A stretch of 64,000 nt of DNA from an uncultured Gammaproteobacteria bacterium. GTDB taxonomy: Bacteria; Patescibacteriota; Microgenomatia; Woykebacterales; RBG-16-39-9b. Below, piece after piece: positions 1 to 64,000 of the stretch. Made by a program: the position numbers and the translations under genes. The stretch covers positions 757,440 to 821,439 of the forward strand of contig OZ246414.1 in the NCBI GenBank assembly GCA_965231125.1, in the 5' to 3' direction. Numbering within the stretch: the first letter of the stretch is position 1; each line of letters begins with the position of its first letter. The notes below the pieces were generated by a model. The model was not told the origin of the DNA. It made no database searches and worked only from the letters and a program-made list of their open reading frames with translations.

Positions 1-2
1 CC

Positions 3-197
3 GGGAAATATTTTTACGCAGATTATTGCACGGGCGAAGTGTTCATGGCCGAACAAAAAGAGGGCAAATGGGAAGCGACGGTAGTTTTAGACACACCATA
101 CCAGATTACTACTTTTGGCCAAGACGGGGCTGGTGAGCTTTACTTAGCGGATTTCGCCACCGGCAGCATTTACCTAATTCAAGACATAGCTAATTAA
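3..197 (+). CDS. 3' end of a gene truncated by the window edge; C-terminus resembles the beta-propeller sugar dehydrogenase (glucose/sorbosone dehydrogenase) family
   Basis: Frame 3 is open from the window edge to TAA at 195-197. Its translation ends ...YADYCTGEVF...FGQDGAGELYLADFATGSIYLIQDIAN. The xDGxLYxxD...G.IYRI ending is typical of that family. Confidence 0.35.
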   Translation, partial: GKYFYADYCTGEVFMAEQKEGKWEATVVLDTPYQITTFGQDGAGELYLADFATGSIYLIQDIAN

Positions 198-230
198 ATA
201 GATGGAAATAAGGCAACTAAAAATTATTAC

Positions 231-240
231 GGGGGGGGGG
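231..240. repeat. G10 homopolymer tract
   Basis: gggggggggg at 231-240 in an otherwise AT-rich intergenic stretch, 34 nt past the stop of the truncated upstream gene. Confidence 0.9.
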
Positions 241-464
241 TCAGAACCTGATAAAGAGCCAGCCGGAGTTCTAGTTAGGTTTAGCGGAAAGTCTTTTGTT
301 GTAAATTATCAATATAGTAAAGATAACGAAGAGATTATGGACCAAGTCCTACCAACCTTCAGGTTCGATTAATACTTCGACAGGCTCAGAACAAGACTCT
401 CACTACAAGCACAGATTCCTCGACTGGTACGAGCTTTAGCATGTAAACCGGGGGTTTACAGAGG

Positions 465-1235
465 CTAATCAAACGAAGCCAGATTTTCAGGGGTTGCTTC
501 CATTATAGCTACCACCTTGTAGGCAACTGCATCTGGATTTTGGGCCCATACAACCGCAACCTTCTGGAGAAAAATTATCTCCTCCTGGCCACTTTTGTAG
601 ATAGGTACCCCGCCCTCTGGCAGAAGCGAGTCATCTATCCCCACGAGAGAGAGTTCTCCATTAGTCTGACCATTTGGCGCTTTGCCGAATAGCACTTGTG
701 TGTAGCTTACGTGCGGCGCTGGTCCAAACTGGCAAACAAAACACAAATCAACCCGACCGACAACTACCAGATCTGCGTTTTCATTCGGGTGGTTGAGGGG
801 TGCACCGGACCAAGATTTAGGTGTCGGGGTTGGGGTTAGAGTTTGTGTAAGTGTAGAATTAGGAATGGTTCCACTAATTGGATCAGTTGTGGTCGAGGTT
901 TGTAGAGGCGTTGAATTTTGATCGCCAGTTGACGGACTTGAAATGTCTGGTGCAGCGGATAAGTTTTCAGGTGAACTATTGAGATTGTTGGCTGAAACCT
1001 CTGCTGGCTGATTTTGCAAACTTTGTGGTCTGCTCGCTTGGGTATTTTGCGCAGTTTGGTTGCCGCTAGCAAAGACGATGCTACCTAAAACCAACAATAA
1101 AGTAGCCGCTACGAAGGTAGCTTTGAGCTGTTTTGAAAAAAATCTAATTTTAGAAATTAAACTTGATATCATAAATAGTTCAAAAAAACTACTGCTTTTG
1201 GTGCAGTAGTAATTTTTATAGGGCCAATATATCAA
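465..1235 (-). CDS. hypothetical exported protein with an N-terminal hydrophobic anchor and a low-complexity S/T/P/N/Q-rich linker
   Basis: 256-aa ORF. A TM/signal segment (ATFVAATLLLVLGSIVFA) is followed by a long low-complexity STPQN linker and a C-terminal globular part. No family recognised. Confidence 0.45.
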   Translation of the reverse strand: MIYWPYKNYYCTKSSSFFELFMISSLISKIRFFSKQLKATFVAATLLLVLGSIVFASGNQTAQNTQASRPQSLQNQPAEVSANNLNSSPENLSAAPDISSPSTGDQNSTPLQTSTTTDPISGTIPNSTLTQTLTPTPTPKSWSGAPLNHPNENADLVVVGRVDLCFVCQFGPAPHVSYTQVLFGKAPNGQTNGELSLVGIDDSLLPEGGVPIYKSGQEEIIFLQKVAVVWAQNPDAVAYKVVAIMEATPENLASFD

Positions 1236-1387
1236 AGTAGTTCAAACTTGTCAACACTCAAATTGCCGCCTGTCGCATTCCTTGTAACCTACATCCTATA
1301 ACGCTTCAACCCCAGGGGTTGAAGATTGCAGGATGCTCAAACAGAAACTACCAAATTACTTCCTCAAGATGACAGGGTAGAATATCC

Positions 1388-1421
1388 CACTTTGCGTGCT
1401 GCGACCACTTCGTGGTCTAAG
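1388..1421. repeat. partial inverted copy of the 75-nt intergenic palindromic repeat (family A)
   Basis: gcgtgctgcgaccacttcgtggtctaa is the reverse complement of ttagaccacgaagtggtcgcagcacgc, which starts the full copies at 18061 and 36440. Confidence 0.6.
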
Positions 1422-1500
1422 TCCTCACAAAGTTAGGACGCAAAGTGCTTTACATTTTTAGTCGTCACGAAGTGAAGACGCAAAACGCTTTAGCGTTTTA
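1421..1500. repeat. two imperfect tandem ~40-bp direct repeats, each with a short hairpin
   Basis: gtcctcacaaagttaggacgcaaagtgctttacattttt is followed directly by agtcgtcacgaagtgaagacgcaaaacgctttagcgtttta. Confidence 0.55.
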
Positions 1501-1734
1501 CTTACCCTGCATGCTTTGCATTTCCATCCAAAGCACCATAAAGGCGCAAAGACCAACTATTAAGTAGACAATATTTTCAACTGCTGGCCAGTTGCCAAGA
1601 ATTAAATTAATAACGTTGAGATTTGTATTGAGAAAATACCCCAGGGCAACTAAACTCCAGTTGAGTCCACCGATAACAAGAATCCAAACACCCCACTTTT
1701 TTTCCATGCCCATTTTTTGCTCACCTCCCTTCAT
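1498..1734 (-). CDS. DUF378-family small membrane protein
   Basis: 78 aa with two TM helices and the GGLNWSLVALGYF motif characteristic of DUF378. Confidence 0.5.
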   Translation of the reverse strand: MKGGEQKMGMEKKWGVWILVIGGLNWSLVALGYFLNTNLNVINLILGNWPAVENIVYLIVGLCAFMVLWMEMQSMQGK

Positions 1735-1749
1735 TACTATTTAAGCGAG

Positions 1750-2475
1750 CTATTTAAATGGATTTGATGTACCAAGACGATTGTTTGCCGGCCTTGATAA
1801 GTACTTTATGTTGCTCATTATTGAGTTAACTAAATCTTTCTCTTGAAGGGTAAGTGATACAATTTCACCCGGAGTAACCGAAGCTGAAGACGCACCAAGA
1901 GGAACTTCTAAAGTTAGGTCGCCTTCCAGAGCGTTGTCGCCTTGAGTTATAGTAACATCCGTGACAGCCACTAGTCTATCCGCATTTTTGTAACTTGCGA
2001 TAAATTTGAGGATATTATCAAAATTACCAATTACTACAATTGATAACTTGTAAGATTTATTAGAAGTTTGATTTGGCACCTGGGTAGCAGGAGTTGCTTG
2101 AGTACTAGATGAAGGCACTCCGCTACTGGAAACATTAGTTTCTACATCCTTAACTTTAACACCAGCGGACTGGGCCAAAACCTCGTTTAGAGTTACTAAC
2201 TTTAAGGTATCCTGGGTACCTGGGATGTATTTATTTATAAACGACGAAACTTCTTGAATCTCAGATTTATCTAAACTTTTTGCTGCTGAAATCCCATCTT
2301 CCAACTGCTTTACATTTTGTTTAAGACCACTGTTCTCGGAACTCGTTTCAAAGTATGAAGTAAGTCTTGGGTAAATCAAAAAATAAATTATCGAGACGCT
2401 AAAAACAAGCGTCACCAAAATGCTAATTGCAATAAAAAATGAAGTCTTTTTAAAAATTTTCTTTAATTCTTTCAT
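1750..2475 (-). CDS. pilO: PilO-like type IV pilus assembly protein
   Basis: 241 aa with an N-terminal TM, then a coiled-coil/periplasmic domain. Overlaps the upstream PilN-like gene by 4 nt, indicating translational coupling. The position and architecture match PilO. Confidence 0.45.
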   Translation of the reverse strand: MKELKKIFKKTSFFIAISILVTLVFSVSIIYFLIYPRLTSYFETSSENSGLKQNVKQLEDGISAAKSLDKSEIQEVSSFINKYIPGTQDTLKLVTLNEVLAQSAGVKVKDVETNVSSSGVPSSSTQATPATQVPNQTSNKSYKLSIVVIGNFDNILKFIASYKNADRLVAVTDVTITQGDNALEGDLTLEVPLGASSASVTPGEIVSLTLQEKDLVNSIMSNIKYLSRPANNRLGTSNPFK

Positions 2476-3023
2476 TTCAGCTTAAAACTAAAAATAAAGT
2501 CGTACGAGGCTGCTCCCAACTTTGAAATACCTACAATCTTAGGGGAATCAAAATCTTGCTTATTTTCATTTAAGTAATTAAGCGACTGATAAACTATTGC
2601 TGGTCTTTGAGCCTCCCCCTCTAGTTGAACTGAACCATCACCCGTAACTGAAAGGGTCTTCACCCTTATTCCGACTGGCAATGAATCTTGAATTTTTTTA
2701 ACTCTAGCTTCTTGAGCTGGATGAGTGCTTAAAAAACTTTGGTAAAGGCTAATCTTTCCCTTTGCGGCTTTTAGAGTAGCGGCTGGGGTGGATACCTCTT
2801 GCCATTCTAAGTTATCGGCTGAAAGCTGATATTGGAGCTTTTTTTGTTGGGATTTTTCTTTATTGTCGACGAGGAATACACCTACATATGCCAAAACTTC
2901 ACCGGCCAGTATTGCTGCCAAAACAACTAGAACAGCTGATCGGATTTTTTTAGTTCGTAACTTCTGCTCCTCTTCGGGTATTAAGTTTATATCGGAAGAC
3001 TTGCCAAATAATCCAAACAGCAT
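2472..3023 (-). CDS. pilN: PilN-like type IV pilus assembly protein
   Basis: 183 aa. The N-terminal INLIPEEE matches the conserved INLLP PilM-binding motif of PilN, followed by a single TM and a periplasmic domain. Confidence 0.55.
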   Translation of the reverse strand: MLFGLFGKSSDINLIPEEEQKLRTKKIRSAVLVVLAAILAGEVLAYVGVFLVDNKEKSQQKKLQYQLSADNLEWQEVSTPAATLKAAKGKISLYQSFLSTHPAQEARVKKIQDSLPVGIRVKTLSVTGDGSVQLEGEAQRPAIVYQSLNYLNENKQDFDSPKIVGISKLGAASYDFIFSFKLK

Positions 3024-3032
3024 AGGCAGTTT

Positions 3033-3195
3033 TAATAAACTTCCGAGGGCTAAAACCCTCGGTATTGTTCTTTAAGTTTACACGAGCGCAGAAAACCCTT
3101 GAAAGTCTAACTTACATTTCCCCTCAGAAGTGTGTAATCACTCTTAGCATTCATCCCCACTTTAAGAAAGTGGATTTTCTGCTAGCGATTATAAC
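3033..3195. repeat. 163-bp intergenic repeat family B, copy 1 (exact duplicate of 55949-56111)
   Basis: The two copies are identical by eye over about 163 bp. It contains the hairpins ccgagggctaaaaccctcgg and cactttaagaaagtg. Its minus-strand end carries a perfect TATAAT (gttataatcgctagc). Confidence 0.85.
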
Positions 3196-3235
3196 AATTT
3201 AATCGTAGCACCTCTACCTCACTCGCACAAGAGCT

Positions 3236-5059
3236 TTAATAAATTTCCTTCCAACTAGTTATTTCAAAGCCGCCGCCGGGGCCTGACGAAAAGCCACTGT
3301 CGGCAAACCCGCTCGTGTAGTTCACAGTAGCATTTTGATCGATGGCGAGCTTATAACCGGTTATTTGACCAGAACCAGCCCTATTTTTTAAATGAATCTC
3401 TCCCTTTGGTGCGTAAAGAATTACAAGCCCTGCATTATTCGATAAATCCAAGGCAGCATTACTGGCTGTACAAGGCAAACCAGAAGGGCTAATGCTGGTA
3501 TTACCATCACAATCGTTTGTTGTTATCAACATAAAGTAACTACTAGGTTGGCCAGAACCAGAAAATTGGACATTAGTTCCTAAATCCACGTAGCCGTCAG
3601 AAAGCAAAATTCCTCCTTCTGATCCGTACGATGGGTCTAAATTCAAGATTGCCCCACCACCAACTTGGATATTACCATGCACCCAGACAGTACCAGTCAG
3701 AGTAAAGTTATGACCAACCGGTATAGTAAAGTCACCCGTGATTTCCTTTGGCCCCAAACTTGAGGATGTGCCTGATGGTGTATAGTCGCCACTTATAGTC
3801 CCACCGTCCTTAGCCTGACTCTTAAAATCGGAAATATTGGCATCTGAAAGCGGGAAACTTTGAGGGGCAGGTACAGCTTGAGATGTATCGCAAGGTTTGT
3901 TGTTTCCAGAACCGACTTTACAATAATTATTACCAGCGATGGTAGAGCCATCCACCTCATACGCCTTTGCATCACCCACCCCGGCAGTACCGACTTCTAT
4001 ACTATTGATTAAATTTTGGACCCCGCTAAGTGAAAGTTTGAAGTAACCATCTAAGCCGGTATTAGACCACGGGCCGGCGGAATACTGGCCTATCTTTGCT
4101 AAACCAGAAGTGTAGGAATTATTCGCCGCCCAAACGTAATATTTACTTGAGCTATTGCTCCCATCTAAAACTAGCCAGTAAGTTATCCCTGTTGAAAGCT
4201 GTGGATTAGAAGTGAAGTTTACCGTAACCCAACCATAACTCGTACTCACACTTGAGTCATTCAAAGAACCACTTGCATATGTTGTTGACCCGGGATTTCC
4301 AGAAGAATTATTTGTTATTCTAACTGTCACATTCGAAGGATTACCAACTTTCTTTATATAAAGATCAACACTTTTTGCCTGATCCGTAGTTGAAACTTGA
4401 AAACTTTGGCCCGTATCTTCGGAGGAGTTGTTGTCGCCAAAGGTAATTGAGCTACCCGGTATAGCTGGAGTGGAATTGTCTTGATCCACGCTACCAATAC
4501 CAGTAGCCGCAAAGGCGGATCCTGTTATTACCGATTTGGTCACACCACCACTAATGCTCCCATTTGAATAAACGTTGCCATCTATTGTTGAATTATTCAA
4601 CATCACCACTCCTCCATAACCAACTTGGACTCCATAGTTAAACGAGACTTTATTTGAGTGGGCGGTTGCATTTAGATCTACTTCTATCTCACGCACCCTG
4701 CCATCTACGTCTGCCTTAGAAGTAACCACTGTGGCCGACAGCGGACCACTAATGTTCACGGCAGTACTTCCTCCGCCAACGCTAAGAGTGTAACTTGCGC
4801 TGTACTTCATCCGATTTTTCAATCTTAGAACTGCATCCTCGGCGCCCGACTCGGCAACGTAATAACTTTGGGCAGATTTTACAACGTTATTAACCTTTTT
4901 AATTTCGTTAAAGGTTAAAAGGCCGACGGCGGCGGCAAGTACAGCTGCTGCCGACAAAACCACTGCAATTGTCGCCAGTGTCACCTGCCCTCCCTCTGGC
5001 AGTACTTTGATAAATGATCGTTTGATTTTATCCGTAGCTTTGAAACTTTTGATTATCAT
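3236..5059 (-). CDS. large Gly/Ser/Thr/Asn-rich surface protein with an N-terminal hydrophobic anchor, encoded within the minor-pilin operon
   Basis: 607-aa ORF. The N-terminal TM is VTLATIAVVLSAAAVLAAAVGLL, followed by G/S/T/N-rich beta-rich sequence. It lies immediately downstream of three prepilin-type genes. Confidence 0.4.
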   Translation of the reverse strand: MIIKSFKATDKIKRSFIKVLPEGGQVTLATIAVVLSAAAVLAAAVGLLTFNEIKKVNNVVKSAQSYYVAESGAEDAVLRLKNRMKYSASYTLSVGGGSTAVNISGPLSATVVTSKADVDGRVREIEVDLNATAHSNKVSFNYGVQVGYGGVVMLNNSTIDGNVYSNGSISGGVTKSVITGSAFAATGIGSVDQDNSTPAIPGSSITFGDNNSSEDTGQSFQVSTTDQAKSVDLYIKKVGNPSNVTVRITNNSSGNPGSTTYASGSLNDSSVSTSYGWVTVNFTSNPQLSTGITYWLVLDGSNSSSKYYVWAANNSYTSGLAKIGQYSAGPWSNTGLDGYFKLSLSGVQNLINSIEVGTAGVGDAKAYEVDGSTIAGNNYCKVGSGNNKPCDTSQAVPAPQSFPLSDANISDFKSQAKDGGTISGDYTPSGTSSSLGPKEITGDFTIPVGHNFTLTGTVWVHGNIQVGGGAILNLDPSYGSEGGILLSDGYVDLGTNVQFSGSGQPSSYFMLITTNDCDGNTSISPSGLPCTASNAALDLSNNAGLVILYAPKGEIHLKNRAGSGQITGYKLAIDQNATVNYTSGFADSGFSSGPGGGFEITSWKEIY

Positions 5060-5082
5060 TTTTTATCGCTATCTACTAGTGG

Positions 5083-5628
5083 CTAATACGACCTCAGCGA
5101 CGCCGTCGACGTTAAACTAATCGGTGTCTTCGGCCCAAAAAACGCATCTTTATACTCCACTGTTAAATTTATCTGAACATCTTTACTGCCTGAGGCAGAT
5201 AAATTTGTAAAACCTAAATTAGTCACCTTAACTTTCTGAGATGTAACCGCAGCGGTAGCAACCCCCTCTTTCTTTTCATAAAGCACTCCGTCATCAATGT
5301 AGAAATCTACGTAAGTTGTATCTTCATCCGCCGGTAAATCTTGAGTCGTTTCAAGAGAAAGTTGCCCAGGATTTGTACTAAAAACACTGGTCGGTGTATA
5401 AATAGCGGTTGCGTGACGAGCCTCAAAACTCATTACATCCATAGCCCGATTAGCATTATCCAAAGCTTCTCTACTTCTTCTACCAGTTTCGGCCAAGTTA
5501 CTAATTTGAATAAAAAATGTACTAGCTACTACACCGATAATCACAAAAAGTCCTGCGTAAACCAAAATCTCAATCAACGTAAACCCAGTATTTTTACTTG
5601 ATACTTGATACTTGATACTTGATACCAT
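5083..5628 (-). CDS. type IV pilin/pseudopilin with prepilin-type N-terminal cleavage/methylation domain
   Basis: N-terminus ...KNTGFTLIEILVYAGLFVIIGVVAS: the G/FTLIE class-III signal with Glu at +5 and a hydrophobic helix. Confidence 0.7.
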   Translation of the reverse strand: MVSSIKYQVSSKNTGFTLIEILVYAGLFVIIGVVASTFFIQISNLAETGRRSREALDNANRAMDVMSFEARHATAIYTPTSVFSTNPGQLSLETTQDLPADEDTTYVDFYIDDGVLYEKKEGVATAAVTSQKVKVTNLGFTNLSASGSKDVQINLTVEYKDAFFGPKTPISLTSTASLRSY

Positions 5629-5631
5629 TTT

Positions 5632-6129
5632 CTAGTTTCCTAAGAAATTAGTTACATAGCTTGTTAAAGTTACATTCTTTGTCTGTTGATTTTCCTTCCA
5701 GTTAACCGTCACAGTTACTTTTTTTGTATTTGGGTCGGCTGTACCAGAAGAAGCAATATCATCATTTGCATCTCGGTTTACGCTGGCTAAAACTACCGTC
5801 CGAGTGTACAGATTTTTTACTAAACCAGGATTGGTGGTTGACAATGTCCATTTGTTAGCCGAAATTACTGGATAATAAGTTGTTCCCGGGCTTAAAGTGA
5901 CAATATTGCTAGTCCAACTTGCGTCCCGTAAAGACCGTACTGCTTCCATCCCTTCCTCGGCCAATGAGGTTGCTTGACTACTTCGAGAAACTTGAAAAAT
6001 AATCCCTCGAGAAGAAAGTAAAAAAGAAAAAATCCCGACGAAAGCAACCGCTATAACGGCCGAAACAATAAGAATCTCAATTAAACCAAAACCTTTTTTC
6101 TGTTTTATTGCTTTAAACTCGCTTCTCAT
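5632..6129 (-). CDS. type IV pilin/pseudopilin (prepilin-type N-terminal domain)
   Basis: N-terminus ...KKGFGLIEILIVSAVIAVAFVGIFS, a prepilin peptidase site. The gene is 3 nt from the next pilin gene. Confidence 0.7.
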   Translation of the reverse strand: MRSEFKAIKQKKGFGLIEILIVSAVIAVAFVGIFSFLLSSRGIIFQVSRSSQATSLAEEGMEAVRSLRDASWTSNIVTLSPGTTYYPVISANKWTLSTTNPGLVKNLYTRTVVLASVNRDANDDIASSGTADPNTKKVTVTVNWKENQQTKNVTLTSYVTNFLGN

Positions 6130-6181
6130 GACAAATTCAACTAATTCACCAATTAACTAATCATCTAATCCACTATGTTAA

Positions 6182-7096
6182 CTACTGCACACTCATAGTT
6201 CCACCAAAACTTCCCACAGTGGCCGCGCCGGCAGCTGTATAGGAAACAATTCCCTTGCCATCAATCGAGATTTGGACGGCTTTAGTGTTTTTTTGTCTAT
6301 CTCGGTGCACACTAAGCAAAGTGTTAGTTGCGTCCAGCGAGTGGGTGTGAATCCGCGGTGTTTGGCTTGAGCCATTAACATCAATGCTACCGCTCCAATC
6401 AAACACAGTTTTGCCGGAGTTAAAATACGGTGCCATTGAAATATTTTGCGTCACATCTGGATTTGGCGGGTCGCTGAATACTAGGGTAAGTGTGGACGAA
6501 CTCTGGATACTCCAGCCAAGATTGAAATGTAAGTGGCGAGTGTCTGTTATCCTTGTACCGGCTGGTGCGGAAGAGCCCTGAAGAGAAGCTTCACCAAGAA
6601 AGTTTACAGTAATAGTTGCGATCTTCGCTGTATCTAATGTTGATCGAATAACAACATTTCCAGAATCGGCAGTTGTGCCCTTGACCCGATCGAAAACAAC
6701 GTCAGTGGCACCGCCGGCTAGATTTATTTGGTAAATCTCCACCCTAGATAAATTATATACCTTATTGCTCGAGTCGGCTGAGTTATAAGTCGTCCCTTTA
6801 AAGAAAACGTATTTGCTTGTCTCAAAGTGGACACCATAGCTCGTCTCATTTTCCGAGGCAAGCGTGCGGTTTTGAGCCAGTTGAAGTGTGCTTATTATTT
6901 GCTGGGCAGTGGAATCTACGTCAACTTGTTTGGAAAATATTCTGAAGCCAGCGAAGGCAATAGCCATTAGAATGGCCAAAATACCAGTGGCTACCAAAAG
7001 TTCAATTAAAGTGAAACCTTTTGCAAATTTTGTTTTGATGGTAGGCAGAGGCAGCATAAATCTTAATCTATACCTTAATCTTACACCTACTATCAA
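6182..7096 (-). CDS. type IV pilin-like protein (prepilin-type N-terminal domain); the true start is probably the internal Met near 7057
   Basis: ...MLPLPTIKTKFAKGFTLIELLVATGILAILMAIAF carries the prepilin motif GFTLIEL. The longest ORF adds 13 N-terminal residues that are probably not translated. Confidence 0.65.
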   Translation of the reverse strand: MIVGVRLRYRLRFMLPLPTIKTKFAKGFTLIELLVATGILAILMAIAFAGFRIFSKQVDVDSTAQQIISTLQLAQNRTLASENETSYGVHFETSKYVFFKGTTYNSADSSNKVYNLSRVEIYQINLAGGATDVVFDRVKGTTADSGNVVIRSTLDTAKIATITVNFLGEASLQGSSAPAGTRITDTRHLHFNLGWSIQSSSTLTLVFSDPPNPDVTQNISMAPYFNSGKTVFDWSGSIDVNGSSQTPRIHTHSLDATNTLLSVHRDRQKNTKAVQISIDGKGIVSYTAAGAATVGSFGGTMSVQ

Positions 7097-7142
7097 CCTT
7101 GGGCAACCGAAAGTAAATTGACAATAATCTTCCCTTTCTTTT

Positions 7143-8630
7143 TTATCCGATAATCTTTTTCAACTTCGGGCCAGAATCAGTATCAACCACTTCGAAGCCT
7201 TTTTGCGCAATTTCTTTTCGCAACTGGTCGGCTCTTGCAAAATTATTTTCTTTTCTCGCCAATTCTCTCTCCTTCACTAACTTGTTAACTTTTTCCGGCG
7301 CGACGGCCGCCTCGGTTGCTACTTTTTCAAGATCTAGACCAAGCACCTCGTCAAATTTAAATAAACTTTTTAGTTTTGCGCTGGGCGGGTAGTTGCTGCC
7401 GACTAGTTCCCAAACAATAGCCAAGGCTTTTGGGGTATCCAAATCACTGTTTACGGCTTCTTGAAATCGACTTTCATATTCAGCACAGCCAATTTTTGCG
7501 GCGGATTCCGAGGCGTAGCCGGAAACTTCACGGTAAAGATTGTTTAAGGCAGTTTGCGCCGCCTCCAAACTCCTCCAAGTAAAATTTAGTCGGCTTTTAT
7601 AATGAGCAGTGAGGCATAAATAACGAAACGATAAAGGCTGGTACCCCTTGCTAATTATATCTTCCAGAGTATAAAAATTGTTTGCACTTCTCGCCATCTT
7701 TTGTCCGTCAACTGTCAAAAATCCGCCGTGAAACCAAAGCTTCACAAACTTTTTCCCGGTCGCTCCCTCACTTTGCGCGATTTCATCTTCATGGTGCGGA
7801 AAAACAAGGTCTTCGCCACCGGTGTGAATGTCGATGGTTCGGCTTGCCTCGGCGCTGAACTTCCCACCTTTGAATGCATCTGTCAAATACCGCAGAGCCA
7901 TTGCCGAACACTCAATGTGCCAACCGGGAAAGCCTTTCCCCCACGGGCTATTCCACATCATTGCTCGATCATCCTTAGCTTTTTTCCAAAGAGCGAAATC
8001 CGCGGTATCTTTTTTGTCGGTTTCGGCGGAGACTCGCACCGCCTTTAACAAATCCCCCATCTTATCCAAAGTATTTCCCGAAAGCTGACCATAATTCTTA
8101 AACTTTTTCACGTTGAAGTAAATCGTTCGGGAGCCGTCATCTCTCTCACGCTTTGCGCCGCCTTCGGCGTCTAAAACATTCCCCTCTGCTTCGTAAGCCA
8201 GGCCATTATCGATAAGCTTTTTAATAAGCTCGATCATTTCCTTAATGTTATCTGTCGCCTTAGGATTTTCGTCTGCTCTCTCGATATTGAGCTTTTTCTG
8301 GTCTTCCTCGTACGCTTTGGTGTAAATAGCCGCTATTTCAGCTGGTGTCTTTCCTTCTTTAATCGCTTCGTTAACAATCGGGTCGTACGCTTCGTCGGCA
8401 CCAGTTGTGCGCATGTGGCCAACGTCCGTAATATTTTTGACGTGAAAAGTTTGGATACCATTGTACTTCAAAGTCCGCAAAAGAATATCCACACTTACGT
8501 AAGTGCGTAAATTGCCAATGTGGACATTGCGGTACACAGTCGGCCCACAACTGTAAATGGTTGTCGGTTTGCCCCCCGCAAACTTTTCTTTTTTCCGGCT
8601 CAACGTGTTGGTGAGAATGACATTCGCCAT
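7143..8630 (-). CDS. cysS: cysteinyl-tRNA synthetase
   Basis: 495 aa. The CGPTVY and HIGN (HIGH-class) motifs are near the N-terminus. KMARS is a KMSKS-like variant. GWHIECS is a CysRS zinc-site motif. Confidence 0.9.
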   Translation of the reverse strand: MANVILTNTLSRKKEKFAGGKPTTIYSCGPTVYRNVHIGNLRTYVSVDILLRTLKYNGIQTFHVKNITDVGHMRTTGADEAYDPIVNEAIKEGKTPAEIAAIYTKAYEEDQKKLNIERADENPKATDNIKEMIELIKKLIDNGLAYEAEGNVLDAEGGAKRERDDGSRTIYFNVKKFKNYGQLSGNTLDKMGDLLKAVRVSAETDKKDTADFALWKKAKDDRAMMWNSPWGKGFPGWHIECSAMALRYLTDAFKGGKFSAEASRTIDIHTGGEDLVFPHHEDEIAQSEGATGKKFVKLWFHGGFLTVDGQKMARSANNFYTLEDIISKGYQPLSFRYLCLTAHYKSRLNFTWRSLEAAQTALNNLYREVSGYASESAAKIGCAEYESRFQEAVNSDLDTPKALAIVWELVGSNYPPSAKLKSLFKFDEVLGLDLEKVATEAAVAPEKVNKLVKERELARKENNFARADQLRKEIAQKGFEVVDTDSGPKLKKIIG

Positions 8631-8765
8631 GGCCTAAATTGTATCACACACTTGGTGTGTCAATAAAATGCTTAGCTAGGCAGAAGTTGCCTAGCGCAGC
8701 GCGCGAGAATACCTGAGAAACCAAAAAGCTTGCAGGTTTCGAAGTTATGGAGCGAGCTATAGGGT

Positions 8766-9098
8766 TTGTGGTATAATGTCCTAGTCAAAATAGACTTCAA
8801 TTGCACCTGTAAAATCTATCTGAAAGAAAGGACCGATATGAAGAAAAGCGACATCCGGTTTCTAGTCATCACTACGGTGATTGGCGCTACGTGCTTGGCG
8901 CTTGGCATCGCGACTGCCGTCGTGACGGGCCCGACTGACTATTTAAGTAAGTGGGCGAGTTGGGAGCAGAATTTCACTTGGCAGCAAGTTGCAGCCACGG
9001 AAGCCATTTGCATCGGAGCTGCATTTCTAACTATCGTGGCGGGGCTTCTCTGGCTAGAGAATGACCAGCCAAGAAACAACCACAACCACGCCAGCTAA
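8766..9098 (+). CDS. small membrane protein (hypothetical); the likely start is the internal MKKSD near 8838
   Basis: Two predicted TM helices. A GA-rich stretch sits before the internal ATG. No family recognised. Confidence 0.3.
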   Translation: MWYNVLVKIDFNCTCKIYLKERTDMKKSDIRFLVITTVIGATCLALGIATAVVTGPTDYLSKWASWEQNFTWQQVAATEAICIGAAFLTIVAGLLWLENDQPRNNHNHAS

Positions 9099-9140
9099 CG
9101 CTGGTTAGGAAAGGAGAGCAATGGATCTGCAAGACCACGG

Positions 9141-9356
9141 GTGGAACAGGCTTTGAACACCTGGTCAATGTTGTTTACGTCGCTGGTCATAGTCATCACT
9201 CTCAGCATCGGAATACTATTGATGATGAGTGGCGCAGGTAGCTTGGGGGTAGACTTCCCAACCCCAGCCTACATCGCTCTTGGGTCAATAACAGTTCTGA
9301 TTACCCTCGTGACTGGGTGGATCAACCGCCCCCGCCGAAATGGGACTAGTAAGTAA
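9141..9356 (+). CDS. small membrane protein (hypothetical)
   Basis: 71 aa with two TM helices. aggaaaggagag is upstream. Followed by a rho-independent terminator. Confidence 0.3.
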   Translation: MEQALNTWSMLFTSLVIVITLSIGILLMMSGAGSLGVDFPTPAYIALGSITVLITLVTGWINRPRRNGTSK

Positions 9357-9363
9357 GTCGTAG

Positions 9364-9404
9364 GTGCCGTGAGGAAAATCTTTTCCCGCGGCACTTCTTT
9401 TTTC
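9364..9404 (+). terminator. rho-independent terminator
   Basis: gtgccgtgagg...cccgcggcac stem followed by ttctttttt. Confidence 0.5.
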
Positions 9405-9444
9405 CATTTACTCCTACCATTCACTACTCACCATTCACCAATGA

Positions 9445-9954
9445 CTATTGACCAGATTTCTTTTTCTTCGTCGGAAAATTCAAGGGGACGTTGCCTCTCT
9501 GGGTCACATGCGTCTCAAGCCTTTCAATAAGAGAGCGCATTGTTTCAAGATCAGCGTGCAAAGAATCAAAGTCCTCCTGAATGTCTTCCAATTCTTCTTC
9601 AAGGTCTTCCCTAGCCTCTTCTTCTTCTTGGTCTTCCTCTTCGGCCCGTTCCTCCGCAATTTCCATTTGCCTGTTTTGGTTTACCAAAATAAAGGTGGAA
9701 AGGAAAATTGCCTCAAGAGAAACTGCTAAGGTGAGAAGACCGTAGGGAAAGGGGTCTCCAATTTTGTGGGCGAAAATTAGCCAAGCTATAAACCAGACTA
9801 CGTGAATGTAAACGAAAAACATACTACCGGAAAACTTAGTGATGAAGTCGGCAATTTTCGTTTCGGCTTCACGAATTTTTCTGCCAAAAAGTGTAAACAT
9901 GCATTCACCCCCTTTCCGAACAACAAAGTTTACCAACAAAAAACACACCCTCAC
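9445..9954 (-). CDS. DUF1003-like membrane protein with two TM helices and an acidic coiled-coil C-terminus
   Basis: FFVYIHVVWFIAWLIF...LTLAVSLEAIFLSTFILVNQNR is followed by an E/D-rich coiled coil. The start is probably the internal MFTLFGRK. Confidence 0.45.
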   Translation of the reverse strand: MRVCFLLVNFVVRKGGECMFTLFGRKIREAETKIADFITKFSGSMFFVYIHVVWFIAWLIFAHKIGDPFPYGLLTLAVSLEAIFLSTFILVNQNRQMEIAEERAEEEDQEEEEAREDLEEELEDIQEDFDSLHADLETMRSLIERLETHVTQRGNVPLNFPTKKKKSGQ

Positions 9955-11439
9955 TCAAGGCGTGGCAAAAAACATTCCACAAAGCCTGCAGTATTTAGAT
10001 GTGTTCTTACACTATACGCCTAATAAAAAGGAAAATCAACCCCGCTGTGTTATCCCGAACTAGTTTCTGGATCTCTCATAGCTTCACTCTTCGAGATGAT
10101 GGCTGACGATTGGAAGGGTCGAGGGGTGGAGCAAAAAACTGCACCCCTCGACATAGGACCGCTGAAGATGCAGATGGCTCGTCAGATCTACATCTAAAGC
10201 GGAGAGGTTGGCCAACCGCTTGCGAGAATGACTGGTGGTCGGTTAACCAACCTAGTCAACCACACCTGAGTTAGGACGCTAACGTTCCTGGTGTGGTTCG
10301 GTTACAAACTTTTCAACGGGAGGGCGATGGCGGTACGAACCGATTCTAAGTCTCAGGGAACGTAGACTTTCTCCTGGAGGTCCTGGGAGTTGAATCAGCC
10401 GACCACCATCACCGCCCTACAGAACAAACCGACTGGGCCCTCGCCTTATGTGCGCCCTATCGAATTGCTCACGAAAAAATAAATACAGTAAGTTCTCTCC
10501 TCTAAATAAAACATATTCTCTTTTTACCGACGTGTCAAGCGATTGATTGTTTGTTGGAAAATTGAAAATGGTCCCTAAAAAGGTGGAGGAGAAGTAGAGG
10601 GGTCCAACTAGTGCTGGTAGGGGACGGCGCTTTCTTCTCCTCCGGGGTTGCTACACCAGGTTCGTGGGGAAGCATGAACCTAGCGATAGCCAAGTTTGGT
10701 GACTAAGAATGTCTGGCTGACAATCCTAGCCGTTGCACGTATTTTGACCTCCTACCGAGAAGTTCATTCACTTCCCAATTCACGCGCCTTCTTCCTTCAT
10801 TCAAATGCATCACCCCTTTCTCCAAAAAGAGAGTTTGACGATGAGGGAGGGGACTCACTGTGGAAAAACCATCAGCGGTTCATCGTCATTGTTCAAACCG
10901 TTGCAGCGCTTATGCGGGACTGGATACCGGCGGTGGTTGCCGTGATACAACTATACTCCAACTTACAACCGCTATGGCGATCGTACAGCCAGAGACCTGC
11001 AACCTTGCCCCTCCCCTTTCAAGGTGCAATAGATAAAATTTAAACTTTCTTTTGGAAAAAGTCAAATGAAGTAGAGGAAAAAAATTTGGGCTAGGGAAAA
11101 CTATCCTGTTTTACCCTAGCCCGACCGGTTAGACTCGTCACCTCCGCAACTTAAGTCAGGTTACGAAGAACTCTCCATGTAGTCCGCTTAGGCCTTCTGG
11201 TCGCCAGAAGCGAACCGGGATTCGGGAACAGCTCGGGCAGCACCCCCCACGCCGATCCTTCTTGATGTTGATAACGACAATTCATATGTTCGTCATCCTT
11301 TCACAATCGAAAAGCACACGCCACTAGCGTATGCACCGTTGGGATTGCTCTTTTCTGCCCTCCTTTCTCATTTGCTCACTGCAGGTTTACTTAACCCACT
11401 GAATTCTAAGTTACAGCTTTTTTAGGGAAAAATCAATAG

Positions 11440-11474
11440 CTTAAGCATATAGTCGTAGACTATGCTTAAGCGCA
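11440..11474. other. perfect 11-bp stem hairpin in an ORF-free region
   Basis: gcttaagcata tagtcgtagac tatgcttaagc. The adjacent cccgccagctggcggg is a second perfect palindrome. Confidence 0.6.
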
Positions 11475-12037
11475 GGATCCGCAATACCTGGCCCGCCAGC
11501 TGGCGGGGCAAAAGGTATGAGGATTCTATAGGAAGGATAAGGCAAGGGAAGTGCTTCGAAGGTAAAGCCCTACCCTTGCCAGTTGCTTGGGCTCGTTTTT
11601 TTTTTTGCTCCACGCAGCAGACCTAACTAAGTATTACCTTGTCCTCACTCCCTTCCGTCAATTTGGTAAAAGTGTGTTCCCCTTCACGTCACACACTGTA
11701 TTTGGCTGGCAGCCGGAGAGGTTAGTAGCAAGCTGCCCCGTGCCTCATGTCGCCGTGGATAACGGGATGTCGGCGTCGCTGTACCCGATTCAGTAAGGGC
11801 TCGTTGTCACACCTTTTGAATTTAGCCGGCACAAGACCCTCTCCTCAATGCTACTGCCTCGACCAACCGCCCTAATGATAGATCGAATTTATGAAAAAAT
11901 CAAGAGTATTGGTGTACATTCTAACAACACAATCAGTCATTCTGGCTTGTCCAGAATCAGGTTGGTTTAGACGCGGATTCTGGAATCACTCCGACAAGTC
12001 ATACTAGCCTTCGCTCACCAGAATGACAAAAGTTGGT

Positions 12038-12475
12038 TTAGGAAAGCCTCTTCTTAACCAGAGAACTAACAACACCCATGTCGGCTTTTCCCTTTAACTC
12101 TCCGGAAAGTTTACCCATCACTTTTCCCATGTCGGTAATGCTTGAAGCTGATAGATCTTTCACTGTTTTATCAACCAATTGTTCTATTTCTGTTTCGCTT
12201 AATTGTTCAGGAAGATATTCTTGAAGAATGGAAAGTTCTTTCTGCTCTTTCTCTGCCAGGTCTACTCGCCCACCCTTTTCAAATCCTTCAATAGATTCTT
12301 TTCTTTGTTTTATTTGCCTCTGGACAGCACTGACAATATCTTCGTCGGAAAGTTCTTGCCTTTTTTCAATTTTAGCGTTGTGCAAAGCGGCAAGTAAAAA
12401 GCGGAGCGTAGAAAGCCGTAGTTCCTCTTTATTTTTCATAGCTTGCCTCATGTCTTCCTGAATTTTTTCTAGCAT
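12038..12475 (-). CDS. yqeY: GatB/YqeY domain protein
   Basis: 145 aa. The pattern MLEKIQEDMRQAMKNKEELRLSTLRFLLAALHNAKIE...ILQEYLPEQLSE is typical of the family. Confidence 0.75.
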   Translation of the reverse strand: MLEKIQEDMRQAMKNKEELRLSTLRFLLAALHNAKIEKRQELSDEDIVSAVQRQIKQRKESIEGFEKGGRVDLAEKEQKELSILQEYLPEQLSETEIEQLVDKTVKDLSASSITDMGKVMGKLSGELKGKADMGVVSSLVKKRLS

Positions 12476-12488
12476 ATTTCAAAGTATA

Positions 12489-13046
12489 TCAAATTTCGCT
12501 CTCAATTTTCTTGAGAACTTTTTCTATTTTCAAATAAAACTGCGTTAAGTTTTTGGTGTTAGTAATTGAAAAATCGGCCATTTGCATAACCTTCCGAGTC
12601 TCTTGGCCATATTCGTTTTTCTCATCTAAATCCCGCTCTTCCATCTTTAAAAATCCCTCCCAGGTTTTTGGGTCGCGGCTGCTGCCGCGGATTTTCATTG
12701 CTTTGAAACGGGCTTTTTTATTTCGATCAACGGAAATTAAGGAAGAGCCGCCTTTACCTCGGAAAAATTCCACTTCACCCCTATTTCTTAACCCGTCGAT
12801 TACCACTTTTTTAGATTTCGATTTGTTAATTTTTTCCCAAACTTCTCTCGCCAAAATATCCGTACCAAATTTTTTTCTTAACTGGTTGCCTAGATCTTGC
12901 CGCGTGGCGCGTGAAGGAGGGTTCTTCAAATGATGTTTCTCGAGAATGATGTCAGAGAGTTTGTAGTAATCAAAACCTCTAGAAACTAAATATTCGACTG
13001 CGGTGCTTTTCCCCGCACCCAACGTGCCAACCACTCCTATAATCAT
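12489..13046 (-). CDS. P-loop nucleotide/nucleoside kinase (dephospho-CoA kinase / NMP kinase-like)
   Basis: N-terminal Walker A MIIGVVGTLGAGKSTAVEYL. The ~185-aa size fits a small kinase. Exact specificity not determinable. Confidence 0.45.
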   Translation of the reverse strand: MIIGVVGTLGAGKSTAVEYLVSRGFDYYKLSDIILEKHHLKNPPSRATRQDLGNQLRKKFGTDILAREVWEKINKSKSKKVVIDGLRNRGEVEFFRGKGGSSLISVDRNKKARFKAMKIRGSSRDPKTWEGFLKMEERDLDEKNEYGQETRKVMQMADFSITNTKNLTQFYLKIEKVLKKIESEI

Positions 13047-13126
13047 AGATCAACTCAGATATGAACTCCTAACTCTAAATTCTGCATTCTTCATTCCCAT
13101 TTATCACTTATTACTTGTTACTTATT

Positions 13127-13720
13127 TTAGTATTCTCTTCTTCCTTCGATCGCGCGGGAAAGGGTTACTTCGTCGGCGTATTCTACATCGCCACCGACCG
13201 GAAGTCCATGGGCAAGTCGCGTGACGCGTACGCCAAGAGGAGAAATAAGTTTTTGGATGTACATCGCGGTGGATTCTCCCTCAACGGAAGGGTTTGTCGC
13301 CAAAATAATTTCTTTAACGCCGTCTTTTAGACGAGGGAAAAGTTCTTTAATGTGGAGTTCCTCCGGGCCAATATTGTCCAAGGGTGCGATCGCCCCGTGA
13401 AGAACGTGGTAAAGGCCTGTGTAGCTGTGCGAGCGTTCCAGAGCCAAAACATCCAAAGGCTCCTCCACTATCATTATTTGGGAGCGGTCGCGGCCGGCCG
13501 AGGCACAGACAGAGCAAGGGTTTTCCTCGGCAATGTTAAAACAAGTGGTACAAATAATGGTTTTTTCTTTCAGCTCAGAAATGGCAGCCGCTAGTACATC
13601 TGAACGTTCTTTTGGGGCGTGAAGTAAAAAATAAGTAAGCCGTTGCGCGCTCTTTGGCCCAATTCCCGGAAGTTTTTCAAATTCGGCAATTACGGCCTCA
13701 ACTGATTTGGGAATTCTCAT
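13127..13720 (-). CDS. recR: recombination protein RecR
   Basis: 197 aa. Helix-hairpin-helix GIGPKSAQRL, Cys4 zinc finger CTTCFNIAEENPCSVC, and a Toprim-like C-terminus. Confidence 0.9.
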   Translation of the reverse strand: MRIPKSVEAVIAEFEKLPGIGPKSAQRLTYFLLHAPKERSDVLAAAISELKEKTIICTTCFNIAEENPCSVCASAGRDRSQIMIVEEPLDVLALERSHSYTGLYHVLHGAIAPLDNIGPEELHIKELFPRLKDGVKEIILATNPSVEGESTAMYIQKLISPLGVRVTRLAHGLPVGGDVEYADEVTLSRAIEGRREY

Positions 13721-13795
13721 TATAAATATTTTACCACATCAAAAAGAAAGCGCCCAAGGGAAAAATCTTGGACGCTCGCGACAACACTGCGATGT

Positions 13796-14377
13796 TCACG
13801 GCTTCGTAACTAGACTGTTGTAGAATTTTAACACTATAACAATCAGTCCGATGGTGCCAAGAACCACCAGGATAAGATTACCGGGTGGAGACCAATAGGT
13901 CCCGAATGTTCCAAAAAGGGCTCGATCGGTCGTAATCTTGATAGCGCTGCCAGCGCCTACGGCATTTCCGGGGATCTCCACGCTGTCCACCGACCTACCA
14001 AATCCGGACTTGTAGATCGTTTCGGTTGAGATGTAGTAGTCTACACCATCGCCAGGCGGAGCGATTGCGAATTTTGTCAAGTACACCTTCGCATCGGTGT
14101 AGGACAAAGTTACCACCCTGGGCTTGAGATTCTTACTGGCAAACTCCGCTGGTTTAAGCCTCTGGCTAATTCCATCGCTAGGAAAAGTTACATCGTTGCT
14201 GATTGCATACGGAATCCCCTGAATGTCTGGGCGCTTGATACTCACCTCGGCCTTACCTGTCTTTGGGAAAACCTGCCACCCGGAAATCCCACCCAAGACC
14301 AGCAACAAAACCACTGTGATCACCCGCCCAGTACGGACAAAAAATGGGTCAACCTCGGAAAGTGTCGTTGCGTTCAT
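13796..14377 (-). CDS. hypothetical exported/membrane-anchored protein (G+C higher than neighbours)
   Basis: 193 aa with an N-terminal TM helix. Also a C-terminal hydrophobic segment GNLILVVLGTIGLIVIVL. Confidence 0.35.
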   Translation of the reverse strand: MNATTLSEVDPFFVRTGRVITVVLLLVLGGISGWQVFPKTGKAEVSIKRPDIQGIPYAISNDVTFPSDGISQRLKPAEFASKNLKPRVVTLSYTDAKVYLTKFAIAPPGDGVDYYISTETIYKSGFGRSVDSVEIPGNAVGAGSAIKITTDRALFGTFGTYWSPPGNLILVVLGTIGLIVIVLKFYNSLVTKP

Positions 14378-14513
14378 CTCCCCTTCTTTCTAGACGTGAA
14401 AACGCCAAGCGATTGGAACTCTTCCTTTTGTGGGTAATTATACCATTGAAAAGCAAAGTGGAGAAATAATTGAAGAAAAAGTGAGGGCGTCCTGACAAAA
14501 GTCAAAAGACGCC

Positions 14514-14963
14514 CTAGGTTAGTACTCGTGGGCCAAGTTGCCTTTCGATCTCGACGCTAAGCTTTTCCAAACTCACATCGAAACCCGCAATAAGCGAAAC
14601 TCCAAGGCCCCGGTCGTTGATTATTAAGCCGAGCAAAAGGTAGGCCGGGCTAATTTTCCCGCCAAAACGTTCTGCTTCTTGGCCGGCGTACTGTATACTT
14701 TTCCAAACAGCCGGCGAAGGTCTTATTTCTCCCGGAGCAGTCTGACCGTTACGATCTAACTTGCCAAGCCTCTTGCGCACCTGCCTGAGCTGGACGCCTG
14801 CCTCAGTGAGAACTTTTTCCGGCAAGCTCCCCTCCTGGCGCAGTAAAGCGACCAGCAAGTTTTCGGTCCGAACGCGGCCGTTACCAACTCGGCGGGCCTC
14901 CTTTTCGGCAAACTGCAAGGTGACACACGCCTCTTCGTCGAAGTTGTCAAGATTTACTTGCAT
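14514..14963 (-). CDS. Clp N-terminal (Clp_N) repeat domain protein
   Basis: Two Clp R-domain repeats (...TENLLVALLRQEGSLPEKVLTEAGV... and ...PAYLLLGLIINDRGLGVSLIAGFDV...). G+C higher than flanks. Confidence 0.5.
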   Translation of the reverse strand: MQVNLDNFDEEACVTLQFAEKEARRVGNGRVRTENLLVALLRQEGSLPEKVLTEAGVQLRQVRKRLGKLDRNGQTAPGEIRPSPAVWKSIQYAGQEAERFGGKISPAYLLLGLIINDRGLGVSLIAGFDVSLEKLSVEIERQLGPRVLT

Positions 14964-15876
14964 GACTAACCTTCGGTTTTAGGAAAAGGCTTGCCGCTTG
15001 CATCCACTCGCCTGGGGACCCGAGAATTCGCTGGATTGCGTGCTGTCCCAACTGCTCTGTTACCCGACGGACATCTGCCTCCTGGTCATCCGTCCAGTTG
15101 CAAGGAAACGGAGAAGCGTCTAAATCCAGCGTTGCGGTTTCTGGATCCCAATCTAGCTCGAGTGTGTAGATTTTGGCCTGGTACTTTCTGGCAAGTCGCG
15201 CCGGAAACGTAACTACACCGACTTCAGCATTACCCACTTGGCAAACAACGTCGTCCGGCCTTGGGTCACGAAAGATGTCAATCAAAACCATAGTGACATC
15301 TCCCAACAAAAGGCGTTGCTCGGCTCTTTCGGAAGTTCCCCTGCCCCTGATGTGCTCCAGATGCGCACCGTGATACTCTCGCGAACGGTCGAAAATCCGA
15401 CCTACAAAACGGATGGATTCGACCACAACCGTAAGATTCAGATCGAGTTCTTTTATTTTTGGTGCAGCTGCGTCGAAACGGCCAACATGGTTGGCCACTA
15501 AAACGATCGGTTGTCCAGCTTTGTGGAGTCTCGATACCTCGAACATGCCCAAACCAACCCGGACTGTATCTTTGAACAGATCTGGATCCTTGTGGAAAAG
15601 CACAAAAGTGCAATCTTCAGCAATTGTGCGCGCCACTTGTCTCGCTTGTTCGCGAATCTCATCACCATCTAAATCGGGCCGCAGTAGCGAAAGGTTTTTT
15701 TCAATCTGGCGCCGCCTTCGTCGCCAAATCCTAAATATCCGATCGGCCCAAACCCGAGCTTTAGTGAGCCTCTTTCTTCCCCTGGCAGTAAAAAGGAAGA
15801 ATAAAGCCACCAACACTACTACTATCACAAAGGCAAGCTCCAAAAAGCCCACCAATTTGCGGATCCTCCCAGTCAT
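14947..15876 (-). CDS. lysophospholipid/lipid A-type acyltransferase (LPLAT superfamily)
   Basis: 309 aa. N-terminal TM, then an HX4D-like motif VANHVGRFD and the general layout of LpxL/HtrB-PlsC acyltransferases. G+C higher than flanks. Confidence 0.45.
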   Translation of the reverse strand: MTGRIRKLVGFLELAFVIVVVLVALFFLFTARGRKRLTKARVWADRIFRIWRRRRRQIEKNLSLLRPDLDGDEIREQARQVARTIAEDCTFVLFHKDPDLFKDTVRVGLGMFEVSRLHKAGQPIVLVANHVGRFDAAAPKIKELDLNLTVVVESIRFVGRIFDRSREYHGAHLEHIRGRGTSERAEQRLLLGDVTMVLIDIFRDPRPDDVVCQVGNAEVGVVTFPARLARKYQAKIYTLELDWDPETATLDLDASPFPCNWTDDQEADVRRVTEQLGQHAIQRILGSPGEWMQAASLFLKPKVSHASKS

Positions 15877-15966
15877 GATTTCTCCTCCCTTTATGAATCC
15901 ATTGGATTTGCATTATTATCTTGGCTAGTAGCCAAGATATTATCAATTTTTTGGGAAAAAGAAAAC

Positions 15967-16248
15967 TCAGCCTTTTAGAAGGTCTTGAAGGCCGCCGAGA
16001 CCGCCCATCATGCCTTGCATTTTTTTGGCGGCCACTTTTTGGGCTTCGTCCATGGCTTTATTAATCGCGTCTTTCAGTTTATCCGGCTCAATATCCGCTG
16101 GGTAAGAAAGATTCAAGATTTTTTGCGCGCCATTAATTTTTACTTTTACGTCCCCGTGCTCCACTTCGATAATTTCAGTTTCCAGCTCTTTTTTCATCTG
16201 GTCCGCCTGCTTTTTTAAATCATACATTTGTTTTAATTTGTCAAACAT
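15967..16248 (-). CDS. ybaB: YbaB/EbfC nucleoid-associated protein
   Basis: 93 aa, MFDKLKQMYDLKKQADQMKKELE...GMMGGLGGLQDLL. Directly downstream of dnaX, as in many bacteria. Confidence 0.85.
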   Translation of the reverse strand: MFDKLKQMYDLKKQADQMKKELETEIIEVEHGDVKVKINGAQKILNLSYPADIEPDKLKDAINKAMDEAQKVAAKKMQGMMGGLGGLQDLLKG

Positions 16249-16269
16249 TTTCCTCCTAAAATAATTTTG

Positions 16270-17982
16270 TTAATCTAATTTTCCAAATATCCCGGCAGGG
16301 TCTACTTCGTCTCTGGTTTCTAGCTTCGGCTCTTGCTCCACCTTTTTCGGTCTCTCAACTAGTACCGATTTTATTTTAACAGAAGTCTGCAACTGCTTTT
16401 CCAATATCGCTTCCAGAATAGAACGATATTTTGGTTCTTCCACCATGTCTTTATGAAATCGGTAGGAAAATTTTAGAAAAAGGGTGTCTTCTTCCACTCT
16501 GTCCGGGATGGCGGCGCGGAGAAATATTTCTAAAGATTTATTTTGGCTGCGAATTTCTTTTAAAATAGCCGGCCACGCATCCTTAACTTTTTTTAAAATC
16601 TTCTCTTCGGAAACTTCTGTTTTCTTGCCGTTAAAACTGTCATCCTGAACTTTATAGTCCGAAGGACGCAAGCTCTGCTTATTCAGGATCTGCTTCTCAC
16701 TCTTGCGAGAACCACTCGACTTAATTTTTTTTTGTTCTTCCTTTGCTCGATTCCTTAATAGCTTGATCGCTGGCTCTTCCTTCTCCTCTGTCCCTTTTGC
16801 TTGCCCCGCGGAGCCCTGGCGAAGTGGGGTCTCCTTCCCAAATTGCTCTCCTGATGGCTCGATTGCTCGATCACTTTCTACCTGAAAATCGCAGGCTTCA
16901 ACCAAAGCAAGTTCAAGTGGAAGCTGGGGAATAGTCGCCATCGCTAGCTCTTCAATAGCTTTCGTGAATAGACCAATTAATTTATTCAATCTTCCACTGT
17001 TTATTTGATTAGACAGCAAAATAATATTAGAATAAACTTCTGGGTTTACGTCTTTAACCAACTCTTCCCCTAGTCCATTTTTGATAAGCAATATTTTCCG
17101 TAATATTTCGATAATTGCCTCGTTTAGAACTCGTACATTACCGCCACCATTGATAAAATCATCGAGCCACAAAAGCGCCTCTTTAATTTTACGCCCCTCG
17201 GTAGCCTCCAAAAGCTCTAGAACTTGGGAAATATCTTTTTTCCCAAGCAGTTCCAAAACTTCTTCCTTAGTAGCCAGCGGGTTTACTCCGGCCACCTTTT
17301 CTAAAAGCACTTCGGCATCGCGAAAGGCGCCATCACCGGCTTTGGCAATTTCGGTAAGTGCCTCTGCCCCAATTTTCCAACCTTCGGCTTTGACTTCTTT
17401 TTCTAACTTTTCCTGGATACTTGCCGCCTTTGGGCGGACAAAATTAAAACGCTGCGATCGGGAAATAATAGTTCCCGGTAGTTTATGAGGCTCGGTTGTC
17501 GCCAAAATAAAAACGGCGTGGGCCGGCGGCTCTTCTAAAGTTTTTAGCAAAGCGTTGAAAGCTTCGGCCGTAAGCATGTGGGCTTCGTCAATTATGTAAA
17601 CTTTGTAACGGCCGGAACTCGGGGACAGCTTAATTTTTTCGCGCAGTTCCCGCACATCGTCAATACCACGGTTGGAAGCGGCGTCAATTTCAATCAAATC
17701 TAGAAACCGGCCGGCAGCGATCGCCTCGCAATTTTCGCATTTGCCACATGGTTCTCCAAATTTTTCTTCACCCTTTCCCCTGCCCCCTAAACCCTTGCAG
17801 TTCAAAGCTTTCGCGAGAATTCTTGCGGTTGAAGTTTTCCCGGTTCCTTTTGGGCCGGAAAAAAGATAGGCGTGGTGGATTTTTCCGGATTCAAGTTGTT
17901 TAACTAAAGTTTCGGTTACCTGCGGCTGGCCAACAACTTCGGAAAGTTTTTGCGGTCGGTATTTGCGGTATAAAACATCCAT
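16270..17982 (-). CDS. dnaX: DNA polymerase III subunit gamma/tau
   Basis: 570 aa. N-terminus MDVLYRKYRPQKLSEVVGQ. Walker A GPKGTGKTSTARILAKALNC. Zinc module CGKCENCEAI. DEAH-like IIDEAHMLT. Confidence 0.9.
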   Translation of the reverse strand: MDVLYRKYRPQKLSEVVGQPQVTETLVKQLESGKIHHAYLFSGPKGTGKTSTARILAKALNCKGLGGRGKGEEKFGEPCGKCENCEAIAAGRFLDLIEIDAASNRGIDDVRELREKIKLSPSSGRYKVYIIDEAHMLTAEAFNALLKTLEEPPAHAVFILATTEPHKLPGTIISRSQRFNFVRPKAASIQEKLEKEVKAEGWKIGAEALTEIAKAGDGAFRDAEVLLEKVAGVNPLATKEEVLELLGKKDISQVLELLEATEGRKIKEALLWLDDFINGGGNVRVLNEAIIEILRKILLIKNGLGEELVKDVNPEVYSNIILLSNQINSGRLNKLIGLFTKAIEELAMATIPQLPLELALVEACDFQVESDRAIEPSGEQFGKETPLRQGSAGQAKGTEEKEEPAIKLLRNRAKEEQKKIKSSGSRKSEKQILNKQSLRPSDYKVQDDSFNGKKTEVSEEKILKKVKDAWPAILKEIRSQNKSLEIFLRAAIPDRVEEDTLFLKFSYRFHKDMVEEPKYRSILEAILEKQLQTSVKIKSVLVERPKKVEQEPKLETRDEVDPAGIFGKLD

Positions 17983-18060
17983 TGGTTAGAGTATTTTACC
18001 TGCATTTTCTTTGGTTGACAATCCGCTCTTGTCAACTTGACACATGATATTTGGCTACTT

Positions 18061-18135
18061 TTAGTCCACGAAGTGGTCGCAGCACGCGGAGTATTCGGCT
18101 TCGGCACAAGGTGCGGAAGGCGTAGAATACGAGCG
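18061..18135. repeat. 75-nt intergenic palindromic repeat family A, full copy
   Basis: ttagtccacgaagtggtcgcagcacgcggagtattcggcttcggcacaaggtgcggaaggcgtagaatacgagcg is near-identical to 36440-36514 (a few mismatches). It contains a GACCAC/GTGGTC hairpin and further imperfect stems. Confidence 0.8.
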
Positions 18136-18151
18136 TGCTATACTTGAATTA

Positions 18152-18517
18152 ATGACCGTCGAGGAAGCGTTTACCAAAAGACTTCACAACGTTCCGGTAA
18201 CTACTAGTGGCATAGTTATAAAAATTCTGGCTGATGACAACGGTGAAACCCCTCACCAACGGTTTATTATTGAGCTGCACCGCGGCCATACGCTGTTAGT
18301 CGCGCACAATCTTCTCCGGGCTTACCGGGTGCCCGTGAAACTCGGCGATAAAGTCGAAATTCACGGCACTTACGTTTGGAATAAATACGGTGGCATTGTT
18401 CACAACACCCATCATTACGGCGGCGAGTGCGTGGGCGGCACATGCGACCCTCACGAAGACGGCTACATAAATTTCTTTGGATTAAAAAAACCCAACGTAG
18501 AAAAAATTGCCTCTTAA
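18152..18517 (+). CDS. DUF3465-family protein
   Basis: 121 aa. HQRFIIEL, LLVAHN and GGIVHNTHHYGG match the conserved blocks of DUF3465. Confidence 0.55.
   Translation: MTVEEAFTKRLHNVPVTTSGIVIKILADDNGETPHQRFIIELHRGHTLLVAHNLLRAYRVPVKLGDKVEIHGTYVWNKYGGIVHNTHHYGGECVGGTCDPHEDGYINFFGLKKPNVEKIAS
18439..18489. repeat. 51-bp direct repeat, copy 1 (inside the 3' end of the DUF3465 CDS)
   Basis: cacatgcgaccctcacgaagacggctacataaatttctttggattaaaaaa recurs exactly at 20284-20334. Confidence 0.85.
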
Positions 18518-18652
18518 AAGTGAGAGCCCCGATTTTAGGTTAAACCGAGGGCTCGATCACTCTCTTTCTTGCTATAGTAGTTTGTTTTGAGTTCTCTTCC
18601 CTTCTGCCTGGTTAGAGAGACGGATCCAGTACTGGTGATTCTTGTTACATTT

Positions 18653-19216
18653 CTAGCAGCTCCAAACTCCCTCCCAGCTGCTGCCTCCCCCGTGACACTC
18701 ACATTTGCAGAGGGTGAGACGCTCGACCAAAGCCTTGCCTCGTGCCGTTGTTACCAGGTCGAAGAAGGGTCTGTCTATCCAGGACAGTACTATCAGCAAA
18801 CACTCTCGACAAGCGAGACTATCCTCCCAACCGAAACGACCACTTCTTCTGGCCTCGGTGTGACGGGCCTCTTTATGGAAGGATAAGACCCAGTCAAAGA
18901 TCGCTAGGTCGTATTCGCGCACCACTTCTCCGAAGCACTTCGGGCAAAAGCTGACCTCTTCTCCACTACTAAGTTCGACGGTCTCAATTTCACAGAGACC
19001 TGGATGGCTGGCTTTCTCCAGGACCCACTGATAATCATCAGGAAACTCCTCCTTACTGATAACCAGAAGGCAGGCGCTGCAGACGCGAACTTGATCGCCA
19101 AGAAAGAGACACTTCGTCGGGGCACCTCCAGAACAATCTTTGGCTATCTGTACGTTGCACCAGTCCCCACCTTTCGCAAGCTTAACTACTTCGTCCAAAG
19201 TATCTTCCTTCCTCAA
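18653..19216 (-). CDS. cysteine-rich hypothetical protein (multiple CxxC pairs), paralog 1
   Basis: 187 aa. DWC..IAK.C, GDQVRVCSACL, FCPKCFGE, ACRECLL and LVTTARGKALVE are shared with the adjacent paralog. Confidence 0.45.
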   Translation of the reverse strand: MRKEDTLDEVVKLAKGGDWCNVQIAKDCSGGAPTKCLFLGDQVRVCSACLLVISKEEFPDDYQWVLEKASHPGLCEIETVELSSGEEVSFCPKCFGEVVREYDLAIFDWVLSFHKEARHTEARRSGRFGWEDSLACRECLLIVLSWIDRPFFDLVTTARGKALVERLTLCKCECHGGGSSWEGVWSC

Positions 19217-19817
19217 AACTCTCTACCAACGCTTTACCGCGGACTGTTGTCACCAGACTGAAGAAAGTCGGATCTACTTTCCACAAAGCCAACAGTAGGC
19301 AGTCTCGGCAAGCCCGAAGAGACAGTTCTGTATCATCCAGACCACCCTTTGGCTCGGTGTGATGGTTCTCGTCGTGATACGACAAGACCCAATCAAGAGC
19401 GGCCGGATCTTGGCTTAGAAGTACCTTACGTAGGCACCCCGGACAGAAGGTTACTTCTTCGTTGCCAACGTCCGCTGTAACTCTCTTACAAGAGCCTTCA
19501 TGACTAGTTCCCTTTAAGGTCCATTCCTCATCATCGTTAAGATCTTGAAGACAAGGGTCGCAGATTCGCACTTGCCCGTCGAGAAGAATGCACGGTGCAG
19601 GTATACCAACCTTCCCAGGACAATACTTAGCTATTTTTAAGGTGCACCAATCTGAACCTCCTTCGAACTCAACCTTTTCTCCCATGGATCTCCTCCTAGG
19701 CCAATTTTGGCCAAAAAAATACCCCCAAGATGGGGGTCGCAGAACCGAGTATTCACCTGTTGCTGGTGGTCTCATTCTGAGTTTTAATTCTAACACAAGC
19801 AAAGGAGGCTTTGTCAA
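19182..19817 (-). CDS. cysteine-rich hypothetical protein, paralog 2 of 18653-19216
   Basis: 211 aa. DWC.LKIAKYC, DGQVRICDPCL, FCPGCLRKV, ACRDCLL and LVTTVRGKALVE align with paralog 1 along the whole length. Confidence 0.45.
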   Translation of the reverse strand: MTKPPLLVLELKLRMRPPATGEYSVLRPPSWGYFFGQNWPRRRSMGEKVEFEGGSDWCTLKIAKYCPGKVGIPAPCILLDGQVRICDPCLQDLNDDEEWTLKGTSHEGSCKRVTADVGNEEVTFCPGCLRKVLLSQDPAALDWVLSYHDENHHTEPKGGLDDTELSLRACRDCLLLALWKVDPTFFSLVTTVRGKALVESFEEGRYFGRSS

Positions 19818-19919
19818 GACAAACTTTGAAAAAGAAAGCCCCGAAACGAAAAGAGCTTGAGTAATAATTTATTTGAGTAATTTAACCTTGGGTACAGCGA
19901 TTAATTGCAATACCCAAGG

Positions 19920-20225
19920 TTACCTAGCCACTCCCTTTATCAGTAATAAAGGAAAGGCAACAGCTGCAAGAAAACACACTAGTGCGATTGAAACCTCGAT
20001 CACCCTATTTTCCCATTCATCAAAGTTTAGAATGTCTCTGGCGAGTCTTCCCCACCACCAGAAAAAGGCCCCTGTTAAACCAACCCAGAAAATTAAGAAA
20101 GCTAGCCCCAACGGCACTGGATAAACCACCAACAACCGAAGGAGCAACCCCGTAACCAGTATGACCAGGAGAAGACCAACCCCAGCTAGTAAGACCTTCA
20201 AAGGTCCCGTATTGAAGAAAATCAT
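19920..20225 (-). CDS. small membrane protein (hypothetical)
   Basis: 101 aa with three hydrophobic helices and W-rich loops. Confidence 0.3.
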   Translation of the reverse strand: MIFFNTGPLKVLLAGVGLLLVILVTGLLLRLLVVYPVPLGLAFLIFWVGLTGAFFWWWGRLARDILNFDEWENRVIEVSIALVCFLAAVAFPLLLIKGVAR

Positions 20226-20283
20226 CTCGCCTCCTTAAAACCGTTTCGCCTCTGACTAACTTCCAACTTACCGTTTATTTTAA

Positions 20284-20334
20284 CACATGCGACCCTCACG
20301 AAGACGGCTACATAAATTTCTTTGGATTAAAAAA
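20284..20334. repeat. 51-bp direct repeat, copy 2 (displaced original 3' end of DUF3465)
   Basis: Exact match to 18439-18489. In the DUF3465 frame it would read ...TCDPHEDGYINFFGLKKSTTA-stop. Confidence 0.85.
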
Positions 20335-20414
20335 GTCTACTACTGCCTGAAAACATTTAGAGCCCCGAGAAAAGGCGTTCCTCGAGGCTCTTTTACTAAC
20401 CTACTTTCACCTGG

Positions 20415-20657
20415 TCAAGGTATTAGCCAGACCAATATTGCTGGTATCACGACTAACAACCCGAGAGAGTAGATCAGAAACCCGGTGCCTTTCATGGCAT
20501 TACTAATCCCAACAGTCGGTACATACCCCGACGCAAGGAAGAATATTAGTCCAAGGACAACCACCGGGATCCCCACAGCAAGAGCTCCAACCACCTCTCT
20601 TCTATTCTTTCTTGCTAGCCTCATCGAGTTCGTCTCAAAGGCGATTTCTCGTGCCAT
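20415..20657 (-). CDS. small membrane protein (hypothetical)
   Basis: 80 aa with two TM helices. Confidence 0.3.
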   Translation of the reverse strand: MAREIAFETNSMRLARKNRREVVGALAVGIPVVVLGLIFFLASGYVPTVGISNAMKGTGFLIYSLGLLVVIPAILVWLIP

Positions 20658-20831
20658 TACACTCCTTCGGAAATTAATCTCTATCCTCTAAGCTGAGTTT
20701 AATCAATTTGGGCTTTGGTGTCAAATAAATTTCTTAGTTACCTTTTGCTGTTTTTAATTCTCCAACTGCTTGGTGAAGTAGTTGAACATCTATTTCGAAG
20801 AATGAAGCCTCGCAACAAAATGCTACGAGGC

Positions 20832-21131
20832 CTAAACGAAACGGTCCAGTGCAAGAAAAATTGTGGCGAAGACAAAAGACGCCACCAAGTACACCGTGAC
20901 TCGGGTATCTTTCTTTGTCTTCAAGATGTCGAGCAAGTAAGCACCAACTAGGAAACAAAGCAGCGCTATCCCCCAACTCGGTACTACGAGAACCCAGTAG
21001 GGAAATTTTAGTGTTTCTATCCTCCCGATTCCCCACAAAGCTACTTGTACACTGCCAAAGATCACGATCGCCCAGTGAACCACCCCCGGCCTGGATGGTT
21101 CAGATGAGGTGGGCGGTTTGGCTGCCGTCAT
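20832..21131 (-). CDS. small membrane protein (hypothetical)
   Basis: 99 aa with three TM helices. It ends 10 nt before the MBL hydrolase start. Confidence 0.35.
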   Translation of the reverse strand: MTAAKPPTSSEPSRPGVVHWAIVIFGSVQVALWGIGRIETLKFPYWVLVVPSWGIALLCFLVGAYLLDILKTKKDTRVTVYLVASFVFATIFLALDRFV

Positions 21132-21140
21132 TTCTCCCTC

Positions 21141-21818
21141 CTAACCATTTTCTTGATCCTCGATCCAGCTTCTAACCGAGTAGTTATTGAAACGCTCGTA
21201 ACGAATCGTGGTTGCCTTTTGGTGACCGGGTTGGACGATCGTTTCGTCAGGCAGTTGAAAGAGCTTTTCGGCGATGCTGCGCATCTCTGTGTCGAAATCG
21301 CCAGGCCTAGTAATTCCGACTGCTCCAGCAAAAAGCGTATCTCCGCTGAAGAGCACATTTACATCTGGGCAGAATAGGCAGATGCTGCCGGGCGTGTGCC
21401 CTGGAGTCTCCAACACCAGCAACTGCAGACCTTCAACTTCAATTAGGTCTCCCTCTTGAGGGTGAAAATCCGGCTGGCGAATCGGTTGTGTCTTGCCGAC
21501 TGCACTTGGCGACCTGTTATGAGCCTTAGTGAGAAGCGGTAGATCAGCCCGATGCAGAAGGAATGGTGCCGCGGTCTTTTCCACTATTTCATTGACACCA
21601 ATCACGTGGTCGAAATGACCATGTGTTGACACAATCCTTTTGATAACCACACCGAGATCTGCTGCTAAACTTAGTATTTTATCAGCTTGTTCGGTCCGAA
21701 AATTAAAAGGATCGATACAGATTGCCTCGCGACTCGCCCGAGAACCAATTATGTAGCAGTTGGTCATGTAACCAACTACAACCTTACCGAAAGCAAGCTC
21801 GCTGACTTCTTCGGTCAT
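21141..21818 (-). CDS. MBL-fold metallo-hydrolase (glyoxalase II-like)
   Basis: 225 aa. HxHxDH motif STHGHFDHVIG. Also ETPGHTPGSICLF and a C-terminal QPGHQ. Confidence 0.8.
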   Translation of the reverse strand: MTEEVSELAFGKVVVGYMTNCYIIGSRASREAICIDPFNFRTEQADKILSLAADLGVVIKRIVSTHGHFDHVIGVNEIVEKTAAPFLLHRADLPLLTKAHNRSPSAVGKTQPIRQPDFHPQEGDLIEVEGLQLLVLETPGHTPGSICLFCPDVNVLFSGDTLFAGAVGITRPGDFDTEMRSIAEKLFQLPDETIVQPGHQKATTIRYERFNNYSVRSWIEDQENG

Positions 21819-22003
21819 TTCTTATCTCCTTTCTCTTCCACCGGCTTGGGTTCTCTTTCAGTCTGCCGACGCGTCATGTATATGAAGTCGATCTTCGTGA
21901 AGCTCTTACACTTCGAGCAGATCACGGGATGCCCATCGCAACTACCCGTCTCGTGACAGCTGCATGTGCACATCTCTTTCCTTTTTGGCACAACCTCCTC
22001 CAT
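21815..22003 (-). CDS. small Cys-rich protein (putative metal-binding)
   Basis: 62 aa, ...CTCSCHETGSCDGHPVICSKCKSF. Overlaps the MBL hydrolase start by 4 nt. Confidence 0.3.
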   Translation of the reverse strand: MEEVVPKRKEMCTCSCHETGSCDGHPVICSKCKSFTKIDFIYMTRRQTEREPKPVEEKGDKK

Positions 22004-22028
22004 TTCTGAGAACCTTCGAAATATTATA

Positions 22029-24005
22029 TCATGCCTTCAGTTCCTCAACTGCTTGGGAAAGTAGCTGGACGTAGAGCTCGAAACCAACCAGGGCGATGTT
22101 ACCGGACTGTTGTACTCCAAGCAAATTCCCCGCGCCGCGAATTTCCAGATCTTTCTTGGCGATTTTAAAACCAGCGCCAAGTTCCTTGGCCTGCGCCATT
22201 GTTACTAGGCGTTCCAGCGCATCACCGGCCGGCACGTAACCTTTGGGGTAAAAAAGGTAGGCATAAGCTTGCTGGCTACTTCGACCTACTCGACCGCGCA
22301 ATTGATACAGATCGGCCAAACCAAACTTTTGGGCGTTCTCGATGATTATTGTGTTGACATTGGGCATGTCCAAACCAGAACCAATAATAGTAGTGCAAAC
22401 TAAAACATCCGCCGCGCAACTATAAAACTCCTCCATCACCATCTCTAGATTTTGACTTTTTACTTTTACCTTTTGACTTATCTTATCCATCTGTCCGTGA
22501 GCAAAAACCACTTTCGCCTTGGGAATCAGTTGCTGAATTTCTAAAGCCTTCCCCGCAATCCCGGCAATATTGTTGTAAACATAATAGACTTGGCCTCCCC
22601 TACTTAATTCATTCTCGATCGCCTCTTTAATTTTTTCTGGCTGATACACCTCAACAAAAGTTTTTATTGGCAGCCGTCCTGCCGGAGCCGTATTTAAAGT
22701 TGAAACGTCGCGAATTTTTGTCAGGGCCATATGAAGAGTCCGAGGGATCGGAGTCGCACTCATGCTTAAAATGTCCACTTGTTCCCGCGCTTTTTTAAGT
22801 TTTTCTTTGGCGGCTACTCCAAAACGGTGTTCCTCATCAATTATTAAAAGCCCCAGGTTTTTGAATTCGACATCGCTACTTAGTAGACGGTGAGTTCCGA
22901 CAACAATATCCGCCTTCCCCATCTTCAAATTTTTCAAAGTCTTATTTTGTTCTTCTTCATCTTTAAAGCGAGAAAGCATTTCCACTTCAACGGGAAATGC
23001 GGCTAGACGATTTTTAAAAATATGGTAGTGTTGCTCCGCTAAGATAGTTGTGGGCACAAGAACGGCTACTTGCTTACTTTCTTGAACCACTTTAAAAGCG
23101 GCTCGCACGGCAATTTCGGTTTTACCAAAACCGACGTCCCCAACCAGCAATCTATCCATCGGTTTATCAGACTCCAGGTCCTTCTTAATTTCGCCAGTCG
23201 CTCTTATCTGATCTCTCGTCTCATCAAACTCAAAACTTTCTTCAAGCTCTCTTTGCCAAGGAGTGTCCGGAGCGTGTTTTGGACGTTTCAAAGTTTCTCT
23301 TTTGGCGTAAAGAGCAAGGAGTTCCTTGGCAATGTCGACGATGGACTCTCTTACTTTTTGTTTAGTGCGTTCCCAAGCACCGGTGCCAAGATAGGAAAGG
23401 GGTGGCTTTCTGCCCGGCGTGCCGATGTATTTGGTAACCCGCTCGATTTGATCTATTGGAACATAAAGCCGGTCACCTTTTGCGTATTCCAAAATTAAAT
23501 AAGTTTTACCGGCATTTTTTTCTATCTCGCGGTACTCGACATTAATAAACTTGCCGATACCGTGATCGATATGGACAACGAAGTCCCCTTTTTCTATTTC
23601 CGAAAGGAAAAGCCTCTGTGTCTCTCCGATTTGCTTTTTGACCCATTTCGGTGCAAAAGCCGGCGTGGATTTATAAGGGATAATAAACAAACTGTTCAAG
23701 CGTTTTATTTTTTCGCCGGTTAGAGAATTGAACAAGTATATTCCTTCAATTTTATCGCCGATTAAATCGATTCTTGCGGGAACCTTGTAACGCTCCAGCC
23801 ACAGATCGACAAGCCCGCCACGGGTTGAAAATTGCCCTTGTTGGTAAGCGTTGCCAGTACCAACAGACTCATAACCAAATTCAACTAATTTTTCAGAAAG
23901 TTCGCGGGGCAAGATTTTTTGGCCTACGGAAATAGTGTATCCTCCCAAACTCGTTTTCGAGGGGTTTTGTGCGTCGGCTCTCTTGATTGTTTTTGAGCGA
24001 GCCAC
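22029..24005 (-). CDS. mfd: transcription-repair coupling factor, short form (CarD/TRCF domain + SF2 helicase)
   Basis: 658 aa. CarD-like RNAP-interacting block [15 protein letters not shown]...[19 protein letters not shown]. Helicase motif [17 protein letters not shown]. Motif [12 protein letters not shown]. Motif [11 protein letters not shown]. It lacks the long UvrB-like N-terminus of canonical Mfd. Confidence 0.75.
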
Positions 24006-24320
24006 TTGCCTTATAGTACACTATCAAGTAAAATTCGACAAAAGAAAGGAGGATAAACTTGGAGAGACGTTATGTCGCGGCTGCTGTTGCAATTCCTTTC
24101 ATCATAGTAGCGTTGTTTTGTTTTTCCATGGTAGGACAACTCACCTACGACATTCAATACCATGTTGTCACCAAATACGATACCCGTTATCTACTCGGAA
24201 TCTTTTCCTTTCTAGGGGTTGTATCGTTTTTAGTGACAATTGAAACCTTGCACATAGCCTTCACGGGAAGAGGGTGGGTTTCGAGGAAAATAATAGGGTG
24301 ACTAATCGGGCCACTGTAAG

Positions 24321-24890
24321 TTAATTCTTCGGTGGCTCTTCTTTTAGCCAGTCTGCGATTAAATCAACTGCTTTTTGAAGGGCCTGCCGCAGTTTTTCTT
24401 TTTCGCCACCGGAAAACTTTTGCAAAACCCAAGCATCTAGTTCCTGCCTGCCGGCAGGAAGGTCCAAATTGCCGTGGACTTCTGGGTCTGGCCGACCGAC
24501 GCCAACCCGAACGCGGTTGAACCCATCGGTTTTTAAAGAATCCATGATGGATTCCACTCCTCGGTGACCGGCAGCACCGCGGGCAAACTGCTTCTTTATT
24601 TCACCAAAAGCAAGATCCACATCATCGTGCACCACTAAAACATTTTCCGGTTTTATTTTGTAAAAGCGGACAATATTGGCCACTGGCCCACCAGAACGGT
24701 TCATAAAAGTCTGCGGCTTGAGCAAAAGGCGTTCCTTATCCAAATAATATAAAATTGCACCCAGCTTTTTGTTTACGTGAGGCGACGCAACATACTTCCT
24801 GATAATTTCATCAATCACCATGAAACCAACATTATGCCGGCTCTGCGCGTACCGCTCACCCGGATTTCCCAATCCAACTACAATCTTCAT
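24321..24890 (-). CDS. pth: peptidyl-tRNA hydrolase
   Basis: 189 aa. MKIVVGLGNPGERYAQSRHNVGF and the conserved HNG/D layout. Confidence 0.9.
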   Translation of the reverse strand: MKIVVGLGNPGERYAQSRHNVGFMVIDEIIRKYVASPHVNKKLGAILYYLDKERLLLKPQTFMNRSGGPVANIVRFYKIKPENVLVVHDDVDLAFGEIKKQFARGAAGHRGVESIMDSLKTDGFNRVRVGVGRPDPEVHGNLDLPAGRQELDAWVLQKFSGGEKEKLRQALQKAVDLIADWLKEEPPKN

Positions 24891-24939
24891 CGTAAATTTA
24901 GATTAACAGTTTAGTAAGAATCTTTGCAAGAAAGGTGAG

Positions 24940-25425
24940 TTATTTTATTATCTCCGGGATTGCTTTCGGGGAAAGACTCGCGAGAATGGCGTCTTCAAGT
25001 TTTTCCATTGCGTTTGCTTCTTCACCTTTTTCGTGATCATAACCAAGCAAGTGCATCAGGCCATGCACAACCAAAAGATTTGCCATATCATCTACAAGAG
25101 TGTTTTCTTTCGCGGCTCTATCCAAAAGCTGGGGATAAGAAATTAGAATCTCGCCCAAGTTTAAATATTTTTGGTCTGGCGGGTTTACAAAATCACGTGG
25201 TCGGGAATTGTCCAAAGTGTAGGGAAAAGCTAAAACATCGGTTGGGGCATCGATACCGCGAAACTGCATGTTCATATCCTTCATTTTCCTGTCGCCAATT
25301 ATCGAAATGCTAACTTCCACTTTGCCCTTCACTTTCATAAATTCTAAAGTTTTTATGCAAGCCCGTGCCAGTTGTGCACGGCGGAGTGGATAATGAGGTT
25401 CAACGTAAACGTCTACTTTAAACAT
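24940..25425 (-). CDS. ybeY: rRNA maturation endoribonuclease YbeY
   Basis: 161 aa. Zinc motif HGLMHLLGYDH. Confidence 0.85.
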   Translation of the reverse strand: MFKVDVYVEPHYPLRRAQLARACIKTLEFMKVKGKVEVSISIIGDRKMKDMNMQFRGIDAPTDVLAFPYTLDNSRPRDFVNPPDQKYLNLGEILISYPQLLDRAAKENTLVDDMANLLVVHGLMHLLGYDHEKGEEANAMEKLEDAILASLSPKAIPEIIK

Positions 25426-25510
25426 AATTTAGAATTTAGAGTTTAGAATTAAGAATTAAATAACTTTGTGGGCAGGGGGAACTAACAACAAGCTAATCTG
25501 AAAAATAACT

Positions 25511-25720
25511 CTACTCGTACTGTTGTCGAAGTTTGGATTTTCTTTCTCGAGCAGATTTTTCCCGTTTGCGAACTACCGAAGGTTTTTCGTAAAATTCGCG
25601 CTTTTTTAGTTCGTTCAAAATCCCTTCGGCTAAAACTTTTTTATTAAATTTTCGAATGAGGACATCCACTGATTCACCCTCTTGCGCTTTAACCTTGGCC
25701 ATAAATTTGTAAAAAAACAC
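25511..25720 (-). CDS. rpsU: 30S ribosomal protein S21; the likely start is the second Met near 25702
   Basis: ...MAKVKAQEGESVDVLIRKFNKKV...KREFYEKPSVVRKREKSAR is a typical bS21. Confidence 0.8.
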   Translation of the reverse strand: MFFYKFMAKVKAQEGESVDVLIRKFNKKVLAEGILNELKKREFYEKPSVVRKREKSARERKSKLRQQYE

Positions 25721-25735
25721 CCCCAGACTTTAGAT

Positions 25736-26053
25736 TCAGTCTCCTAAAATGTGCCAATGCAAATGTGGTACATGTTGGCGTTTTCCACCATTTAAAACTA
25801 GTTGATAACCACCCTGCAATTTTTGCCCCTCTATAATTGTTTGTACCACTTTTACCATTTTTGTCAACAGCTCAAAATGATTGTTAGATAAATCTAAAAA
25901 GCTATTTACGTGCACACGCGGAACAACTAAAAAATGCACTCTTGCTTTTGGATTTACATCCTTAAAAACAACCACATCTTTGTCTTCGTAGACAAAATCC
26001 GTCAGAATTTCTTTATCAATTATCCTACAGAAAAGACATTCATTCTTTGACAT
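25736..26053 (-). CDS. HIT-family (histidine triad) hydrolase
   Basis: 105 aa with the C-terminal HVPHLHWHI histidine-triad motif. Confidence 0.85.
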   Translation of the reverse strand: MSKNECLFCRIIDKEILTDFVYEDKDVVVFKDVNPKARVHFLVVPRVHVNSFLDLSNNHFELLTKMVKVVQTIIEGQKLQGGYQLVLNGGKRQHVPHLHWHILGD

Positions 26054-26071
26054 ACTAAAAAGCTAAGTCTA

Positions 26072-26163
26072 TCCAATTTTTGAGGCTTCACTGGCACAAG
26101 CGCCGATGACTATACTTATAACTTGACTTAATTCGCGCGGATTTGAAGCCGAAAAAATTGTTG
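26072..26163. repeat. 92-bp intergenic repeat family C, copy 1 (exact duplicate of 31564-31655)
   Basis: tccaatttttgaggcttcactggcacaagcgccgatgactatacttataacttgacttaattcgcgcggatttgaagccgaaaaaattgttg is identical in both copies. Each sits between a minus-strand stop and the next minus-strand start. Confidence 0.85.
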
Positions 26164-26169
26164 ATAGTC

Positions 26170-27108
26170 TTAGCGTTTCATACCACCTTTCAACTCATCT
26201 AGTATCTTATACGGAACTTTTAAATAAAATCCTTCAAAGCCTAAGTTCTTCCCAGCACTTCCAAATCCGTGAAAATCACTACCACCGGTAATTAATAAAT
26301 TATATTTTTTGGCTGCCTCTGTAAAGTGGCGGACGCACTCCCTTGTATCTTCTTCGTTTTCTCGATGCGCCAAAGCTTCTACTCCATCAATACCGTCTTT
26401 AACTAAAGCGTCAAAGCCTTTGTCGTCGAACACCAACCGCCCGGCAACTTTTTCAACTAAAGTCCAACAAGGGTGCGCGACTATCGCTACGCCACCGGCT
26501 TTGTGAATCAAATTTATTGCCTCTTTAGGCGTCAGTGCTTTTCTTGGTTCGTAAGCGGCCCCACCGGGAGTTAAATAGCGGCGGATAAATTCTCCCGTGG
26601 ATGGAATGGCGCCAAATTCCTTTTTTAGCTTTTCTTTATTTTCAGCGTCATTAATTACCACCCACGCAATGTGCGGCGCAACTATTGTGCCAGAGGCTAG
26701 AGACTTCACGTCACCAAAATTTATTTGGTACCCTAAACCCACTAGATTTTTAACTACTTTTTTGGACCGCTCTTCCCGGCCGGCGCGAATCTTTGCTAAA
26801 GACTTTTGAAGTTTTGGTTCTTTATAATCTATAAAATAGCCCAGAATATGGTGTTCGGATTCAGGCTCTGGGTGAGCAGTGATTTCTACTGCCGGTACTA
26901 TCTCGATTCTAAGTTTTTTACCAACCTTCCCCGCCTCCTCAATGCCAACAGTATTTTCATGATCTGCAATGGCCACGGCCGAAAGTCCAATTTCACTTGC
27001 CTTTTTAACCAACTCGCCCGGCGTCAAAACACCATCTGAGTGAATCGTATGGGTGTGCAGATCAATATTTCGATTGTCCTTAAGTTTAGTGATAGTGTTT
27101 TTAACCAT
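26170..27108 (-). CDS. PHP-domain phosphoesterase (TrpH/YciV-like)
   Basis: 312 aa. N-terminal IDLHTHTIHSDG PHP motif and further His/Asp metal ligands. Confidence 0.8.
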   Translation of the reverse strand: MVKNTITKLKDNRNIDLHTHTIHSDGVLTPGELVKKASEIGLSAVAIADHENTVGIEEAGKVGKKLRIEIVPAVEITAHPEPESEHHILGYFIDYKEPKLQKSLAKIRAGREERSKKVVKNLVGLGYQINFGDVKSLASGTIVAPHIAWVVINDAENKEKLKKEFGAIPSTGEFIRRYLTPGGAAYEPRKALTPKEAINLIHKAGGVAIVAHPCWTLVEKVAGRLVFDDKGFDALVKDGIDGVEALAHRENEEDTRECVRHFTEAAKKYNLLITGGSDFHGFGSAGKNLGFEGFYLKVPYKILDELKGGMKR

Positions 27109-27253
27109 CAGGGGATTTTACTACTTTTAGCAAAAGAAGACAAATGTGGTAAAATGCACGCAAAGAGAGGTCTTGCCTGATAATCTATTAATCCAAGTCG
27201 GAAAAGGAGGGACAGGTGACTTCGGATGATATGGATGTCCGCCAAACTACTTT

Positions 27254-27466
27254 TTGGTACACAGTCCGAAGTGGCACAATAGGCGGTTTTTGGATTCGGC
27301 AAATGTAGTCCAGCAGCAAGAATTTCCTAAACCGGTATCCCTAGTACTAATGGTAGTGGTCACTAGCGCATTTGGGCTAATTCTTGCCTGCTTAGGAGCA
27401 GCTGCTGGCTCAATAATAGGCTTTGGCATCGCAGTTGCTAATTTCCGCTACAACCATAGCAGGTGA
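27254..27466 (+). CDS. small membrane ORF (hypothetical), ends 2 nt before a G9 tract
   Basis: 70 aa with one strong TM (PVSLVLMVVVTSAFGLILACLGAAAGSIIGFGIAVA). Weak as a gene call. Confidence 0.25.
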   Translation: MVHSPKWHNRRFLDSANVVQQQEFPKPVSLVLMVVVTSAFGLILACLGAAAGSIIGFGIAVANFRYNHSR

Positions 27467-27467
27467 A

Positions 27468-27476
27468 GGGGGGGGG
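27468..27476. repeat. G9 homopolymer tract
   Basis: ggggggggg immediately after TGA at 27464-27466. A further TM-like ORF continues in a different frame across and beyond the tract. Confidence 0.9.
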
Positions 27477-27628
27477 TTTGCTGTGTTGCACCTTGCCATC
27501 ACTAGTTCCAATGCTCTAACCATTAGCGCAGTGGCAGCAGCGGTTCTTATACTGATGTTTGTCTTTGGAGAGCATTGGGAATGATACCCAAACTTACTAA
27601 GAAAAGGTGAGAGGAGGTTTCAAGAAAA

Positions 27629-27787
27629 ATGGAGGACCCAGACCGAGCAGCGGCGATTCAGACATTAAGAAACACTTTCGGTTGGGGCTGCTACCCGCCC
27701 TTTGCCGACTGGATGAATAAGCTGCTGCCTAAAATCCAAAGGCGCGGTTCGAATAAAAAGAAGGAGGGAGGAAAAGGTTGTCCCTAG
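27629..27787 (+). CDS. small ORF (52 aa) with a strong SD, not in the supplied ORF track (below 60 aa)
   Basis: gagaggagg sits 9 nt before ATG. Translation MEDPDRAAAIQTLRNTFGWGCYPPFADWMNKLLPKIQRRGSNKKKEGGKGCP. Hypothetical. Confidence 0.25.
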   Translation: MEDPDRAAAIQTLRNTFGWGCYPPFADWMNKLLPKIQRRGSNKKKEGGKGCP

Positions 27788-28008
27788 GAATAGCTCGTCG
27801 GCAGTGGCTAGTGGTGCTTATCACACCACTAATACTACCTGCCTTGACACTCATCCCGCTGCTCAACTCAGCACCAAACTCAGTGTCTTGGTGGTTCTTA
27901 ATAATCTACCTACCGTCCATGGCGCTGTTTGTCGGTACTGCGTTTTATTGCATGGCGAGGTTCCCGAAATGGCTCGCCGAAGATGTCTTTGGAAGGCACA
28001 AACATTAA
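27778..28008 (+). CDS. small membrane protein (hypothetical), TTG start with aaggaggga SD
   Basis: 76 aa with two TM helices (LVVLITPLILPALTLIPLL and WWFLIIYLPSMALFVGTAFY). Confidence 0.3.
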   Translation: MSLGIARRQWLVVLITPLILPALTLIPLLNSAPNSVSWWFLIIYLPSMALFVGTAFYCMARFPKWLAEDVFGRHKH

Positions 28009-28057
28009 CAACTATCAGCGTCGGTGGTTCGAAGTTTATTCGCGCCACCGACTCTTT

Positions 28058-28468
28058 TTAACGATTCAACCATCGAGCGCGAGCTTTACCACGCCACGTT
28101 AGCGGTGGAACATGTTTTAGCACAGCGTTTAATTTTTCCTCAAATTCCCTCGCATTTTCCATCTCAGCTAGCTTCTGCAAACCAACCTCAACACCCCTTT
28201 TGTACGCAAGTTGATGCTTCATCGAGTTAATTGTTGTCTTACTTACTTTTAAGATATCTCTAATATCGCTTGAGCTAAAACCCCGCTTTAACATCCACAT
28301 TAAAAATAGTCTTTTGGAAAGCATTAATTTTTCTTCGGGGGTTAAGAAATCCGTGAGGAAAATCTTTATTTCTTCCTCATTATCTAACTCAGCAACTAAA
28401 GAGGTGAAAAAATCGACTAACTGTCTGTGGACATCTTTCTCAACTGGAATCCTGGAAACTCTCGGCAT
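28058..28468 (-). CDS. TrpR-related YerC/YecD-like DNA-binding protein
   Basis: 136 aa with a central helix-turn-helix-like segment (...LMLSKRLFLMWMLKRGFSSSDIRDILKVSKTTINSMKHQL...). Size and pattern are consistent with the TrpR-like family common in small-genome bacteria. Confidence 0.4.
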   Translation of the reverse strand: MPRVSRIPVEKDVHRQLVDFFTSLVAELDNEEEIKIFLTDFLTPEEKLMLSKRLFLMWMLKRGFSSSDIRDILKVSKTTINSMKHQLAYKRGVEVGLQKLAEMENAREFEEKLNAVLKHVPPLTWRGKARARWLNR

Positions 28469-28530
28469 TAGTCCAGTATACTGGTATATTGGACTCCTGT
28501 CAATTTAAATATTTTATAAATCAGTGCGCC

Positions 28531-29796
28531 CTAATCCAAAATGGTGGAAATTTTAATAAGTTTTGCAGAATTCTCGGAGCGTTTTTTTACTTCGACAGAA
28601 TCTTCTTTAATAGTCTTCTCGCTTACTACCCAACGCTCGGGAATTCCGATAAGGTCCGCATCAGCAAGTTTCACTCCAGCCGATTCTTCTCGGTCGTCGT
28701 AAAGTACTTCGACGCCTTTTTTACTCAGTTTTTCAAAAATTTCATCCGCTTTTATACGAGCCTCCCCATCACCTAAGTTAATTAAATGAATTTCGTAAGG
28801 AGCAACCGACTGCGGCCAGATTATACCTGCCTCGTCGCTACTAACTTCGACAATTGCCGCCATTGAGCGAGTGATACCAATTCCGTAACTTCCTAAAAAC
28901 ACTGGTTTTTCTTTACCGTCTTTATTAGTGAATTTGAAACCCATCTGCTTGCTCATCGAATCCCCAAAACGGAAAATGTTACCAACCTCAATTGCGCGGC
29001 CCTCGTAGACAATGTGGTCGTGTCCAGAACCAGCACATTTTGGGCATTTGTCTCCAGCCGCAACAGTCGCAATCTCTTTATTTTGAGCAAAGCCACAACC
29101 TTTACCTTTGCAATAAAAAATCGTGTCTTCGCCACCTTCCGCAAGCACCTGAAACTCATGGGTGTGCTCTTTGGTAAAAACTCCTCCGGCCGCTTCAGTG
29201 TAGATTGTCGGCAGCCCCAGTCTGTCAAAGATTTTTTTATACGCTTTGGCCACCGTCTCGTAATACTCATCCAGTTCTTCTTTGCTTTTGGTGAATGAGT
29301 AAAGATCTTTCATTAAAAATTCTCGGCCCCGGATTAACCCACTTCTCGGCCTTGGCTCGTCTCGAAACTTTGTTTGGATTTGGTAAAGGTACGTTGGTAA
29401 ATCTTTGTAGGAGGAGACTCTTTCGCGAGCCAAAGCAATCATCGCCTCTTCGTGAGTAAAACCAAGACCAATTTCTTTTTCGGACGAGTCTTTTAGCTGG
29501 TACATGACTCCTTTCAATTTTTCCCAACGCCCAGTTTCTTCCCAAAGCTCGTGCGGCTGCAGAACACTCATGTAAACTTCTTGTCCGCCAACAGAGTTCA
29601 TTCCGTCCCGCACAACCCTCTTTATCTTTTCGATAACTCGGACCCCGAGCGGAAGAATTTCATAGACCCCGGCCATACGTTTATTGATAAAACCAGCCTT
29701 GGCTAAAAATTTTGCGTTTTTTGATGTTTCTTCAGAAGGAAAACTGCGGACGGTTTTTCCAAAAAGTTTGCTGTAGCGGATCTGTGAGTCTTGCAT
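28531..29796 (-). CDS. proS: prolyl-tRNA synthetase (short form without large editing insertion)
   Basis: 421 aa. Class II motif 2 FRDEPRPRSGLIRGREFLMKD. Motif 3 region GSYGIGITR. The zinc-binding CxxC pair is found in archaeal/eukaryotic-like ProRS. Confidence 0.9.
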   Translation of the reverse strand: MQDSQIRYSKLFGKTVRSFPSEETSKNAKFLAKAGFINKRMAGVYEILPLGVRVIEKIKRVVRDGMNSVGGQEVYMSVLQPHELWEETGRWEKLKGVMYQLKDSSEKEIGLGFTHEEAMIALARERVSSYKDLPTYLYQIQTKFRDEPRPRSGLIRGREFLMKDLYSFTKSKEELDEYYETVAKAYKKIFDRLGLPTIYTEAAGGVFTKEHTHEFQVLAEGGEDTIFYCKGKGCGFAQNKEIATVAAGDKCPKCAGSGHDHIVYEGRAIEVGNIFRFGDSMSKQMGFKFTNKDGKEKPVFLGSYGIGITRSMAAIVEVSSDEAGIIWPQSVAPYEIHLINLGDGEARIKADEIFEKLSKKGVEVLYDDREESAGVKLADADLIGIPERWVVSEKTIKEDSVEVKKRSENSAKLIKISTILD

Positions 29797-29849
29797 CTAT
29801 AACATTTAACCGCAAGGCCAGCGAAAAAGCAAGCAACTAAAAATGAGGC

Positions 29850-30983
29850 TTAAAAATAGTTGTGGATGTTAATAATGTCATTAAAGGCTACCAAAATAAA
29901 AAGAACAATTAGAAGAATAAAAAAGGCTCCGTGAATTACCCGTTCCAGCCTCGGGTTAATTTTTTTTCCAAACAAGGCTTCAGCCAGTATAAAATAAAAT
30001 CGGCCGCCGTCCAAAGCCGGAATCGGCAGTATATTTATAAACGACAGAACCAAACTGATTAGAGCCACAAGACTAATGATAGTGAAAGTTGCCGCCAGGC
30101 CGCCCAAACCAAGGAATTTGGCAAGTAGTGTAACAATCGCTATTGGGCCGGCGACATTCTTTGCTATAGGCGCAGCGGACTTTTCTTGGACCGATTTCCC
30201 AACCAAGCCGGAAATACCCACTATCTGAAATTGCAATGTATTGGCGGCCTGCATAAAACCGGCGAAGGCTTTCTCTGCGGGTCTGTCGAAACTTACCTGG
30301 GTAAAATCTCCGGCAAGAGCAACTCCGATGGCGCCCTGCCCCTTAGGCGGGCTAATTCGAGGAATAAGTTTTACGGCTCGTGTATTATTTTCCTTGATAT
30401 TTTGTAAGTCTAAGCTGACTTCTTCGCCAAGATGTTTTGAGATTAAATCTTTAAGAGCTACGGAATTTTCAATTGCTACGCCATCAAGAGATAAAATCTT
30501 GTCACCTTGCTTGACCCCGGCAAAATAGGCCGGGGAATCCTTATCGACATCGGCCACAAAAGTGTAATTTTGCTCTTCTCCGAATAGATAATGAATTTTA
30601 ATATCTGGTTGCTGCGTCGTTAATTTAAAACCATTAAATCCTAAAAGAATATAAAAAAGAAAAACAGCAAAAAGAAAATTAATTACAACGCCAGAGACAA
30701 CAACTATCAACCGAATCCACGGCGATTTTTTTTGAAAACTTGCTGGATCGTCACTCTCTTCTTCCTCGCCAAGAAGCCGCACAAAACCTCCGGCTGGTAT
30801 CCAGTTTATCGAGTAAACCGTCTCGCCGATTTTTTTACCCCAGGCCTTGGGCGGGAACCCAAAACCAAATTCCAAAACTTTTATACCAAAGATTTTTGCG
30901 GCAGTGAAATGCCCTAATTCGTGAATGAAAACGAGAAAAAGAAGAATTAATATTCCGACAATAATCGCGACAGCAATAGCCAT
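29850..30983 (-). CDS. rseP: RseP-like site-2 protease (M50 family) with PDZ domain
   Basis: 377 aa. HELGH in the first TM (FIHELGHFTAAKIFGIKV). Central PDZ (GDKILSLDGVAIEN). C-terminal LDGG motif. Confidence 0.85.
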   Translation of the reverse strand: MAIAVAIIVGILILLFLVFIHELGHFTAAKIFGIKVLEFGFGFPPKAWGKKIGETVYSINWIPAGGFVRLLGEEEESDDPASFQKKSPWIRLIVVVSGVVINFLFAVFLFYILLGFNGFKLTTQQPDIKIHYLFGEEQNYTFVADVDKDSPAYFAGVKQGDKILSLDGVAIENSVALKDLISKHLGEEVSLDLQNIKENNTRAVKLIPRISPPKGQGAIGVALAGDFTQVSFDRPAEKAFAGFMQAANTLQFQIVGISGLVGKSVQEKSAAPIAKNVAGPIAIVTLLAKFLGLGGLAATFTIISLVALISLVLSFINILPIPALDGGRFYFILAEALFGKKINPRLERVIHGAFFILLIVLFILVAFNDIINIHNYF

Positions 30984-31537
30984 TAGATCTGACTAAGTTC
31001 CGTTTCTTTAGATTTTAAAATAGATTCAATCTCTTTACCCACCTCATCTGTAACTTTTTGGACTTGCTCGTGCAACCTGTGTTTTTCGTCTTCCGATATT
31101 TCCTTGGATTTTTCTTTTTTATCAATATCTCCCATCGCCTCGTGGCGGACCGAACGAACCGCCACTCGAGCAGTTTCCACCTTTTCGTGAACCAACCTTG
31201 TTAGCTCTTTTCGTCTTTCTTCTGTTAATGCCGGTACCGGCACGCGGATAACGCCACCTTCCTCAATTGGATTTAGACCCATCCCCGCTTCACGAATAGA
31301 TTTAACAATCGAAGCAACGTTACCAGCATCCCAAGCTTGGACAATTAAAAGTCTAGGTTCCGGGGCATTGATAGAGGCAACGTCGCGGATGGCCATGGTA
31401 GATCCATAGGCTTCCACTTTGACCTGTTCAATTAAAGAAGGAACCGCACGCCCCGTCCGAACACTAGTCAGCTCTTGCTTAAGATGCTCAACCACCTTTT
31501 CCATTTTTTGCTTTGTGTCGGAAATTAATTGTTCCAT
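30983..31537 (-). CDS. frr: ribosome recycling factor
   Basis: 184 aa, typical RRF sequence (...VRTGRAVPSLIEQVKVEAYGSTMAIRDVASI...). Confidence 0.9.
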   Translation of the reverse strand: MEQLISDTKQKMEKVVEHLKQELTSVRTGRAVPSLIEQVKVEAYGSTMAIRDVASINAPEPRLLIVQAWDAGNVASIVKSIREAGMGLNPIEEGGVIRVPVPALTEERRKELTRLVHEKVETARVAVRSVRHEAMGDIDKKEKSKEISEDEKHRLHEQVQKVTDEVGKEIESILKSKETELSQI

Positions 31538-31563
31538 TATTAAGTAAGAGCCTGTCCAATTTT

Positions 31564-31655
31564 TGAGGCTTCACTGGCACAAGCGCCGATGACTATACTT
31601 ATAACTTGACTTAATTCGCGCGGATTTGAAGCCGAAAAAATTGTTGGCAGGCGAC
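31564..31655. repeat. 92-bp intergenic repeat family C, copy 2
   Basis: Exact match to 26072-26163. Lies between the tsf stop and the frr start. Confidence 0.85.
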
Positions 31656-31664
31656 TACTTCTAA

Positions 31665-32123
31665 TCACTCTCCAAGTGAAAATCTAGCAATTCTCTTAAT
31701 CTGAACATTTTCTCCAGTTTTCGTAATCACCTCGTCAACCAAATTTTTCACTGTCTTGCCAGGATCGCGAATGTATTCTTGCTTTAAAAGTTCTTCTTCG
31801 GTTGCGGGGTTCATTGCCGCCACCTGCATTGAGAGTTCTCTCGCCAGATTTTTGAATTCCTCGGTCTTGGCGACAAAATCCGTCTCGCAAGCTAAATATA
31901 CCATTGAACCCACTTTTCCGCCAGTGTGGACATAAGTTTCAATAACCCCCTGGGCTGTCTGACGCTCGGCCTTTTTAGCCACAATTTCGGCACCACGCGA
32001 TTTTATAATTTCTTTTGCCTTTTCAAAATTTCCCTCTGCCTCCATCAAGGCACGGCGGGCGTCCATCACACCTGCGCCAGTTTCGTCTCGTAGTTTTTTA
32101 ACTTGTTCGGCTGATATATCCAT
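31665..32123 (-). CDS. tsf: elongation factor Ts (short form)
   Basis: 152 aa. N-terminal UBA-like MDISAEQVKKLRDETGAGVMDARRALMEAEGNFEKA. Dimerisation core LACETDFVAKTEEF. Confidence 0.8.
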   Translation of the reverse strand: MDISAEQVKKLRDETGAGVMDARRALMEAEGNFEKAKEIIKSRGAEIVAKKAERQTAQGVIETYVHTGGKVGSMVYLACETDFVAKTEEFKNLARELSMQVAAMNPATEEELLKQEYIRDPGKTVKNLVDEVITKTGENVQIKRIARFSLGE

Positions 32124-32125
32124 AA

Positions 32126-32893
32126 TTATGAAGTTTCAACTGCCTGCCTCTTGGCTTCTTTCGCCTCTGCCCTCTCCTTCTCTTTTGTATCTTTATCTAA
32201 TTTTTTCTCAAAAATTCTGTGGCCTTCTTCGATCGCATCAGCAACCGCCTTAACAATTATAGAAATGGATTTTATAGCGTCGTCATTGGCCGGAATTGGG
32301 TAAGTTACTTTGGTTGGATCGGCATTTGTATCCACGATTGCGGCGACAGGAACTCCCATTTTTGAGGCTTCTCGCACGGCGTTGTCTTCCTTTCTAGAAT
32401 CCACAACAAACAAAGCATCCGGCAACTTTTCTAAACTGCGCACCCCGCCAATAAATTCTTTAAGTTTGGCAATTTCCTTTTGGATCAAAAGTTGTTCTTT
32501 TTTTGTTAGGCCCAAGCTTTGCGCCTCTTTTAACTCTTCTTCAAGTTTTGGAAGTTTTTGAATAGTTTTTTGGACCGATTCCCAGTTGGTTAAAATCCCC
32601 CCAACCCAGCGATGGGTTAAATAAAGCGCGCCTACTCTTTCTGCTTCACCTTTGACGATTTCGGCTGCTTGTTTTTTGGTGGCAACAAAAATTACTGTCC
32701 CGCCGCGGCTGGCAATTTCTTTCAAAAATTCAGCCGCTTCTTTCAGCCGCGTCTCCGTCTGTTCCAAATCAATAATATGAATTCCCTCTTTCGAGGAAAA
32801 TATGTAGCTGCCCATTTTTGGGTTCCACCGTTTGGTTTGGTGGCCAAAATGCGCCCCTGCTTCCAAAAGATCTTTTAAAGTTGGTAACTTCAT
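32126..32893 (-). CDS. rpsB: 30S ribosomal protein S2
   Basis: 255 aa. LLEAGAHFGHQTKRWNPKM is the uS2 signature. Confidence 0.9.
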   Translation of the reverse strand: MKLPTLKDLLEAGAHFGHQTKRWNPKMGSYIFSSKEGIHIIDLEQTETRLKEAAEFLKEIASRGGTVIFVATKKQAAEIVKGEAERVGALYLTHRWVGGILTNWESVQKTIQKLPKLEEELKEAQSLGLTKKEQLLIQKEIAKLKEFIGGVRSLEKLPDALFVVDSRKEDNAVREASKMGVPVAAIVDTNADPTKVTYPIPANDDAIKSISIIVKAVADAIEEGHRIFEKKLDKDTKEKERAEAKEAKRQAVETS

Positions 32894-33077
32894 AAACTGA
32901 AAACGCCCTTTTTGACCTCCGCCTAGAATGTCGCCTGTCTTGTTAAATAAGAAACGAGGCGCAGGGTGTAAACGCTAGACGTGTGAACTAGAAATTTTAG
33001 TATATCAAGTTTTGTCAAGTAGATACAGCTTGATAAGATTGGGCAAAGTAAGAGTCGTAGAGGGGTTATCCATAAAA

Positions 33078-33452
33078 TTACAAATAACCCCTCTTTCTCA
33101 TGACTGCGATTGCCTGAGCTGTAGCAGGTGCCAGATTGAGAGTTTCCGGCTCATTAGTCCACATCAACTCAGCGAGCTCTGTCCCAAGCGTAAACTTGCC
33201 TCTAAAAGCCACCCTATAGACAATTAGCATTATCAGATACCCACTACTTGGAGCAAAGTCTCGATATATTCCTATAAGCGAAGTCCCCGTTACTTTTAGC
33301 CCCGACAATTCTTCATTTATCTCTCGAACCAAACCGTACTCTGGAGTTTCGTCCTCCTTCAACTTACCTCCAGGAAAGATCCATGTATCGTCTTTCCTAA
33401 CAAGTAAGATTTCTCCCTTACGGATAATTGCCGCACCAACGACAAGTTCCAC
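33078..33452 (-). CDS. NUDIX hydrolase
   Basis: 124 aa. Nudix box GGKLKEDETPEYGLVREINEELSG (GX5EX7REUXEEXGU). Confidence 0.75.
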   Translation of the reverse strand: MELVVGAAIIRKGEILLVRKDDTWIFPGGKLKEDETPEYGLVREINEELSGLKVTGTSLIGIYRDFAPSSGYLIMLIVYRVAFRGKFTLGTELAELMWTNEPETLNLAPATAQAIAVMRKRGYL

Positions 33453-33640
33453 AGCAGCCCTCTCCTTTCTTGGTAACTGTTACCTCCCCACCTTAGGAAG
33501 GTAAGCTGGACCCGAAAACCCACCTTAGGTAATCAGGTGCAACTGTCTTCCTACGATGCGCGGATTATAGCGCTATAGGTTCAAAAAGTCAATCCTCCAC
33601 CCCAATAGTCCAATATACCAGTATATTGGACTTAATGAGG

Positions 33641-34300
33641 TTAAATCATGTGTCGTTTTTTTAAAACTTTTAAAATTTCTTTGTGAATTTTTTCTTTGGG
33701 CCGCATAAGCCCGTTTTTACTTACACAATTTATCCTCGCCCAATGTTTGAACCCGCTAGCGAGTTTTTCGTACATCTGCCCGGATTTATCTAAAAATTCG
33801 CTGTCTTTTTCGTGAAGGTCTTGCCGGCCTCGTTTTTTTGTAAGAGCCTTCGAAGCAGAAGTCGGCACATGCAGGTAGATAACCAGATCTTCTTTGGGAA
33901 TTTTATTTATTTTATACTCAAGCTCTGTAACCCACTTTAAAAAATCCTCTTGCGCGTCTTCTGGTAGCTTCGCCGCTTGATGAGCCATGTTGGAAGTGGC
34001 GTAGCGGTTTGCCAAAATTATTTTGCCCTCGCGAAGCCACGCGTTCATTTCCCTTTTTGCACTCGCTCTGTCCAAAGCGTAAGCAAGAGAAATTAAATAA
34101 GGGCTAACGGAGTTTACTTCTCCGAACTCTCCGGCTAGATATTTTGCCACAGTCCTCGCGTGAAAACTTTCCGCGTAGCGGGGAAAATCGATTGTTTCAA
34201 CTGAGTAATTATTTTTCTCTAAGTAGTGTTTTAAGATTGAAAGCTGGGTAGTTTTCCCACTACCATCCGTGCCTTCAATAACTATTAATTTTCCTCTCAT
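33641..34300 (-). CDS. tmk: thymidylate kinase
   Basis: 219 aa. MRGKLIVIEGTDGSGKTTQ P-loop and DFPRY motif. Confidence 0.85.
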   Translation of the reverse strand: MRGKLIVIEGTDGSGKTTQLSILKHYLEKNNYSVETIDFPRYAESFHARTVAKYLAGEFGEVNSVSPYLISLAYALDRASAKREMNAWLREGKIILANRYATSNMAHQAAKLPEDAQEDFLKWVTELEYKINKIPKEDLVIYLHVPTSASKALTKKRGRQDLHEKDSEFLDKSGQMYEKLASGFKHWARINCVSKNGLMRPKEKIHKEILKVLKKRHMI

Positions 34301-34353
34301 GGGTGGATTTTACTTGAAAAATTAAGAGTATTCAAGAAGTTGGGATAACTAAG

Positions 34354-35298
34354 TTAAAACCCTCCGACGACGGTTACTTCGGCTTTTATAGAAGGGTGGG
34401 GATCGTAGTTTTCGATTTCAATATCTTCAAATTTAAAATCATCAATGCTCTTTATTTCTGGGTTGAGCTTTAGAGTTGGAAATTGCTTTGGCTCTCGTGT
34501 CAGCTGCTCTTTCACAGCGTCAAAATGATTTTCGTAAATATGGACATCACCCCAAGCCAAAATAAATTCACCAACTGCTAGGCCCGCCACTTGAGCAATC
34601 ATATGAGTAAGCAATGAATAACTGGCAATGTTAAACGGCACGCCTAAGAAAACGTCCGCGCTTCTCATGTAAAGCTCCAGCGAAAGCCGGTTCTTGTCAT
34701 CAACATTCAGGTGGAAAAACGTGTGACAAGCCGGCAGTACCACGGATTGTCCGGGAAGAGCCATCTCGTAAATATACTCTGGGTTCCAAGCCGAAACTAA
34801 AATGTGCTTTCTTTGCGGTGTCTTTTTAAGTTTTTCAATTGCCCAGGCAAGCTGGTCTATTTTTCGTCCATCGGAAGCTTTCCAAGCTCTCCAATTCACT
34901 CCGTAAACTGGCCCTAAATCACCCCATTTTTTTGCAAATTTACTGTCACTCTTTATTTTCTGGATAAATTCTTCTTGGGTCATTTCTTGAACCTCACCAT
35001 TTTCCATTTTCTTACCATAACCTTTATAAGCCCACTCGTTCCATATGTGCACGTCTCTGTCTACCAAATATTTTATGTTCGGATCACCCTTCAAAAACCA
35101 CAGGAGCTCATGGGTTATGCCTCTCATAAAAACTTTTTTGGTTGTTAGCAACGGAAAACCTTGGGAAAGATCAAAACGAATCATTCGGCCGAAGACACTT
35201 CTAATCCCAATACCGGAGTTGAATTCACGTTTAAGGTGCCCATTCTTAAGAATGTCTTTTAACAGATCTAGGTATTGTTGTTCCGGATGATCTTTCAT
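34354..35298 (-). CDS. thyA: thymidylate synthase (ThyA type)
   Basis: 314 aa. Catalytic-Cys motif LPACHTFFHLNV. Also RSADVFLGVPFNIASYSLLTHMIA and GDVHIY. Confidence 0.9.
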   Translation of the reverse strand: MKDHPEQQYLDLLKDILKNGHLKREFNSGIGIRSVFGRMIRFDLSQGFPLLTTKKVFMRGITHELLWFLKGDPNIKYLVDRDVHIWNEWAYKGYGKKMENGEVQEMTQEEFIQKIKSDSKFAKKWGDLGPVYGVNWRAWKASDGRKIDQLAWAIEKLKKTPQRKHILVSAWNPEYIYEMALPGQSVVLPACHTFFHLNVDDKNRLSLELYMRSADVFLGVPFNIASYSLLTHMIAQVAGLAVGEFILAWGDVHIYENHFDAVKEQLTREPKQFPTLKLNPEIKSIDDFKFEDIEIENYDPHPSIKAEVTVVGGF

Positions 35299-35326
35299 TT
35301 TTTACTTTTTACTTTTGCCTTTTTAC

Positions 35327-35866
35327 TTAAACCTGTTTCTCTTCCCCTTTCGTCGTCACTCGACCGCCTTGCCATTGGCCTCGATAAGCGGCGCCTTTGC
35401 CCGCAATTTCGTAGAAAATTATGTGGGCCACTCTGGCACCAAGTTCTACTTTAAAAGAGGAGCTTCCCATATTCTTCAGACCGAAAGTCAAAATTCCTTT
35501 ATATCCTGGAGCAACTTGCGTCGACAGTAACCAGACGCCACTACGCAACAGCGTAGAGCGCGGATACGGAATAGCGACTACATTTTCCGGCAAATTTATT
35601 TTCTCGACTGTCTGCATCAAGTAAAACTTTTCCGGTTTTATTGTGAACGTGGAGGAGGCTTCTGGATCATATTTGGCGACGGATTCGTGATCCACAGTAT
35701 TACGCTTTTCCAGACCGAGGAAAGTCTCACCCTTGATTTTGAAAAGTTCGCCCAGCCGAAAATCCAGCCCGGCTCCTTCTGGGTTTTCGAGATCCCGCTC
35801 ACCCAAACCCTCAACGAGTTTAACCTCTTTGATTAAATTTTTAATAGTTTCTTGGCTTAAAACCAT
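35327..35866 (-). CDS. dUTPase/dCTP-deaminase superfamily protein (dUTPase-like paralog 2)
   Basis: 179 aa. YPRSTLLRSGV (dUTPase motif 2-like), APGYKG (motif 3-like), RVAHIIF (motif 4-like), and a Gly-rich C-terminal tail. It lacks the Dcd catalytic Glu equivalent. Confidence 0.5.
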   Translation of the reverse strand: MVLSQETIKNLIKEVKLVEGLGERDLENPEGAGLDFRLGELFKIKGETFLGLEKRNTVDHESVAKYDPEASSTFTIKPEKFYLMQTVEKINLPENVVAIPYPRSTLLRSGVWLLSTQVAPGYKGILTFGLKNMGSSSFKVELGARVAHIIFYEIAGKGAAYRGQWQGGRVTTKGEEKQV

Positions 35867-35936
35867 AATTTACCTCTTCTGTCATTCTCGCGAAAGCGAG
35901 GATCTGGATTCTCAGTCAAGCCGAGAATGACAAAAT

Positions 35937-36410
35937 TTAAAGTTTACTTGCCTCGGGTTTTGTATGGTCGTATCTTGAACTGTACCCCGAAACCGATTTA
36001 TCAACTTCCTCAAAAATTATCTGGCAGATTGAAAGTCCACTTTTAAGCAAAATAGGTTTGCGCGAAAGGTTTTTCAAAGTTAGTATTGGCCGGCCGGAAT
36101 AATTTGGCGGCAAAAGATCCGCTTCAAAAATAGTTAGAACACCAAGACGAGCCAAGGATGATTTGGACACTAGCCTACCGATTAAGTTCCCAGGAAGAGT
36201 TACTTTTTCGGCGGTATTGGTGAGCAAAAACTCATCCAGCGAAAAATGGTAGTCGGAGAGATCCACCTCTTCTCCAGAATCAGGTAGAAGGGCGGTCTGC
36301 CCCAGATGCAAATCCACACTTACAAAACGGACGTTGTCCGCTTCGTACGGATCGATTTTTAATTTTCCTTCTTTTATTAAATTTTTGATGGTTTCCCCAG
36401 ATAATACCAT
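35937..36410 (-). CDS. dUTPase/dCTP-deaminase superfamily protein (dUTPase-like paralog 1)
   Basis: 157 aa. The N-terminus MVLSGETIKNLIKEGKLKIDP parallels that of Dcd. VSKSSLARLGV, PPNYSGRP and SICQIIF are dUTPase-like motifs. Confidence 0.5.
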   Translation of the reverse strand: MVLSGETIKNLIKEGKLKIDPYEADNVRFVSVDLHLGQTALLPDSGEEVDLSDYHFSLDEFLLTNTAEKVTLPGNLIGRLVSKSSLARLGVLTIFEADLLPPNYSGRPILTLKNLSRKPILLKSGLSICQIIFEEVDKSVSGYSSRYDHTKPEASKL

Positions 36411-36439
36411 GGTTAATCAGTTAATCCGCTTGCCCGACA

Positions 36440-36514
36440 TTAGACCACAAAGTGGTCGCAGCACGCGGAGTATTCGGCTTCGGCACGAAGTGCGGAAGGC
36501 ATAGAATACGAGCG
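36440..36514. repeat. 75-nt intergenic palindromic repeat family A, full copy
   Basis: Near-identical to 18061-18135. Lies between the dUTPase-like paralog start and the dcd stop. Confidence 0.8.
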
Positions 36515-36516
36515 GG

Positions 36517-37116
36517 CTATTTTACCTCCTTGAGTTTCTTCTGGGCTGAAAACTCTTCTCCCAACTTACTAGCGATTGGGGTCTTCTGACCAATGTACTT
36601 GGCCCCTTTTCTTTTTCGATAAGGATTTTCAACTGGGGAAGAAACTTGTTCGAAAGTGAAAGAACAGATTCTCATACCAGGATAAAGTGCCACCGGCATT
36701 ACGCCAATATTTCCCAGTTCCATCACTGGTCTCCCTTTCCACCCCGGGTCGAAACGGGCGGCAGTTGAATGAACTATAATTCCCAAACGACCCAGACTAC
36801 TGCGACCCTCGAGCCGTCCCAGCAAATCATCAGAAATCGAAAGATCCTCCACCGTTGTCGCCAAGCAAAACTCTCCCGGCCGCATAATAAAAGCTTCGTT
36901 TTTGCCAACAACTATTTCTTTCATGATCTCGCCGGCGGCAGACATATTCCTTGGATCTATATAAGGGTACTTAGAATGGTTAAAAATCTTAAAGGTGCTG
37001 CCTAAGTGAAAATCGATTGAACAACTACCGAGTTGTACAGAAAGGTTGGGCTGCGGAGTAATCTTAATTTTTCCTTCTTTAATTGACTTGCGTATGTCCG
37101 TATCAGAAAGAATCAT
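36517..37116 (-). CDS. dcd: dCTP deaminase
   Basis: 199 aa, colinear with E. coli Dcd. Shared blocks include IDFHLG, GRLEGRSSLGRLGIIVH, DPGWKGRPVMELGN (catalytic Glu present) and YPGMRICSFTFE. Confidence 0.8.
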   Translation of the reverse strand: MILSDTDIRKSIKEGKIKITPQPNLSVQLGSCSIDFHLGSTFKIFNHSKYPYIDPRNMSAAGEIMKEIVVGKNEAFIMRPGEFCLATTVEDLSISDDLLGRLEGRSSLGRLGIIVHSTAARFDPGWKGRPVMELGNIGVMPVALYPGMRICSFTFEQVSSPVENPYRKRKGAKYIGQKTPIASKLGEEFSAQKKLKEVK

Positions 37117-37242
37117 TTGGATTTTTATATTAACAACGGATTAAATTAATAACAAGAGGATCAAAATAGGTCAGAAAAAGTAGGAGCCACGCGGGAGTGC
37201 GGAACGTGGCCCCTATACAATCGCGATCTTGTCTATAGGAGG

Positions 37243-37677
37243 CTAAGGATCCCTCGGGGTGCTGAATAGGGTGAGGACTTGTGACACCTCGAAGGACGGT
37301 CCATCCCCTACCACCAGAAGATCGGCGTCTTCGTCTGTAAGAGCTTCCGCCTTCTTTGATAGAGCGTCGTGGCGCTTGTTCATCTCCTTACCCTTGAAAC
37401 GGTTAACATGGCACCAGACGCGGGCTGGGTGTTCTGGGTGTCCGTGTAGAGAAAGGCACAATTTGTGTGGAACAGACGCCGGCCGCAGGCCGCGTATCCG
37501 TCCAAAGGGTATGTCGCGCACCTCCCCACACGCCCTGACCGCTATGTAATCCAGCCTTTCAACGACCGGAAGTTCGCTCAAAGTGTTAACCTCCTCGTTA
37601 TCTCCCGTGATAAGCACTCCCTCATGGCTTGAACAGCCTGATTTGTCTATTATATATAAACAAATCACACCATTCAA
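37243..37677 (-). CDS. hypothetical protein (G+C higher than flanks)
   Basis: 144 aa ORF with no recognisable family. Gene status uncertain. Confidence 0.25.
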   Translation of the reverse strand: MNGVICLYIIDKSGCSSHEGVLITGDNEEVNTLSELPVVERLDYIAVRACGEVRDIPFGRIRGLRPASVPHKLCLSLHGHPEHPARVWCHVNRFKGKEMNKRHDALSKKAEALTDEDADLLVVGDGPSFEVSQVLTLFSTPRDP

Positions 37678-37721
37678 GCAAGCAACTTATACTCTAAGAA
37701 TTTTACAGGATGATGTCAAAT

Positions 37722-37768
37722 TTTAGAAAAAATTGCGGGGTGAAGTTTTCGAATTTTCTTCACCCCGC
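37722..37768 (-). terminator. rho-independent terminator for the small membrane gene at 37776-37979
   Basis: Perfect 11-bp stem gcggggtgaag / cttcaccccgc. On the minus strand it is followed by ttttttct. Confidence 0.55.
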
Positions 37769-37775
37769 TTCTGCT

Positions 37776-37979
37776 TCAGATTTCGGACCGTGCCACCACC
37801 ACAGACAAAAAGGCGAAAAATATCGCCAAAAGGAACGCCGTGACAACATCCGCCCTCATCCAGGCCTGTGAATCGTGCACAATTGTTGTCTCACCAGCGA
37901 GTGCCAAAGCACTCAGAACACCAATGATAAGATAACCAGCTGCGCCAAGAGCTGATATAGCCACTCCCCATGTCTTCAT
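37776..37979 (-). CDS. small membrane protein (hypothetical)
   Basis: 67 aa with two TM helices. An additional unlisted ~44-aa TM ORF lies just upstream on the same strand (~38001-38135). Confidence 0.35.
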   Translation of the reverse strand: MKTWGVAISALGAAGYLIIGVLSALALAGETTIVHDSQAWMRADVVTAFLLAIFFAFLSVVVARSEI

Positions 37980-38276
37980 CGACCCCTCCTTTCTGTCAAT
38001 TACTTTCCTTGACTTGCTTCTTGTAGCGCCTGCGCTGCATGGGTTATCCCGTGAAACCCAGGCGTGTTAAAGGCCAGCACTGCGAGGACGATGAAAATCA
38101 CCAGTGCGCTGACCAACGCTAGTCTTGCAAACATCTCTCTCCCCCTCTTTTTTTAGTAGGATCTCGCGACCCCCTCTCTAAAAATTTTAGACAAAATTGC
38201 TAGAGAGGAGGGCCGGACAATTTCTGCTGAAAGCAGTGTCCGGCCCACGACCTGTTTTGGGAGGCAGGTCTTTTCG

Positions 38277-38888
38277 TTACGTTGTTACCTTGTACCGCGA
38301 CCCGAAGGGTGAACGGAACCTTGGTAACGGTATTCGAACCCAGATGCGGTCTCGGAACAAGAACGCAGTTATGGCTAGTAGAACTGCCATCACAATTCCT
38401 GCTCCGAATGAGTAAATGAGAAACCCCGGGGGGCTTCCTCCACTCTTCGCCATCTGTTCACCAGCTCCAACCGACGCCTGCGTAATCGCAGAAGTCAGCG
38501 GAGGCGGTAGGACTGTAGCCGATTCGCCGGTGAGCGCTGGGTAGCGGAACAATTGATGCCGCCCGGCATCCACAGTCGAAAAAGCTTGGGTCCATGTGAC
38601 CGGCAACCAGTAGGTGTCCCCCGCGACGATGATTGGATCGCCAGACGCAGAGAAGTGGATTTGCGGATTGACCGCAACCAACTCCTCGCACCTTTGCGCG
38701 AACCCGTCGTAGAAGACCTCTTCCGCTAGTCCCCAGCAACTGTTTCCAGGCTGCGCCTGGAAGTACCAGGGACTCGGATTAACCGGTACCGTTTGGGCGG
38801 CGCTTCCTCGGGCGCCAAAGAAAATCTGGGTCGCTACAAGCAACACCAGAATTCCCACCCCGCCAATCATGTGGCGGTTTCGCCGCAT
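38277..38888 (-). CDS. hypothetical exported protein with N-terminal signal/TM and C-terminal TM anchor (G+C higher than flanks)
   Basis: 203 aa. N-terminal IGGVGILVLLVATQIFFGA. C-terminal GFLIYSFGAGIVMAVLLAITAFLF. Confidence 0.4.
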   Translation of the reverse strand: MRRNRHMIGGVGILVLLVATQIFFGARGSAAQTVPVNPSPWYFQAQPGNSCWGLAEEVFYDGFAQRCEELVAVNPQIHFSASGDPIIVAGDTYWLPVTWTQAFSTVDAGRHQLFRYPALTGESATVLPPPLTSAITQASVGAGEQMAKSGGSPPGFLIYSFGAGIVMAVLLAITAFLFRDRIWVRIPLPRFRSPFGSRYKVTT

Positions 38889-39063
38889 GTGTTACCTCCT
38901 TGATAAGCGGCCTGACGATGTGACCTTCCTCCCAAAACTGCCCACAAACTTTTGTGTTCAGATTTGGAAGGAAGAATTTTTTACCCAATGTCTTTATTAT
39001 ATCCCGCTAAAGCGTGATGTAATTCTCGTTACTCTCGAATTATAGCAGAAATTAGTCCTATAG

Positions 39064-41208
39064 TCAAGTCGTACTGGATTCTGGGGTAGCAGGCTCCGGG
39101 GTTGTGTTTTGTAGAGCTGGATTCTTCCAACTCATCCATTTACATTTGGGGTAACCACTGCAACCGTAAAACGGTCGACCGCGGCGGGTTTTGCGTAAGA
39201 CTACTGCGTCGCCGGACTCTGGACAAACTGCATCTATTTTTTCTTCAAAAGATTTTGTGAATTTATGCTCAGGAAATTTTTCGCAAGCAAGGAACTTGCC
39301 GAACCGGCCGTAGCGAATTACCAGCGGGTGTCCTTCTGGACATTTTTCATCTGTAAGCTCGGCAAAAACTTTAACTCTTTCCGCTTGTTCCTCAACCTCA
39401 TCTAAATGTTCTGAAAAAGGTTTGTAAAACTCTCGAATCGTCGGCACCCACTGCCGCTGCCCATGCGCAATTTCGTCCAACTCATCCTCCATGCCGGCGG
39501 TAAAACCGTAGTCAAGTTCCTGCGGAAAATTCTTGACCAGAAAATCGGAAACGGCCGCTCCAAGCGGCGTCGGCCGCAACTTTCTTTCTTCCCTATCAAC
39601 ATAATTTCGTTCTAAAATTGTCGAGATGATTGGTGCGTAAGTACTCGGCCGGCCAATCCCTCGCTCTTCCAAAGCTTTTATAAGAGATGCTTCCGTGTAT
39701 CTTGGTGGCGGCTCGGTGAAATGTTGGGTCGGGATCAACTTAACCAAATCTAGATCAGTATCAATCGGCAACGGTGGAACAAGTTTTTCTTCGTCACCAA
39801 CCGCCTCGCCTTCTTCCCGACCGTAAACTTTGAGCCACCCCGGAAATTTCACAATTGACCCAACCGCTCTAAAAAGATAATTTTTTTCCTTTTGACTTTT
39901 TACTTTTGCATTTATTTCCAAAGTAACTTGGTCATAAACAGCTTCTGCCATTTGCCCGGCGACAAACCTTTTCCAAACGAGACTGTATAATTTTTTATGA
40001 TCATTTGGCATTTTTAATTTGTCGCTTGAAATTGCAATGCCCGTCGGCCGGATCGCTTCGTGAGCTTCCTGAGCTAACTTTGACTTTGTTTTGTAAACTC
40101 GAGGTACCCCTGGTAAATATTCTTTTCCATAATTTTCCTGAATAAACTTGCGGGCGGAGGAAAGAGCGATTGGCGCAAGGTTAACAGAATCGGTTCGGTG
40201 ATAAGTTATCAAACCTTCCTCGTAAAGATCTTGAGCAAGCTTCATTGTCTTTTTGGTGGTAAACCCAAAATTGTTCGCGGCCGCCTGAGTCATAGTAGAA
40301 GTAGTGAAAGGCGGATAGGGATATTTTTTAACGTCTTTTTGTTCTTGATTCGTAACTTCCCACTTAGTGTCCTTTGATTCCAAATCACTAACAATTTCTT
40401 TCGATTCCTTTTCGTTCTTAACCTCAGCCTTTTTATCCGCTATCCTAACCAACTCCGCCCCAAATTCATTTGTCCCTTCTGTTCCTTTTGTCGCCTTTGT
40501 CGCGCGAAGCAAAGCTTCAATACTCCAATACTCATCTGGTTTAAACTGCTCTATCTCCCGTTCGCGTTCCACGATTAGACGAACCGCGACGGATTGTACT
40601 CGACCAGCCGAAAGCCCTTTCTTAACTTTTTTCCAGAGAAGGGGTGAAAGTTTATAGCCTACCAAACGGTCCAAAACACGGCGCGCAGTTTGGGCGTCAA
40701 CTAATTGCAAATCAACGTCTCTTGGGCTTTTGAGAGCCGCCAGAATGGCCTCTTTTGTTATTTCGTGGAAAACAATCCGTCTGAATTTTGAATTTTGAAT
40801 TTTGAATGCAGAATTTACTTCAGAAGCTTTTTCTTTCTTTTTTTCATTCTTTAGTTCGTTAGAACGCAAGCTTCGCTTAATTCCTAATTCTGAATTCTGA
40901 ATTCCGCCTGTTAAGGCGGCGATATGCCACGCAATCGCTTCCCCTTCTCTATCAGGGTCGGTCGCCAAAATAATTATTTCGGATTTTTCTGCCAAATGTT
41001 TTAGGCCTTCAACAATTTTTCTTTTATCTTTGGGGATAACGTAGTCTGGTTCAAAATTGTGATCCACATCCACACCAAGTTTGGATTTTGGCAAATCCCG
41101 CACGTGACCCATTGAAGCTTCAATTTGAAAATCCTTATCAAGAAAACGGGAAAGGGTGCGCGCTTTGGTTGGGCTTTCAACAATTACTAAATTTTTAGCC
41201 ATCGCCAT
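39064..41208 (-). CDS. topA: DNA topoisomerase I
   Basis: 714 aa. Toprim N-terminus MAMAKNLVIVESPTKARTLSRFL...ATDPDREGEAIAWH. Active-site Tyr region. C-terminal Cys4 zinc ribbons (CPEGHP...C..C and YGCSGYPKC). Confidence 0.9.
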   Translation of the reverse strand: MAMAKNLVIVESPTKARTLSRFLDKDFQIEASMGHVRDLPKSKLGVDVDHNFEPDYVIPKDKRKIVEGLKHLAEKSEIIILATDPDREGEAIAWHIAALTGGIQNSELGIKRSLRSNELKNEKKKEKASEVNSAFKIQNSKFRRIVFHEITKEAILAALKSPRDVDLQLVDAQTARRVLDRLVGYKLSPLLWKKVKKGLSAGRVQSVAVRLIVEREREIEQFKPDEYWSIEALLRATKATKGTEGTNEFGAELVRIADKKAEVKNEKESKEIVSDLESKDTKWEVTNQEQKDVKKYPYPPFTTSTMTQAAANNFGFTTKKTMKLAQDLYEEGLITYHRTDSVNLAPIALSSARKFIQENYGKEYLPGVPRVYKTKSKLAQEAHEAIRPTGIAISSDKLKMPNDHKKLYSLVWKRFVAGQMAEAVYDQVTLEINAKVKSQKEKNYLFRAVGSIVKFPGWLKVYGREEGEAVGDEEKLVPPLPIDTDLDLVKLIPTQHFTEPPPRYTEASLIKALEERGIGRPSTYAPIISTILERNYVDREERKLRPTPLGAAVSDFLVKNFPQELDYGFTAGMEDELDEIAHGQRQWVPTIREFYKPFSEHLDEVEEQAERVKVFAELTDEKCPEGHPLVIRYGRFGKFLACEKFPEHKFTKSFEEKIDAVCPESGDAVVLRKTRRGRPFYGCSGYPKCKWMSWKNPALQNTTPEPATPESSTT
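40780..40910. repeat. short tandem repeats inside topA coding sequence
   Basis: (aattttga)x3 at ~40783-40817 and (attctga)x2 at ~40881-40906. They encode a low-complexity KIQNSKFR.../IQNSELGIK insertion. Confidence 0.6.
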
Positions 41209-41244
41209 AAACTATAGCATTCCAAGTAAATAAATAAAAATTTA

Positions 41245-41270
41245 GAATGCTGCGACCACATGTGGTCTAA
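41245..41270. repeat. partial inverted copy of repeat family A
   Basis: gaatgctgcgaccacatgtggtctaa is the reverse complement of ttagaccacatgtggtcgcagcattc. Confidence 0.55.
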
Positions 41271-41320
41271 CCAAACATTGCAAATTAAAAGGCCCGCCGG
41301 AGCAGCAGCGAGCCTTCAAC

Positions 41321-41881
41321 TTAATGACCTACAACAGCTTCCCAGGCTTTATTTTGTTGCTCGATAAAGCGGTCGAGTCGGTAAAAGACTGAGCAGAGCA
41401 AGTAGGCGTAGCGACGATTTTGCACGATTTCGTTGGCAACTCGTTGGTACAATCGAGCGTAGTGCTGCATCTGACGAAATCCAGTAGGAGGCCTTGCCAG
41501 GTAACGGCCTGTCTCGCTTCGCTGAAAGGCAGCAACTGGCACGTCGGTGCTCGCCCAAGGGGGAACGCTCTCCCCCCATCTGGATAAGATTTCTCTTAGA
41601 GCTATGGAGCGTTGCCCTGTCGATGACCCCAGAAGGGCTATTTCCAACCCAGTTTCTCTTTCGTAGTCGTTGCTGGGCTGGCTTGATCGGTAGATCACCT
41701 GGAGAAGGGATTCGTTGTGGTCCGTGTCGACCATAGCGTTGTACAGTTCGATCGTTGTTCGTAGCCCTCCGTGCGGGTACAAAGTACACTGCGGTATTAC
41801 CTCGATGAGAGAGCGGATGAAAAGTTGTCCCCATGGAATCCTCTCAAACCGCTCGACCGTTAACGCTTGTTTTTTGGGCAT
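41321..41881 (-). CDS. hypothetical protein (G+C higher than flanks)
   Basis: 186 aa with no recognisable family. Lies between topA and dprA. Confidence 0.35.
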   Translation of the reverse strand: MPKKQALTVERFERIPWGQLFIRSLIEVIPQCTLYPHGGLRTTIELYNAMVDTDHNESLLQVIYRSSQPSNDYERETGLEIALLGSSTGQRSIALREILSRWGESVPPWASTDVPVAAFQRSETGRYLARPPTGFRQMQHYARLYQRVANEIVQNRRYAYLLCSVFYRLDRFIEQQNKAWEAVVGH

Positions 41882-42053
41882 TTCTCTCCTTCCAATCGCC
41901 TAGGCTTTGCCATCGGCTATGGTATTTGTTATTCCCTGCTCGGAATAAGTGAAACCATTTTAACATAGAGTCAAAACCACTTGACTAGATCTTGACTGCT
42001 TGCTAGACTACTTTGTCGTATCGGGTAGGGATCTGGAAGAACCGGGAGGGTAA

Positions 42054-42461
42054 ATGTCAGCTTCCGCAAAAAGAGTTGTTCTCGCTTGTGTCGACCCCAG
42101 AATCCTGGATGTGCTCTACAGAAAAGCCAAGGAGGGTTTGGATGGAAATAAGCTAATCTTGTTAACCGAGCCTGGGGCGGCCATTTACTTCCAAATTTGT
42201 CTACCTAGGCTGGAGATGGCGGTGAATGTTCTTGGTGCAGATGAAGTGTGGCTAGTCCAACACGAGGATTGCCAGGGCTGTATCAAGAGATACGGCGAAG
42301 AAAAGAAAGATATGCATCTTCATCACCTTAACAAAGCCGGCTTGTACATCTCCGAGAATTTCCCAAGTGTGACGAGACTGCGACTCTTTTACATGGCCCT
42401 GGTTTCGGATGACGAATGGACTTTTGAAGAAATCCGAGATCATGTACCGGCCCGGATTTAG
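42054..42461 (+). CDS. hypothetical protein with a beta-carbonic-anhydrase-like CxDxR...HxxC pattern (weak)
   Basis: 135 aa. VVLACVDPRI (CxDxR) ... HEDCQGC (HxxC). One of the few plus-strand genes. G+C higher than flanks. Confidence 0.3.
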   Translation: MSASAKRVVLACVDPRILDVLYRKAKEGLDGNKLILLTEPGAAIYFQICLPRLEMAVNVLGADEVWLVQHEDCQGCIKRYGEEKKDMHLHHLNKAGLYISENFPSVTRLRLFYMALVSDDEWTFEEIRDHVPARI

Positions 42462-42584
42462 TGACCACTACGTGGTGTTTCATACGAGACACCACGTTTT
42501 CTTTTTCCAAAAGAAAACGCCGCGTCCAAATAAAATGTCAATCGCTCCGCGCTTAGCAATTCTCACTTCGTTCGAATTGTCAAT

Positions 42585-43670
42585 CTAGCGGTTCAGGGAA
42601 AAATTTCCGGCGCCTTGCGATTTTACTTTACCTTTTATCTCCATTAAAGAAATTAGGGAACCGATTTTTGCAGTGGGAAAGCCAGAGGCTCGAGCAATCT
42701 CGTCGATATGAACTACTCCACTTTCTAAAAGATCAATGATCTTTTGTTCCTCTTCGCTGTCCCCTTTTATTTCTTTTGATTCTGAATTCTTCATTCTCAT
42801 TTCTAAATTCAGCTCCTCAAGTATGTCATTAACGTTCGTAACAAGTTTTGCTCCTTGTTTTATTAAGGAAGACGGCCCGGCGGAAAACTTGGAATAAATT
42901 GGTCCGGGCACGGCAAAAACTTCCCGGCCTTGCTCTCCCGCAAGTCCAGCGGTGATTAAGGACCCAGAATCCTCCCCTGCCTCAGTCACGAGAACTCCGA
43001 GAGATAAACCGCTGATAATACGGTTGCGGGCGGGGAAATTCCCTGGTCGCGGATCCATACCAAGAGGAAACTCACTTATGACGGCGCCATAACCGCCTTC
43101 AATTTCTTTTGCCAAAGCCTCGTTTTCACGTGGATAAACCCGATCGACACCACCCCCAAGAACCGCAATGGTTTTGCCGCTGTTCCCAACTGCCACTCGG
43201 TGCGCGTGCGAATCCACCCCCAGCGCCAGCCCAGAAACTATGGTGAAACTCGCGGCGACTAAATCGCGAACCAAAACTTCAGTCACTTCCCGACCGTAAC
43301 CGGTCATCTTCCTCGTCCCCACAACACCAATAGTTTTACCCTCTTTTGGCAACTGCCCGCGGACGTACAAAACTGGTGGAGGATCCGCAATTTCTTTCAA
43401 AAGTTTTGGGTAAGTTTCATCTTCAATTGTTACCAAACTGATTTTTTTATCAATAATTTCTTCTAGATACTTTTCGGGATTAGTGTTCTTGCGGAAATTT
43501 AAAAAGGTTTCGGCGGTCTTGGGCCCGAGAATTTTTACAAGATTTCTTTCATTTTCTTCCCAAACGGCTCGGGCACTTTTGGCAAATTTCAAAAGAATTT
43601 TAAATTTCGCTGGCCCAATCCCAGGAGCAGCCGCCAAAGCAACGTAATATGGTAAATCTGTTTTTATCAT
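42585..43670 (-). CDS. dprA: DNA processing protein DprA (Smf)
   Basis: 361 aa. Rossmann-like core GVVGTRKMTGYGREVTE...IVSGLALGVDSHAHRVA. Its C-terminal wHTH resembles that of DprA. Confidence 0.85.
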   Translation of the reverse strand: MIKTDLPYYVALAAAPGIGPAKFKILLKFAKSARAVWEENERNLVKILGPKTAETFLNFRKNTNPEKYLEEIIDKKISLVTIEDETYPKLLKEIADPPPVLYVRGQLPKEGKTIGVVGTRKMTGYGREVTEVLVRDLVAASFTIVSGLALGVDSHAHRVAVGNSGKTIAVLGGGVDRVYPRENEALAKEIEGGYGAVISEFPLGMDPRPGNFPARNRIISGLSLGVLVTEAGEDSGSLITAGLAGEQGREVFAVPGPIYSKFSAGPSSLIKQGAKLVTNVNDILEELNLEMRMKNSESKEIKGDSEEEQKIIDLLESGVVHIDEIARASGFPTAKIGSLISLMEIKGKVKSQGAGNFSLNR

Positions 43671-43888
43671 TTCAGAAAGTTAATGCATTCGGCAGTTGTA
43701 AGATATGTTTGTTTAATTATGCTGTTCAAAGTGCCTCTCTTTAGAGGTTTATTGTGGAAGGGTAAGGTGACCCTTAGTTTATCTTTTTTGTAAAGTCTAT
43801 GGCTTCCTTTTTGCCTGACAAAGCTAAAACCGGCAGAAAGTAAAACTTTTTCTGCCTCCCTTGGCTTAACTTGCGGCGTTTTGGTCAT
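43667..43888 (-). CDS. hicA: HicA-family toxin (mRNA interferase)
   Basis: 73 aa, ...LLSAGFSFVRQKGSHRLYKK.... Overlaps hicB by 4 nt. Confidence 0.7.
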   Translation of the reverse strand: MTKTPQVKPREAEKVLLSAGFSFVRQKGSHRLYKKDKLRVTLPFHNKPLKRGTLNSIIKQTYLTTAECINFLK

Positions 43889-44124
43889 GCTTCAATTTCG
43901 ATAGGAGAGACTACTACTGGCTCTTGCTCGCTGGGGATTTTCTCATTGCTTGCTCTTAAATCATCTAAGTAAAGCGTGGCGGCTTCTTTTATGTTTTTTA
44001 ATGCGTCCTCAAAAGTTTCGCCCTCAGAAATACATCCAGGCAATGCTGGTATAGAGACTGCATAACCACCATCTTCACTGGCCTCAAAGACCGCCGTATA
44101 TTTAAAAACCTTTTCATTCCTCAT
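43885..44124 (-). CDS. hicB: HicB-family antitoxin (UPF0150)
   Basis: 79 aa, ...YTAVFEASEDGGYAVSIPALPGCISEGETFEDALKNIKEA.... Confidence 0.7.
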   Translation of the reverse strand: MRNEKVFKYTAVFEASEDGGYAVSIPALPGCISEGETFEDALKNIKEAATLYLDDLRASNEKIPSEQEPVVVSPIEIEA

Positions 44125-44194
44125 GTAAGCAAAGAATATATTATTGGAAAATTTTAGTCAAGAAAATTTAGTTAGCTAATCTAACAACCTAATA

Positions 44195-45331
44195 CTACCT
44201 ATCCACCGCATCTGCACCAACATTGACAGTACCAGAGACGGTTTGTCCGGAGGTAGGGTTAGTTATGTTAACAGTTGGTGCAAGAGTATCACCAGCTGCT
44301 GGACAAGTAAATCCTGCCGCATTGAGGGCTCCACAGGCATCAAGCCTTCCCCAGCCATAAGTTGAATCCCAACCAGGTGTTCCTAGATCCACGGCACTGT
44401 TGTAGATTGCCTGGACAGCAGCAGCTGGTGAGACTCCTTTGGAAAGTAAGAGCCCCAGCACACCAGACACGAGGGAGGAAGCCGGATACGTACCTGAGAC
44501 ATAACCATAGCCTCCAAAGTTTGTCGCAGCCATAATGTTAACACCCGGCGCCGTCAGGTCAATCGCTGCGCCTCGGCCCGAGAACGAGAGAACGCTATCT
44601 GTCTGGTCGGTAGCACCGACAGCCACAACGTTGGCTAGACGGGCCGGATAGGCAACAGTGTAGTCAGCGTTGCCGGTTGGCGCCACAACAATTACGCCTT
44701 TGCTGACGGCGTAGCTGACCGCTGCCTCTAGTTCAGGCAAAGTCGTGTCATACCCCCGGGTAACGATAACATCGGCGCCATGGTCCGTCGCCCAAGTGAT
44801 GCCTTCGGCAAGGTCAGTTAGGGTACACGTATTGGTAGATTCGACACATACTGTTACCGGCATAATCTTGCAGTTCCAACAGACTCCGGCTATGCCGATG
44901 CTGTTATTAGTGGCGGCAGCAGCTACCCCCGCCACCGCGGTTCCTTGATTGTAGCCTGTGCCTCTGTCGTCGGTATCACCACCGCTGACGGTGTTGATTC
45001 CGGGTACCAGCTTCCCCGCTAGGTCCGGGTGTTCCTGATCGACCCCGGTGTTGAGGACGGCGATGACTACGTCGCTAGTACCCGTTGTGATGTCCCAGGC
45101 AGCTGGTGCCCGGATCTTGTCAAGAGCCCACTGGTACCCAGCTTGAAAGTAGGGGTCGTTCGGTGTGGTCGCGGCTCTAGAGGTTGGTTCTCGACTCTGT
45201 TGGACTAAAGTAACGGTGAAAGGGATAGATAAGAAAATGATTAGAGTACCAATAATACTCAAGAGATGTCTTTTGTCTTTTAGATTAATTTCTTCTTTTA
45301 GGTAACTCATCTGGGCAAGCACTCTCATCAA
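44195..45331 (-). CDS. subtilisin-like (S8) pseudo-protease, exported, with shared N-terminal anchor and truncated Ig-like C-terminal tail
   Basis: 378 aa with an S8 fold (VIAVLNTGVDQEHPDL...NQGTAVAGVAAAATNNSIGIAGV...SGTYPASSLVSGVLGLLLS). The catalytic Asp/His/Ser positions read N/A/Y. The N-terminus is identical to that of the gene at 52696-54177. It ends PTVNITNPTSGQTVSGTVNVGADAVDR. Confidence 0.75.
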   Translation of the reverse strand: MMRVLAQMSYLKEEINLKDKRHLLSIIGTLIIFLSIPFTVTLVQQSREPTSRAATTPNDPYFQAGYQWALDKIRAPAAWDITTGTSDVVIAVLNTGVDQEHPDLAGKLVPGINTVSGGDTDDRGTGYNQGTAVAGVAAAATNNSIGIAGVCWNCKIMPVTVCVESTNTCTLTDLAEGITWATDHGADVIVTRGYDTTLPELEAAVSYAVSKGVIVVAPTGNADYTVAYPARLANVVAVGATDQTDSVLSFSGRGAAIDLTAPGVNIMAATNFGGYGYVSGTYPASSLVSGVLGLLLSKGVSPAAAVQAIYNSAVDLGTPGWDSTYGWGRLDACGALNAAGFTCPAAGDTLAPTVNITNPTSGQTVSGTVNVGADAVDR

Positions 45332-45360
45332 GTAAATTATATACCTAGTTAATTATCCGT
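45126..45360. repeat. 235-bp exact duplication, copy 1 (3' tail of metzincin gene + 17-nt spacer + first ~68 codons of S8 gene)
   Basis: Identical by eye to 53972-54206. Confidence 0.85.
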
Positions 45361-47334
45361 CGCACTAACCCCCACGTTAACTGTCCCCGAAACGGTTTGG
45401 TTGTTGGTTGGATTAGTGATGTTAACTGTGGGAGGAACGGTATCTCCACCCGATGCGAGGACTCCATAGCTAATCGTTTTTGAGCTAAAACTATTTGAGT
45501 TGGAGCCGTTCGTCGCGGTCACAATTGCGTCGTAAATATTACCGACGATGGCGCTGGCCGGTGAAGTGAGCGCCAGGGTTGAAGTGCTGGTTGCTCCCGG
45601 AGCCAATGAAAGTAGTATATTGGGCGTGAAACTAGCCGTAAAACCGATTTGCAGCAGATAATATAACGAGAAGGTTGAAGAGCCGCACTCGGGGCTATCA
45701 TTATTAGTAACCGTCACGGAATAGTTTAAAGTTGATCCGGCTTCACCCCAGGCAATTGTCGGCGAGACTACCATTGTTGGAGGCACTCTAGAGCAACCGA
45801 CGACCGTGGGGATTTGGATATCAAGACTAACTTGGCTGGCGCTGATCGAGGCAATTTGGACTGTGATTCCTTTGTCGCTATCCTCAAAGACGCTGCCGAC
45901 TTTTAATTGCGCATCTGGAAATTTGGTCGATGGTGAGGCGTCAATTAACTGAGTGTCTCCGCCACTAGCAGATTTTGGAGCGTAGTGGATCAAAACGCCG
46001 GACAGCTCGGGTCGGTACTCAAAATAAAGCCAGTTAATGATGTTACCGCCAGCGGTTTTGTCGCGCGGAATCTTGATGATTTTTGGACCACTCGACCCGT
46101 AATAATCACTGAGCGTATAAGTACCGCTTGAGCCGACCTGAAGGCTATCACCAGAAACAAAAAAGAACATTTTTTCTTTGTGATAAGCATTGTGTTGGTT
46201 ATTGCTACCTCCCATAATTGAGTACCAATCACCATATTCATCTGAAGTACAGCCACTAGTTTTGATGCTGACCCCGCTGCAGTCATAGTAATTGGCGTGT
46301 AAAGCTCCAAAATTGTGCCCGAGTTCATGACCGACAATGTGTAAACTAAAGTTGGTCGCGCCATTTATCCAAGAAGTACCGCCGCCTTGAACACTACTAA
46401 GAGTCGCCAACCCACTAAAACCACAGTCGCTCATATAAGGAAAAACTACCATTAATTTTCGATAGGCAGCCAAGTTTTCACCCGCGGCGGTAGCCGCTTG
46501 AGTGGCTAGAGAGTAAATTTGCGAAGTATTACAGGTTGCAGGCAGGTTGACAGTGTAACCGGCTGCTTTGCCAGAAAAGCGCATCTTGCCGTAGGAGTTA
46601 TCTTGATAAAAAGTGCTGACCTGGGAAAAAACAACCGATTGAGCACTAGCTACGCTAACAGTATTATTTAAAACCATCACCAAAATTGTTTGATCCAGTA
46701 CCCCCAAGACTGCGCCTTTTACCTGATCCTCCCCAGAGACTTTTTCGACCGCAACCTCTTGACCAATTTTAATACCGGAAACTTTTACCTCTTCGTTGGC
46801 CAAACTAATGAGGGCATCAACATTCTCCTGAGATGGGTAAAGGTTGAATCCAGTTCCGTTAGATTTTAATTTGTAGTAAAATCCTCCCTTTTTTCTCTCA
46901 AAATCATCCCAGTGGGAAACTCCCAGGTTTCCCTCTAGAGTAACCTGCTCTTCGGTATTGACTTGAATTTCAGAGGGTAAAATCCCCTTGGCTTTCTGAT
47001 CAAAGGCAACTCTTACTGCCAGGTCAGGATCTTTTTTAATTAAAGTGGCCATCTTCTCTTTTCTTTGCTCGGAAAGATCAACCATCTTTGCTAGCACTTG
47101 AGGTTTCCGATTGCTAGAAGATTCTCGGTATTTTGAATTTTCTTGAACGAGCTGCCTCGTTAATTGTAAAAGCAGTTCCTTGTCCGAAAGTATCGCAGCT
47201 CTACCGCTGGGTTCTCTTGAGCTCAAGGTCAAGACGACGGTGATTGGTATCGAAAGAAAGATAAAGAAAGTGGCCGCAAGGACAAGCAGATGTTTTTTAT
47301 TTTTTAAATCAACCGGTTCTTTTAGATGATTCAT
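45349..47334 (-). CDS. exported metzincin-type zinc metalloprotease with beta-sandwich (CARDB-like) domain and truncated Ig-like C-terminal tail
   Basis: 661 aa. The HEXXHXXGXXH motif HIVGHELGHNFGALHAN is intact. The N-terminal anchor KKHLLVLAATFFIFLSIPITVVLTLSSREPSGRAA belongs to the shared family. It ends PTVNITNPTNNQTVSGTVNVGVSATDN. Confidence 0.65.
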   Translation of the reverse strand: MNHLKEPVDLKNKKHLLVLAATFFIFLSIPITVVLTLSSREPSGRAAILSDKELLLQLTRQLVQENSKYRESSSNRKPQVLAKMVDLSEQRKEKMATLIKKDPDLAVRVAFDQKAKGILPSEIQVNTEEQVTLEGNLGVSHWDDFERKKGGFYYKLKSNGTGFNLYPSQENVDALISLANEEVKVSGIKIGQEVAVEKVSGEDQVKGAVLGVLDQTILVMVLNNTVSVASAQSVVFSQVSTFYQDNSYGKMRFSGKAAGYTVNLPATCNTSQIYSLATQAATAAGENLAAYRKLMVVFPYMSDCGFSGLATLSSVQGGGTSWINGATNFSLHIVGHELGHNFGALHANYYDCSGVSIKTSGCTSDEYGDWYSIMGGSNNQHNAYHKEKMFFFVSGDSLQVGSSGTYTLSDYYGSSGPKIIKIPRDKTAGGNIINWLYFEYRPELSGVLIHYAPKSASGGDTQLIDASPSTKFPDAQLKVGSVFEDSDKGITVQIASISASQVSLDIQIPTVVGCSRVPPTMVVSPTIAWGEAGSTLNYSVTVTNNDSPECGSSTFSLYYLLQIGFTASFTPNILLSLAPGATSTSTLALTSPASAIVGNIYDAIVTATNGSNSNSFSSKTISYGVLASGGDTVPPTVNITNPTNNQTVSGTVNVGVSATDN

Positions 47335-47335
47335 A

Positions 47336-49816
47336 TTATTGATCTACCGCATTGGCATTAACATTAACTGTACCAGAAACTGTTTGACCAGAGATAGGGT
47401 TAGTAAAATTCACGGTTGGGGCTTGAGTATCCGGTGCAGAATAGTTTAGTGGATTTTTGTAAATCATCACTCTTGGCCGGTTGATATCGGTGACATACAA
47501 ATTGTCAGAGCTATCAAAAGTAGCACCAAACGGCATCGAATAGTAATCGTCAAAATACCCGTCCGGCTGAGTTTTGTTCGGATCAAGAGGGTTTAAGTAA
47601 TAACCAAGGAAACGGCCTCCCACGTAACCGTTGTAGCCCGTCACCATATGATTTTGAGAGTCAAAAGCCACTTCCCAAGTGGCGTGTGCCTGGCCGACAT
47701 CAGGGTTTGGAGAACCATACCGTGGAAAAGTTTTGAAGGCAGTCTTATCAAAAATTACGCTGGTGCTGTCGCCAGGAAAATCGCTGGCGCGGAAAACCAA
47801 CAAGCGGAAATTTCCGCGAACCTCCAAGGAGTGGTCGGAAATGTAGGTGTTGCCAAAATTGTCGATCGAGACATGCCCAGGATAACACAAGTAGTTCAGG
47901 GGTGCTTCAACAGGCTTCGAATAAGTGCCGCCACGGTTACAAGCCGTCGAAGTAATATCTGCCTGGCCAAGGACAACATCAATCACAGGGCTGGTTAAAG
48001 GGTCTCGGATCCTAACAACCCGGCTATTGTCAGAATCTACTACCCAGAGAAAAAGCTTACCGCCAATTACCTGAGGCGCAAGTCCCATCAGGCCTTCATA
48101 GTCTTTTAAAACATCCATACTGCCCCCACCCAAAACCGGGATTGGGGCTCCCCCGCCGGCAACAGAGGCAATAGTTTTGATCAAAATTGGCGGTGCCTGG
48201 GTCGCGTCATAAACATAGATACCTTTGTAGGTCTTTGCCCAAACGCGGCCGCTGGCGTCGGCCTTGAGATTTTTTACAATGTTCATGTTGCAATCAATGG
48301 TATTAAAATCGGGCTGAATCAGCACAACATCGGCCGCCCTGCCGTTTGTTAAAGTTGTCAGATCGTTCCAGACCAAAATTCGACAGCCATCAGTCGCGAA
48401 GAGTTTATTGGCCGCAATCGCGACTCCGTGACCAACACCCATTCGTCGCTCATTAAATATTGTTTTGGAATCAAAAAGTTCCCGATCCCAACCACTGGCT
48501 TTGGTAAGAGGGTCCTTGATTAAAAGAACTCCCTGGGTAGGACTGGGAGCAACTAGGTTCCCATTTTTGGCTATTCCGGCACTTCCGGCCATTAGCTGGT
48601 TAGTGAATATATCATGCCTCAAGATTCCATCAAACCCATAAAGTTGTAGATGACCCCCGTTTGTTACCCAAATACCGCTATTCGCACTATCTACCTCAGA
48701 AACAAATCCACCTACACCAACAAAGACTGTGGCCACTCCGCCTATTGTTTGCTGGTCGGTGGTGAACTTTAAGATACGGGTGTTGCCACCGTCAGATACA
48801 TACAAATTGCCGCTGGGATCAAATCTTACTGAGTTGGGGTTAGCCATTTGGTTGATGGCGTTTCCGGGTTTGCCAGGCCCAGTCGTGAAGTTTGGCTGTC
48901 CAAGAACAACATCAGCTGTTTTTGAAATTGTCCCGTCAGCATTCTTTAGGAAACGCAGAACTCGATGGTTACCATTATCCGCCACCCAAAGGTTACCGCT
49001 TGGATCAAGGGCAACACCAGAACCAGAATTACCTGTATTGCTGTAGTCAACCAAACAGAGTGAAGAAGCTGAAGGTGTTGTACTAAGAATCCAAGCGTTC
49101 GTTTTGTTACAATAATTACCAGTAAAATTATCTTGACCAATGGCCTCATCGGCCACTTGATCATTCCAAGCATCATGGTAAATCAAAATCCGATGGTTTT
49201 CCGTATCGGGCACATAAAGGTTTCCACCTTGCGTGTACATACCGATGAAAGCCAGATTCTCAGCTGTGCTGAGCGAATCTTCTTTAACAAAACAAAGACT
49301 CGCGGCGCTGGCCGGGGCTCTGGTGGGATAGTTTTGAAAGCTACTATCTCCATTGCAGGCACTATAATCTGCCAAGTGGCCTTGCTGTCCAAAAACTTTT
49401 TCAGCCGAACAAGTATTGCCGGCAGGAATACAATTATCAAGGTTGAGGGCAATAATTCGACTCTCTCGCGTCGATTGCGCATAAAGTATTCCGAGTTTAG
49501 AAGTTGAATCAGACACTTCTCGATCAACCACCACACCTCCAGGCCGGTCAACCCACTGTGGGTTTACATAGCCCCTGGACAAAACATCCGTAAAATCCCT
49601 TCTTCCAATAATTACATCTGCCCACAAATCTCCAGCTACTCCCCTAATCCCAACGGCTTGAGTCTTGTAACCACGAAATTGGTAAACTAAGACAACTGTT
49701 AAGGGAATACTAATAAGGATGAGTATTGTGCCTGCTAAAGCTAGTAAATCCTTGGCAGTGTAAGGGGGGTTAATTGCTTGGCGGTACTTTTTAACTAGTT
49801 CTGAAACACTTTCCAC
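47336..49816 (-). CDS. exported NHL-repeat beta-propeller protein with shared N-terminal anchor and truncated Ig-like C-terminal tail
   Basis: 826 aa. NHL-type repeats (YVPDTENHRILIY, VADNGNHRVLRF, VSDGGNTRILKF, DSDNSRVVRI). Stop codon 1 nt from the metzincin start. It ends PTVNFTNPISGQTVSGTVNVNANAVDQ. Confidence 0.7.
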   Translation of the reverse strand: MESVSELVKKYRQAINPPYTAKDLLALAGTILILISIPLTVVLVYQFRGYKTQAVGIRGVAGDLWADVIIGRRDFTDVLSRGYVNPQWVDRPGGVVVDREVSDSTSKLGILYAQSTRESRIIALNLDNCIPAGNTCSAEKVFGQQGHLADYSACNGDSSFQNYPTRAPASAASLCFVKEDSLSTAENLAFIGMYTQGGNLYVPDTENHRILIYHDAWNDQVADEAIGQDNFTGNYCNKTNAWILSTTPSASSLCLVDYSNTGNSGSGVALDPSGNLWVADNGNHRVLRFLKNADGTISKTADVVLGQPNFTTGPGKPGNAINQMANPNSVRFDPSGNLYVSDGGNTRILKFTTDQQTIGGVATVFVGVGGFVSEVDSANSGIWVTNGGHLQLYGFDGILRHDIFTNQLMAGSAGIAKNGNLVAPSPTQGVLLIKDPLTKASGWDRELFDSKTIFNERRMGVGHGVAIAANKLFATDGCRILVWNDLTTLTNGRAADVVLIQPDFNTIDCNMNIVKNLKADASGRVWAKTYKGIYVYDATQAPPILIKTIASVAGGGAPIPVLGGGSMDVLKDYEGLMGLAPQVIGGKLFLWVVDSDNSRVVRIRDPLTSPVIDVVLGQADITSTACNRGGTYSKPVEAPLNYLCYPGHVSIDNFGNTYISDHSLEVRGNFRLLVFRASDFPGDSTSVIFDKTAFKTFPRYGSPNPDVGQAHATWEVAFDSQNHMVTGYNGYVGGRFLGYYLNPLDPNKTQPDGYFDDYYSMPFGATFDSSDNLYVTDINRPRVMIYKNPLNYSAPDTQAPTVNFTNPISGQTVSGTVNVNANAVDQ

Positions 49817-49869
49817 AGACAGTTGGGATAATTATCCCCTAACTAGCCCTGGATTGTCAAGCCACGGCC

Positions 49870-52251
49870 TTATGGCTTCACTGTTAATACAAGTCTCGGT
49901 GCGTAAGAGCTACCTTTTTCTTTTGAATAATAGACTGCCCCGTCGGAGGAGGTAGAGGTTACTCTTAAGCTTACAACCCCATCTTTAGTTATTTTTCCAG
50001 TTAGATTTATCGAATACCACTTCCCTGAGGAAACAGACCCCAACGAAGCCCACTTGGACCCTAAGGCGGGCCGGGTGTTCCAGGTCACCGTCTCCTCCTG
50101 CCAGGAAGTGGTTGTAGTTTTGTAGAAATAGCCACCCCGAACGGAGGGGTTCGTGCAGTAAATTTTTAGAACAGCACTTGTTACTGTGTTAGACCCCACG
50201 CCAGAAACCGAGAATTTCATAAGGAAGTTTCTGTAAGCGCTGTAATCGTCTATCAATGAGGTGGATGCACCATACTTAGTTGTTGGGTGGGTTTTATCAA
50301 TCGTGGCGTCATCAGCCGATCTTATGGTAAGAACCTTAAACACCTTATATGTTGCCTGGGCGGAGGCAGAGTAGGCTGGGTTGGAAGAATTAGTTGCAGT
50401 AGCACTTATTGTGTAGGAGCCTACTGCGGCCGAAGAGGAAGATGTAACTTTCAAGGTTGAAGTTGCAGCTGCCCCTGGAGCAAGACTCAATGATGTTGGT
50501 GTGAAGGAAGCAGACCACCCGGCTGGAATGGAACGCGTCAACGAAAAACTTGAACTACCACAGCCGTTGCTATCATTGTTAGTCACTGAAAAAGTGTAAT
50601 TTAGGCTGGTCCCAGCTTTACCAAACTGACTTGCGGGGATAAGGGACACCGTTGGATTTGCCCGGCTGCAAGCTAGCAGAGTTGTCACTGTCAATCCTAG
50701 CGAGGGATCAGAGACGTTGCTGGCGGCGTCGAAGGCTTGAACTGTGTAAACATAACGTGTATTTGGACTGACCGTACTATCACCAAAGGTGGTGGTGGTC
50801 ACGGTAGCGATACGCACCCCGTCGCGATTAACGTAGTAACCGGCGACCCCAACATTATCCGTTGAAGCATTCCAGGCAAGGTTTATTTGGTTAGCGGTAA
50901 CTAGTGTTGCTCTCAGGTTAGTTGGTATACTTGGCTTTTGGGTATCCGCCTGGTTTGGTGTAGTCACTGTGGCAGTATTGGACAAACCGGAAGTGTTTCC
51001 GGCAGCATCGCGCGCACTAGCGTTGTAATGGTAAGTAGTGTTTGGCAAGGCGCTTGTATCCGAGTATGAAGTAGTCGATGTTTGGGCAATTGTTACACCC
51101 TCACGGTTAATCAAATAGGCGGTAACACCAACATTATCTGTCGAAGGGCTCCAGGCTAAATCTACCCTTGTAGCCGAGATAGCTGTGGCGGTAAGGTTTG
51201 TGGGCGTAGTTGGAGGTATAGTGTCTAGCACTACATAAGTTGCGCTCGCGCTGGCTGTTTTGGTATTATCGACCTGGTTTGTTGCTTTAGCTGTAACTGT
51301 AAAATTACCGATGGCGGCGGAAGCAGACGAAGTGACCTTGAAAGTTGAGGTGCCGGCTGCCCCTGGAGCAAGACTCAATGATGTCGGTGTAAAGGTAGCG
51401 CTCCAGCCAGCCGGGATAGTTTGGGCTAAGGAAAATGTCGAGCTGGCGCAACTGGCACTGTCTTGGTTGGTCACGGAGAAAGTGTAGTTTAGACTAGTCC
51501 CAGGCCCACCAGATTGACTGGCTGGTGAAAGGGAGACCAGCGGGTTTGACCTGGTACAAGGAGCAACGTTATTGACATTCACAGAGACGGCTGCGGAGGT
51601 GGCTATATTCGCAGGATTTGCATTATCATAAGCTTTAGCAGAAAGAGTATGGCTGCCATTCGCTACGGTAGTAGAATCCCAGCTAGTACTGTAAGGAGAA
51701 GTTGTATCTGTACCAATCAGGGTGGTTGTATCGCGATAAAATTCAACCTTTTGAATACCAGCGGTATCGGAAGCATTAGCAGAAACTGTAACCGCTACCC
51801 CCGAAACTGTTGCACCGTTTGTGGGTGCGGTTACTGAAACCGACGGCGCGGTATTATCCACTGTAACCGTCGCTGAAGCTTGGCCGACATTAACTGGGCT
51901 GGCATTATCATAAGCTTTAGCCAGAATTGTATGAGACCCATCACCAATTGTTTTAGTGTCCCAAGAATAGTTGTAGGGACTAGTTGTATCAGTGCTCTTC
52001 AAGGCCCCATCAATGTAAAATTCGACTTTACTAACCCCGGTAGCTGCGGCTAAAACTTCCGCAATCAGCTTCCCCTCTTTTAGTTTTTTAATTGTAAGTG
52101 TCGGGTTGAGGGCTTTGTTGGTTTCTCTGCGCCCCTCACTTAAAAAGTTAGCAGCGACCAAAGACAATAAAATTACCGCCAGGAGAACTGCTAGACGGAG
52201 TCTTCTTTTTAAATTAACTTTTCCTTTTAATCTCGGCATCGGCAGATTCAT
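49870..52251 (-). CDS. exported multi-domain surface protein (Ig-like and fibronectin-III-like domains, duplicated beta-sandwich domain)
   Basis: 793 aa with a signal-like N-terminus. Two full Ig-like domains (...PSVSVTAPTNGATVSGVAVTVSANASDTAGIQKVEFY...). FN3-like segments (...LTATAISATRVDLAWSPSTDNVGVTAY...). An internally duplicated ~90-aa domain is also present in the metzincin. Confidence 0.6.
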   Translation of the reverse strand: MNLPMPRLKGKVNLKRRLRLAVLLAVILLSLVAANFLSEGRRETNKALNPTLTIKKLKEGKLIAEVLAAATGVSKVEFYIDGALKSTDTTSPYNYSWDTKTIGDGSHTILAKAYDNASPVNVGQASATVTVDNTAPSVSVTAPTNGATVSGVAVTVSANASDTAGIQKVEFYRDTTTLIGTDTTSPYSTSWDSTTVANGSHTLSAKAYDNANPANIATSAAVSVNVNNVAPCTRSNPLVSLSPASQSGGPGTSLNYTFSVTNQDSASCASSTFSLAQTIPAGWSATFTPTSLSLAPGAAGTSTFKVTSSASAAIGNFTVTAKATNQVDNTKTASASATYVVLDTIPPTTPTNLTATAISATRVDLAWSPSTDNVGVTAYLINREGVTIAQTSTTSYSDTSALPNTTYHYNASARDAAGNTSGLSNTATVTTPNQADTQKPSIPTNLRATLVTANQINLAWNASTDNVGVAGYYVNRDGVRIATVTTTTFGDSTVSPNTRYVYTVQAFDAASNVSDPSLGLTVTTLLACSRANPTVSLIPASQFGKAGTSLNYTFSVTNNDSNGCGSSSFSLTRSIPAGWSASFTPTSLSLAPGAAATSTLKVTSSSSAAVGSYTISATATNSSNPAYSASAQATYKVFKVLTIRSADDATIDKTHPTTKYGASTSLIDDYSAYRNFLMKFSVSGVGSNTVTSAVLKIYCTNPSVRGGYFYKTTTTSWQEETVTWNTRPALGSKWASLGSVSSGKWYSINLTGKITKDGVVSLRVTSTSSDGAVYYSKEKGSSYAPRLVLTVKP

Positions 52252-52262
52252 AAATTAATTTT

Positions 52263-52676
52263 TCATTTCACAACCACACTACCGTTAGTAGTTGGGTGGA
52301 GCTGATCGTGATACCCAAAAGTGCCACTCTTCTCAAACGTAAACGTGTAAATCTCGCCTTTTTTCAAAGGTTTTTTAGCATCAAATCCGGCAAGACCATT
52401 GTTGATCGGGTAAGGATTAGAGGCCGGCTGATGAGCCTTTGAGTCTTCATTAATCCAACCCACGGTTTCGCCCTTATTAATTAAAATTGTTTGGGGGTTG
52501 AAACCATTCTTGGTAATAGTTACGAAGGCGGTCGGTGCCGGCTTTTTGGGTAGTGCCGGGCCAAGCTTCAAATGACCTCTGGAAATTAATAGTGCAATAA
52601 TTAAAGCTAAACCGAGGATAATTACTACAACTAATTTTTGTTGTTTTTCCACTATTAAAATTATCTTATTTATCAT
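52263..52676 (-). CDS. small membrane-anchored cupredoxin-fold-like protein lacking Cys ligand
   Basis: 137 aa. N-terminal TM, then GETVGWINEDSKAHQP...YTFTFEKSGTFGYHDQLHP, reminiscent of the plastocyanin-like fold. No cysteine present. Confidence 0.35.
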   Translation of the reverse strand: MINKIILIVEKQQKLVVVIILGLALIIALLISRGHLKLGPALPKKPAPTAFVTITKNGFNPQTILINKGETVGWINEDSKAHQPASNPYPINNGLAGFDAKKPLKKGEIYTFTFEKSGTFGYHDQLHPTTNGSVVVK

Positions 52677-52695
52677 ATTAGGTTGTCAAGCTCAA

Positions 52696-54177
52696 TTACC
52701 TATCCACCGCATCTGCACCAACATTGACAGTACCAGAGACGGTTTGTCCCCCGGCAGGATTGGTGATGGTTACGCTTGGTGGTAAGGTATCTCCCCCACC
52801 AGTTACGTTAATTGGCAGGGTATCTGTGGCAAAAACTCCGGCTCTTTCAACTCTGACAGCAGCCAGATAGTTGCCGGCAGTCTGGTAGCTACAAAGGTCA
52901 TTAATCTGTTCTGGATTACTATCGGTGGTGAGGTTCGATTCATAAGTGCCATCGTTGGTACAGTCAAAGCGGTAGGTGATTCTGCCTATTGCAGTTCCAC
53001 CAACCGAGGCCTGAATGTCAACTCCATTGAGGGGGGCGGTGCCGGAAACCCCTGCTGATGAGAATGTTTGGCTTGAGAGTACTCTGCCTGAAAGTACAAC
53101 GGAGAGTGTTGGTGGTGGTGGTGGTGGTGGAGCTACACAGGCAAACCCGGCTTTGTTCAGAGCTCCACAGGCATCCAGCCTGCCCCAGCCATAAGTTGAA
53201 TCCCAACCGGCTGTTCCTAAATCTTTGGCTCCTTGATATAAAGCGTTAACAGCTGCAGTTGGTGAAACTCCTTTGGATAGCAGCAACCCCAGCACGCCAG
53301 CCACGTGCGCGGCTGCCAGCGTGTTTGTGGTGGCAACTGGGTAGTAGTACGGCACATGGCCAGTTGACATGATGACCTCGCCCGGCGCTGTGATATCCAG
53401 TTCTGGGCCGCTGCCCGAGTAAGGCGAGATCATGTCGTTTTGATCGGTATTGCCCACCGCCACAACTCCAGGGTAGGCTGCCGGGTAGCGCGCAGGGTTA
53501 TCGACTAAAGCTAAAGGCGCCACCACGATAGCCCCCTTTCCGATAGCGTAGTTAACTGCCGATTCTAGTGCCGTAGATGCTCTGAGTCCCTGATGGACGA
53601 AGAGAACGGATGCTCCGTGGTCTACTGCCCAGCGAATCCCAGTGGCCGTGTAACCATAGTCGTTCAGATCGCTGCATGGAAAATCGCAAACTACGACCGG
53701 CATGAGTCCAACCTGCCAGTTGATCCCGGCGATGCCAACTCCGTTGTTGGTGCTTGCTCCGATAACGCCTGCCTCCATCGAGCCACTCCCGATCGAATCG
53801 TAAGTTGGGGTGCCCGGCTTGAGTACGTTGTATCCAGGGATCAAATTGCTGTTGCTACCGAGATCCTCATTGGGCGTGGTGGTTCCGACCCCGCTGCCGA
53901 GCAGGGCGACTATAACACTGCGGCTGCCGGTGGTGATGTCCCAGGCCTCGGGAGCGTGAATCTTGGTTAGGGCCCACTGGTACCCAGCTTGAAAGTAGGG
54001 GTCGTTCGGTGTGGTCGCGGCTCTAGAGGTTGGTTCTCGACTCTGTTGGACTAAAGTAACGGTGAAAGGGATAGATAAGAAAATGATTAGAGTACCAATA
54101 ATACTCAAGAGATGTCTTTTGTCTTTTAGATTAATTTCTTCTTTTAGGTAACTCATCTGGGCAAGCACTCTCATCAA
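52696..54177 (-). CDS. subtilisin-like (S8) pseudo-protease, paralog 2, with C-terminal extension, poly-Pro linker and truncated Ig-like tail
   Basis: 493 aa. The first ~68 residues are identical to 44195-45331. Catalytic positions read G/M/T. PPPPPPP linker. It ends PSVTITNPAGGQTVSGTVNVGADAVDR. Confidence 0.75.
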   Translation of the reverse strand: MMRVLAQMSYLKEEINLKDKRHLLSIIGTLIIFLSIPFTVTLVQQSREPTSRAATTPNDPYFQAGYQWALTKIHAPEAWDITTGSRSVIVALLGSGVGTTTPNEDLGSNSNLIPGYNVLKPGTPTYDSIGSGSMEAGVIGASTNNGVGIAGINWQVGLMPVVVCDFPCSDLNDYGYTATGIRWAVDHGASVLFVHQGLRASTALESAVNYAIGKGAIVVAPLALVDNPARYPAAYPGVVAVGNTDQNDMISPYSGSGPELDITAPGEVIMSTGHVPYYYPVATTNTLAAAHVAGVLGLLLSKGVSPTAAVNALYQGAKDLGTAGWDSTYGWGRLDACGALNKAGFACVAPPPPPPPTLSVVLSGRVLSSQTFSSAGVSGTAPLNGVDIQASVGGTAIGRITYRFDCTNDGTYESNLTTDSNPEQINDLCSYQTAGNYLAAVRVERAGVFATDTLPINVTGGGDTLPPSVTITNPAGGQTVSGTVNVGADAVDR

Positions 54178-54206
54178 GTAAATTATATACCTAGTTAATT
54201 ATCCGT
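53972..54206. repeat. 235-bp exact duplication, copy 2
   Basis: Identical to 45126-45360, including the promoter-proximal spacer and the 5' coding region. Confidence 0.85.
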
Positions 54207-54317
54207 TGCATTAACATTGACATTAACAGTTCCCGAGACGGTTTGTCCGGAGGTTGGATTGGTTATTTTGGCTGTCCAGTTGGTGAGAGCTGCGGAGTTA
54301 TTTTCTTCCATGGGCAT
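54195..54317 (-). pseudogene. orphan 40-codon remnant encoding only the shared Ig-like C-terminal tail
   Basis: Translates MPMEENNSAALTNWTAKITNPTSGQTVSGTVNVNVNATDN-stop. It sits 17 nt upstream of the S8 paralog start, the same spacing as metzincin to S8 copy 1. No upstream body remains; the guaA stop is 39 nt away. Confidence 0.45.
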
Positions 54318-54356
54318 TTAATTTAATTATGGCCAACCTGAAATCTGTTGTCAAAC

Positions 54357-55883
54357 TTATTCGTATTCTATCGTCGCTGGCGGTTTTTGGGTTATGTCGT
54401 AAACCACCCGGTTTACACCTCTTACCTCATTAACAATCCTACTCGCGATTTTTTCTAAGACGTCTTGTGGAATTTTGAACCAATCAGCTGTCATCCCATC
54501 TACACTAGTTACTGCCCGCAAACTAATTATATACTGATAGGTTCTCGCATCCCCCATCACCCCAACCGTTTTCACTGGTAAAAGAGCAGCGAAGGCTTGC
54601 CAGATTTTGTTGTAAAGCTTGACCGTCTTAAGCTCTTCAATATAAATTGCATCCGCTTGTCGTAAAATCTCAAGACGATCTTGCGTTATTTCGCCTAAAA
54701 CGCGAATTGCCAGCCCCGGTCCGGGAAAAGGATGACGAAAAAGTTCTTCTTTGGAAAGACGCAGCTGCAAGCCCAATTGCCGCACTTCATCTTTATAAAA
54801 AGCAGCTAGCGGCTCAACGATTTTAAACTTAAGTTTCTCCGGCAAAGTTAGATTGTGATGACTTTTAATTTTAGCGGCCTGCTTGGATGAAGCCGCGGAC
54901 TCAACCCTATCTGGATAAATTGTTCCTTGGGCAAAAAAACGAATTTTTTCCTTTTTTTCCAAAGTCTTAGCTACATCTTCAAAAACTTTTATGAAGGTGT
55001 GCCCGATTATTTTTCTTTTACCTTCCGGATCCACCACCCCCTTCAACCTCTTTAGAAAGAGGGCTGACGCATCCACCTTAAGAAAATGTTTGAAACCTCG
55101 TTTCTCGTATATTTTTTCTACCTCGGCAGCTTCATTTTCGCGCAAAAGCCCGTGATCGATAAAAACCGCATGGAGCCTGTCACCGATTGCTTTGTGAAGA
55201 AGATTTGCGGCAACAAGCGAATCCACGCCACCAGAAACGCCAATTAAGACTTTCTCGCCACCAACTTCGCTCCTCAATCTCTCAACTAGCTGACCCTTTA
55301 GATCTTCGATTCGCCAATTCTTTTTTGCGCGACAGATACCAAAAACAAAATTTTTTAAAATCCTCGTACCGTTTTTAGTGTGAACAACTTCCGGGTGAAA
55401 TTGTATTGCATAAATTTTTTTATCAATATTGGAAAATCCACTGACAGGACAAGAAATGCTACTAGCAATAATTTCGAATTTTTGGGGAACTTTTTTTACC
55501 AAATCCCCATGGGAAAGCCAGACAATTTGGCTCTCTTCAAGACCTTTAAACAGCGGGTCGTTCGTCTTCACCTTAACAACTTCTTTTCCGTATTCCCCTT
55601 TTCCCCCAGCACCCACTTGCCCACCCAAGTTTTTTGCGAGAGCCTGTAAACCGTAACAGATACCAAGTATAGGTATGTTGAGACTGAGAATTGAGTTGGA
55701 GAAGGACGGGGCGCCCTTTTCATAAACTGAGGCTGGTCCACCGGAAAGAATTATACCCTCCAAATTATCTATTGTTGATAAAGAGTCTTTAGGGCTAAAA
55801 ATTTCAGCCGCAACATGAAGCTCACGGATACGACGGGCAATAAGATGAGTATACTGACTACCAAAATCGACAACAGCAATCAT
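54357..55883 (-). CDS. guaA: GMP synthase (glutamine-hydrolysing)
   Basis: 508 aa. MIAVVDFGSQYTHLIARRIRELHV. GATase GICYGLQ. ATP-PPase SGGVDS. C-terminal dimerisation domain ending ...IEYE. Confidence 0.9.
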   Translation of the reverse strand: MIAVVDFGSQYTHLIARRIRELHVAAEIFSPKDSLSTIDNLEGIILSGGPASVYEKGAPSFSNSILSLNIPILGICYGLQALAKNLGGQVGAGGKGEYGKEVVKVKTNDPLFKGLEESQIVWLSHGDLVKKVPQKFEIIASSISCPVSGFSNIDKKIYAIQFHPEVVHTKNGTRILKNFVFGICRAKKNWRIEDLKGQLVERLRSEVGGEKVLIGVSGGVDSLVAANLLHKAIGDRLHAVFIDHGLLRENEAAEVEKIYEKRGFKHFLKVDASALFLKRLKGVVDPEGKRKIIGHTFIKVFEDVAKTLEKKEKIRFFAQGTIYPDRVESAASSKQAAKIKSHHNLTLPEKLKFKIVEPLAAFYKDEVRQLGLQLRLSKEELFRHPFPGPGLAIRVLGEITQDRLEILRQADAIYIEELKTVKLYNKIWQAFAALLPVKTVGVMGDARTYQYIISLRAVTSVDGMTADWFKIPQDVLEKIASRIVNEVRGVNRVVYDITQKPPATIEYE

Positions 55884-55948
55884 TTGGAGAGATTATATTT
55901 AATATTTTGCAGCTTAGCAAGGAAACGTTTACTTAGTATTGAGGATCC

Positions 55949-56111
55949 TAATAAACTTCCGAGGGCTAAAACCCTCGGTATTGTTCTTTAAGTTTACACG
56001 AGCGCAGAAAACCCTTGAAAGTCTAACTTACATTTCCCCTCAGAAGTGTGTAATCACTCTTAGCATTCATCCCCACTTTAAGAAAGTGGATTTTCTGCTA
56101 GCGATTATAAC
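55949..56111. repeat. 163-bp intergenic repeat family B, copy 2
   Basis: Exact match to 3033-3195. Lies between the stop of the gene at 56124 and the guaA start. Confidence 0.85.
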
Positions 56112-56123
56112 CCCAATCAATTC

Positions 56124-58193
56124 CTAGGGTACAGTTATTGTTAGAGTTTGGGTGACTGTGTTGACGCCGTCACTGGCTCTTAGCGGTACAAAGTAAGTAG
56201 TGGCTGCTTGACCTAAACTTGGAGTCCATTTAAATTCCCCAGTAATAGAATTTAGAGTTGCACCTGACGGGCCAGTCATACTGTAAGTTATTGAGCTACC
56301 CTCTGGATCGGTGGCGCGGATGAAAAACCAAAGTAACTTACCAACGGCAAGATTATCAGGTGGCCAGTTTAAATTATAATCGTTATTAACTATATCTACA
56401 TCTGCCTGCGTAATTGAACCGTTTGCATTAAGGTCATAAGCGGGGTATAAACTTGCACTTTGTCCAACCTTTTGAACAACTGCTAGTATATCTGCTGAAG
56501 TAACTTTTCCATCACTACCAACAACATCTGGATCAAGAATGATTAGAGTAGGCGCCAAATTAACATTGGACACTGTAACCGCTATCGTCGAGGACACCCC
56601 GGTGTTTCCAGCAGCATCGTAAGCTTTGGCTGAGACATTGTGTAAACCATTAGACAAAGCTCTAGTATTCCAAGCGTAGGTGTATGGGAAGGACAAGTCG
56701 GACCCTTTAAGGAAACCATCAACGTAAAATTCCACTTTTGTGACCCCAATATTATCTGAAGCAGTGGCGGCAATATTTGTTATTCCAGATACAGATGAGC
56801 CATCGGCTGGTGAAGTTATTGAAACCGTTGGGCTGGTTATATCGACGTTATTATACTTTCGAACCCAAATATCATAACCTTGCCCGACACGATATTGACT
56901 GCCGATTACGTAAGTGTTATCCGATTTGTCAGCCACTACATCCGCACCGCTATCGTTTAAACTATCTGGGCTATTGTATGTGCCTTGCCACAAAAGACTT
57001 CCTTTACCAGTCATAACTCTTAACCAAACATCTTTATTTGTTAGGCTCACTTCCTTTTGGCCAATGACAAAAACATTTCCGAGATTGGGATTCTTATCAA
57101 CGTAGACCGAGGCCGCTGACTCGTCCAAATTGTCCGTTGTGCTGCTAACGTTCTGCCAGAGTCTTGTCCCAGCCGAGTTATACATTTGGATAATAGCGTT
57201 TGAATGATAAAGTCCGTCCCCCTCTTTACGGAAGCTCTTACCAGCGACGTAAGCATTTCCTACTAAATCGGTGGCCACACTGTGACCTGCGTCCAAATTA
57301 TTGGAAGGGCTATTGTATCGTTTAATCCACGAAGTTTTCCCGGCGGATGATATCTTTGCTAACCAAAGGTTACCCTTTTGTCCGATGGCGCTTCGGTCTT
57401 CGACACCAGTAGCGTAAATGCTTCCCGCCCCCGTAGCCGCAATGCCGTAGCCTTTATCATTGTTTCCAACTAAACTATTAGTTTTTGAAGGTGTTGGTGA
57501 AGTATATTTCTTTGACCAGACAGGGGTACCAGCTGAAGTATACTTTCGAACCCAAATGTCGTTCCCTTCTTTGGGGTAGTAAAGAAAGCCGATAACATAA
57601 ACATTCCCTGAATTGTCTAAGGCAATATCTTGGCCTTGATCGTTTTTATTGGCCGGGCCGTTCTGCGTCCGGGTCCAAAGTACCGTACCGCTGCTATTAT
57701 ACTTTCGAACCCAAACGTCTAACCTTTTCGTCGAACTCATCGTGGCCGCTCCAACGACATAAATATATCCAGAAGAATTCACAGCTATGTCCGCACCGTA
57801 ATCGTTTTTATTGGCCGGGCCGTTATAGGTTTTAGTCCAAAGTACACCGCCACTTGGATTATATTTGCGCAGCCAAATATCGTAATTACTCCCGTTATAA
57901 ACAGTGCCGACAGCATAAATATTTTTGCTGGAATCAATAGCGACCCCGCTACCCGTATCTTTACCGTTATGGGAGTCGTTATAACTTCTAGTCCAGGCAG
58001 GCTGAAGCAGAAAAGACACCGCGGATGACTGCGCTCGACTTGCTGGTTCTCTGGCCTGATTTGCGAGAAATATGGTGAGAGGAATCGCGGCAAGAATAAT
58101 TAGTGTGCCAATTAACGGAAGAACATCCTTGGAAGTATAAGGAGAGTTTATTGCTTGGCGGTATTTTTGAACTTGCTCTTTTAATGTCTCCAC
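56124..58193 (-). CDS. exported beta-propeller (SBBP-like repeat) protein with full Ig-like domain and C-terminal dockerin-like repeats
   Basis: 689 aa. Shared N-terminal anchor (LIGTLIILAAIPLTIFLANQAREPASRA). Repeated ...YDIWLRKYN.SG..LWT.TYNGPANKNDYG.DIA... units. Full Ig-like domain TVSITSPADGSSVSGITNIAATASDNIGVTKVEFYVDG. Two Ca-binding-like dockerin repeats (DPDVVGSDGKVTSADILAV and DLNANGSITQADVDIV). Confidence 0.6.
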   Translation of the reverse strand: METLKEQVQKYRQAINSPYTSKDVLPLIGTLIILAAIPLTIFLANQAREPASRAQSSAVSFLLQPAWTRSYNDSHNGKDTGSGVAIDSSKNIYAVGTVYNGSNYDIWLRKYNPSGGVLWTKTYNGPANKNDYGADIAVNSSGYIYVVGAATMSSTKRLDVWVRKYNSSGTVLWTRTQNGPANKNDQGQDIALDNSGNVYVIGFLYYPKEGNDIWVRKYTSAGTPVWSKKYTSPTPSKTNSLVGNNDKGYGIAATGAGSIYATGVEDRSAIGQKGNLWLAKISSAGKTSWIKRYNSPSNNLDAGHSVATDLVGNAYVAGKSFRKEGDGLYHSNAIIQMYNSAGTRLWQNVSSTTDNLDESAASVYVDKNPNLGNVFVIGQKEVSLTNKDVWLRVMTGKGSLLWQGTYNSPDSLNDSGADVVADKSDNTYVIGSQYRVGQGYDIWVRKYNNVDITSPTVSITSPADGSSVSGITNIAATASDNIGVTKVEFYVDGFLKGSDLSFPYTYAWNTRALSNGLHNVSAKAYDAAGNTGVSSTIAVTVSNVNLAPTLIILDPDVVGSDGKVTSADILAVVQKVGQSASLYPAYDLNANGSITQADVDIVNNDYNLNWPPDNLAVGKLLWFFIRATDPEGSSITYSMTGPSGATLNSITGEFKWTPSLGQAATTYFVPLRASDGVNTVTQTLTITVP

Positions 58194-58252
58194 GGGCAGC
58201 TCTCTAAATTATCCGTTAATCCCTTCAAATTGTCAAACACTCCAAATCAGTT

Positions 58253-60142
58253 TTAGGGTTTATGGTGAGCAAACCACCAATCAAAAATTTCTTTCGTGGC
58301 GGGGGCGCAAACTTCGGAACCATGACCGGCATTTTCCGCCATCACGGTCACCACAATTTGAGGTTTGTCAAAAGGTGCAAAAGCGGTATACCAAGCGTGG
58401 GGCCTCTGACCACCAGACTCAGCCGTGCCCGTCTTACCAGCGGTTTTTATTTTATAATTCCCAAAAAGCCAACCGACATTTCCATCGCCGATTTGGTCTT
58501 GGTACATCCCCTCTTTGACAATTTTAATCGTCTCTTTCGATAAAAATCCCGAGCGGATAACTTGAGGAGCATCCGTTTTTAAAACTGTCGGCCGGACCAG
58601 CTTGCCACCATTGGCATAAACGGAAGTTACTAATGAGAGTTGAAGAGGTGAGACCATTAAGTTTCCTTGGCCAATAGCCATGTTTAAAGTATCGCCGGGG
58701 TACCAAGGCTGCCGAAAAACTTTCTGCTTCCAACTCTCCGTAGGAAGTAATCCCGGAGTTTCCCCTGGTAAATCAATACCAGTAATAGACCCAATTGAAA
58801 ACTTTCTTGCCATATCTTGAATAACCTTTGGGCCAATCATTTGAGAAAGTTTGAAGAAAAATGTATCGTTAGACCGGGCGATTGCCCGAACCACGTTAAT
58901 CGCGCCTTCAGTTTTATGGTTACTTAGCCAAAGCCAATTATTAAAAATTTGGCTGCCTATTTGCACGTAACCAGTATCTAGAATTTTTGTATCAGGTTTT
59001 ATGCTACCCGATTCAAGCCCAGCGGCAGCTGTGATTAGCTTGAAAGTGGAACCTGATGGATAGGCAGACCCTATTACCCGGTTTATAAGAGGTTTCTCTT
59101 GGTCGTTAATTAGCTTGTTGTATTGAGTCTGTGTTAAACCCTCTTCAAAAAGATTGTCGTTAAAGGAAGGGACTGATACTAAAGCTAAAATTTCGCCGGT
59201 GGTCGGGTTCATCACAACAGCAGAACCAGCTTTTGCGCCGGCGTGCTTCAACCATTTCTTTAGAGTTGTATCTACTTTTTTCTGCAAGCCTAAATCGATA
59301 CTTAAAGTGACGTCCCCTCCGGCAACTGGACTAGTGGTAATCAAACTCCCAACCTTTTTACCAGTTGCATCCACTTTAAGAAGGTTGTAGCCGTCCTCCC
59401 CACGCAAAGTGTTCTCGAATGATTCTTCCACTCCAGACCTCCCAACCCTATCCCCTAGTTGGTACGGCGTGCCCGAAGGATTTCGAAGTTCTTGCTCGGA
59501 AACCTCGCTAGTGTAACCGAGGACAGCGGCTAAAATGGCTCCGTACGGGTATTTTCTCTTAGGGCTTATCTCCACTTCAACTCCCGGCAACCCACTTGTC
59601 TGAAGATTTAAAGCCACATCATGGCTCACACCGGATTTAATGGTCAAGGGGCTGTCGCTAGACCCGGTTTTAAGCTCACGAACAATTTCGGCGGTCGGTA
59701 CATTAATAATCTTTGAAAGTTTTTCCAAAACTGACTCCCTACCCTTTTCTGGAAGAGCAGACCCATCTATTGCTACTCTGAAAGCCGGGACGTTTCTTGC
59801 TAAGATAGCTCCGTTTCGATCGTAAACTACCCCTCGCGGCGCGTGGTCCACTTCCACTCTGTAATGATTGCCCTCGGCTTTTCCTAAAAATTTATCTCCT
59901 TGAATAACTTGCAAGTCAAAGATTCGCGACCCCAAAACAATAAAAAGTAAGGTAAAGATAATAAAAAGGAAAGCTAGTCTCCATCTGGAAACCTCATGGA
60001 AACTATCATCTTTGTTCAAAGCAAAGAAGCTGCCTCCCGACCACTGCTCGGAATCTTTAAGCCTGTGCTTTCCCGCGGGAGTTCTCCTAGCGCCATTTTT
60101 TTCAATACCCTCGGAAAATACCGGGCCTAAATCCTTCCTCAT
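58253..60142 (-). CDS. mrdA: penicillin-binding protein 2 (peptidoglycan D,D-transpeptidase)
   Basis: 629 aa. SXXK active site SGSTFKLITAAAGL. SXN. KTGTAE. Located in an mreBCD context. The N-terminus is probably shorter than the longest ORF. Confidence 0.85.
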   Translation of the reverse strand: MRKDLGPVFSEGIEKNGARRTPAGKHRLKDSEQWSGGSFFALNKDDSFHEVSRWRLAFLFIIFTLLFIVLGSRIFDLQVIQGDKFLGKAEGNHYRVEVDHAPRGVVYDRNGAILARNVPAFRVAIDGSALPEKGRESVLEKLSKIINVPTAEIVRELKTGSSDSPLTIKSGVSHDVALNLQTSGLPGVEVEISPKRKYPYGAILAAVLGYTSEVSEQELRNPSGTPYQLGDRVGRSGVEESFENTLRGEDGYNLLKVDATGKKVGSLITTSPVAGGDVTLSIDLGLQKKVDTTLKKWLKHAGAKAGSAVVMNPTTGEILALVSVPSFNDNLFEEGLTQTQYNKLINDQEKPLINRVIGSAYPSGSTFKLITAAAGLESGSIKPDTKILDTGYVQIGSQIFNNWLWLSNHKTEGAINVVRAIARSNDTFFFKLSQMIGPKVIQDMARKFSIGSITGIDLPGETPGLLPTESWKQKVFRQPWYPGDTLNMAIGQGNLMVSPLQLSLVTSVYANGGKLVRPTVLKTDAPQVIRSGFLSKETIKIVKEGMYQDQIGDGNVGWLFGNYKIKTAGKTGTAESGGQRPHAWYTAFAPFDKPQIVVTVMAENAGHGSEVCAPATKEIFDWWFAHHKP

Positions 60143-60486
60143 ATATATTTAAAGTAGATTAAGTTTAAAAATTTTGTTCCTACCTCCCAAAAAATTAAGC
60201 TTAAAAGAATAATAACAATTTCAATAACTTTTCTATCTGGCAAAAACCTCTTTAACAGAAGAAAAAACAACACTGCTGCCGTAAAACCCATTAAAACTAC
60301 TCCAAAGTAAAAACCACTAAAGATGGCTATAAAGAAGCTTGAAGCTAATATTAAAACTAGGTTTTTGGCGACTCCTTGCCTCGAAACGAAGAATAAAGTA
60401 GCCGCCAAGGCAAAATTAATTGGCAAAATTATAATTTGGGCGGCAGATAAAACTGCAGACAGCAAAGCTTTAACTAAAGTTTTCAT
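60139..60486 (-). CDS. mreD: rod shape-determining protein MreD-like membrane protein
   Basis: 115 aa, multi-TM. Overlaps PBP2 and MreC genes by 4 nt each. Assigned by position and topology. Confidence 0.5.
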   Translation of the reverse strand: MKTLVKALLSAVLSAAQIIILPINFALAATLFFVSRQGVAKNLVLILASSFFIAIFSGFYFGVVLMGFTAAVLFFLLLKRFLPDRKVIEIVIILLSLIFWEVGTKFLNLIYFKYI

Positions 60487-61283
60487 TTTTCCGTTAAAAC
60501 AAATACGCTTGTTAAATTCTCATACAAAATAAGAGGCGTAACAACTGCTTTCTGAAAAAGTTCTTTTTGGACACTTTTAACTTGGCTTACTTTTCCAATC
60601 ACCAAAGAAGACGGCAAATTATCCTCGCCCGTGGTCATTACTAGATCGCCTACTTTTAAAGTATCTCCCTGAACAACGTTTGTTAGCAAAATTTCAGCCC
60701 CAAACTGCCCTTGCACAATACCGTGGACTTTTCTGCTAGTTACAGCCGATATCTTCGTCTGGGGATCCGAAACAAGTTGCACATTAGCAGTCCTTGGTGT
60801 TGTCTGATAAATTCTGCCTAGGAGAATGTTTTGGAGTACAACTACCATTCCCTTTCTTAACCCGGACTTTTCTCCTTTATCAATCAAAAGAAGTTTATTC
60901 GACACGAATGGTGAGAGACCAATTACATCAGCAACAACTAAGTTTTCTTTTTCGGTTGGTAGTGCCCGGATTTGTTTGCGCAGGGCAGAGTTTTGTTCTT
61001 TAAGAAGGGAAATCTGCACGCTCTCGGCAGTAAGAAGCGCGGCTTCTTCGGAGAGTTTCGCGTTTTCGTCTCTCAAGTTTCCAATATCTTTTACTGTCGA
61101 GAGGGTGTTTTTGACATTTCGGCTAGCACTGTATAAGGAGATTTGAACCGGAATTGTAAAATCCTCGACAAGGCCTTTTAATGGGTTAAATAAGCCCCGC
61201 GCTTCGCCGAAGGAGATGATAGCTCCTAGGAGAAATATTATAATAAGGCTTCTGTAGCCGGGCTGCTTAAGAAACTGCCTCAC
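60483..61283 (-). CDS. mreC: rod shape-determining protein MreC
   Basis: 266 aa. N-terminal TM, coiled coil, and a beta-barrel core (...VVADVIGLSPFVSNKLLLIDKGEKSGLRKGMVV...GRIYQTTPRTANVQLVSDP...). Confidence 0.8.
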   Translation of the reverse strand: MRQFLKQPGYRSLIIIFLLGAIISFGEARGLFNPLKGLVEDFTIPVQISLYSASRNVKNTLSTVKDIGNLRDENAKLSEEAALLTAESVQISLLKEQNSALRKQIRALPTEKENLVVADVIGLSPFVSNKLLLIDKGEKSGLRKGMVVVLQNILLGRIYQTTPRTANVQLVSDPQTKISAVTSRKVHGIVQGQFGAEILLTNVVQGDTLKVGDLVMTTGEDNLPSSLVIGKVSQVKSVQKELFQKAVVTPLILYENLTSVFVLTEK

Positions 61284-62335
61284 GTTACCCCTGAAGTAAT
61301 TTTTACTCTTTCAAGTAAGTTTATATCCTCCATTACTTTGCCGGCACCGCGAACTACAGTAGTTAATGGGTCTTCAACTAATATCGCTGGCACTTTGGTT
61401 TCACGAGCAACAAGATCGCCAAGTCCAGAAAGCAAAGAGCCGCCGCCCGTTAGGTAAATCCCTTTTTCGAAAATGTCAGACATAAGTTCTGGCGGAGTCT
61501 CTTCGATAGTGTCTTTAATAACTTGAATAACTGTGCCGATTGTATTGCTCAAGGCCTCACGAATTTCTCCAGAGCCAATTGTAATTGTAGTCGGTAAACC
61601 ACTGGCAATATCGCGACCGCGCATTTGGACTCTCGCTTCTTCTCCAACTGGAAATGCGGAGCCAATATCTATTTTTATTGATTCGGCGGTTTTTTCGCCA
61701 ACCAAAGCGTTGTAGCGGGCTCGGACGTAATTGACTATATCTTGATCCATCTCATCGCCGGCAACTCTTATGGATTTATTGACTACAATTCCACCCAAAG
61801 AAATTACAGCTATTTCGGTAGTGCCGCCACCGATATCTACAATCATGTTACCAGTTGCCTCTTCAATCGGAAGGTTAGCTCCAATTGCTGCCGCCATTGG
61901 TTCCTCAATTAGAAATACTTCCCTAGCTCCCGCGTTTAAAGTGGCCTCTTGAACGGCTCTACGTTCAACTTCTGTAACATCTGAAGGAATTCCGATGACA
62001 ACTCTTGGTCGAGGTATCTTAGGGATGTTGGAGTCACGGTTCTCATGAACTTTATTTATGAAATGCTTCAGAATCGCCTCTGCCGCCTCTAAATCGTTTA
62101 TAACGCCGTCTTTTAGTGGGCTCTGGGCGACAATTGCCGCTGGAGTTTTTCCAACCATTTTCTTCGCCTCTTCGCCAACCGCAAGAACCTGCTTAGTTTT
62201 TTTGTGAAGGGAGATGACAGTCGGCTCGCGGATCATTATTCCTTTTCCGCGCACCAAAACCAAAGTATTGGCAGTTCCGAGATCTATAGCGATGTCGTGG
62301 GAAAAAGTTCCAAAAAATTGATCAAGAATATTCAC
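61280..62335 (-). CDS. mreB: rod shape-determining protein MreB
   Basis: 351 aa. IAIDLGTANTLV; actin-like ATPase motifs; DIGGGTTEIAVIS. Confidence 0.9.
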   Translation of the reverse strand: MNILDQFFGTFSHDIAIDLGTANTLVLVRGKGIMIREPTVISLHKKTKQVLAVGEEAKKMVGKTPAAIVAQSPLKDGVINDLEAAEAILKHFINKVHENRDSNIPKIPRPRVVIGIPSDVTEVERRAVQEATLNAGAREVFLIEEPMAAAIGANLPIEEATGNMIVDIGGGTTEIAVISLGGIVVNKSIRVAGDEMDQDIVNYVRARYNALVGEKTAESIKIDIGSAFPVGEEARVQMRGRDIASGLPTTITIGSGEIREALSNTIGTVIQVIKDTIEETPPELMSDIFEKGIYLTGGGSLLSGLGDLVARETKVPAILVEDPLTTVVRGAGKVMEDINLLERVKITSGVT

Positions 62336-62556
62336 CGGCTGTCCTCCGCATTCAGTCTAACACCGCCAAAAATCATTATCAACAGGTAAATTTTTGAATA
62401 GGGTCTAAACCTACTTTACTACCACCAAAATAGATCAGAATGACGTCCTCCCCGACTGAAGTCGGGGTTGCCGACGTTTTCTCGCCCCGCCGGTCGCGAG
62501 GCTTGAAAATAAATTAAGGTTTAACTACAGTCAGACGTTTGTGCTATTATCGAAGG

Positions 62557-64000
62557 GTGAAAACTGGACAGCTTACGGATACTGTTATTGAATACTCCTT
62601 TTATCTTTTAATTTTCTTCGTCCCGCTTATTTGGCTGCCGGCAAATTACGAGCTTTTTGAATTCAACAAAATCACTCTTACTTATATTTTAGCCTCTGTA
62701 ATTTTCGGAGCTTGGCTTCTTAAGTCTGCTGACGAACGCAAGCTTTATATAAAAAGAACGCCGCTTGATATACCAATTACTCTCTTCTTAATTGGGAATA
62801 TATTAGCTACCGTGGTATCGATGGACCGGCACACTTCTTTCTTTGGTTATTACTCAAGGTTTAACGGCGGTTTGTTATCGACAGTCACTTACATTTTTCT
62901 ATACTACGCATTTGTAACTCACTTCAAGAAAGAAAAGGTAACTACGTTTCTTTTAATTGGCTTTGTTTCAAGTGTTTTGGTGGCGATATACGCTGTCTTG
63001 CAGCACCCCACGCCTCTATTTAGAAATCCAGATGGAACTTTGCGTGGAATTGATGCCGGTTATTGGGCGCAGAATGCGCAGATCCGAGCTTTTTCGACTT
63101 TGGGTCAACCAAATTGGCTTGCCGCATACCTGACAATATTCTTCTTCATCGGCACCTCCCTTCTTTTTATTTTTAAAAGGTTTTGGCAAAAATTTTTAAT
63201 GCTAGTTTCACTCGGGCTAATTTTTCTTGGCTTCACTTTTGCCTATTCAAGAGCGGCAACGCTTGGTCTAGCGTCAGGAGTCTCGGTTTTCTTATTCTTT
63301 TTCTTTGTTAAAAAGGCAACTTTTGTTGACAAAATTAAAACTAGGTTGCTTTTTCTTAGCAGACAACACTTTAAAGTGCCAAAGCTTGGCTCTAACTGGG
63401 TATGGCTTGCCGGAATTGTTTTGGTAGTATTAGTCGTAAATTTTTTCTTCAGCAACGCCTTTTCCAAACGCGGGTTAGCGGTTGAAGTAAATGGTACTAG
63501 TATTACTGAACTAGATATTGAAGGCAAAGATACCGGCCAAATACGCTTACTCGTTTGGAAAGGTGCTTTAGAAATTTTTAAGGATCACCCGATTTTTGGT
63601 TCCGGGGTTGAAACTTTCGACTACGCTTACTATTTTTATCGACCAGTCGCGCACAATGTTACTTCAGAATGGGATTTTTCTTATAATAAGGCTCACAATG
63701 AATATCTAAACTATCTTGCCACTACTGGTCTGGTCGGTACTATCCCCTATTTGTGGATGATTGGACTTTTCCTTTACATTGCCTTTCGGCGAGTCTACGA
63801 ACAGGATTTATCCGAAAAGAAACTCTTACTAGTAACCATCCTCTCTGCATACATAAGTTACTTGGTCCAAAATTTCTTCGGCTTTTCAGTGGTGATAATT
63901 GCCATAATTTTTTATCTTGCGCCAGGCGTTTTCTTTATCTTGGAAGATATAGATCGCGGCTTATGGACAATTGCATCGGAAAAATTTTTCCCCGAACACG
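62557..64000 (+). CDS. O-antigen ligase/polymerase (Wzy_C) family membrane protein, truncated by the window edge
   Basis: The frame is open from 62518 to the window end. Many TM helices. ...SRAATLGLASG... and ...YNKAHNEYLNYLATTGLVGTIPY... match Wzy_C/WaaL-type motifs. GTG at 62557 or TTG at 62539 is a possible start. TTGAAA (62503) and TATTAT (62545) are promoter-like. Confidence 0.5.
   Translation, partial: MKTGQLTDTVIEYSFYLLIFFVPLIWLPANYELFEFNKITLTYILASVIFGAWLLKSADERKLYIKRTPLDIPITLFLIGNILATVVSMDRHTSFFGYYSRFNGGLLSTVTYIFLYYAFVTHFKKEKVTTFLLIGFVSSVLVAIYAVLQHPTPLFRNPDGTLRGIDAGYWAQNAQIRAFSTLGQPNWLAAYLTIFFFIGTSLLFIFKRFWQKFLMLVSLGLIFLGFTFAYSRAATLGLASGVSVFLFFFFVKKATFVDKIKTRLLFLSRQHFKVPKLGSNWVWLAGIVLVVLVVNFFFSNAFSKRGLAVEVNGTSITELDIEGKDTGQIRLLVWKGALEIFKDHPIFGSGVETFDYAYYFYRPVAHNVTSEWDFSYNKAHNEYLNYLATTGLVGTIPYLWMIGLFLYIAFRRVYEQDLSEKKLLLVTILSAYISYLVQNFFGFSVVIIAIIFYLAPGVFFILEDIDRGLWTIASEKFFPEH

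What the first reader, a model, noticed from the sequence alone, without database searches (positions are those of the whole stretch)
3033..3195. 163-bp exact intergenic repeat carrying a perfect -10 box and two hairpins, present upstream of pilNO and of guaA
Copies at 3033-3195 and 55949-56111 are identical. Each lies directly after the stop of a large surface-protein gene (3236 and 56124) and before the next minus-strand gene (pilN-like, guaA). In minus-strand orientation the repeat begins with GTTATAATCGCTAGC and continues through two stable hairpins to ~10 to 60 nt before the downstream start codon. It looks like a portable promoter plus a long structured leader. On the plus strand the same hairpins are followed by T-rich runs, so an antisense small RNA is also possible. 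Identical 163-bp elements 53 kb apart suggest mobility or gene conversion.
Basis: partly seen in the sequence, partly recalled or inferred. Interest (0 to 1): 0.5.

Follow-up and report, generated by a model that had tools for sequence, protein, structure and literature searches.

The report
Small mobile repeat, not a leader
The 163-bp exact repeat is real, but it is most likely a short, gene-less transposable element (at least three copies in this tiny candidate-phyla-radiation bacterial genome) that has landed in intergenic spacers, not a regulatory leader for pilN or guaA.

Summary
In detail: 3033-3195 and 55949-56111 are 100% identical, with sharp borders, a TATAAT at the gene-strand 5' end and two perfect hairpins. 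There is also a third copy outside the window, upstream of a DivIC gene on the same 915-kb genome. It has one SNP and appears in two independent assemblies. Distant relatives (51-78% protein identity) have short spacers (27-69 nt) at the orthologous pilN and guaA sites and lack the element. guaA keeps its own conserved TATAAT 8 nt before its ATG, downstream of the element, so the "portable promoter plus leader" reading is not supported. The three copies share TTAT at both borders, with no inverted terminal repeats and no target duplication. Hairpins sit 16-17 nt from the left border and 8 nt from the right. A 111-nt relative in another metagenome contig (L007) has the same right end, a collinear left end with covarying stems, and TTTAT at both borders. 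It lies antisense to its neighbouring genes and lacks the -10 box. This anatomy fits a non-autonomous IS200/IS605-type ("PATE-like") element. No transposase could be examined, so that mechanism is inferred. It is a new member of a known kind, of modest interest.

The parts
3033..3195 (-). Copy 1 of the 163-nt repeat. Under the transposon model the element proper is 3035-3190 (156 nt).
   Evidence: Exact repeat. Junctions confirmed in JGI contigs L002 and L024.
55949..56111 (-). Copy 2 of the repeat. The element proper is 55951-56106.
   Evidence: Exact repeat. Junctions confirmed in L001, L020 and L021.
3191..3194 (-). TTAT immediately 5' of the inferred left end (candidate transposon-adjacent motif). 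With the next three bases (AAT) it forms the TATAAT at 3188-3193. The copy-2 equivalent is 56107-56110.
   Evidence: Shared by both 5' junctions, and the same tetranucleotide ends the element in all three copies.
3135..3191 (-). Left-end compound hairpin: outer stem, inner stem, then an internal loop (GAAAAT / GGATGAA) around hairpin A.
   Evidence: Seen in both the ssDNA and RNA minimum-energy folds. L007 has the same three-tier architecture with different stem sequences.
3157..3173 (-). Hairpin A (CCACTTT-CTT-AAAGTGG), the left subterminal hairpin. Its foot is 16-17 nt from the inferred left border. The copy-2 equivalent is 56073-56089.
3113..3113 (-). Element position 83: A in both window copies, G in the copy carried by JGI contig L024. 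Three JGI contigs stop exactly beside this base.
3043..3062 (-). Hairpin C (CCGAGGG-TTTTAG-CCCTCGG), the right subterminal hairpin, terminator-like on both strands. The copy-2 equivalent is 55959-55978.
   Evidence: A 33-nt module including this hairpin is 97% identical in L007.
3035..3038 (-). TTAT ending the element (candidate transposon-encoded motif), 8 nt after the foot of hairpin C. The copy-2 equivalent is 55951-55954.
   Evidence: The three 3' junctions are GTTTAT|TAAAAC, GTTTAT|TAGGAT and GTTTAT|AATCGCC.
55892..55897 (-). guaA's own -10 box (TATAAT), 8 nt before the ATG. It is not part of the element and shows the element is not needed as a guaA promoter.
   Evidence: Conserved in position in L016, L017, L018 and L019. 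The same leaderless-type layout occurs at many first genes of operons in the window.

Best explanation
The repeat is a short (about 156-163 nt), gene-less mobile element present in at least three near-identical copies in this roughly 0.9-Mb Patescibacteria (CPR, Woykebacteria-like) genome. Its anatomy best fits a non-autonomous derivative of an IS200/IS605-family insertion sequence, a 'PATE-like' element.

Inferred mechanism: a Y1 (HUH) TnpA transposase encoded elsewhere would recognise the two subterminal hairpins on the top strand, which here is the gene (minus) strand. It would cut after the TTAT 5' of the left end and after the TTAT that ends the right end. It would then excise a single-stranded circle and paste it 3' of another (T/G)TTAT, leaving no inverted repeats and no target duplication.

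The TATAAT at the left border is a by-product of TTAT plus the element's first bases, AAT.

Effects on neighbouring genes are side effects: extra hairpins that may act as partial terminators, and possibly an inward-firing -10 box.

Shown: the copies, their borders, absence from relatives, the related element in L007, and the conserved fold. Inferred: the transposase, the single-strand mechanism, and any transcription.
For: 1. Dispersed, near-identical copies.
- There are two exact copies in the window.
- A third copy sits upstream of a DivIC gene. Its neighbouring proteins are recorded on the same NCBI 915,171-bp contig.
- The third right junction is seen independently in a Logan contig of the window's own strain.
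- Assemblies break inside the element.

2. Insertion relative to relatives.
- The guaA spacer is 33-69 nt in four contigs from relatives, against 240 nt here.
- The spacer between the 607-aa orthologue and pilN is 27 nt in L023, against 212 nt here.

3. Borders.
- There are no terminal inverted repeats and no target-site duplication.
- TTAT lies at both borders in every junction available.
- The third right junction reads GTTTAT|AATCGC, which reproduces the left border TTAT|AATCGC. This looks like a right-end/left-end joint, or an insertion into a TATAAT box.

4. Geometry.
- The hairpin feet are 16-17 nt (left) and 8 nt (right) from the inferred cut sites.
- IS608 has 19 and 10 nt, with the left cleavage motif outside the element and the right one inside it (PMC3201880).

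5. Known motif. TTTAT is the documented transposon-adjacent motif of ISGst2. In that family the adjacent and encoded motifs are nearly identical, and gene-less PATEs exist (bioRxiv 10.1101/2023.03.14.532601).

6. A family member in another organism, L007 2626-2736 (111 nt).
- It has TTTAT at both borders and its right end is 97% identical over 33 nt.
- Its left end is collinear with this element's (local alignment beaten by 34 of 1000 shuffles).
- It folds as ssDNA into the same three-tier left end, with different stem sequences but conserved loop sequences AAAT(A) and ATGAA (z -6.8 and -3.7).
- It lies antisense to its flanking genes.

7. Orientation. The top strand is the G-rich strand, which is the lagging-strand template, as expected for this family (GC skew). 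Copies 1 and 2 share this orientation; copy 3's replication context is unknown.

8. No known RNA family. Rfam gives no match at gathering thresholds, and only noise at E up to 10.
Against: - No TnpA or TnpB gene is present in the window or in about 14 kb of extra flanks from the same genome. The other roughly 840 kb could not be read.
- The left and right hairpins of this element differ in sequence and loop size, whereas IS608's two hairpins are alike. L007's two hairpins are alike.
- The IS608 guide/cleavage pairing rule (GL AAAG with TTAC, GR GAAT with TCAA; PMC5934647) fits the right end (AATA predicts TTNT). It fits the left end only if a T.G pair is counted as the hairpin foot. In L007 the right stem can extend over the putative guide. 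In A/T-rich sequence such 3-of-4 fits are weak evidence.
- The left motif here is GTTAT, not TTTAT.
- Only three copies and one relative are known. The relatives used for the empty-site comparison are distant (51-78% protein identity), so insertion is inferred from spacer length, not from a clean empty site.
- The 5' part of contig L024 may be chimeric, so the true left flank of copy 3 is unknown.
Confidence: 0.5

Rival explanations
1. A dispersed intergenic repeat that is mobilised by something other than an IS200/IS605 transposase. Candidates are a site-specific recombinase acting on a TTAT core or an IS110-like enzyme. Alternatively it was simply copied by recombination or gene conversion. 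The TTAT and hairpin resemblance would then be coincidental.
For: - The evidence for several copies and for insertion is the same as for the best explanation.
- The two hairpins of the element are unlike each other.
- The guide rule fits only loosely.
- No transposase was seen.
Against: - TTAT at both borders, the subterminal hairpin distances, the lack of inverted repeats and duplications, and a documented TTTAT motif in the family all point to the IS200/IS605 mechanism.
- The flanks of the three sites share nothing beyond the short motif. That argues against homology-driven copying and against a long bridge-RNA-type target.
Confidence: 0.22
2. A self-contained small-RNA gene in several copies. 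Transcription would start about 7 nt after the TATAAT, produce a structured RNA of roughly 145 nt, and end at hairpin C. The RNA, not the DNA, would be the functional unit. An omega-RNA-like guide scaffold carried by a gene-less element is one version of this.
For: - A perfect -10 box sits at the extreme 5' end and a terminator-like hairpin at the extreme 3' end, in the same orientation.
- Intergenic minus-strand TATAATs in this window often look like real promoters.
- The sequence is structured (z -3.8).
- PATEs are reported often to encode omega RNAs.
Against: - Neither copy has a -35 box, and only copy 1 has an extended TG (and sequence).
- The outer stem of the conserved left-end fold includes the -10 box and the predicted start site, so it could not form in such a transcript.
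- The L007 relative has no -10 box at the corresponding place.
- The U-tract after hairpin C on this strand is poor (AAGUUUAUUA).
- Both strands are equally structured.
- There is no Rfam match, including to HEARO-type RNAs.
Confidence: 0.15
3. One reading: a portable promoter with a long structured 5' leader that controls the downstream gene (pilN/pilO or guaA).
For: - All three copies point towards the downstream gene.
- Copy 1 ends 9-11 nt before the pilN ATG.
Against: - guaA and the DivIC gene keep their own -10 boxes between the element and the start codon. guaA's is conserved in relatives that lack the element.
- A terminator-like hairpin lies between the -10 box and the gene.
- The three downstream genes have unrelated functions.
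- The L007 relative is antisense to its neighbours.
Confidence: 0.06
4. A host-selected terminator or insulator (or mRNA 3'-end stabiliser) placed after highly expressed secreted-protein genes.
For: - Hairpin C is flagged as terminator-like on both strands.
- Copies 1 and 2 follow large exported proteins.
Against: - Relatives manage without it at the same junctions.
- Exact identity and sharp borders point to recent copying, not to conservation at each site.
- The tail on the gene strand is weak.
Confidence: 0.05

Closest known systems
PATEs (palindrome-associated transposable elements): gene-less derivatives of IS200/IS605 elements, for example those related to ISGst1 and ISGst5 in Geobacillus stearothermophilus
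   Same: Short and without any gene. No inverted terminal repeats and no target duplication. Hairpins near both ends. A short motif 5' of the left end and a near-identical motif ending the right end. Several near-identical copies. A trans-acting transposase is presumed.
   Different: No parental IS or TnpA has been identified. The left and right hairpins are dissimilar. The host is a CPR bacterium. There is no sequence similarity to described elements.
IS608 (Helicobacter pylori), the mechanistic reference for peel-and-paste transposition
   Same: The left cleavage motif lies outside the element and the right one inside it. The hairpin feet are a comparable distance from the cut sites (16-17 and 8 nt, against 19 and 10). 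A tetranucleotide 5' of the right hairpin is complementary to the cleavage motif under the IS608 pairing rule.
   Different: The motif is TTAT at both ends instead of TTAC and TCAA. There is no tnpA or tnpB. The left-end guide fits only under one choice of hairpin foot.
ISGst2 (TnpB-bearing IS605-type element)
   Same: Its transposon-adjacent motif is TTTAT. This element ends in TTTAT, and L007 has TTTAT on both sides.
   Different: The two window copies have GTTAT on the left. No TnpB or omega-RNA homology is detectable.
Classical bacterial MITEs and intergenic repeats (Correia elements of Neisseria, ERIC/IRU, RUP, BOX). This comparison is from general knowledge and was not tested here.
   Same: About 100-200 bp, intergenic, structured, multi-copy. 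They can carry promoter-like or terminator-like sequences that perturb neighbouring genes.
   Different: Those elements have terminal inverted repeats and (for Correia) a TA duplication. This element has neither.

Membership tests
IS200/IS605-derived non-autonomous element (PATE) | No terminal inverted repeats | tested here: met
   The ends GTTATAATCGC and GGAAGTTTATTA are not complementary. The repeat finder reports no inverted pair for the element, and the fold shows two separate domains.
IS200/IS605-derived non-autonomous element (PATE) | No target-site duplication | tested here: met
   The flanks of copies 1 and 2 share no direct repeat apart from the TTAT motif itself.
IS200/IS605-derived non-autonomous element (PATE) | Subterminal hairpins at both ends, at short fixed distances from the cleavage sites | tested here: met
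   Hairpin A is 16-17 nt from the left border and hairpin C 8 nt from the right border. IS608 has 19 and 10 nt.
IS200/IS605-derived non-autonomous element (PATE) | Conserved short motif immediately 5' of the left end (TAM) and a similar motif ending the right end (TEM) | tested here: met
   (G)TTAT lies before AATCGC at both known left junctions. GTTTAT ends all three right junctions. L007 has GTTTAT at both borders. Only 2-3 junctions per side are known.
IS200/IS605-derived non-autonomous element (PATE) | Guide tetranucleotide 5' of each hairpin foot pairs with the TAM/TEM | tested here: inconclusive
   The right end fits: AATA predicts TTNT, and TTAT is observed. The left end (AAAT or AAAA) fits only if the T.G pair is taken as the foot. 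L007's right stem can extend over the guide.
IS200/IS605-derived non-autonomous element (PATE) | Left and right hairpins alike, so that one TnpA dimer can bind both | tested here: not met
   CCACTTT-CTT-AAAGTGG against CCGAGGG-TTTTAG-CCCTCGG. This feature is met in the L007 relative (CCGTGGAC-TTTA-GTCCACGG against CCGAGGG-TTTTAG-CCCTCGG).
IS200/IS605-derived non-autonomous element (PATE) | A cognate Y1 (HUH) TnpA, or a full-length parent IS with the same ends, in the genome | not testable with these tools
   No such Pfam hit in any window gene, nor in the precomputed annotations of the L002 and L025 flanks. The remaining roughly 840 kb of the genome could not be fetched.
IS200/IS605-derived non-autonomous element (PATE) | Top strand on the lagging-strand template | tested here: inconclusive
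   The orientation is consistent: both window copies have the top strand on the G-rich gene strand. With n = 2 (copy 3's replication context is unknown) this has no statistical weight.
Classical MITE (TIR plus TSD, DDE transposase-mobilised) | Terminal inverted repeats and a target-site duplication | tested here: not met
Any described RNA family (riboswitch, leader, sRNA, HEARO/omega RNA) in Rfam 15 | Covariance-model score at or above the family's gathering threshold | tested here: not met
   No hit in the window at gathering thresholds. At E up to 10 over 351 nt, only sub-threshold noise.
Sigma-70-type promoter | A -35 and a -10 hexamer with 16-18 nt spacing | tested here: not met
   The -10 box is perfect, but neither copy has a -35-like hexamer and the scan returns no site. 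Copy 1 alone has a TG extension, and it comes from the flank.
Intrinsic terminator | G+C-rich hairpin followed directly by a U-tract | tested here: inconclusive
   Hairpin C passes the simple scan on both strands. On the gene strand the tail is AAGUUUAUUA, so the U-run is separated from the stem.

The most novel reading that the evidence does not exclude
The element belongs to a CPR-specific family of gene-less IS200/IS605-like elements whose conserved three-tier left-end fold and right-end scaffold are transcribed from the border-generated TATAAT. The transcript would be an omega-RNA-like guide whose 3' flank targets the empty donor site for a TnpB or IscB nuclease encoded elsewhere. That would make it a free-standing, mobile guide-RNA gene in an ultra-small genome.
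Probability: 0.1. Interest if true: 0.6.

Novelty: new member of a known kind. Interest (0 to 1): 0.3.

Why it matters
CPR/Patescibacteria genomes are very small and are usually thought to carry few repeats. A recently active, gene-less transposable element shows that such genomes still host mobile DNA. Identical copies of this kind can break assemblies, which happened here in two public datasets. They can also support rearrangements: two direct copies here bracket 52.9 kb of essential genes. For annotation, the lesson is that a perfect -10 box plus hairpins upstream of two unrelated genes need not be a regulon signal. If the IS200/IS605 link holds, the element marks where to look for a TnpA, and possibly a TnpB, in this lineage.

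Tried and rejected
Searches that found nothing useful:
- A genome-contig scan with an internal 20-mer gave only two chance hits, of 21 and 26 nt.
- A metagenome-contig scan with the hairpin-C 20-mer gave 11 loci. Ten are unrelated terminators sharing only the hairpin; only L007 extends further.
- Phage, plasmid and viral-contig searches found nothing.
- A protein search with the element's one open frame, meant to catch spurious ORF calls over other copies, found nothing.

Readings considered and rejected:
- attL/attR of an integrated island. The 52.9 kb between the copies is housekeeping (cysS, recR, dnaX, mfd-like helicase, pth, rpsB, tsf, frr, topA, dprA, thyA).
- DGR template/variable repeats. 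The copies are identical and non-coding, and they lie after conserved stop codons.
- Integron attC. The core motifs do not fit.
- Coding for a small peptide. There is only a 15-aa ORF with no ribosome-binding spacing.
- IS110/bridge-RNA type. The three target flanks are dissimilar.

Analyses that gave nothing usable:
- RNAalifold on a MAFFT alignment of the element with L007 misaligned the left ends. The structural comparison therefore rests on the separate folds.
- A hairpin-plus-TTAT scan of the window found no further family member.

Full report

Yes. Window 3033-3195 and 55949-56111 are identical over 163 nt, and the flanks are unrelated from the first base outside on both sides. blastn-short and nhmmer find no third or degenerate copy within the 64 kb.

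All genes around both copies are on the minus strand.
- Copy 1 lies between ORF 3236-5059 (607 aa, no Pfam hit) and ORF 2472-3023 (183 aa).
- Copy 2 lies between ORF 56124-58193 (689 aa; Big_7, SBBP, He_PIG, dockerin) and guaA 54357-55883.
- The 183-aa protein is PilN-like. Its 45%-identical, same-length homologues carry PF05137.

In gene orientation the repeat starts GTTATAATCGC. It contains two perfect 7-bp hairpins and ends 9 nt (pilN) or 65 nt (guaA) before the next start codon. On the plus strand both hairpins have T-rich tails.

The repeat is not an assembly artefact. Contigs from JGI sample 3300010391 (99.9% identical strain) and from the Logan assembly of SRR6155503 (100% identical) carry the flank-to-element junctions and stop inside the element.

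**2. Organism and genomic habits**

guaA is 100% identical to a protein recorded on an NCBI contig of 915,171 bp. The nearest named relatives are Candidatus Woykebacteria at 74% identity. The host is therefore a CPR/Patescibacteria bacterium.

The window is housekeeping throughout and has no transposase.

Many first genes of operons have a -10 box 6-10 nt before the start codon, often with a TTGACA 17 nt upstream. This suggests leaderless mRNAs are common here. It matters for reading the TATAAT in the element.

**3. The leader/promoter reading fails**

- *guaA site.* In four contigs from relatives, the spacer between the upstream gene and guaA is 33-69 nt, against 240 nt here. In all of them, and in the window, a TATAAT sits 7-9 nt before the guaA ATG. 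In the window it is at 55892-55897, which is downstream of the element. guaA therefore keeps its ancestral promoter, and the element is an addition upstream of it.
- *pilN site.* Relatives have the orthologue of the 607-aa protein directly before pilN. The spacer is 27 nt in L023. In L022 it is 143 nt and contains a different hairpin-rich insert at the same point. The sequence CTGCCTATG before the start codon is conserved in all of them.
- *No -35 box.* Neither copy has one, and the promoter scan finds nothing.
- *A hairpin in the way.* The terminator-like hairpin C lies between the -10 box and the downstream gene.

**4. A third copy fixes the borders**

JGI contig L024 runs from the 607-aa gene through an element copy into a new flank. 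That flank carries a DivIC gene and further genes that are not in the window. The copy has one substitution, A to G at element position 83.

Two proteins of that flank are recorded on the same 915-kb NCBI contig. Logan contig L025, from the window's own strain, begins with the last 30 nt of the element followed by the same flank. The genome therefore has at least three copies.

The other three JGI contigs stop exactly beside position 83. The breaks thus reflect an A/G bubble among copies. L024's 5' half may be chimeric, so the left flank of copy 3 is unknown.

| Junction | Copy 1 | Copy 2 | Copy 3 |
|---|---|---|---|
| Right | GTTTAT\|TAAAAC | GTTTAT\|TAGGAT | GTTTAT\|AATCGCC |
| Left | …TTG TTAT\|AATCGC | …GGG TTAT\|AATCGC | unknown |

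TTAT therefore bounds the element on both sides. There are no inverted termini and no target duplication. The third right junction reproduces the left border for 10 nt.

The TATAAT is simply TTAT plus the element's first bases, AAT. At locus 3, TTAT plus a flanking AAT recreates it on the right as well. That is what insertion into a TATAAT box would give.

**5. A relative in another organism**

The metagenome scan returned L007. It shares 33 nt (97%) with the right end, including hairpin C and AGTTTAT.

Read on its plus strand, L007 2626-2736 is a 111-nt unit:

GTTTAT|TTCGC…AAATA-[CCGTGGAC-TTTA-GTCCACGG]-ATGAAGCGAAG…AATA-[CCGAGGG-TTTTAG-CCCTCGG]-TAGTTTAT

- Its left part aligns collinearly with this element from the very border (34 of 1000 shuffles reach the score).
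- Folded separately as ssDNA, both left ends adopt the same three-tier structure. This consists of an outer stem starting at the border, an inner stem, and an internal loop AAAT(A)/ATGAA around the subterminal hairpin.
- The stems differ in sequence while the loop sequences are conserved (z -3.7 and -6.8).
- L007's unit lies between two co-directional genes but on the opposite strand. It has no -10 box at its left border.

**6. Mechanism**

These features match IS200/IS605 "peel-and-paste" elements.
- In IS608, cleavage occurs 3' of a tetranucleotide that lies 19 nt 5' of the left hairpin and is not part of the IS.
- At the right end, cleavage follows a tetranucleotide 10 nt 3' of the right hairpin, inside the IS.
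- Both motifs are read by 4-nt guides 5' of the hairpin feet (PMC3201880; PMC5934647).
- In Geobacillus elements the adjacent and encoded motifs are nearly the same, ISGst2 uses TTTAT, and gene-less PATEs exist.

In this element the distances are 16-17 and 8 nt and the motif is (G/T)TTAT. The right guide AATA predicts TTNT. The top strand is the G-rich strand, which is the lagging-strand template.

Weak points:
- The two hairpins of this element are unlike each other.
- The left guide fits only if a T.G pair is counted as the hairpin foot.
- No TnpA could be looked for outside about 78 kb of the genome.

I therefore put 0.5 on the IS200/IS605-type mechanism. I put about 0.8 on the broader statement that this is a mobile or dispersed repeat and not a regulatory leader.

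**7. Rivals**

- A repeat moved by another mechanism (0.22).
- A multi-copy small-RNA gene, including an omega-RNA-like version (0.15).
  - For: the -10 box at one extreme and the hairpin at the other.
  - Against: the conserved outer stem needs the -10 region itself, L007 lacks the box, both strands are equally structured, and Rfam is silent.
- A host terminator or insulator (0.05).

**8. Verdict**

The repeat is real and correctly described. The mobility inference is right and the regulatory inference is not supported. It is a new member of a known kind (a PATE-like element) in an unusual host, and its interest is modest. Genome-wide copy number, the transposase and transcription remain untested.

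Noticed in passing
window 9955-12037 (minus strand): A roughly 2.1-kb stretch with no real ORF and raised G+C (0.485), between a DUF1003 gene and yqeY. ORF fragments give no Pfam hit even at E up to 1, and Rfam gives nothing. The minus-strand RNA folds far better than shuffles (z -6.96 for 10000-10990, -4.31 for 11000-11990). The plus strand gives -2.97 and a coding control (13000-13990) gives -0.85. It is a candidate large structured non-coding RNA and may be more interesting than the finding itself.
   Followed up: partly
window-wide, e.g. 8638-8643 (cysS), 13728-13733 (recR), 28475-28480, 55892-55897 (guaA): Many first genes of operons have a TAnAAT box 6-10 nt before the start codon, often with TTGACA 17 nt upstream, and no Shine-Dalgarno sequence. 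Internal genes have AGGAGG. This suggests widespread leaderless mRNAs in this CPR bacterium. guaA shows the same layout in four contigs from relatives.
   Followed up: partly
window 18061-18141, 36440-36520, 1389-1420 (inverted): A second intergenic repeat family: an 81-nt hairpin-rich unit (93% identical copies). Its 3' module TGCTGCGACCAC-NNN-GTGGTC occurs three times in both orientations, against 0.01 expected by chance. A weaker fourth look-alike (AGACCACATGTGGTCGCAGCA) lies just upstream of topA, near 41250-41270. There is no Rfam match.
   Followed up: partly
window 26066-26163 and 31549-31646; 18439-18489 and 20284-20334: Two further small repeats. One is a 98-nt unit (98% identical) just upstream of a HIT-family gene and of frr. 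The other is a 51-nt exact repeat. Several repeat families in 64 kb of a 0.9-Mb genome is unexpected.
   Followed up: no
window 33607-33633 and 28466-28495: A perfect 11-4-11 palindrome, AGTCCAATATA-CCAG-TATATTGGACT. A near-copy overlaps the promoter and start of a Trp-repressor-family gene (28058-28468). This is probably that repressor's operator, present at two sites.
   Followed up: no
L022 906-1048 (relative, GCA_044345325.1): At the same point upstream of pilN where copy 1 sits, this relative has a different insert of about 95 nt. It has two hairpins and ends in TAATAAT just before the conserved CTGCCTATG. The site may be a recurrent landing place.
   Followed up: partly
L024 (JGI Ga0136847_11584287) 4365-4527: This contig joins the pilus-operon 607-aa gene, through an element copy, to the DivIC locus instead of to pilN. 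It is either an assembly chimera across the repeat or a real rearrangement between element copies in part of the population.
   Followed up: partly
window 44195-54177: About 10 kb of paralogous secreted protease and adhesin-like genes (S8, M12-like, NHL, Big_7, CBM96), with internal repeats spaced 8.8 kb apart. The block lies between guaA and dprA. In L018 dprA follows guaA after one small gene, and in L016/L017 topA does.
   Followed up: no
window 62336-64000: A second ORF-poor stretch (about 1.6 kb) upstream of mreB. Nothing over 94 aa, and the 94-aa ORF is not on record as a called gene.
   Followed up: no

What the first reader, a model, noticed from the sequence alone, without database searches (positions are those of the whole stretch)
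9960..12037. ~2-kb ORF-free, hairpin-rich, higher-G+C region between the DUF1003 gene and yqeY
No credible CDS occurs for ~2 kb in an otherwise tightly packed genome. The few ORFs of 60 to 115 codons have no recognisable features and overlap strong secondary structures. The region has visibly higher G+C than the flanks. It contains several perfect stems: the 11-bp stem at 11440-11474, the CCCGCCAGCTGGCGGG palindrome, the GGAGGAGAAG...CTTCTCCTCC stem at about 10585-10645, and CTTCTGG/CCAGAAG. Near 11930-12035 there are repeated (C)CAGAAT..GTTGGTTTAG units. I could not match RNase P, tmRNA or SRP consensus blocks by eye. It is a candidate for one or more structured ncRNAs of unusual type (CPR RNase P and tmRNA can be atypical), a large ncRNA, or a decayed island.
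Basis: partly seen in the sequence, partly recalled or inferred. Interest (0 to 1): 0.55.

Follow-up and report, generated by a model that had tools for sequence, protein, structure and literature searches.

The report
Gene-free structured spacer after yqeY
A 2.1-kb stretch with no genes in a small, densely packed Patescibacteria genome looks like a row of four or five separately transcribed non-coding RNA units of no known family, one of them shared with related bacteria, but there is no proof of function.

Summary
Window 9901-12037 (2137 nt, between yqeY and the true DUF1003 start) has no credible gene, a slightly raised G+C (0.482 against 0.448), and real hairpins that fold better than shuffled sequence.

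Rfam gives nothing, even at E<=10. There is no tRNA or tmRNA, no Pfam remnant in any frame, no reading frame under a recoded stop codon, and no plasmid or phage match.

On the minus strand, the strand of both flanking genes, I read five or six sigma-70-like promoters and three relaxed terminator hairpins. These cut the stretch into units T2-T5 of about 320-460 nt, followed by the DUF1003 promoter and leader.

Six related Woykebacteria-like lineages also have a G+C-rich, fold-prone, gene-free gap after yqeY. Four others have only 128-235 nt there, and one has a GIY-YIG gene. Only unit T4 is clearly shared: promoter, about 120-nt core and terminal hairpin. The bodies of the other units match nothing.

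Alignments give no covariation support (SCI 0.1-0.3).

Best reading: a cluster of lineage-specific non-coding or tiny-ORF transcription units at a variable site. This is moderately interesting, and the function is unproven.

The parts
11939..12041 (-). yqeY 3' end and downstream hairpins. The motif CTAAACCAAC..ATTCTGG occurs twice (12041-12016 and 11972-11951). ATTCTGG/CCAGAAT inverted repeats include the hairpin 11957-11939. This is probably the yqeY terminator region. The scan also reports a promoter-like site at 12029-12001, which overlaps the yqeY stop and is doubtful.
   Evidence: Sequence read. Promoter scan. A similar duplicated hairpin lies after yqeY in L170.
11875..11903 (-). Promoter-like site P2: TTGATT-17-TATCAT.
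   Evidence: It is one of only two exact matches to TTGAYTTTTTY in the 64 kb. It has a borderline match to L169 3966-4000, just after yqeY there (score 38, null maximum 36).
11430..11868 (-). Unit T2, about 440 nt. It ends in three near-perfect hairpins (11580-11541, palindrome 11507-11492, 11471-11439), followed by UAUUGAUUUUU.
   Evidence: Fold z = -2.6. The window 11401-11600 gives z of about -4.6 to -4.8. Hairpins are (I2, I21). The body matches no relative.
11408..11436 (-). Promoter-like site P3: TTGATT-17-TAACTT.
   Evidence: Read by eye. It has one mismatch to TTGAYTTTTTY. The consensus scan did not list it.
11078..11401 (-). Unit T3, about 320 nt. It ends in the hairpin 11122-11088, followed by AAA and U7 (11084-11078).
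   Evidence: Fold z = -3.7. The hairpin is I13. The terminator is homologous to L165 8785-8835, with different stem bases at five positions that still pair.
11037..11065 (-). Promoter-like site P4: TTGACT-17-TAAATT.
   Evidence: It aligns with a promoter-like site in L165 at 8843-8871.
10575..11030 (-). Unit T4, about 455 nt, the only unit clearly shared with other lineages.
   Evidence: Fold z = -4.0. Window 11108-10747 aligns to L165 8802-9144 with score 71 against a null of 32±3 and a maximum of 42.
10695..10853 (-). T4 conserved core, made of these blocks in order: GGGGUGAUGCAU; hairpin GGGAAG/CUUCUC; UAGGAGGU, a perfect Shine-Dalgarno-like 7-mer; AUACGUGCAA; a second hairpin; UUAGUCACC.
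   Evidence: A 17-nt exact match and alignment to L167 8598-8682 (score 52, null maximum 39). The same blocks occur in the same order in L165 and L168. The motif CUUCUCG..UAGGAGG is found only in these gaps among 1.2 Mb of loci.
10585..10645 (-). T4 terminal hairpin: GGAGGAGAAG, 41-nt loop, CUUCUCCUCC, followed by ACCUUUUUA.
   Evidence: L170 carries the same stem sequences at about 7201-7240.
10510..10538 (-). Promoter-like site P5: TTGACA-17-TATGTT.
   Evidence: It gives the best consensus match in the region, 10 of 12. It has a borderline alignment, together with the first 30 nt of the transcript, to L164 8559-8651 (score 44, null maximum 41).
10100..10503 (-). Unit T5, about 400 nt, the most strongly folded part. 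It has four consecutive hairpins between 10118 and 10300. No U-rich terminator was seen.
   Evidence: Fold z = -5.5. The window 10101-10300 gives z of about -7. G-U pairs in two of its hairpins become C-A mismatches on the plus strand, which favours the minus strand (read). The body matches no relative.
10011..10039 (-). Promoter P6 of the DUF1003 gene: TTGATT-17-TATAGT.
   Evidence: It aligns with the promoter-like sites in front of DUF1003 in L084 and L174.
9901..10004 (-). DUF1003 5' leader. The closing helix ACACAUC (10004-9998) / GGGUGUG (9950-9944) is followed by U6 (9943-9938) and then the Shine-Dalgarno sequence.
   Evidence: The consensus scan lists a terminator-like site at 9964-9944. 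The same helix plus U-run lies in front of DUF1003 in L084 and L174, and in front of CorA in L164 and L165.
10696..11043 (+). The 115-aa ORF, the longest in the stretch. It lies antisense to T4 and is judged not to be a gene.
   Evidence: No homologue, and no entry for itself, among 5.8 billion proteins. No tblastn match in the relatives that share the T4 DNA. Hexamer score 0.003. That score does not separate it from the small membrane-protein ORFs of other gaps.

Best explanation
The stretch is a row of separately transcribed, non-coding or at most tiny-ORF units on the minus strand, the strand of both flanking genes. After the yqeY terminator region come four units:
- T2, about 11868-11430
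- T3, about 11401-11078
- T4, about 11030-10575
- T5, about 10503-10100

Each unit starts at a sigma-70-like promoter. T2, T3 and T4 end at a hairpin followed by a U-rich run. Then come the promoter and hairpin leader of DUF1003 itself (10039-9901).

The products would be G+C-rich, heavily folded RNAs of 320-460 nt that belong to no described family.

T4 is ancestral to this group of Woykebacteria-like bacteria. It carries two conserved ribosome-binding-site-plus-start modules, GGGG-N-AUG and UAGGAGGU-N7-15-(A/G)UG. Each is followed by a very short ORF that is not conserved. T4 also carries CUUCUC and GGAGG elements that can pair either locally or with the arms of its terminal hairpin GGAGGAGAAG/CUUCUCCUCC.

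I therefore infer that T4 works as a leader- or attenuator-like regulatory RNA, or as an RNA that binds ribosomes, and not as a protein gene.

T2, T3 and T5 are lineage-specific additions at a site that gains and loses DNA easily.

What is shown: the lack of coding capacity, the folding excess, the promoter-like sites, and the partial conservation. What is inferred: transcription, the unit borders, and any function.
For: **No coding capacity.**
- The longest ORF is 115 aa.
- Six-frame Pfam search finds nothing at E<=1.
- No long frame appears if any one stop codon is read through.
- All 29 ORFs of 25 aa or more score like spurious ORFs, except one at 0.54, which is within the spurious range.
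- The 115-aa ORF has no homologue.

**Promoters.**
- The scan finds six consensus sites against 2.6±1.9 expected, and five of them are on the minus strand.
- The only two exact matches to TTGAYTTTTTY in 64 kb both lie here. Four of the 27 one-mismatch matches fall in 3.3% of the window.
- The same TTGACTTTTT-type -35 element precedes ordinary genes at 14505 and 33592.

**Folding.**
- The units give z = -2.6 to -5.5.
- Across eight related lineages, the gap after yqeY averages z = -1.90 on the yqeY strand and -1.22 on the other strand, against 0.03 in coding controls (p = 1.7e-14).
- All eight long gaps are 3.4 to 10 G+C points richer than their surroundings.

**Conservation.**
- The T3 terminator, the T4 promoter and the T4 body align to L165 (score 71, null maximum 42).
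- The T4 core aligns to L167 (score 52, null maximum 39).
- The terminal hairpin stems are identical in L170.
- The DUF1003 promoter and leader are conserved in L084 and L174.

**T4 conservation is at RNA or DNA level, not protein level.**
- The spacing between conserved blocks differs by 4 nt in L168.
- The frame is broken in L165.
- tblastx and tblastn find nothing significant.
Against: - There is no expression data.
- The strict terminator scan finds no enrichment, four sites against 3.4 expected. My three terminators were read by eye with relaxed rules.
- The promoter excess in the generic scan is only about 1.8 sd.
- There is no covariation support. MAFFT alignments of the T4 parts give a structure conservation index of 0.10-0.31 and column-shuffle z of 0 to -1.4. 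RNAalifold finds almost nothing.
- The bodies of T2, T3 and T5 have no significant match in any relative.
- A single-sequence covariance model and a four-sequence HMM of the T4 core find no further copies.
- Other intergenic gaps of the window fold about as well on average.
- Four related lineages have only 128-235 nt at this site, so the units are dispensable.
- Two of the four SNPs against a 99.88%-identical strain fall in stems. On the minus-strand RNA both would give C-A mismatches.
Confidence: 0.45

Rival explanations
1. The stretch is non-functional filler at an insertion-prone site. It would consist of remains of inserted or duplicated DNA, dead small genes and mobile fragments. The hairpins and promoter-like sites would be leftovers or chance, and only the DUF1003 promoter and leader and the yqeY terminator would do anything.
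For: - The distance from yqeY to the next gene ranges from 128 to 2137 nt among relatives.
- One relative has a 96-aa GIY-YIG nuclease gene, typical of mobile DNA, exactly here.
- The yqeY 3' motif is duplicated around a 70-nt insert in the window, and a hairpin is duplicated around about 250 nt in L170.
- Most of the sequence is not conserved, and there is no covariation.
- Two strains that are 99.9% identical differ by a SNP that changes an 8-codon ORF into a 67-codon ORF.
Against: - Neutral DNA in a 0.9-Mb genome should be lost and should drift towards A+T. Instead all eight long gaps are G+C-richer than their surroundings and fold better than shuffles on the gene strand.
- The T4 promoter, core blocks and terminal stem are kept across lineages whose YqeY proteins are only 61-67% identical, where neutral sites should be saturated.
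- No pseudogene remnant is detectable.
- There is no plasmid or phage similarity.
Confidence: 0.27
2. The units are mRNAs for very small proteins of about 10-45 aa, which gene callers miss. An example is the 33-35-aa Arg-rich ORF of T4 (10810/10804-10703), which contains the conserved motif in frame as L-L-G-R-R.
For: - Purine-rich Shine-Dalgarno-like tracts lie near the predicted 5' ends of the units, and start codons follow several of them.
- Between the window and L167, the T4 ORF keeps its frame. The indels are 15 and 6 nt, the stop codon is at the same place, and there are Leu/Leu, Ser/Ser and Arg/Arg matches through different codons (my reading).
- This genome does carry unannotated-looking small ORFs in other gaps.
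Against: - The peptide match between the window and L167 is weak (E about 0.2 in a tiny database).
- The frame is not kept in L168 (4-nt spacing difference) or in L165 (stop after four codons).
- The ORFs behind the two conserved start modules are 5, 11, 16 and 35 codons and 8, 11 and 11 codons long, with unrelated sequences.
- The hexamer scores look like those of spurious ORFs.
- A 17-nt exact match that includes all third codon positions points to a constraint at the nucleotide level.
Confidence: 0.15
3. The whole stretch, or most of it, is one large structured non-coding RNA of 1.5-2 kb, or a long structured 3' UTR of the yqeY operon.
For: - The gap is continuous, G+C-rich and fold-prone on the yqeY strand.
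- It contains a 13-nt perfect long-range inverted repeat, 10126-10138 / 11601-11613, and an 18-nt repeat at 83% complementarity, 10222-10239 / 11929-11946.
Against: - Internal promoter-like sites and hairpin-plus-U-run ends divide it.
- Relatives keep different subsets of the parts. T4 lies 150 nt after yqeY in L167 but 1275 nt after it here.
- No large-RNA family matches.
Confidence: 0.05
4. It is a divergent copy of a known housekeeping or mobile RNA: RNase P RNA, tmRNA, SRP RNA, 6S RNA, a group I or II intron, or OLE, ROOL, GOLLD, HEARO or raiA.
For: Only the general look of the stretch: it is long, G+C-rich, hairpin-rich and ORF-free.
Against: - There are no Rfam matches at gathering score in the window or in 11 related loci.
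- With relaxed filters at E<=10 or E<=5, nothing appears on the region or on two homologous gaps except random microRNA and lncRNA hits.
- ARAGORN finds no tmRNA.
Confidence: 0.02

Closest known systems
Intergenic small-RNA genes delimited by a sigma-70 promoter and an intrinsic terminator, including tandem clusters such as Listeria LhrC1-4 or Pseudomonas PrrF1/2 (from general knowledge)
   Same: The units lie in an intergenic region. Each has its own promoter-like site and a hairpin-plus-U end. There is no credible ORF. The units evolve fast, and only short blocks are conserved.
   Different: The units are three to four times longer (320-460 nt). They are not paralogues of each other. No target or seed is known. 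Transcription has not been shown.
Large structured bacterial ncRNAs found as long G+C-rich intergenic regions: OLE, ROOL, GOLLD, HEARO and raiA (Rfam families)
   Same: It is a long intergenic region whose G+C is above that of its surroundings, with many stable stems.
   Different: No covariance-model match. No covariation. Most of the sequence is not conserved between relatives. Internal promoters suggest several RNAs rather than one.
Leader-peptide transcription attenuators: the trp and his leaders, and mgtL in front of Mg2+ transporters (from general knowledge)
   Same: T4 has a strong ribosome-binding site and a tiny ORF, repeated complementary segments (GGGAAG / CUUCUC / GGAGGAGAAG / CUUCUCCUCC) that allow alternative pairings, and a terminal hairpin with a U-run. 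The gene after the gap encodes a membrane protein or transporter (DUF1003 or CorA).
   Different: T4 is not directly in front of a gene here, because T5 and a separate DUF1003 promoter intervene. The tiny ORFs are conserved in neither length nor sequence. No regulatory codons can be pointed to.
Decaying genes or insertion hot spots in reduced genomes
   Same: The length at a fixed site varies between relatives. One relative has a GIY-YIG gene there. The flanking motifs are duplicated. A nonsense or sense SNP separates two near-identical strains.
   Different: No detectable remnant of any protein family. G+C is raised rather than lowered. The T4 promoter and core are conserved.

Membership tests
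RNase P RNA / tmRNA / SRP RNA / 6S RNA | A significant match to the family covariance model (conserved core sequence plus structure); for tmRNA, also a tRNA-like end and a tag reading frame. | tested here: not met
   Rfam 15 at gathering score gives 0 hits in the 64 kb. At E<=10 on 9800-12200, none of these families appears. ARAGORN finds 0 tRNA or tmRNA genes.
Group I / group II introns | Catalytic core helices (for example domain V of group II) detectable by covariance model; often an intron-encoded protein. | tested here: not met
   No Rfam match, even at E<=10. No reverse-transcriptase or endonuclease remnant in six-frame Pfam.
Large ncRNAs OLE / ROOL / GOLLD / HEARO / raiA | A match to the family covariance model. 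| tested here: not met
   The homologous gaps in relatives are also negative.
Independent sRNA-type transcription unit | Its own promoter upstream. | tested here: inconclusive
   Five of the six consensus sites are on the minus strand, against 2.6±1.9 expected on both strands. The organism-typical -35 motif TTGAYTTTTTY matches exactly only here. P4 and P6 are conserved in relatives. No transcription start data exist.
Independent sRNA-type transcription unit | An intrinsic terminator at the 3' end. | tested here: inconclusive
   The strict scan finds no enrichment, four sites against 3.4 expected. Relaxed reading gives hairpin-plus-U-run ends at 11439, 11078 and 10575. The T3 terminator is conserved in L165, with changed stem bases that still pair.
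Independent sRNA-type transcription unit | No protein-coding capacity. | tested here: met
   Tiny ORFs of 45 aa or fewer cannot be excluded.
Conserved structured RNA (any new class) | Base pairs supported by compensatory changes across homologues. | tested here: not met
   The structure conservation index is 0.10-0.31 and column-shuffle z is 0 to -1.4 on two- and three-sequence alignments. RNAalifold on four sequences gives 10 pairs and -4 kcal/mol. Only anecdotal cases exist: the T3 terminator stem, hairpin 1 of T4 (G-U to A-U), and hairpin 2 of T4. There are too few homologues, and they are too divergent, for a fair test.
Pseudogene of a known protein family | Residual similarity to a protein family or to the gene found at this place in relatives. 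| tested here: not met
   Six-frame Pfam search finds nothing at E<=1. CorA from relatives gives no tblastn match in the window. tblastx between the gaps finds nothing significant.
Type I toxin-antitoxin locus | A short hydrophobic toxin ORF with a ribosome-binding site, plus an overlapping antisense RNA; often in homologous tandem copies. | tested here: not met
   Only one weak candidate exists, a 30-aa ORF at 11002 with an 18-residue hydrophobic stretch. It is not conserved. The units are not paralogous.
Replication origin (oriC) | A cluster of DnaA boxes, an A+T-rich unwinding element, and a switch of gene strand or GC skew. | tested here: not met
   Three one-mismatch DnaA boxes and no perfect box lie in the region. 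GC skew falls steadily across it. Genes on both sides are on the minus strand.

The most novel reading that the evidence does not exclude
T4, and perhaps the other units, would be a previously undescribed class of mid-size (300-450 nt) regulatory RNA of Woykebacteria/Patescibacteria. Its conserved single-stranded UAGGAGGU, a perfect match to the 16S rRNA tail, and its CUUCUC/GGAGG switch elements would engage ribosomes or control read-through. The yqeY-downstream site would be a nursery where such RNA genes are gained and lost. A second novel element is the hairpin leader in front of DUF1003 and CorA, which shows one compensatory flip and one covarying inner hairpin. It could be a new cis-regulatory RNA for these membrane proteins.
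Probability: 0.25. Interest if true: 0.6.

Novelty: new member of a known kind. Interest (0 to 1): 0.42.

Why it matters
Patescibacteria (CPR) have tiny genomes with little spare DNA, and almost nothing is known about their non-coding RNAs. A 2.1-kb gene-free stretch kept in such a genome raises the question of what it does. It is G+C-enriched and fold-prone, as are the equivalent gaps of related lineages, and one of its units is conserved in sequence.

If the units are transcribed, they would add new RNA genes to a phylum where regulators are scarce. They would also give a concrete case of fast RNA-gene turnover at one chromosomal site.

If they are not transcribed, the stretch shows that even these genomes tolerate kilobases of filler at insertion-prone sites. 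That matters for how 'streamlining' is interpreted.

Either way, the result warns against filing such regions as RNase P, tmRNA or similar RNAs by eye.

Tried and rejected
- **Known RNA families.** Rfam at gathering score and at relaxed E-values, on the window and on 11 related loci, gave nothing. ARAGORN gave nothing.
- **Pseudogene.** Six-frame Pfam and tblastn with the neighbours' proteins gave nothing.
- **Recoded stop codons**, as in mobile elements with another genetic code. No long frame appears.
- **Mobile DNA.** blastn against plasmids and phages gave no match. The T4 motif has no match in viral contigs.
- **Internal paralogy of the units.** None found.
- **Replication origin.** Rejected.
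- **A single-sequence covariance model of the T4 motif (R1).** It gives only a partial hit in L167 (E = 0.75) and finds no new copies. A four-sequence HMM of the core finds no new copies.
- **Structure conservation by RNAalifold, SCI and column shuffling.** No support.
- **Matches of the unit bodies to the relatives' gaps.** None with z above 3.
- **The 115-aa ORF as a gene.** No homologue.
- **The T4 33-aa peptide.** Only a weak match to L167, and the frame is broken elsewhere.
- **Enrichment of Shine-Dalgarno-like and anti-Shine-Dalgarno-like words.** Mild and inconsistent.
- **SNPs against a 99.88%-identical strain.** Four fall in the gap where 2.5 are expected, which is not informative.
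- **Closer relatives.** The nearest YqeY and DUF1003 homologues outside the same population are only 71% and 66% identical. No alignment suited to covariation analysis could be built.
Full report
**What is there**

Both flanking genes lie on the minus strand: yqeY at 12475-12038 and DUF1003 at 9900-9445. The 151-aa DUF1003 product that starts at 9900 is the form found in public data. The gene-free stretch is therefore 9901-12037, or 2137 nt.

Its longest ORF is 115 aa. No gene was called in it in three independent assemblies. One is 99.88% identical to the window and two are 100% identical.

G+C is 0.482 against 0.448 for the rest of the window.

The G+C rise is modest. Other intergenic gaps of the window also fold better than shuffles, with mean z of -1 to -2. 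Those other gaps contain small membrane-protein ORFs. This is the only large ORF-less stretch in the 64 kb.

**What it is not**

- *Known RNA families.* No Rfam family reaches its gathering score anywhere in the window. With relaxed filters at E<=10 the region yields only microRNA-type hairpin hits. There is no tRNA or tmRNA.
- *Dead or hidden genes.* The six reading frames, with stops masked, match no Pfam family at E<=1. Reading through any one stop codon opens no long frame. All ORFs of 25 aa or more have hexamer scores typical of spurious ORFs.
- *The 115-aa ORF.* It has no homologue among 5.8 billion proteins and is not itself on record. It has no translated match in the relatives that share the underlying DNA.
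- *Mobile DNA and repeats.* There is no plasmid or phage similarity and no internal repetition.
- *Replication origin.* There is no origin-like signature.

**Anatomy**

The promoter scan finds six sigma-70-like sites where 2.6±1.9 are expected. Five are on the minus strand, and I add one more by eye at 11436.

Three of the sites share the -35 context TTGAyTTTTT. The only two exact matches to TTGAYTTTTTY in the whole window are at 11065 and 11903. The same context precedes ordinary genes at 14505 and 33592.

Reading the minus strand, hairpins followed by U-rich runs lie just upstream of the next promoter at three places:
- 11471-11439
- 11122-11088, followed by U7
- 10645-10585

The strict terminator scan does not list these and finds no enrichment, so they are relaxed calls.

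Together these features define four units:
- T2, about 11868-11430
- T3, about 11401-11078
- T4, about 11030-10575
- T5, about 10503-10100

Folded whole, the units give z = -2.6, -3.7, -4.0 and -5.5.

In the T5 hairpins, G-U pairs on the minus strand would be C-A mismatches on the plus strand. This favours the minus strand. Two SNPs in stems point weakly the other way.

**The last 140 nt**

The segment 10039-9901 is the DUF1003 promoter plus a leader. The leader's closing helix ACACAUC/GGGUGUG is followed by U6.

Promoter, helix and U-run are conserved in front of DUF1003 in L084 and L174. They are also conserved in front of CorA in L164 and L165. In L084 and L174 this promoter follows the yqeY stop codon within about 2-60 nt. 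About 1.95 kb of the window is therefore extra relative to those lineages.

**Relatives**

The organism belongs with Candidatus Woykebacteria-like Patescibacteria, judging by the names attached to the YqeY homologues. Outside its own population, the nearest YqeY is 71% identical and the nearest DUF1003 is 66% identical.

A gene-free gap follows yqeY in six related lineages:

| Locus | Gap after yqeY |
|---|---|
| L164 | 819 nt |
| L165 | 1404 nt |
| L167 | 1111 nt |
| L170 | 1054 nt |
| L168 | at least 622 nt |
| L169 | at least 651 nt |

L004 has a 1052-nt gap one gene further on.

Every one of these long gaps is 3.4-10 G+C points richer than the rest of its locus. In 200-nt windows they fold better than shuffles. 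Mean z is -1.90 on the yqeY strand and -1.22 on the opposite strand, against 0.03 in upstream coding controls (Mann-Whitney p = 1.7e-14).

Four lineages have only 128-235 nt at this site: L004, L084, L172 and L174. L176 has a 96-aa GIY-YIG gene there.

**Homology inside the extra DNA**

Homology is limited. The significant or borderline matches are these:

| Window segment | Relative | Score | Null |
|---|---|---|---|
| 11108-10747 (end of T3, P4 promoter, T4 up to its core) | L165 8802-9144 | 71 | 32±3, maximum 42 |
| T4 core 10776-10698 | L167 8598-8682 | 52 | maximum 39 |
| P5 region | L164 | 44 | maximum 41 |
| P2 region | L169 | 38 | maximum 36 |

- The L167 match includes a 17-nt exact stretch.
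- L168 shows the same blocks in the same order, but its score alone is not significant.
- L170 has the same terminal-hairpin stems, GGAGGAGAAG/CUUCUCCUCC.
- The motif CUUCUCG..UAGGAGG occurs only in these gaps among 1.2 Mb of fetched loci.
- The bodies of T2, T3 and T5 match nothing.

**RNA or peptide?**

Between the window and L167, a 33/30-aa ORF keeps its frame and its stop codon. In L168 the spacing between the conserved blocks differs by 4 nt. In L165 the frame stops after four codons. The peptide match is weak.

The ORFs behind the two conserved ribosome-binding-site-plus-start modules vary from 5 to 35 codons and have unrelated sequences. Two L165-type strains that are 99.9% identical differ by a SNP that turns an 8-codon ORF into a 67-codon ORF.

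The conservation is therefore best read as a signal at the nucleotide level.

Secondary-structure conservation could not be shown. The structure conservation index is 0.10-0.31 and column-shuffle z is 0 to -1.4. RNAalifold finds almost nothing. Only anecdotal compensatory changes exist, in the T3 terminator and in the T4 hairpins. The homologues are too few and too divergent for a fair test.

**Interpretation**

The most likely reading, at about 45%, is a cluster of separately transcribed, non-coding or tiny-ORF units on the gene strand. T4 is ancestral and probably acts as a leader-like or ribosome-engaging regulatory RNA. The other units are lineage-specific additions.

The main rival, at about 27%, is that most of the stretch is filler at an insertion-prone site. 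The variable length, the GIY-YIG insertion, the duplicated yqeY-end motifs and the poor conservation all fit this. The consistent G+C enrichment, the strand-biased folding and the conserved T4 elements argue against pure neutrality.

The remaining readings are less likely:
- small-protein mRNAs, about 15%
- one large RNA, about 5%
- a divergent known RNA, about 2%

**Verdict**

The finding is real and unusual for this genome. Its specific suggestions (RNase P, tmRNA, SRP or a known large RNA) are wrong. Its general suggestion of unknown structured RNA remains plausible but unproven. It is best filed as uncharacterised candidate RNA genes, a new member of a known kind, with moderate interest.

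Noticed in passing
window 9901-10039 (-); L084 1030-1196; L174 5782-6000; L164 9165-9267; L165 9673-9862; L170 7295-7435; L172 3740-3890; L176 2455-2615: A promoter followed by a conserved leader lies in front of DUF1003, and in other lineages in front of CorA. The closing helix is ACACAUC/G(A/G)UGUGU, followed by a U-run. L170, L172 and L176 have a longer variant. Its closing helix is GGCAUC/GAUGUC, a C-G to G-C flip relative to the window type. Its inner hairpin has three different but pairing sequences. Its joints CCCGACGU and AACAGGGAAAC..AAGCAGGC are invariant. It is not in Rfam. It is a candidate new cis-regulatory RNA.
   Followed up: partly
L176 2022-2312: A 96-aa GIY-YIG nuclease gene sits between yqeY and DUF1003 in one relative, at the site of the window's 2-kb gap. 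This hints that the site accepts mobile DNA.
   Followed up: partly
L165 9175 / L166 3742: Two strains that are 99.9% identical differ in the gap by one SNP (TAA/GAA). It turns an 8-codon ORF behind the UAGGAGGU motif into a 67-codon ORF that a gene caller accepted.
   Followed up: partly
window 12016-12041 and 11951-11972 (-); L170 6441-6464 and 6693-6715: The sequence at the very end of yqeY, or its terminator hairpin, is present twice, flanking about 70 nt in the window and about 250 nt in L170. This resembles a duplication made by an insertion.
   Followed up: no
window 10126-10138 / 11601-11613, and 10222-10239 / 11929-11946: Two long-range inverted repeats lie inside the gap. One is 13 nt, perfect, with arms 1462 nt apart. 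The other is 18 nt at 83% complementarity, with arms 1689 nt apart. The second links the region just after yqeY with T5.
   Followed up: no
window 1-64000: The whole 64-kb window contains no tRNA, no tmRNA and no Rfam family at gathering score. Fifty-eight of 61 long ORFs are on the minus strand.
   Followed up: no
window 8766-9356 (+), 27254-28008 (+), 37776-37979 (-): The other sizeable gaps hold small ORFs (53-110 aa) with strongly hydrophobic segments, mostly on the strand opposite the main gene direction. Only one of them was called as a gene in the public assembly.
   Followed up: partly
window 18439-18489 and 20284-20334: A 51-nt exact direct repeat lies about 1.8 kb apart. It was seen as a secondary BLAST hit.
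   Followed up: no
window 1-64000: Nine-mers within one mismatch of the DnaA box TTATCCACA occur 29 times where 13.3±3.4 are expected, and no shuffle reaches 29. They are spread along the window rather than clustered.
   Followed up: no
L164 9075-9222 / L165 9572-9721: About 150 nt upstream of CorA is conserved between two lineages (nhmmer E = 1e-11). The segment includes a hairpin with a U-run and the CorA promoter.
   Followed up: no

What the first reader, a model, noticed from the sequence alone, without database searches (positions are those of the whole stretch)
13750..15960. Higher-G+C islands interrupt conserved gene pairs (dnaX-ybaB | recR and dprA | topA)
The canonical dnaX-ybaB-recR arrangement is split by three genes of visibly higher G+C. 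These are an LPLAT acyltransferase, a Clp_N-repeat protein and an exported hypothetical, at about 13796-15876. Likewise dprA and topA, often adjacent, are separated by two higher-G+C genes at 41321-42461, one on the opposite strand. A further higher-G+C block at 37243-38888 sits between the dTTP cluster and topA. These look like horizontally acquired cargo inserted at operon junctions.
Basis: partly seen in the sequence, partly recalled or inferred. Interest (0 to 1): 0.5.

Follow-up and report, generated by a model that had tools for sequence, protein, structure and literature searches.

The report
Old accessory genes between ybaB and recR
Three slightly G+C-richer genes that split the dnaX-ybaB-recR cluster in this tiny-genome (Patescibacteria) bacterium are real, but the acyltransferase among them has sat at or beside this spot in related genomes for a long time, so this is an ordinary flexible gene slot and not freshly imported DNA.

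Summary
13796-15876 carries a PatA/LpxL-type acyltransferase, a stand-alone ClpC-N-domain protein and a two-TM orphan between ybaB and recR. Its G+C is 0.507 against 0.441±0.025, and no same-size background window reaches that. The blocks at 37243-38888 (0.530) and 41321-42461 (0.495) are also raised.

The interpretation as acquired cargo is only partly supported. There are no tRNAs, integrases or flanking repeats. The G+C-normalised dinucleotide signature is native-like. High-G+C segments make up 27.6% of the window. The acyltransferase's few homologues (37 among 1.84 billion representatives) include genes at this same ybaB|recR junction in related Woykebacteria-like genomes, and one paired with Clp_N beside dnaX. 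One gene in each of the other two blocks is also conserved in position in a relative.

In the relatives examined, genes without Pfam matches have GC3 about 0.14 higher than Pfam-matched genes. I therefore read the raised G+C as a lasting property of accessory genes at flexible junctions, which lose and perhaps swap genes. That reading is an inference.

An unflagged block at 18490-20334 does look recently inserted: it has 51-bp perfect direct repeats, and the wider Mfd|DUF3465 gap has an aberrant dinucleotide signature.

Interest is low to moderate.

The parts
16270..17982 (-). dnaX (DNA polymerase III tau/gamma). Conserved flank upstream of the island.
   Evidence: Matches PF13177, PF12169 and PF20964. 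47-51% identical to relatives. G+C 0.443.
15967..16248 (-). ybaB/ebfC. Last conserved gene before the island.
   Evidence: Matches PF02575. 62-77% identical in relatives. G+C 0.422.
15914..15942 (.). 14+14 nt palindrome in the 90-nt ybaB-acyltransferase spacer. Possibly an operator or a ybaB terminator stem.
   Evidence: Inverted repeat I1, 93% complementary. Spacer sequence with a strong ribosome-binding site, AAAGGGAGGAG. The function is inferred.
14947..15876 (-). PatA/LpxL-type (LPLAT) acyltransferase, 309 aa, with one N-terminal membrane helix.
   Evidence: PF03279 at 32.2 bits against a gathering score of 22.3. A family profile matches mycobacterial PatA 5f2t at E = 4e-18 and LpxM 5kn7 at 1e-7. 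H130 of the H-x4-D motif and D200 are invariant in 20 homologues. G+C 0.505, GC3 0.497.
14514..14963 (-). Stand-alone double Clp_N (ClpC N-terminal domain-like) protein, 149 aa. Its start overlaps the acyltransferase stop by 17 nt, so the two are probably co-transcribed.
   Evidence: PF02861 in two stretches. Residues 7-145 align with the B. subtilis ClpC N-domain at E = 3e-12. The overlap follows from the ORF coordinates. A Clp_N gene also sits beside the acyltransferase homologue in L162. G+C 0.536, GC3 0.567.
14378..14513 (-). Spacer with a terminator-like hairpin (GGCGTC...GACGCC followed by a T run) after the Clp_N gene, and an extended -10 (TGGTATAAT) plus a ribosome-binding site ahead of the next gene.
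   Evidence: Read directly from the sequence. The consensus scan did not list this hairpin, so this is inference.
13796..14377 (-). Orphan membrane-anchored protein, 193 aa, with hydrophobic segments at both ends.
   Evidence: No match in Pfam, NCBIfam or PHROGs. No homologue in any fetched locus except the same organism's second assembly. G+C 0.503, GC3 0.572, with coding-type position asymmetry.
13748..13777 (-). Intrinsic-terminator-like hairpin after the orphan gene. An extended -10 (TGTGGTAAAAT) for recR follows it.
   Evidence: Terminator scan: 11-pair stem plus a T run. Sequence.
13127..13720 (-). recR. Conserved flank downstream of the island.
   Evidence: Matches RecR_HhH, Toprim_4 and RecR_C. 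70-84% identical in relatives. G+C 0.490.
41321..41881 (-). Orphan gene, 186 aa, between topA and dprA.
   Evidence: No family match. No homologue in relatives. G+C 0.522, GC3 0.561.
42054..42461 (+). Small protein, 135 aa, with a weak sub-threshold resemblance to beta-carbonic-anhydrase-like families. It lies on the opposite strand.
   Evidence: PF20393 at 21.8 bits and PF00484 at 19.9 bits, both below their gathering scores. A homologue (phmmer 3e-10) lies directly upstream of topA on the opposite strand in L170.
38277..38888 (-). Orphan exported or membrane protein, 203 aa. It is the G+C-richest gene in the window.
   Evidence: G+C 0.572, GC3 0.618. No family match and no homologue in relatives.
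37243..37677 (-). ORF with a TTG start, probably called too long. Its C-terminal part is conserved upstream of the first dCTP-deaminase-like gene. The real gene may be a roughly 46-aa ORF beginning MNKRH with its own ribosome-binding site.
   Evidence: tblastn of residues 48-142 against L169 16266-16556: 41% identity, E = 1e-12. Frame inspection.
18439..20334 (.). A 1.85-kb block with three orphan genes (18653-19216, 19182-19817, 19920-20225) is bracketed by perfect 51-bp direct repeats at 18439-18489 and 20284-20334. The first repeat is the 3' end of the DUF3465 gene.
   Evidence: Repeat D1, 100% identical, with a 76% extension D5. The Mfd|DUF3465 gap 18518-22028, which holds most of the block, has dinucleotide deviation 127 against 58±23, with 0 of 241 background windows as high. 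Mfd and DUF3465 lie about 35-45 bp apart in L085 and L087-L089, and overlap in L164.

Best explanation
The window comes from a small-genome Patescibacteria (CPR) bacterium close to 'Candidatus Woykebacteria'. The three genes at 13796-15876 are long-standing accessory genes, and I find no sign that they arrived recently. They occupy a flexible slot between ybaB and recR.

Shown:
- The slot is empty in some clade members.
- In others it holds an acyltransferase alone, an acyltransferase with a polysaccharide deacetylase and two beta-lactamase-like genes, or a beta-lactamase-like gene.
- The window's version holds an acyltransferase and a Clp_N protein whose reading frames overlap by 17 nt, then an orphan membrane-protein gene.

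Inferred:
- The common ancestor already had an envelope-related cluster in this slot.
- Lineages lost different parts of it. Some may have swapped versions by recombination through the conserved flanking genes.
- The acyltransferase and Clp_N genes form one transcription unit. The orphan gene is a separate unit with its own promoter-like and terminator-like sites.
- The acyltransferase acylates a membrane glycolipid or scavenged lipid, as PatA does. Its catalytic His and acidic residue are conserved. The roles of the Clp_N protein and the orphan are unknown.
- The raised G+C is a steady property of poorly conserved accessory genes in this clade. Orthologues that have diverged to 30-36% identity are still G+C-richer than their flanks. 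Its cause is not established.

The blocks at 37243-38888 and 41321-42461 are the same kind of thing.
For: Lineage:
- RecR is 70-84% and TopA 68-75% identical to Woykebacteria-like MAGs.

Occupancy of the slot:
- ybaB and recR are adjacent (47-88 bp apart) in L083, L086-L089 and L003. L001 and L002 have a small membrane ORF there. L085 and L082 have a beta-lactamase-like gene orthologous to one in L164 (phmmer 1e-82 to 1e-104).

Acyltransferase homologues:
- Only 37 were found among 1.84 billion representatives.
- The best is at dnaX-ybaB-[gene]-recR in L163.
- The fourth best is at dnaX-ybaB-[gene-deacetylase-beta-lactamase x2]-recR in L164/L165.
- Another sits beside a Clp_N gene and dnaX in L162.
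- A 25-aa fragment ending at a stop upstream of the L082 beta-lactamase-like gene aligns to profile positions 279-302 of 305.
- RecR of L163 and L164 is 74-76% identical to the window's.

G+C in relatives:
- The acyltransferase is G+C-richer than its locus in every genome: 0.474 against 0.404, 0.489 against 0.465, 0.532 against 0.468, and 0.483 against 0.461.
- Pfam-less genes in L168, L169 and L170 have GC3 of 0.52-0.59 against 0.39-0.44 for Pfam-matched genes. The pooled test over five loci gives p = 1e-7.

Absence of insertion marks:
- Native-like dinucleotide signature.
- No flanking repeats, no tRNA genes, no mobility genes.
- The same arrangement appears in a second, independent assembly, L081.

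Biochemistry:
- The family profile matches PatA at E = 4e-18, and H130 and D200 are invariant.
Against: - Several close relatives, L083 among them (RecR 82%), have an empty junction. Inheritance from the ancestor therefore needs several independent losses (a low-resolution RecR tree).
- The acyltransferase distances do not fit the core-gene distances. L163 and L164 are closest in RecR (83%) and DnaX (51%). Their acyltransferases are only 26% identical, while the window and L163 share 35%. The L164 type is closest to one from a Parcubacteria genome at a different site. This points to paralogy or exchange.
- The Clp_N protein and the orphan have no homologue at this junction elsewhere. In L162 the Clp_N-acyltransferase pair is in the reverse order and upstream of dnaX.
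- A steady-state cause for higher G+C in accessory genes is unproven. Recurrent import from G+C-richer donors would also give a clade-wide pattern.
- Only 64 kb of this genome was available as compositional background.
Confidence: 0.6

Rival explanations
1. Cassette exchange within the clade. The ybaB|recR slot, and likewise the topA-flanking slots, is a recombination hotspot. Alternative accessory cassettes are swapped among related Patescibacteria by uptake of DNA and homologous recombination through the conserved flanking genes. The raised GC3 is a by-product of frequent recombination (GC-biased gene conversion), or reflects a shared accessory gene pool with higher G+C.
For: - Junction content is patchy and mixed among genomes with 71-84% RecR identity.
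- There are two acyltransferase subtypes whose distribution conflicts with core-gene distances. The subtype found in Woykebacteria GWB1_45_5 and GWA1_44_8 is closest to one in Wildermuthbacteria.
- The Clp_N-acyltransferase pair sits at a different side of dnaX in L162.
- The window encodes pilins and DprA, which are competence-type functions.
- A published survey reports that most detected transfers in Patescibacteria occur between Patescibacteria (PMC12455944).
- A native dinucleotide signature with raised GC3 fits donors of the same kind.
Against: - No recombination breakpoints or population data were examined.
- The incongruence rests on pairwise identities of four or five very divergent sequences.
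- The orthologues are so divergent (26-36%) that any exchange must be ancient.
- Biased gene conversion has not been tested in any way here.
Confidence: 0.22
2. One reading: the three genes are recently acquired foreign cargo from a G+C-richer donor, inserted between ybaB and recR in this lineage only.
For: - G+C and GC3 are higher than in any same-size background window.
- The junction is empty in L083 and in L086-L089.
- The Clp_N protein and the orphan have no detectable close relatives.
- The window does contain one real insertion with 51-bp direct repeats at another junction, so insertion does happen in this genome.
Against: - Acyltransferase homologues lie at the identical junction in L163 and L164/L165, with a fragment in L082.
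- No close homologue exists anywhere that could serve as a donor. The word-index search of 5.8 billion clusters returned only the protein itself, and the best hit of the full HMMER scan is 36% identical.
- Named homologues are all Patescibacteria.
- The dinucleotide signature is native, and there are no repeats, tRNA genes or mobility genes.
- The orthologues in other genomes show the same G+C offset.
Confidence: 0.1
3. There is nothing here. The G+C difference is chance, an amino-acid composition effect, spurious ORFs in non-coding DNA, or an assembly chimera.
For: - The shift is only +1 to +1.9 sd at gene level.
- 27.6% of the window is in the high-G+C state.
- 37243-37677 is probably called too long.
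Against: - The third-codon position carries the shift, with GC3 0.57 against 0.43.
- 0 of 276 and 0 of 292 same-size windows reach the block values.
- Two of the three genes have significant domain matches, and the acyltransferase has conserved catalytic residues.
- Identical gene order and proteins occur in an independent Logan assembly.
Confidence: 0.04

Closest known systems
Genomic islands and the flexible genome of Patescibacteria (for example the survey of 125 aquifer genomes, PMC12455944)
   Same: Blocks of poorly conserved genes with atypical base composition lie between conserved housekeeping genes. The survey reports that most detected transfers are between Patescibacteria.
   Different: The flagged blocks lack integrases, tRNA targets and repeats. 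They have a native dinucleotide signature. They contain genes kept at the same junction in several divergent genomes. They look old and resident, not recently transferred.
PatA, the mycobacterial phosphatidylinositol-mannoside acyltransferase (PDB 5f2t), and LpxL/LpxM lipid A late acyltransferases (PF03279)
   Same: The family profile aligns nearly end to end with PatA (E = 4e-18) and in part with LpxM (1e-7). The His of the H-x4-D motif is invariant. An invariant Asp aligns with the Glu of PatA's AERD segment. That this Glu is PatA's catalytic Glu200 is from my memory of the PatA literature, not checked here.
   Different: Sequence identity is very low. The single sequence finds no solved structure. 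NCBIfam equivalog scores are far below their cut-offs, for example 32.6 against 209. The family is tiny, and its named members are all CPR. The substrate is unknown. I infer from general knowledge, not from a test here, that the organism probably makes neither lipid A nor PIMs.
Stand-alone Clp_N proteins (mycobacterial ClpC2, plant ClpT 'double Clp-N motif protein') and the ClpC N-terminal domain
   Same: There are two Clp_N repeats. Residues 7-145 align with the B. subtilis ClpC N-domain (E = 3e-12). Weaker matches are ClpC2 9p2p (1e-4) and 4y0b (4e-3). There is no AAA+ module.
   Different: In the printed alignment the first repeat keeps the Thr-Glu of ClpC's TEH segment (TEN). The second repeat has PAY in place of TEH. 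From memory, these Glu residues form the phospho-arginine sites, so only one site may be intact. The pairing with an acyltransferase, seen here and in L162, is not a known arrangement to my knowledge.
Variable cell-envelope loci held between conserved housekeeping genes (for example capsule or O-antigen loci). This is an analogy from general knowledge only.
   Same: The position is fixed between conserved flanks. The content varies between relatives and is envelope-related (acyltransferase, polysaccharide deacetylase, beta-lactamase-like genes). The base composition differs from the core.
   Different: This locus is much smaller, at 0-5 kb. It is G+C-richer than the core, not poorer. It is empty in many relatives. 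No evidence of allelic replacement was obtained here.

Membership tests
Recently acquired genomic island (horizontal cargo) | Base composition differs from the host genome | tested here: met
   G+C is 0.507, 0.530 and 0.495 against 0.441±0.025-0.031. 0 of 276, 0 of 292 and 5.5% of same-size windows are as high. GC3 is 0.50-0.62 against 0.43.
Recently acquired genomic island (horizontal cargo) | Genome signature (G+C-normalised dinucleotide abundance) differs from the host | tested here: not met
   Deviation is 60, 78 and 101 (x10^-3) against background 69±27, 76±28 and 88±30. 55%, 41% and 30% of background windows are as deviant. The repeat-flanked region 18518-22028 scores 127 against 58±23.
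Recently acquired genomic island (horizontal cargo) | Mobility marks: integrase or transposase, tRNA target, flanking direct repeats | tested here: not met
   There are 0 tRNA genes. No mobility domain was found in any of 58 ORFs. Only short imperfect repeats of 13-28 nt flank the three blocks.
Recently acquired genomic island (horizontal cargo) | Absent from the same site in close relatives | tested here: inconclusive
   The site is empty in L083, L086-L089 and L003. Acyltransferase homologues lie at the same junction in L163 and L164/L165, with a fragment in L082. The Clp_N protein and the orphan were not found at the junction elsewhere.
Recently acquired genomic island (horizontal cargo) | A close homologue in a plausible donor outside the lineage | tested here: not met
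   The word-index searches found only the proteins themselves. The best full-scan hit is 36% identical, and all named homologues are Patescibacteria.
PF03279 / LPLAT acyltransferases (LpxL, LpxM, PatA) | Profile match above the curated threshold over most of the domain | tested here: met
   32.2 bits against a gathering score of 22.3, residues 23-292 on profile positions 23-287 of 295. The family profile matches PatA 5f2t at E = 4e-18 over positions 41-298.
PF03279 / LPLAT acyltransferases (LpxL, LpxM, PatA) | Catalytic H-x4-D/E motif and a second acidic residue | tested here: met
   H130-VGRF-D135 is present in the window protein. H130 and D200 are invariant in 20 homologues. H130 aligns with the His of PatA's HSGNWD, and D200 with the Glu of AERD.
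PF03279 / LPLAT acyltransferases (LpxL, LpxM, PatA) | Equivalence to a named enzyme (PatA or LpxL), with substrate and activity | tested here: not met
   NCBIfam equivalog models score 18-33 bits against cut-offs of 209-343. Activity cannot be tested with these tools.
Clp_N double-repeat domain (ClpC/ClpB N-domain; stand-alone ClpC2 or ClpT type) | Two Clp_N repeats forming a complete N-domain | tested here: met
   PF02861 in two stretches. Residues 7-145 align with ClpC residues 10-149 at E = 3e-12.
Clp_N double-repeat domain (ClpC/ClpB N-domain; stand-alone ClpC2 or ClpT type) | Stand-alone, with no AAA+ ATPase module | tested here: met
   The ORF is 149 aa. It is flanked by the acyltransferase stop and a 136-nt spacer.
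Clp_N double-repeat domain (ClpC/ClpB N-domain; stand-alone ClpC2 or ClpT type) | Ligand-binding residues (phospho-arginine sites) and a Clp ATPase or protease partner | tested here: inconclusive
   The first repeat keeps T-E (TEN against TEH) and the second has PAY. The assignment of these residues to ligand sites is from memory. No Clp ATPase or ClpP gene lies in the window, and the rest of the genome was not available.
Conserved dnaX-ybaB-recR cluster | ybaB immediately followed by recR | tested here: not met
   The gap is 2246 bp in the window. Among 82 related loci, 48 have a gap of 150 bp or less, 30 have 400 bp or more, and 9 have more than 1 kb. dnaX-ybaB is also split by more than 1 kb in 12 of 52.

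The most novel reading that the evidence does not exclude
Woykebacteria-like Patescibacteria keep a two-compartment genome. The first compartment is a low-G+C core (GC3 about 0.40). The second is fast-evolving accessory genes at fixed junctions that stay G+C-richer (GC3 0.50-0.75), even in orthologues diverged to about 30% identity. This is the opposite of the usual A+T-rich bias of accessory genes. It would point to a gene-class-specific process, for example GC-biased gene conversion at cassettes repeatedly exchanged through DNA uptake, or selection holding core genes below the mutational equilibrium. The long non-coding stretches of about 0.48-0.49 G+C would fit the second idea.
Probability: 0.2. 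Interest if true: 0.55.

Novelty: new member of a known kind. Interest (0 to 1): 0.3.

Why it matters
As first proposed, this would be a routine example of horizontally acquired islands. The re-analysis shows that raised G+C alone misleads here. The flagged blocks are old residents of flexible junctions, while the one block with real insertion marks was not flagged and is only mildly G+C-rich.

Two things may be of modest use to specialists.
1. A very small PatA-like acyltransferase family, whose named members are all CPR, is linked to dnaX-ybaB-recR and sometimes to a Clp_N protein, a polysaccharide deacetylase and beta-lactamase-like genes. This gives a handle on envelope or lipid remodelling in organisms thought to scavenge lipids.
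2. Accessory genes are G+C-richer than core genes in the relatives examined. If this holds genome-wide, it makes the question of mutational equilibrium against recombination-driven G+C in reduced genomes testable.

Tried and rejected
- Word-index homologue searches with the acyltransferase and the Clp_N protein returned only the proteins themselves. No phylogeny of the Clp_N gene could be made.
- P0005 lies on a 928-bp contig with no DNA held, so it gave no context.
- A single-sequence search of the acyltransferase against solved structures gave nothing useful. The family profile was needed.
- NCBIfam and PHROGs gave nothing for the orphans.
- I tested whether the ORF-less 2.08 kb at 9955-12037 is a decayed CorA gene, since relatives have CorA between yqeY and cysS. 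tblastn found no trace. Rfam found nothing there or upstream of cysS.
- I looked for att-like repeats around the three flagged blocks and found none beyond chance-size matches.
- The RecR neighbour-joining tree is too poorly resolved to count gains and losses. I use it only as a sketch.
- I considered assembly chimerism and rejected it, because an independent Logan assembly has the same order and identical proteins.
- I considered amino-acid composition as the sole cause of the raised G+C and rejected it, because GC3 carries the shift.


Full report
**What the window is**

Almost all genes lie on the minus strand. Overall G+C is 0.449. No tRNA, tmRNA or Rfam family was found.

RecR is 70-84% identical, and TopA 68-75% identical, to proteins of metagenome-assembled Patescibacteria. 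Several of these are named 'Candidatus Woykebacteria'. The acyltransferase and TopA of the window occur on a 915-kb NCBI contig. The acyltransferase is also on an independent Logan assembly (L081) with the same gene order and identical proteins, so the arrangement is not an assembly artefact.

**Checking the observation**

- dnaX is at 16270-17982 and ybaB at 15967-16248.
- 14947-15876 matches PF03279 (32.2 bits, gathering score 22.3).
- 14514-14963 matches Clp_N in two stretches.
- 13796-14377 has no family match and has hydrophobic ends.
- recR is at 13127-13720.
- dprA and topA are separated by 41321-41881 (-) and 42054-42461 (+).
- 37243-37677 and 38277-38888 lie between topA and three tandem dCTP-deaminase-like genes.

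The G+C is higher.
- Gene values are 0.50-0.57, with GC3 0.50-0.62. The gene mean is 0.453, with GC3 0.430 and sd 0.073.
- No same-size background window reaches the 0.507 of 13796-15876 (0 of 276) or the 0.530 of 37243-38888 (0 of 292).
- 41321-42461 (0.495) is matched by 5.5% of windows.

Two qualifications apply.
- A two-state HMM puts 27.6% of the window, in 13 segments, into a high-G+C state of 0.51 against 0.425. These segments include parts of dnaX, dprA and two S8 peptidases. The segment over this island also covers recR.
- The dinucleotide signature, once normalised for base composition, is ordinary for all three blocks.

**Synteny**

I fetched 160 loci around RecR relatives and mapped the window's proteins onto them.

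In the clade with RecR identity of about 70% or more, the ybaB|recR junction takes several forms:
- Empty, with 47-88 bp between the genes, in L083, L086-L089 and L003.
- A small membrane ORF in L001/L098 and L002.
- A 330-364-aa membrane-anchored beta-lactamase-like gene in L082 and L085.

None of these loci showed the window's three genes by tblastn.

More widely, 48 of 82 related loci have ybaB and recR within 150 bp. 30 have 400 bp or more between them, filled with unrelated genes. dnaX-ybaB is split by more than 1 kb in 12 of 52. Interruption of this cluster is therefore common in Patescibacteria.

**Where the acyltransferase's relatives are**

The word-index search found only the protein itself. 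The full HMMER scan of 1.84 billion representatives found 37 homologues, the best 33-37% identical. Their contexts are decisive.
- P0003 (L163) lies at DUF3465 | dnaX-ybaB-[acyltransferase]-recR-yqeY.
- P0006 (L164/L165) lies at dnaX-ybaB-[acyltransferase, polysaccharide deacetylase, two beta-lactamase-like genes]-recR. The protein is named from Woykebacteria GWB1_45_5 and GWA1_44_8.
- P0004 (L162) follows a Clp_N gene, divergent from dnaX-ybaB.
- P0007 is in a Parcubacteria genome at an unrelated site.

RecR of L163 and L164 is 74-76% identical to the window's. That is as close as the relatives with an empty junction.

The beta-lactamase-like genes of L082 and L085 are orthologues of the one in L164 (phmmer 1e-104 and 1e-82). 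In L082, the nearest relative found (RecR 84%), the contig begins with a 25-codon reading frame. It ends at a stop just upstream of that gene and aligns to the last 24 positions of the acyltransferase profile (13.4 bits, E = 1.6e-6 for that single test).

The simplest reading is that an envelope-related cluster already occupied this junction in the common ancestor and has been differentially lost.

This is not clean vertical descent. The acyltransferases fall into two subtypes: window/L162/L163, and L164/Parcubacteria. Their distribution conflicts with RecR and DnaX distances. The Clp_N-acyltransferase pair lies on the other side of dnaX in L162. Old paralogy or exchange among Patescibacteria remains possible.

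**The other two blocks**

TopA relatives gave three contexts.
- In L169 (Woykebacteria GWB1_45_5), dprA and topA are also separated by two small Pfam-less genes. topA and the deaminase genes are separated by four genes.
- In L168, topA is followed by hicAB and seven small Pfam-less genes before the deaminase genes.
- L170 has six Pfam-less genes downstream of topA and lacks dprA nearby.

Most of these genes are not recognisably homologous between genomes, with some exceptions:
- 42054-42461 has a homologue directly upstream of topA on the opposite strand in L170 (3e-10).
- The C-terminal part of 37243-37677 is conserved just upstream of the first deaminase gene in L169 (41%, 1e-12).
- L168 h191 matches L170 h199 (1e-23).

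These junctions are thus occupied throughout the clade, with partly conserved and partly variable content.

**Composition across the clade**

In every relative the acyltransferase is G+C-richer than its locus. In L168, L169 and L170 the Pfam-less genes have mean GC3 of 0.594, 0.518 and 0.557. The Pfam-matched genes have 0.386, 0.430 and 0.441. Pooled over five loci and centred per locus, the difference is 0.14, p = 1e-7.

In the window, genes with no homologue in the relatives' syntenic stretches have GC3 0.518 against 0.432 (p = 5e-4).

Orthologues diverged to 26-36% identity must have saturated synonymous sites. A donor's GC3 should have been erased long ago. That expectation is an inference from the standard amelioration argument. 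The persistent offset, together with the native dinucleotide signature, therefore argues for a steady-state cause and against a relic of recent import. I could not determine the cause. Candidates are biased gene conversion at frequently recombining cassettes, a shared G+C-richer accessory gene pool, or selection keeping core genes A+T-richer than equilibrium. Long non-coding stretches here are 0.48-0.49 G+C, above the core genes' GC3.

**A positive control in the same window**

The convergent Mfd|DUF3465 junction is a few tens of bp wide, or overlapping, in L085, L087-L089 and L164. In the window it holds 3.5 kb.

Within it, perfect 51-bp direct repeats lie at 18439-18489 and 20284-20334. The first is the 3' end of the DUF3465 gene. 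A 76% extension follows each copy. The repeats bracket three orphan genes, two of which are Cys-rich paralogues (phmmer 4e-41). A decayed 47-nt copy of the mfd 3' end brackets a membrane ORF and a metallo-beta-lactamase-fold gene.

This region has a strongly aberrant dinucleotide signature of 127 against 58±23 (0 of 241 windows), yet a G+C of only 0.478. So insertion does leave recognisable marks in this genome, and the flagged blocks lack them.

**What the three genes probably do**

A profile of 20 acyltransferase homologues matches mycobacterial PatA nearly end to end (E = 4e-18) and LpxM more weakly. The His of H-x4-D (H130) and D200 are invariant and align with PatA's HSGNWD and AERD segments. 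NCBIfam equivalog scores are far below their cut-offs. It is therefore a divergent member of the superfamily and not a PatA or LpxL orthologue. I infer a membrane-bound acyl transfer to a glycolipid or scavenged lipid.

The Clp_N protein is a complete ClpC-type N-domain without an ATPase (E = 3e-12). Its start overlaps the acyltransferase stop by 17 nt, which suggests co-translation.

The orphan has promoter-like and terminator-like sites of its own, and recR appears to have its own extended -10. These regulatory readings are inferences from sequence.

**Verdict**

General knowledge of genomic islands in Patescibacteria already exists (PMC12455944). I rate the finding as a new member of a known kind, with interest about 0.3.

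Noticed in passing
window 18439-18489 and 20284-20334 (block 18490-20334); also 20753-20799 against 22036-22082: Perfect 51-bp direct repeats bracket 1.85 kb holding three orphan genes, two of them Cys-rich paralogues (18653-19216 and 19182-19817). The first repeat is the 3' end of the DUF3465 gene. A decayed 47-nt copy (72%) of the mfd 3' end brackets a membrane ORF and a metallo-beta-lactamase-fold gene. The region's dinucleotide signature is far outside the window's range. It looks like one or two real insertions at the Mfd|DUF3465 junction, with no integrase present.
   Followed up: partly
window 9955-12037: A 2.08-kb stretch has stops in all six frames (longest open stretch 117 codons) and G+C 0.48. 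It lies between the DUF1003 gene and yqeY, where L001/L098 have about 420 bp. On the minus strand it has promoter-like sites (TTGAYW, 17-18 nt, TAnnnT) at 11903, 11436, 11065 and 10538. Each is followed by a 30-44-codon ORF with a good ribosome-binding site and by hairpins. There is no Rfam match and no trace of the CorA gene that relatives carry in the yqeY-cysS interval.
   Followed up: partly
window 8672-8781 (minus strand, upstream of cysS 7143-8630); L164 14080-14189; L168 13352-13497: A 110-nt non-coding element just upstream of cysS is 87% identical to the stretch upstream of cysS in L164/L165. CysS protein identity to the related genome L163 is only about 62%. The element ends in a hairpin plus T run and is more weakly similar to a stretch inside the topA-downstream block of L168. 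There is no Rfam match, T-box included. It may be an undescribed cysS leader.
   Followed up: partly
window 35327-37116: Three tandem dCTP-deaminase/dUTPase-like paralogues (about 26-34% identical across types), followed by thyA and a thymidylate kinase. Each is conserved one-to-one in L168 and L169 (64-84% identity).
   Followed up: no
window 44195-58193: A run of large secreted or surface proteins: two S8 peptidases, an M12-like peptidase, and NHL, Big_7, CBM96 and dockerin-like repeat proteins. The two S8 genes (0.534-0.536) are as G+C-rich as the flagged islands. Similar Big_7, fn3 and cohesin proteins lie upstream of topA in L168-L170.
   Followed up: no
L164 5668-10391 and L165 3817-8540: In the Woykebacteria-like loci L164/L165 the ybaB|recR slot holds the acyltransferase, a polysaccharide deacetylase and beta-lactamase-like (PF13354) genes. 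The deacetylase and the 429-aa beta-lactamase-like protein share a similar region (phmmer 4e-36). This suggests a shared N-terminal or linker module.
   Followed up: no
L168 11978-16865: Downstream of topA in the closest TopA relative there is a hicAB pair. Seven small Pfam-less genes follow it, with GC3 up to 0.755 (locus G+C 0.464). This is a much stronger compositional island than any in the window.
   Followed up: no
window 37243-37677: This ORF has a TTG start and is probably called too long. Conservation with L169 covers only residues 48-142. A 46-codon ORF (MNKRH...) with its own ribosome-binding site lies at its 3' end.
   Followed up: partly
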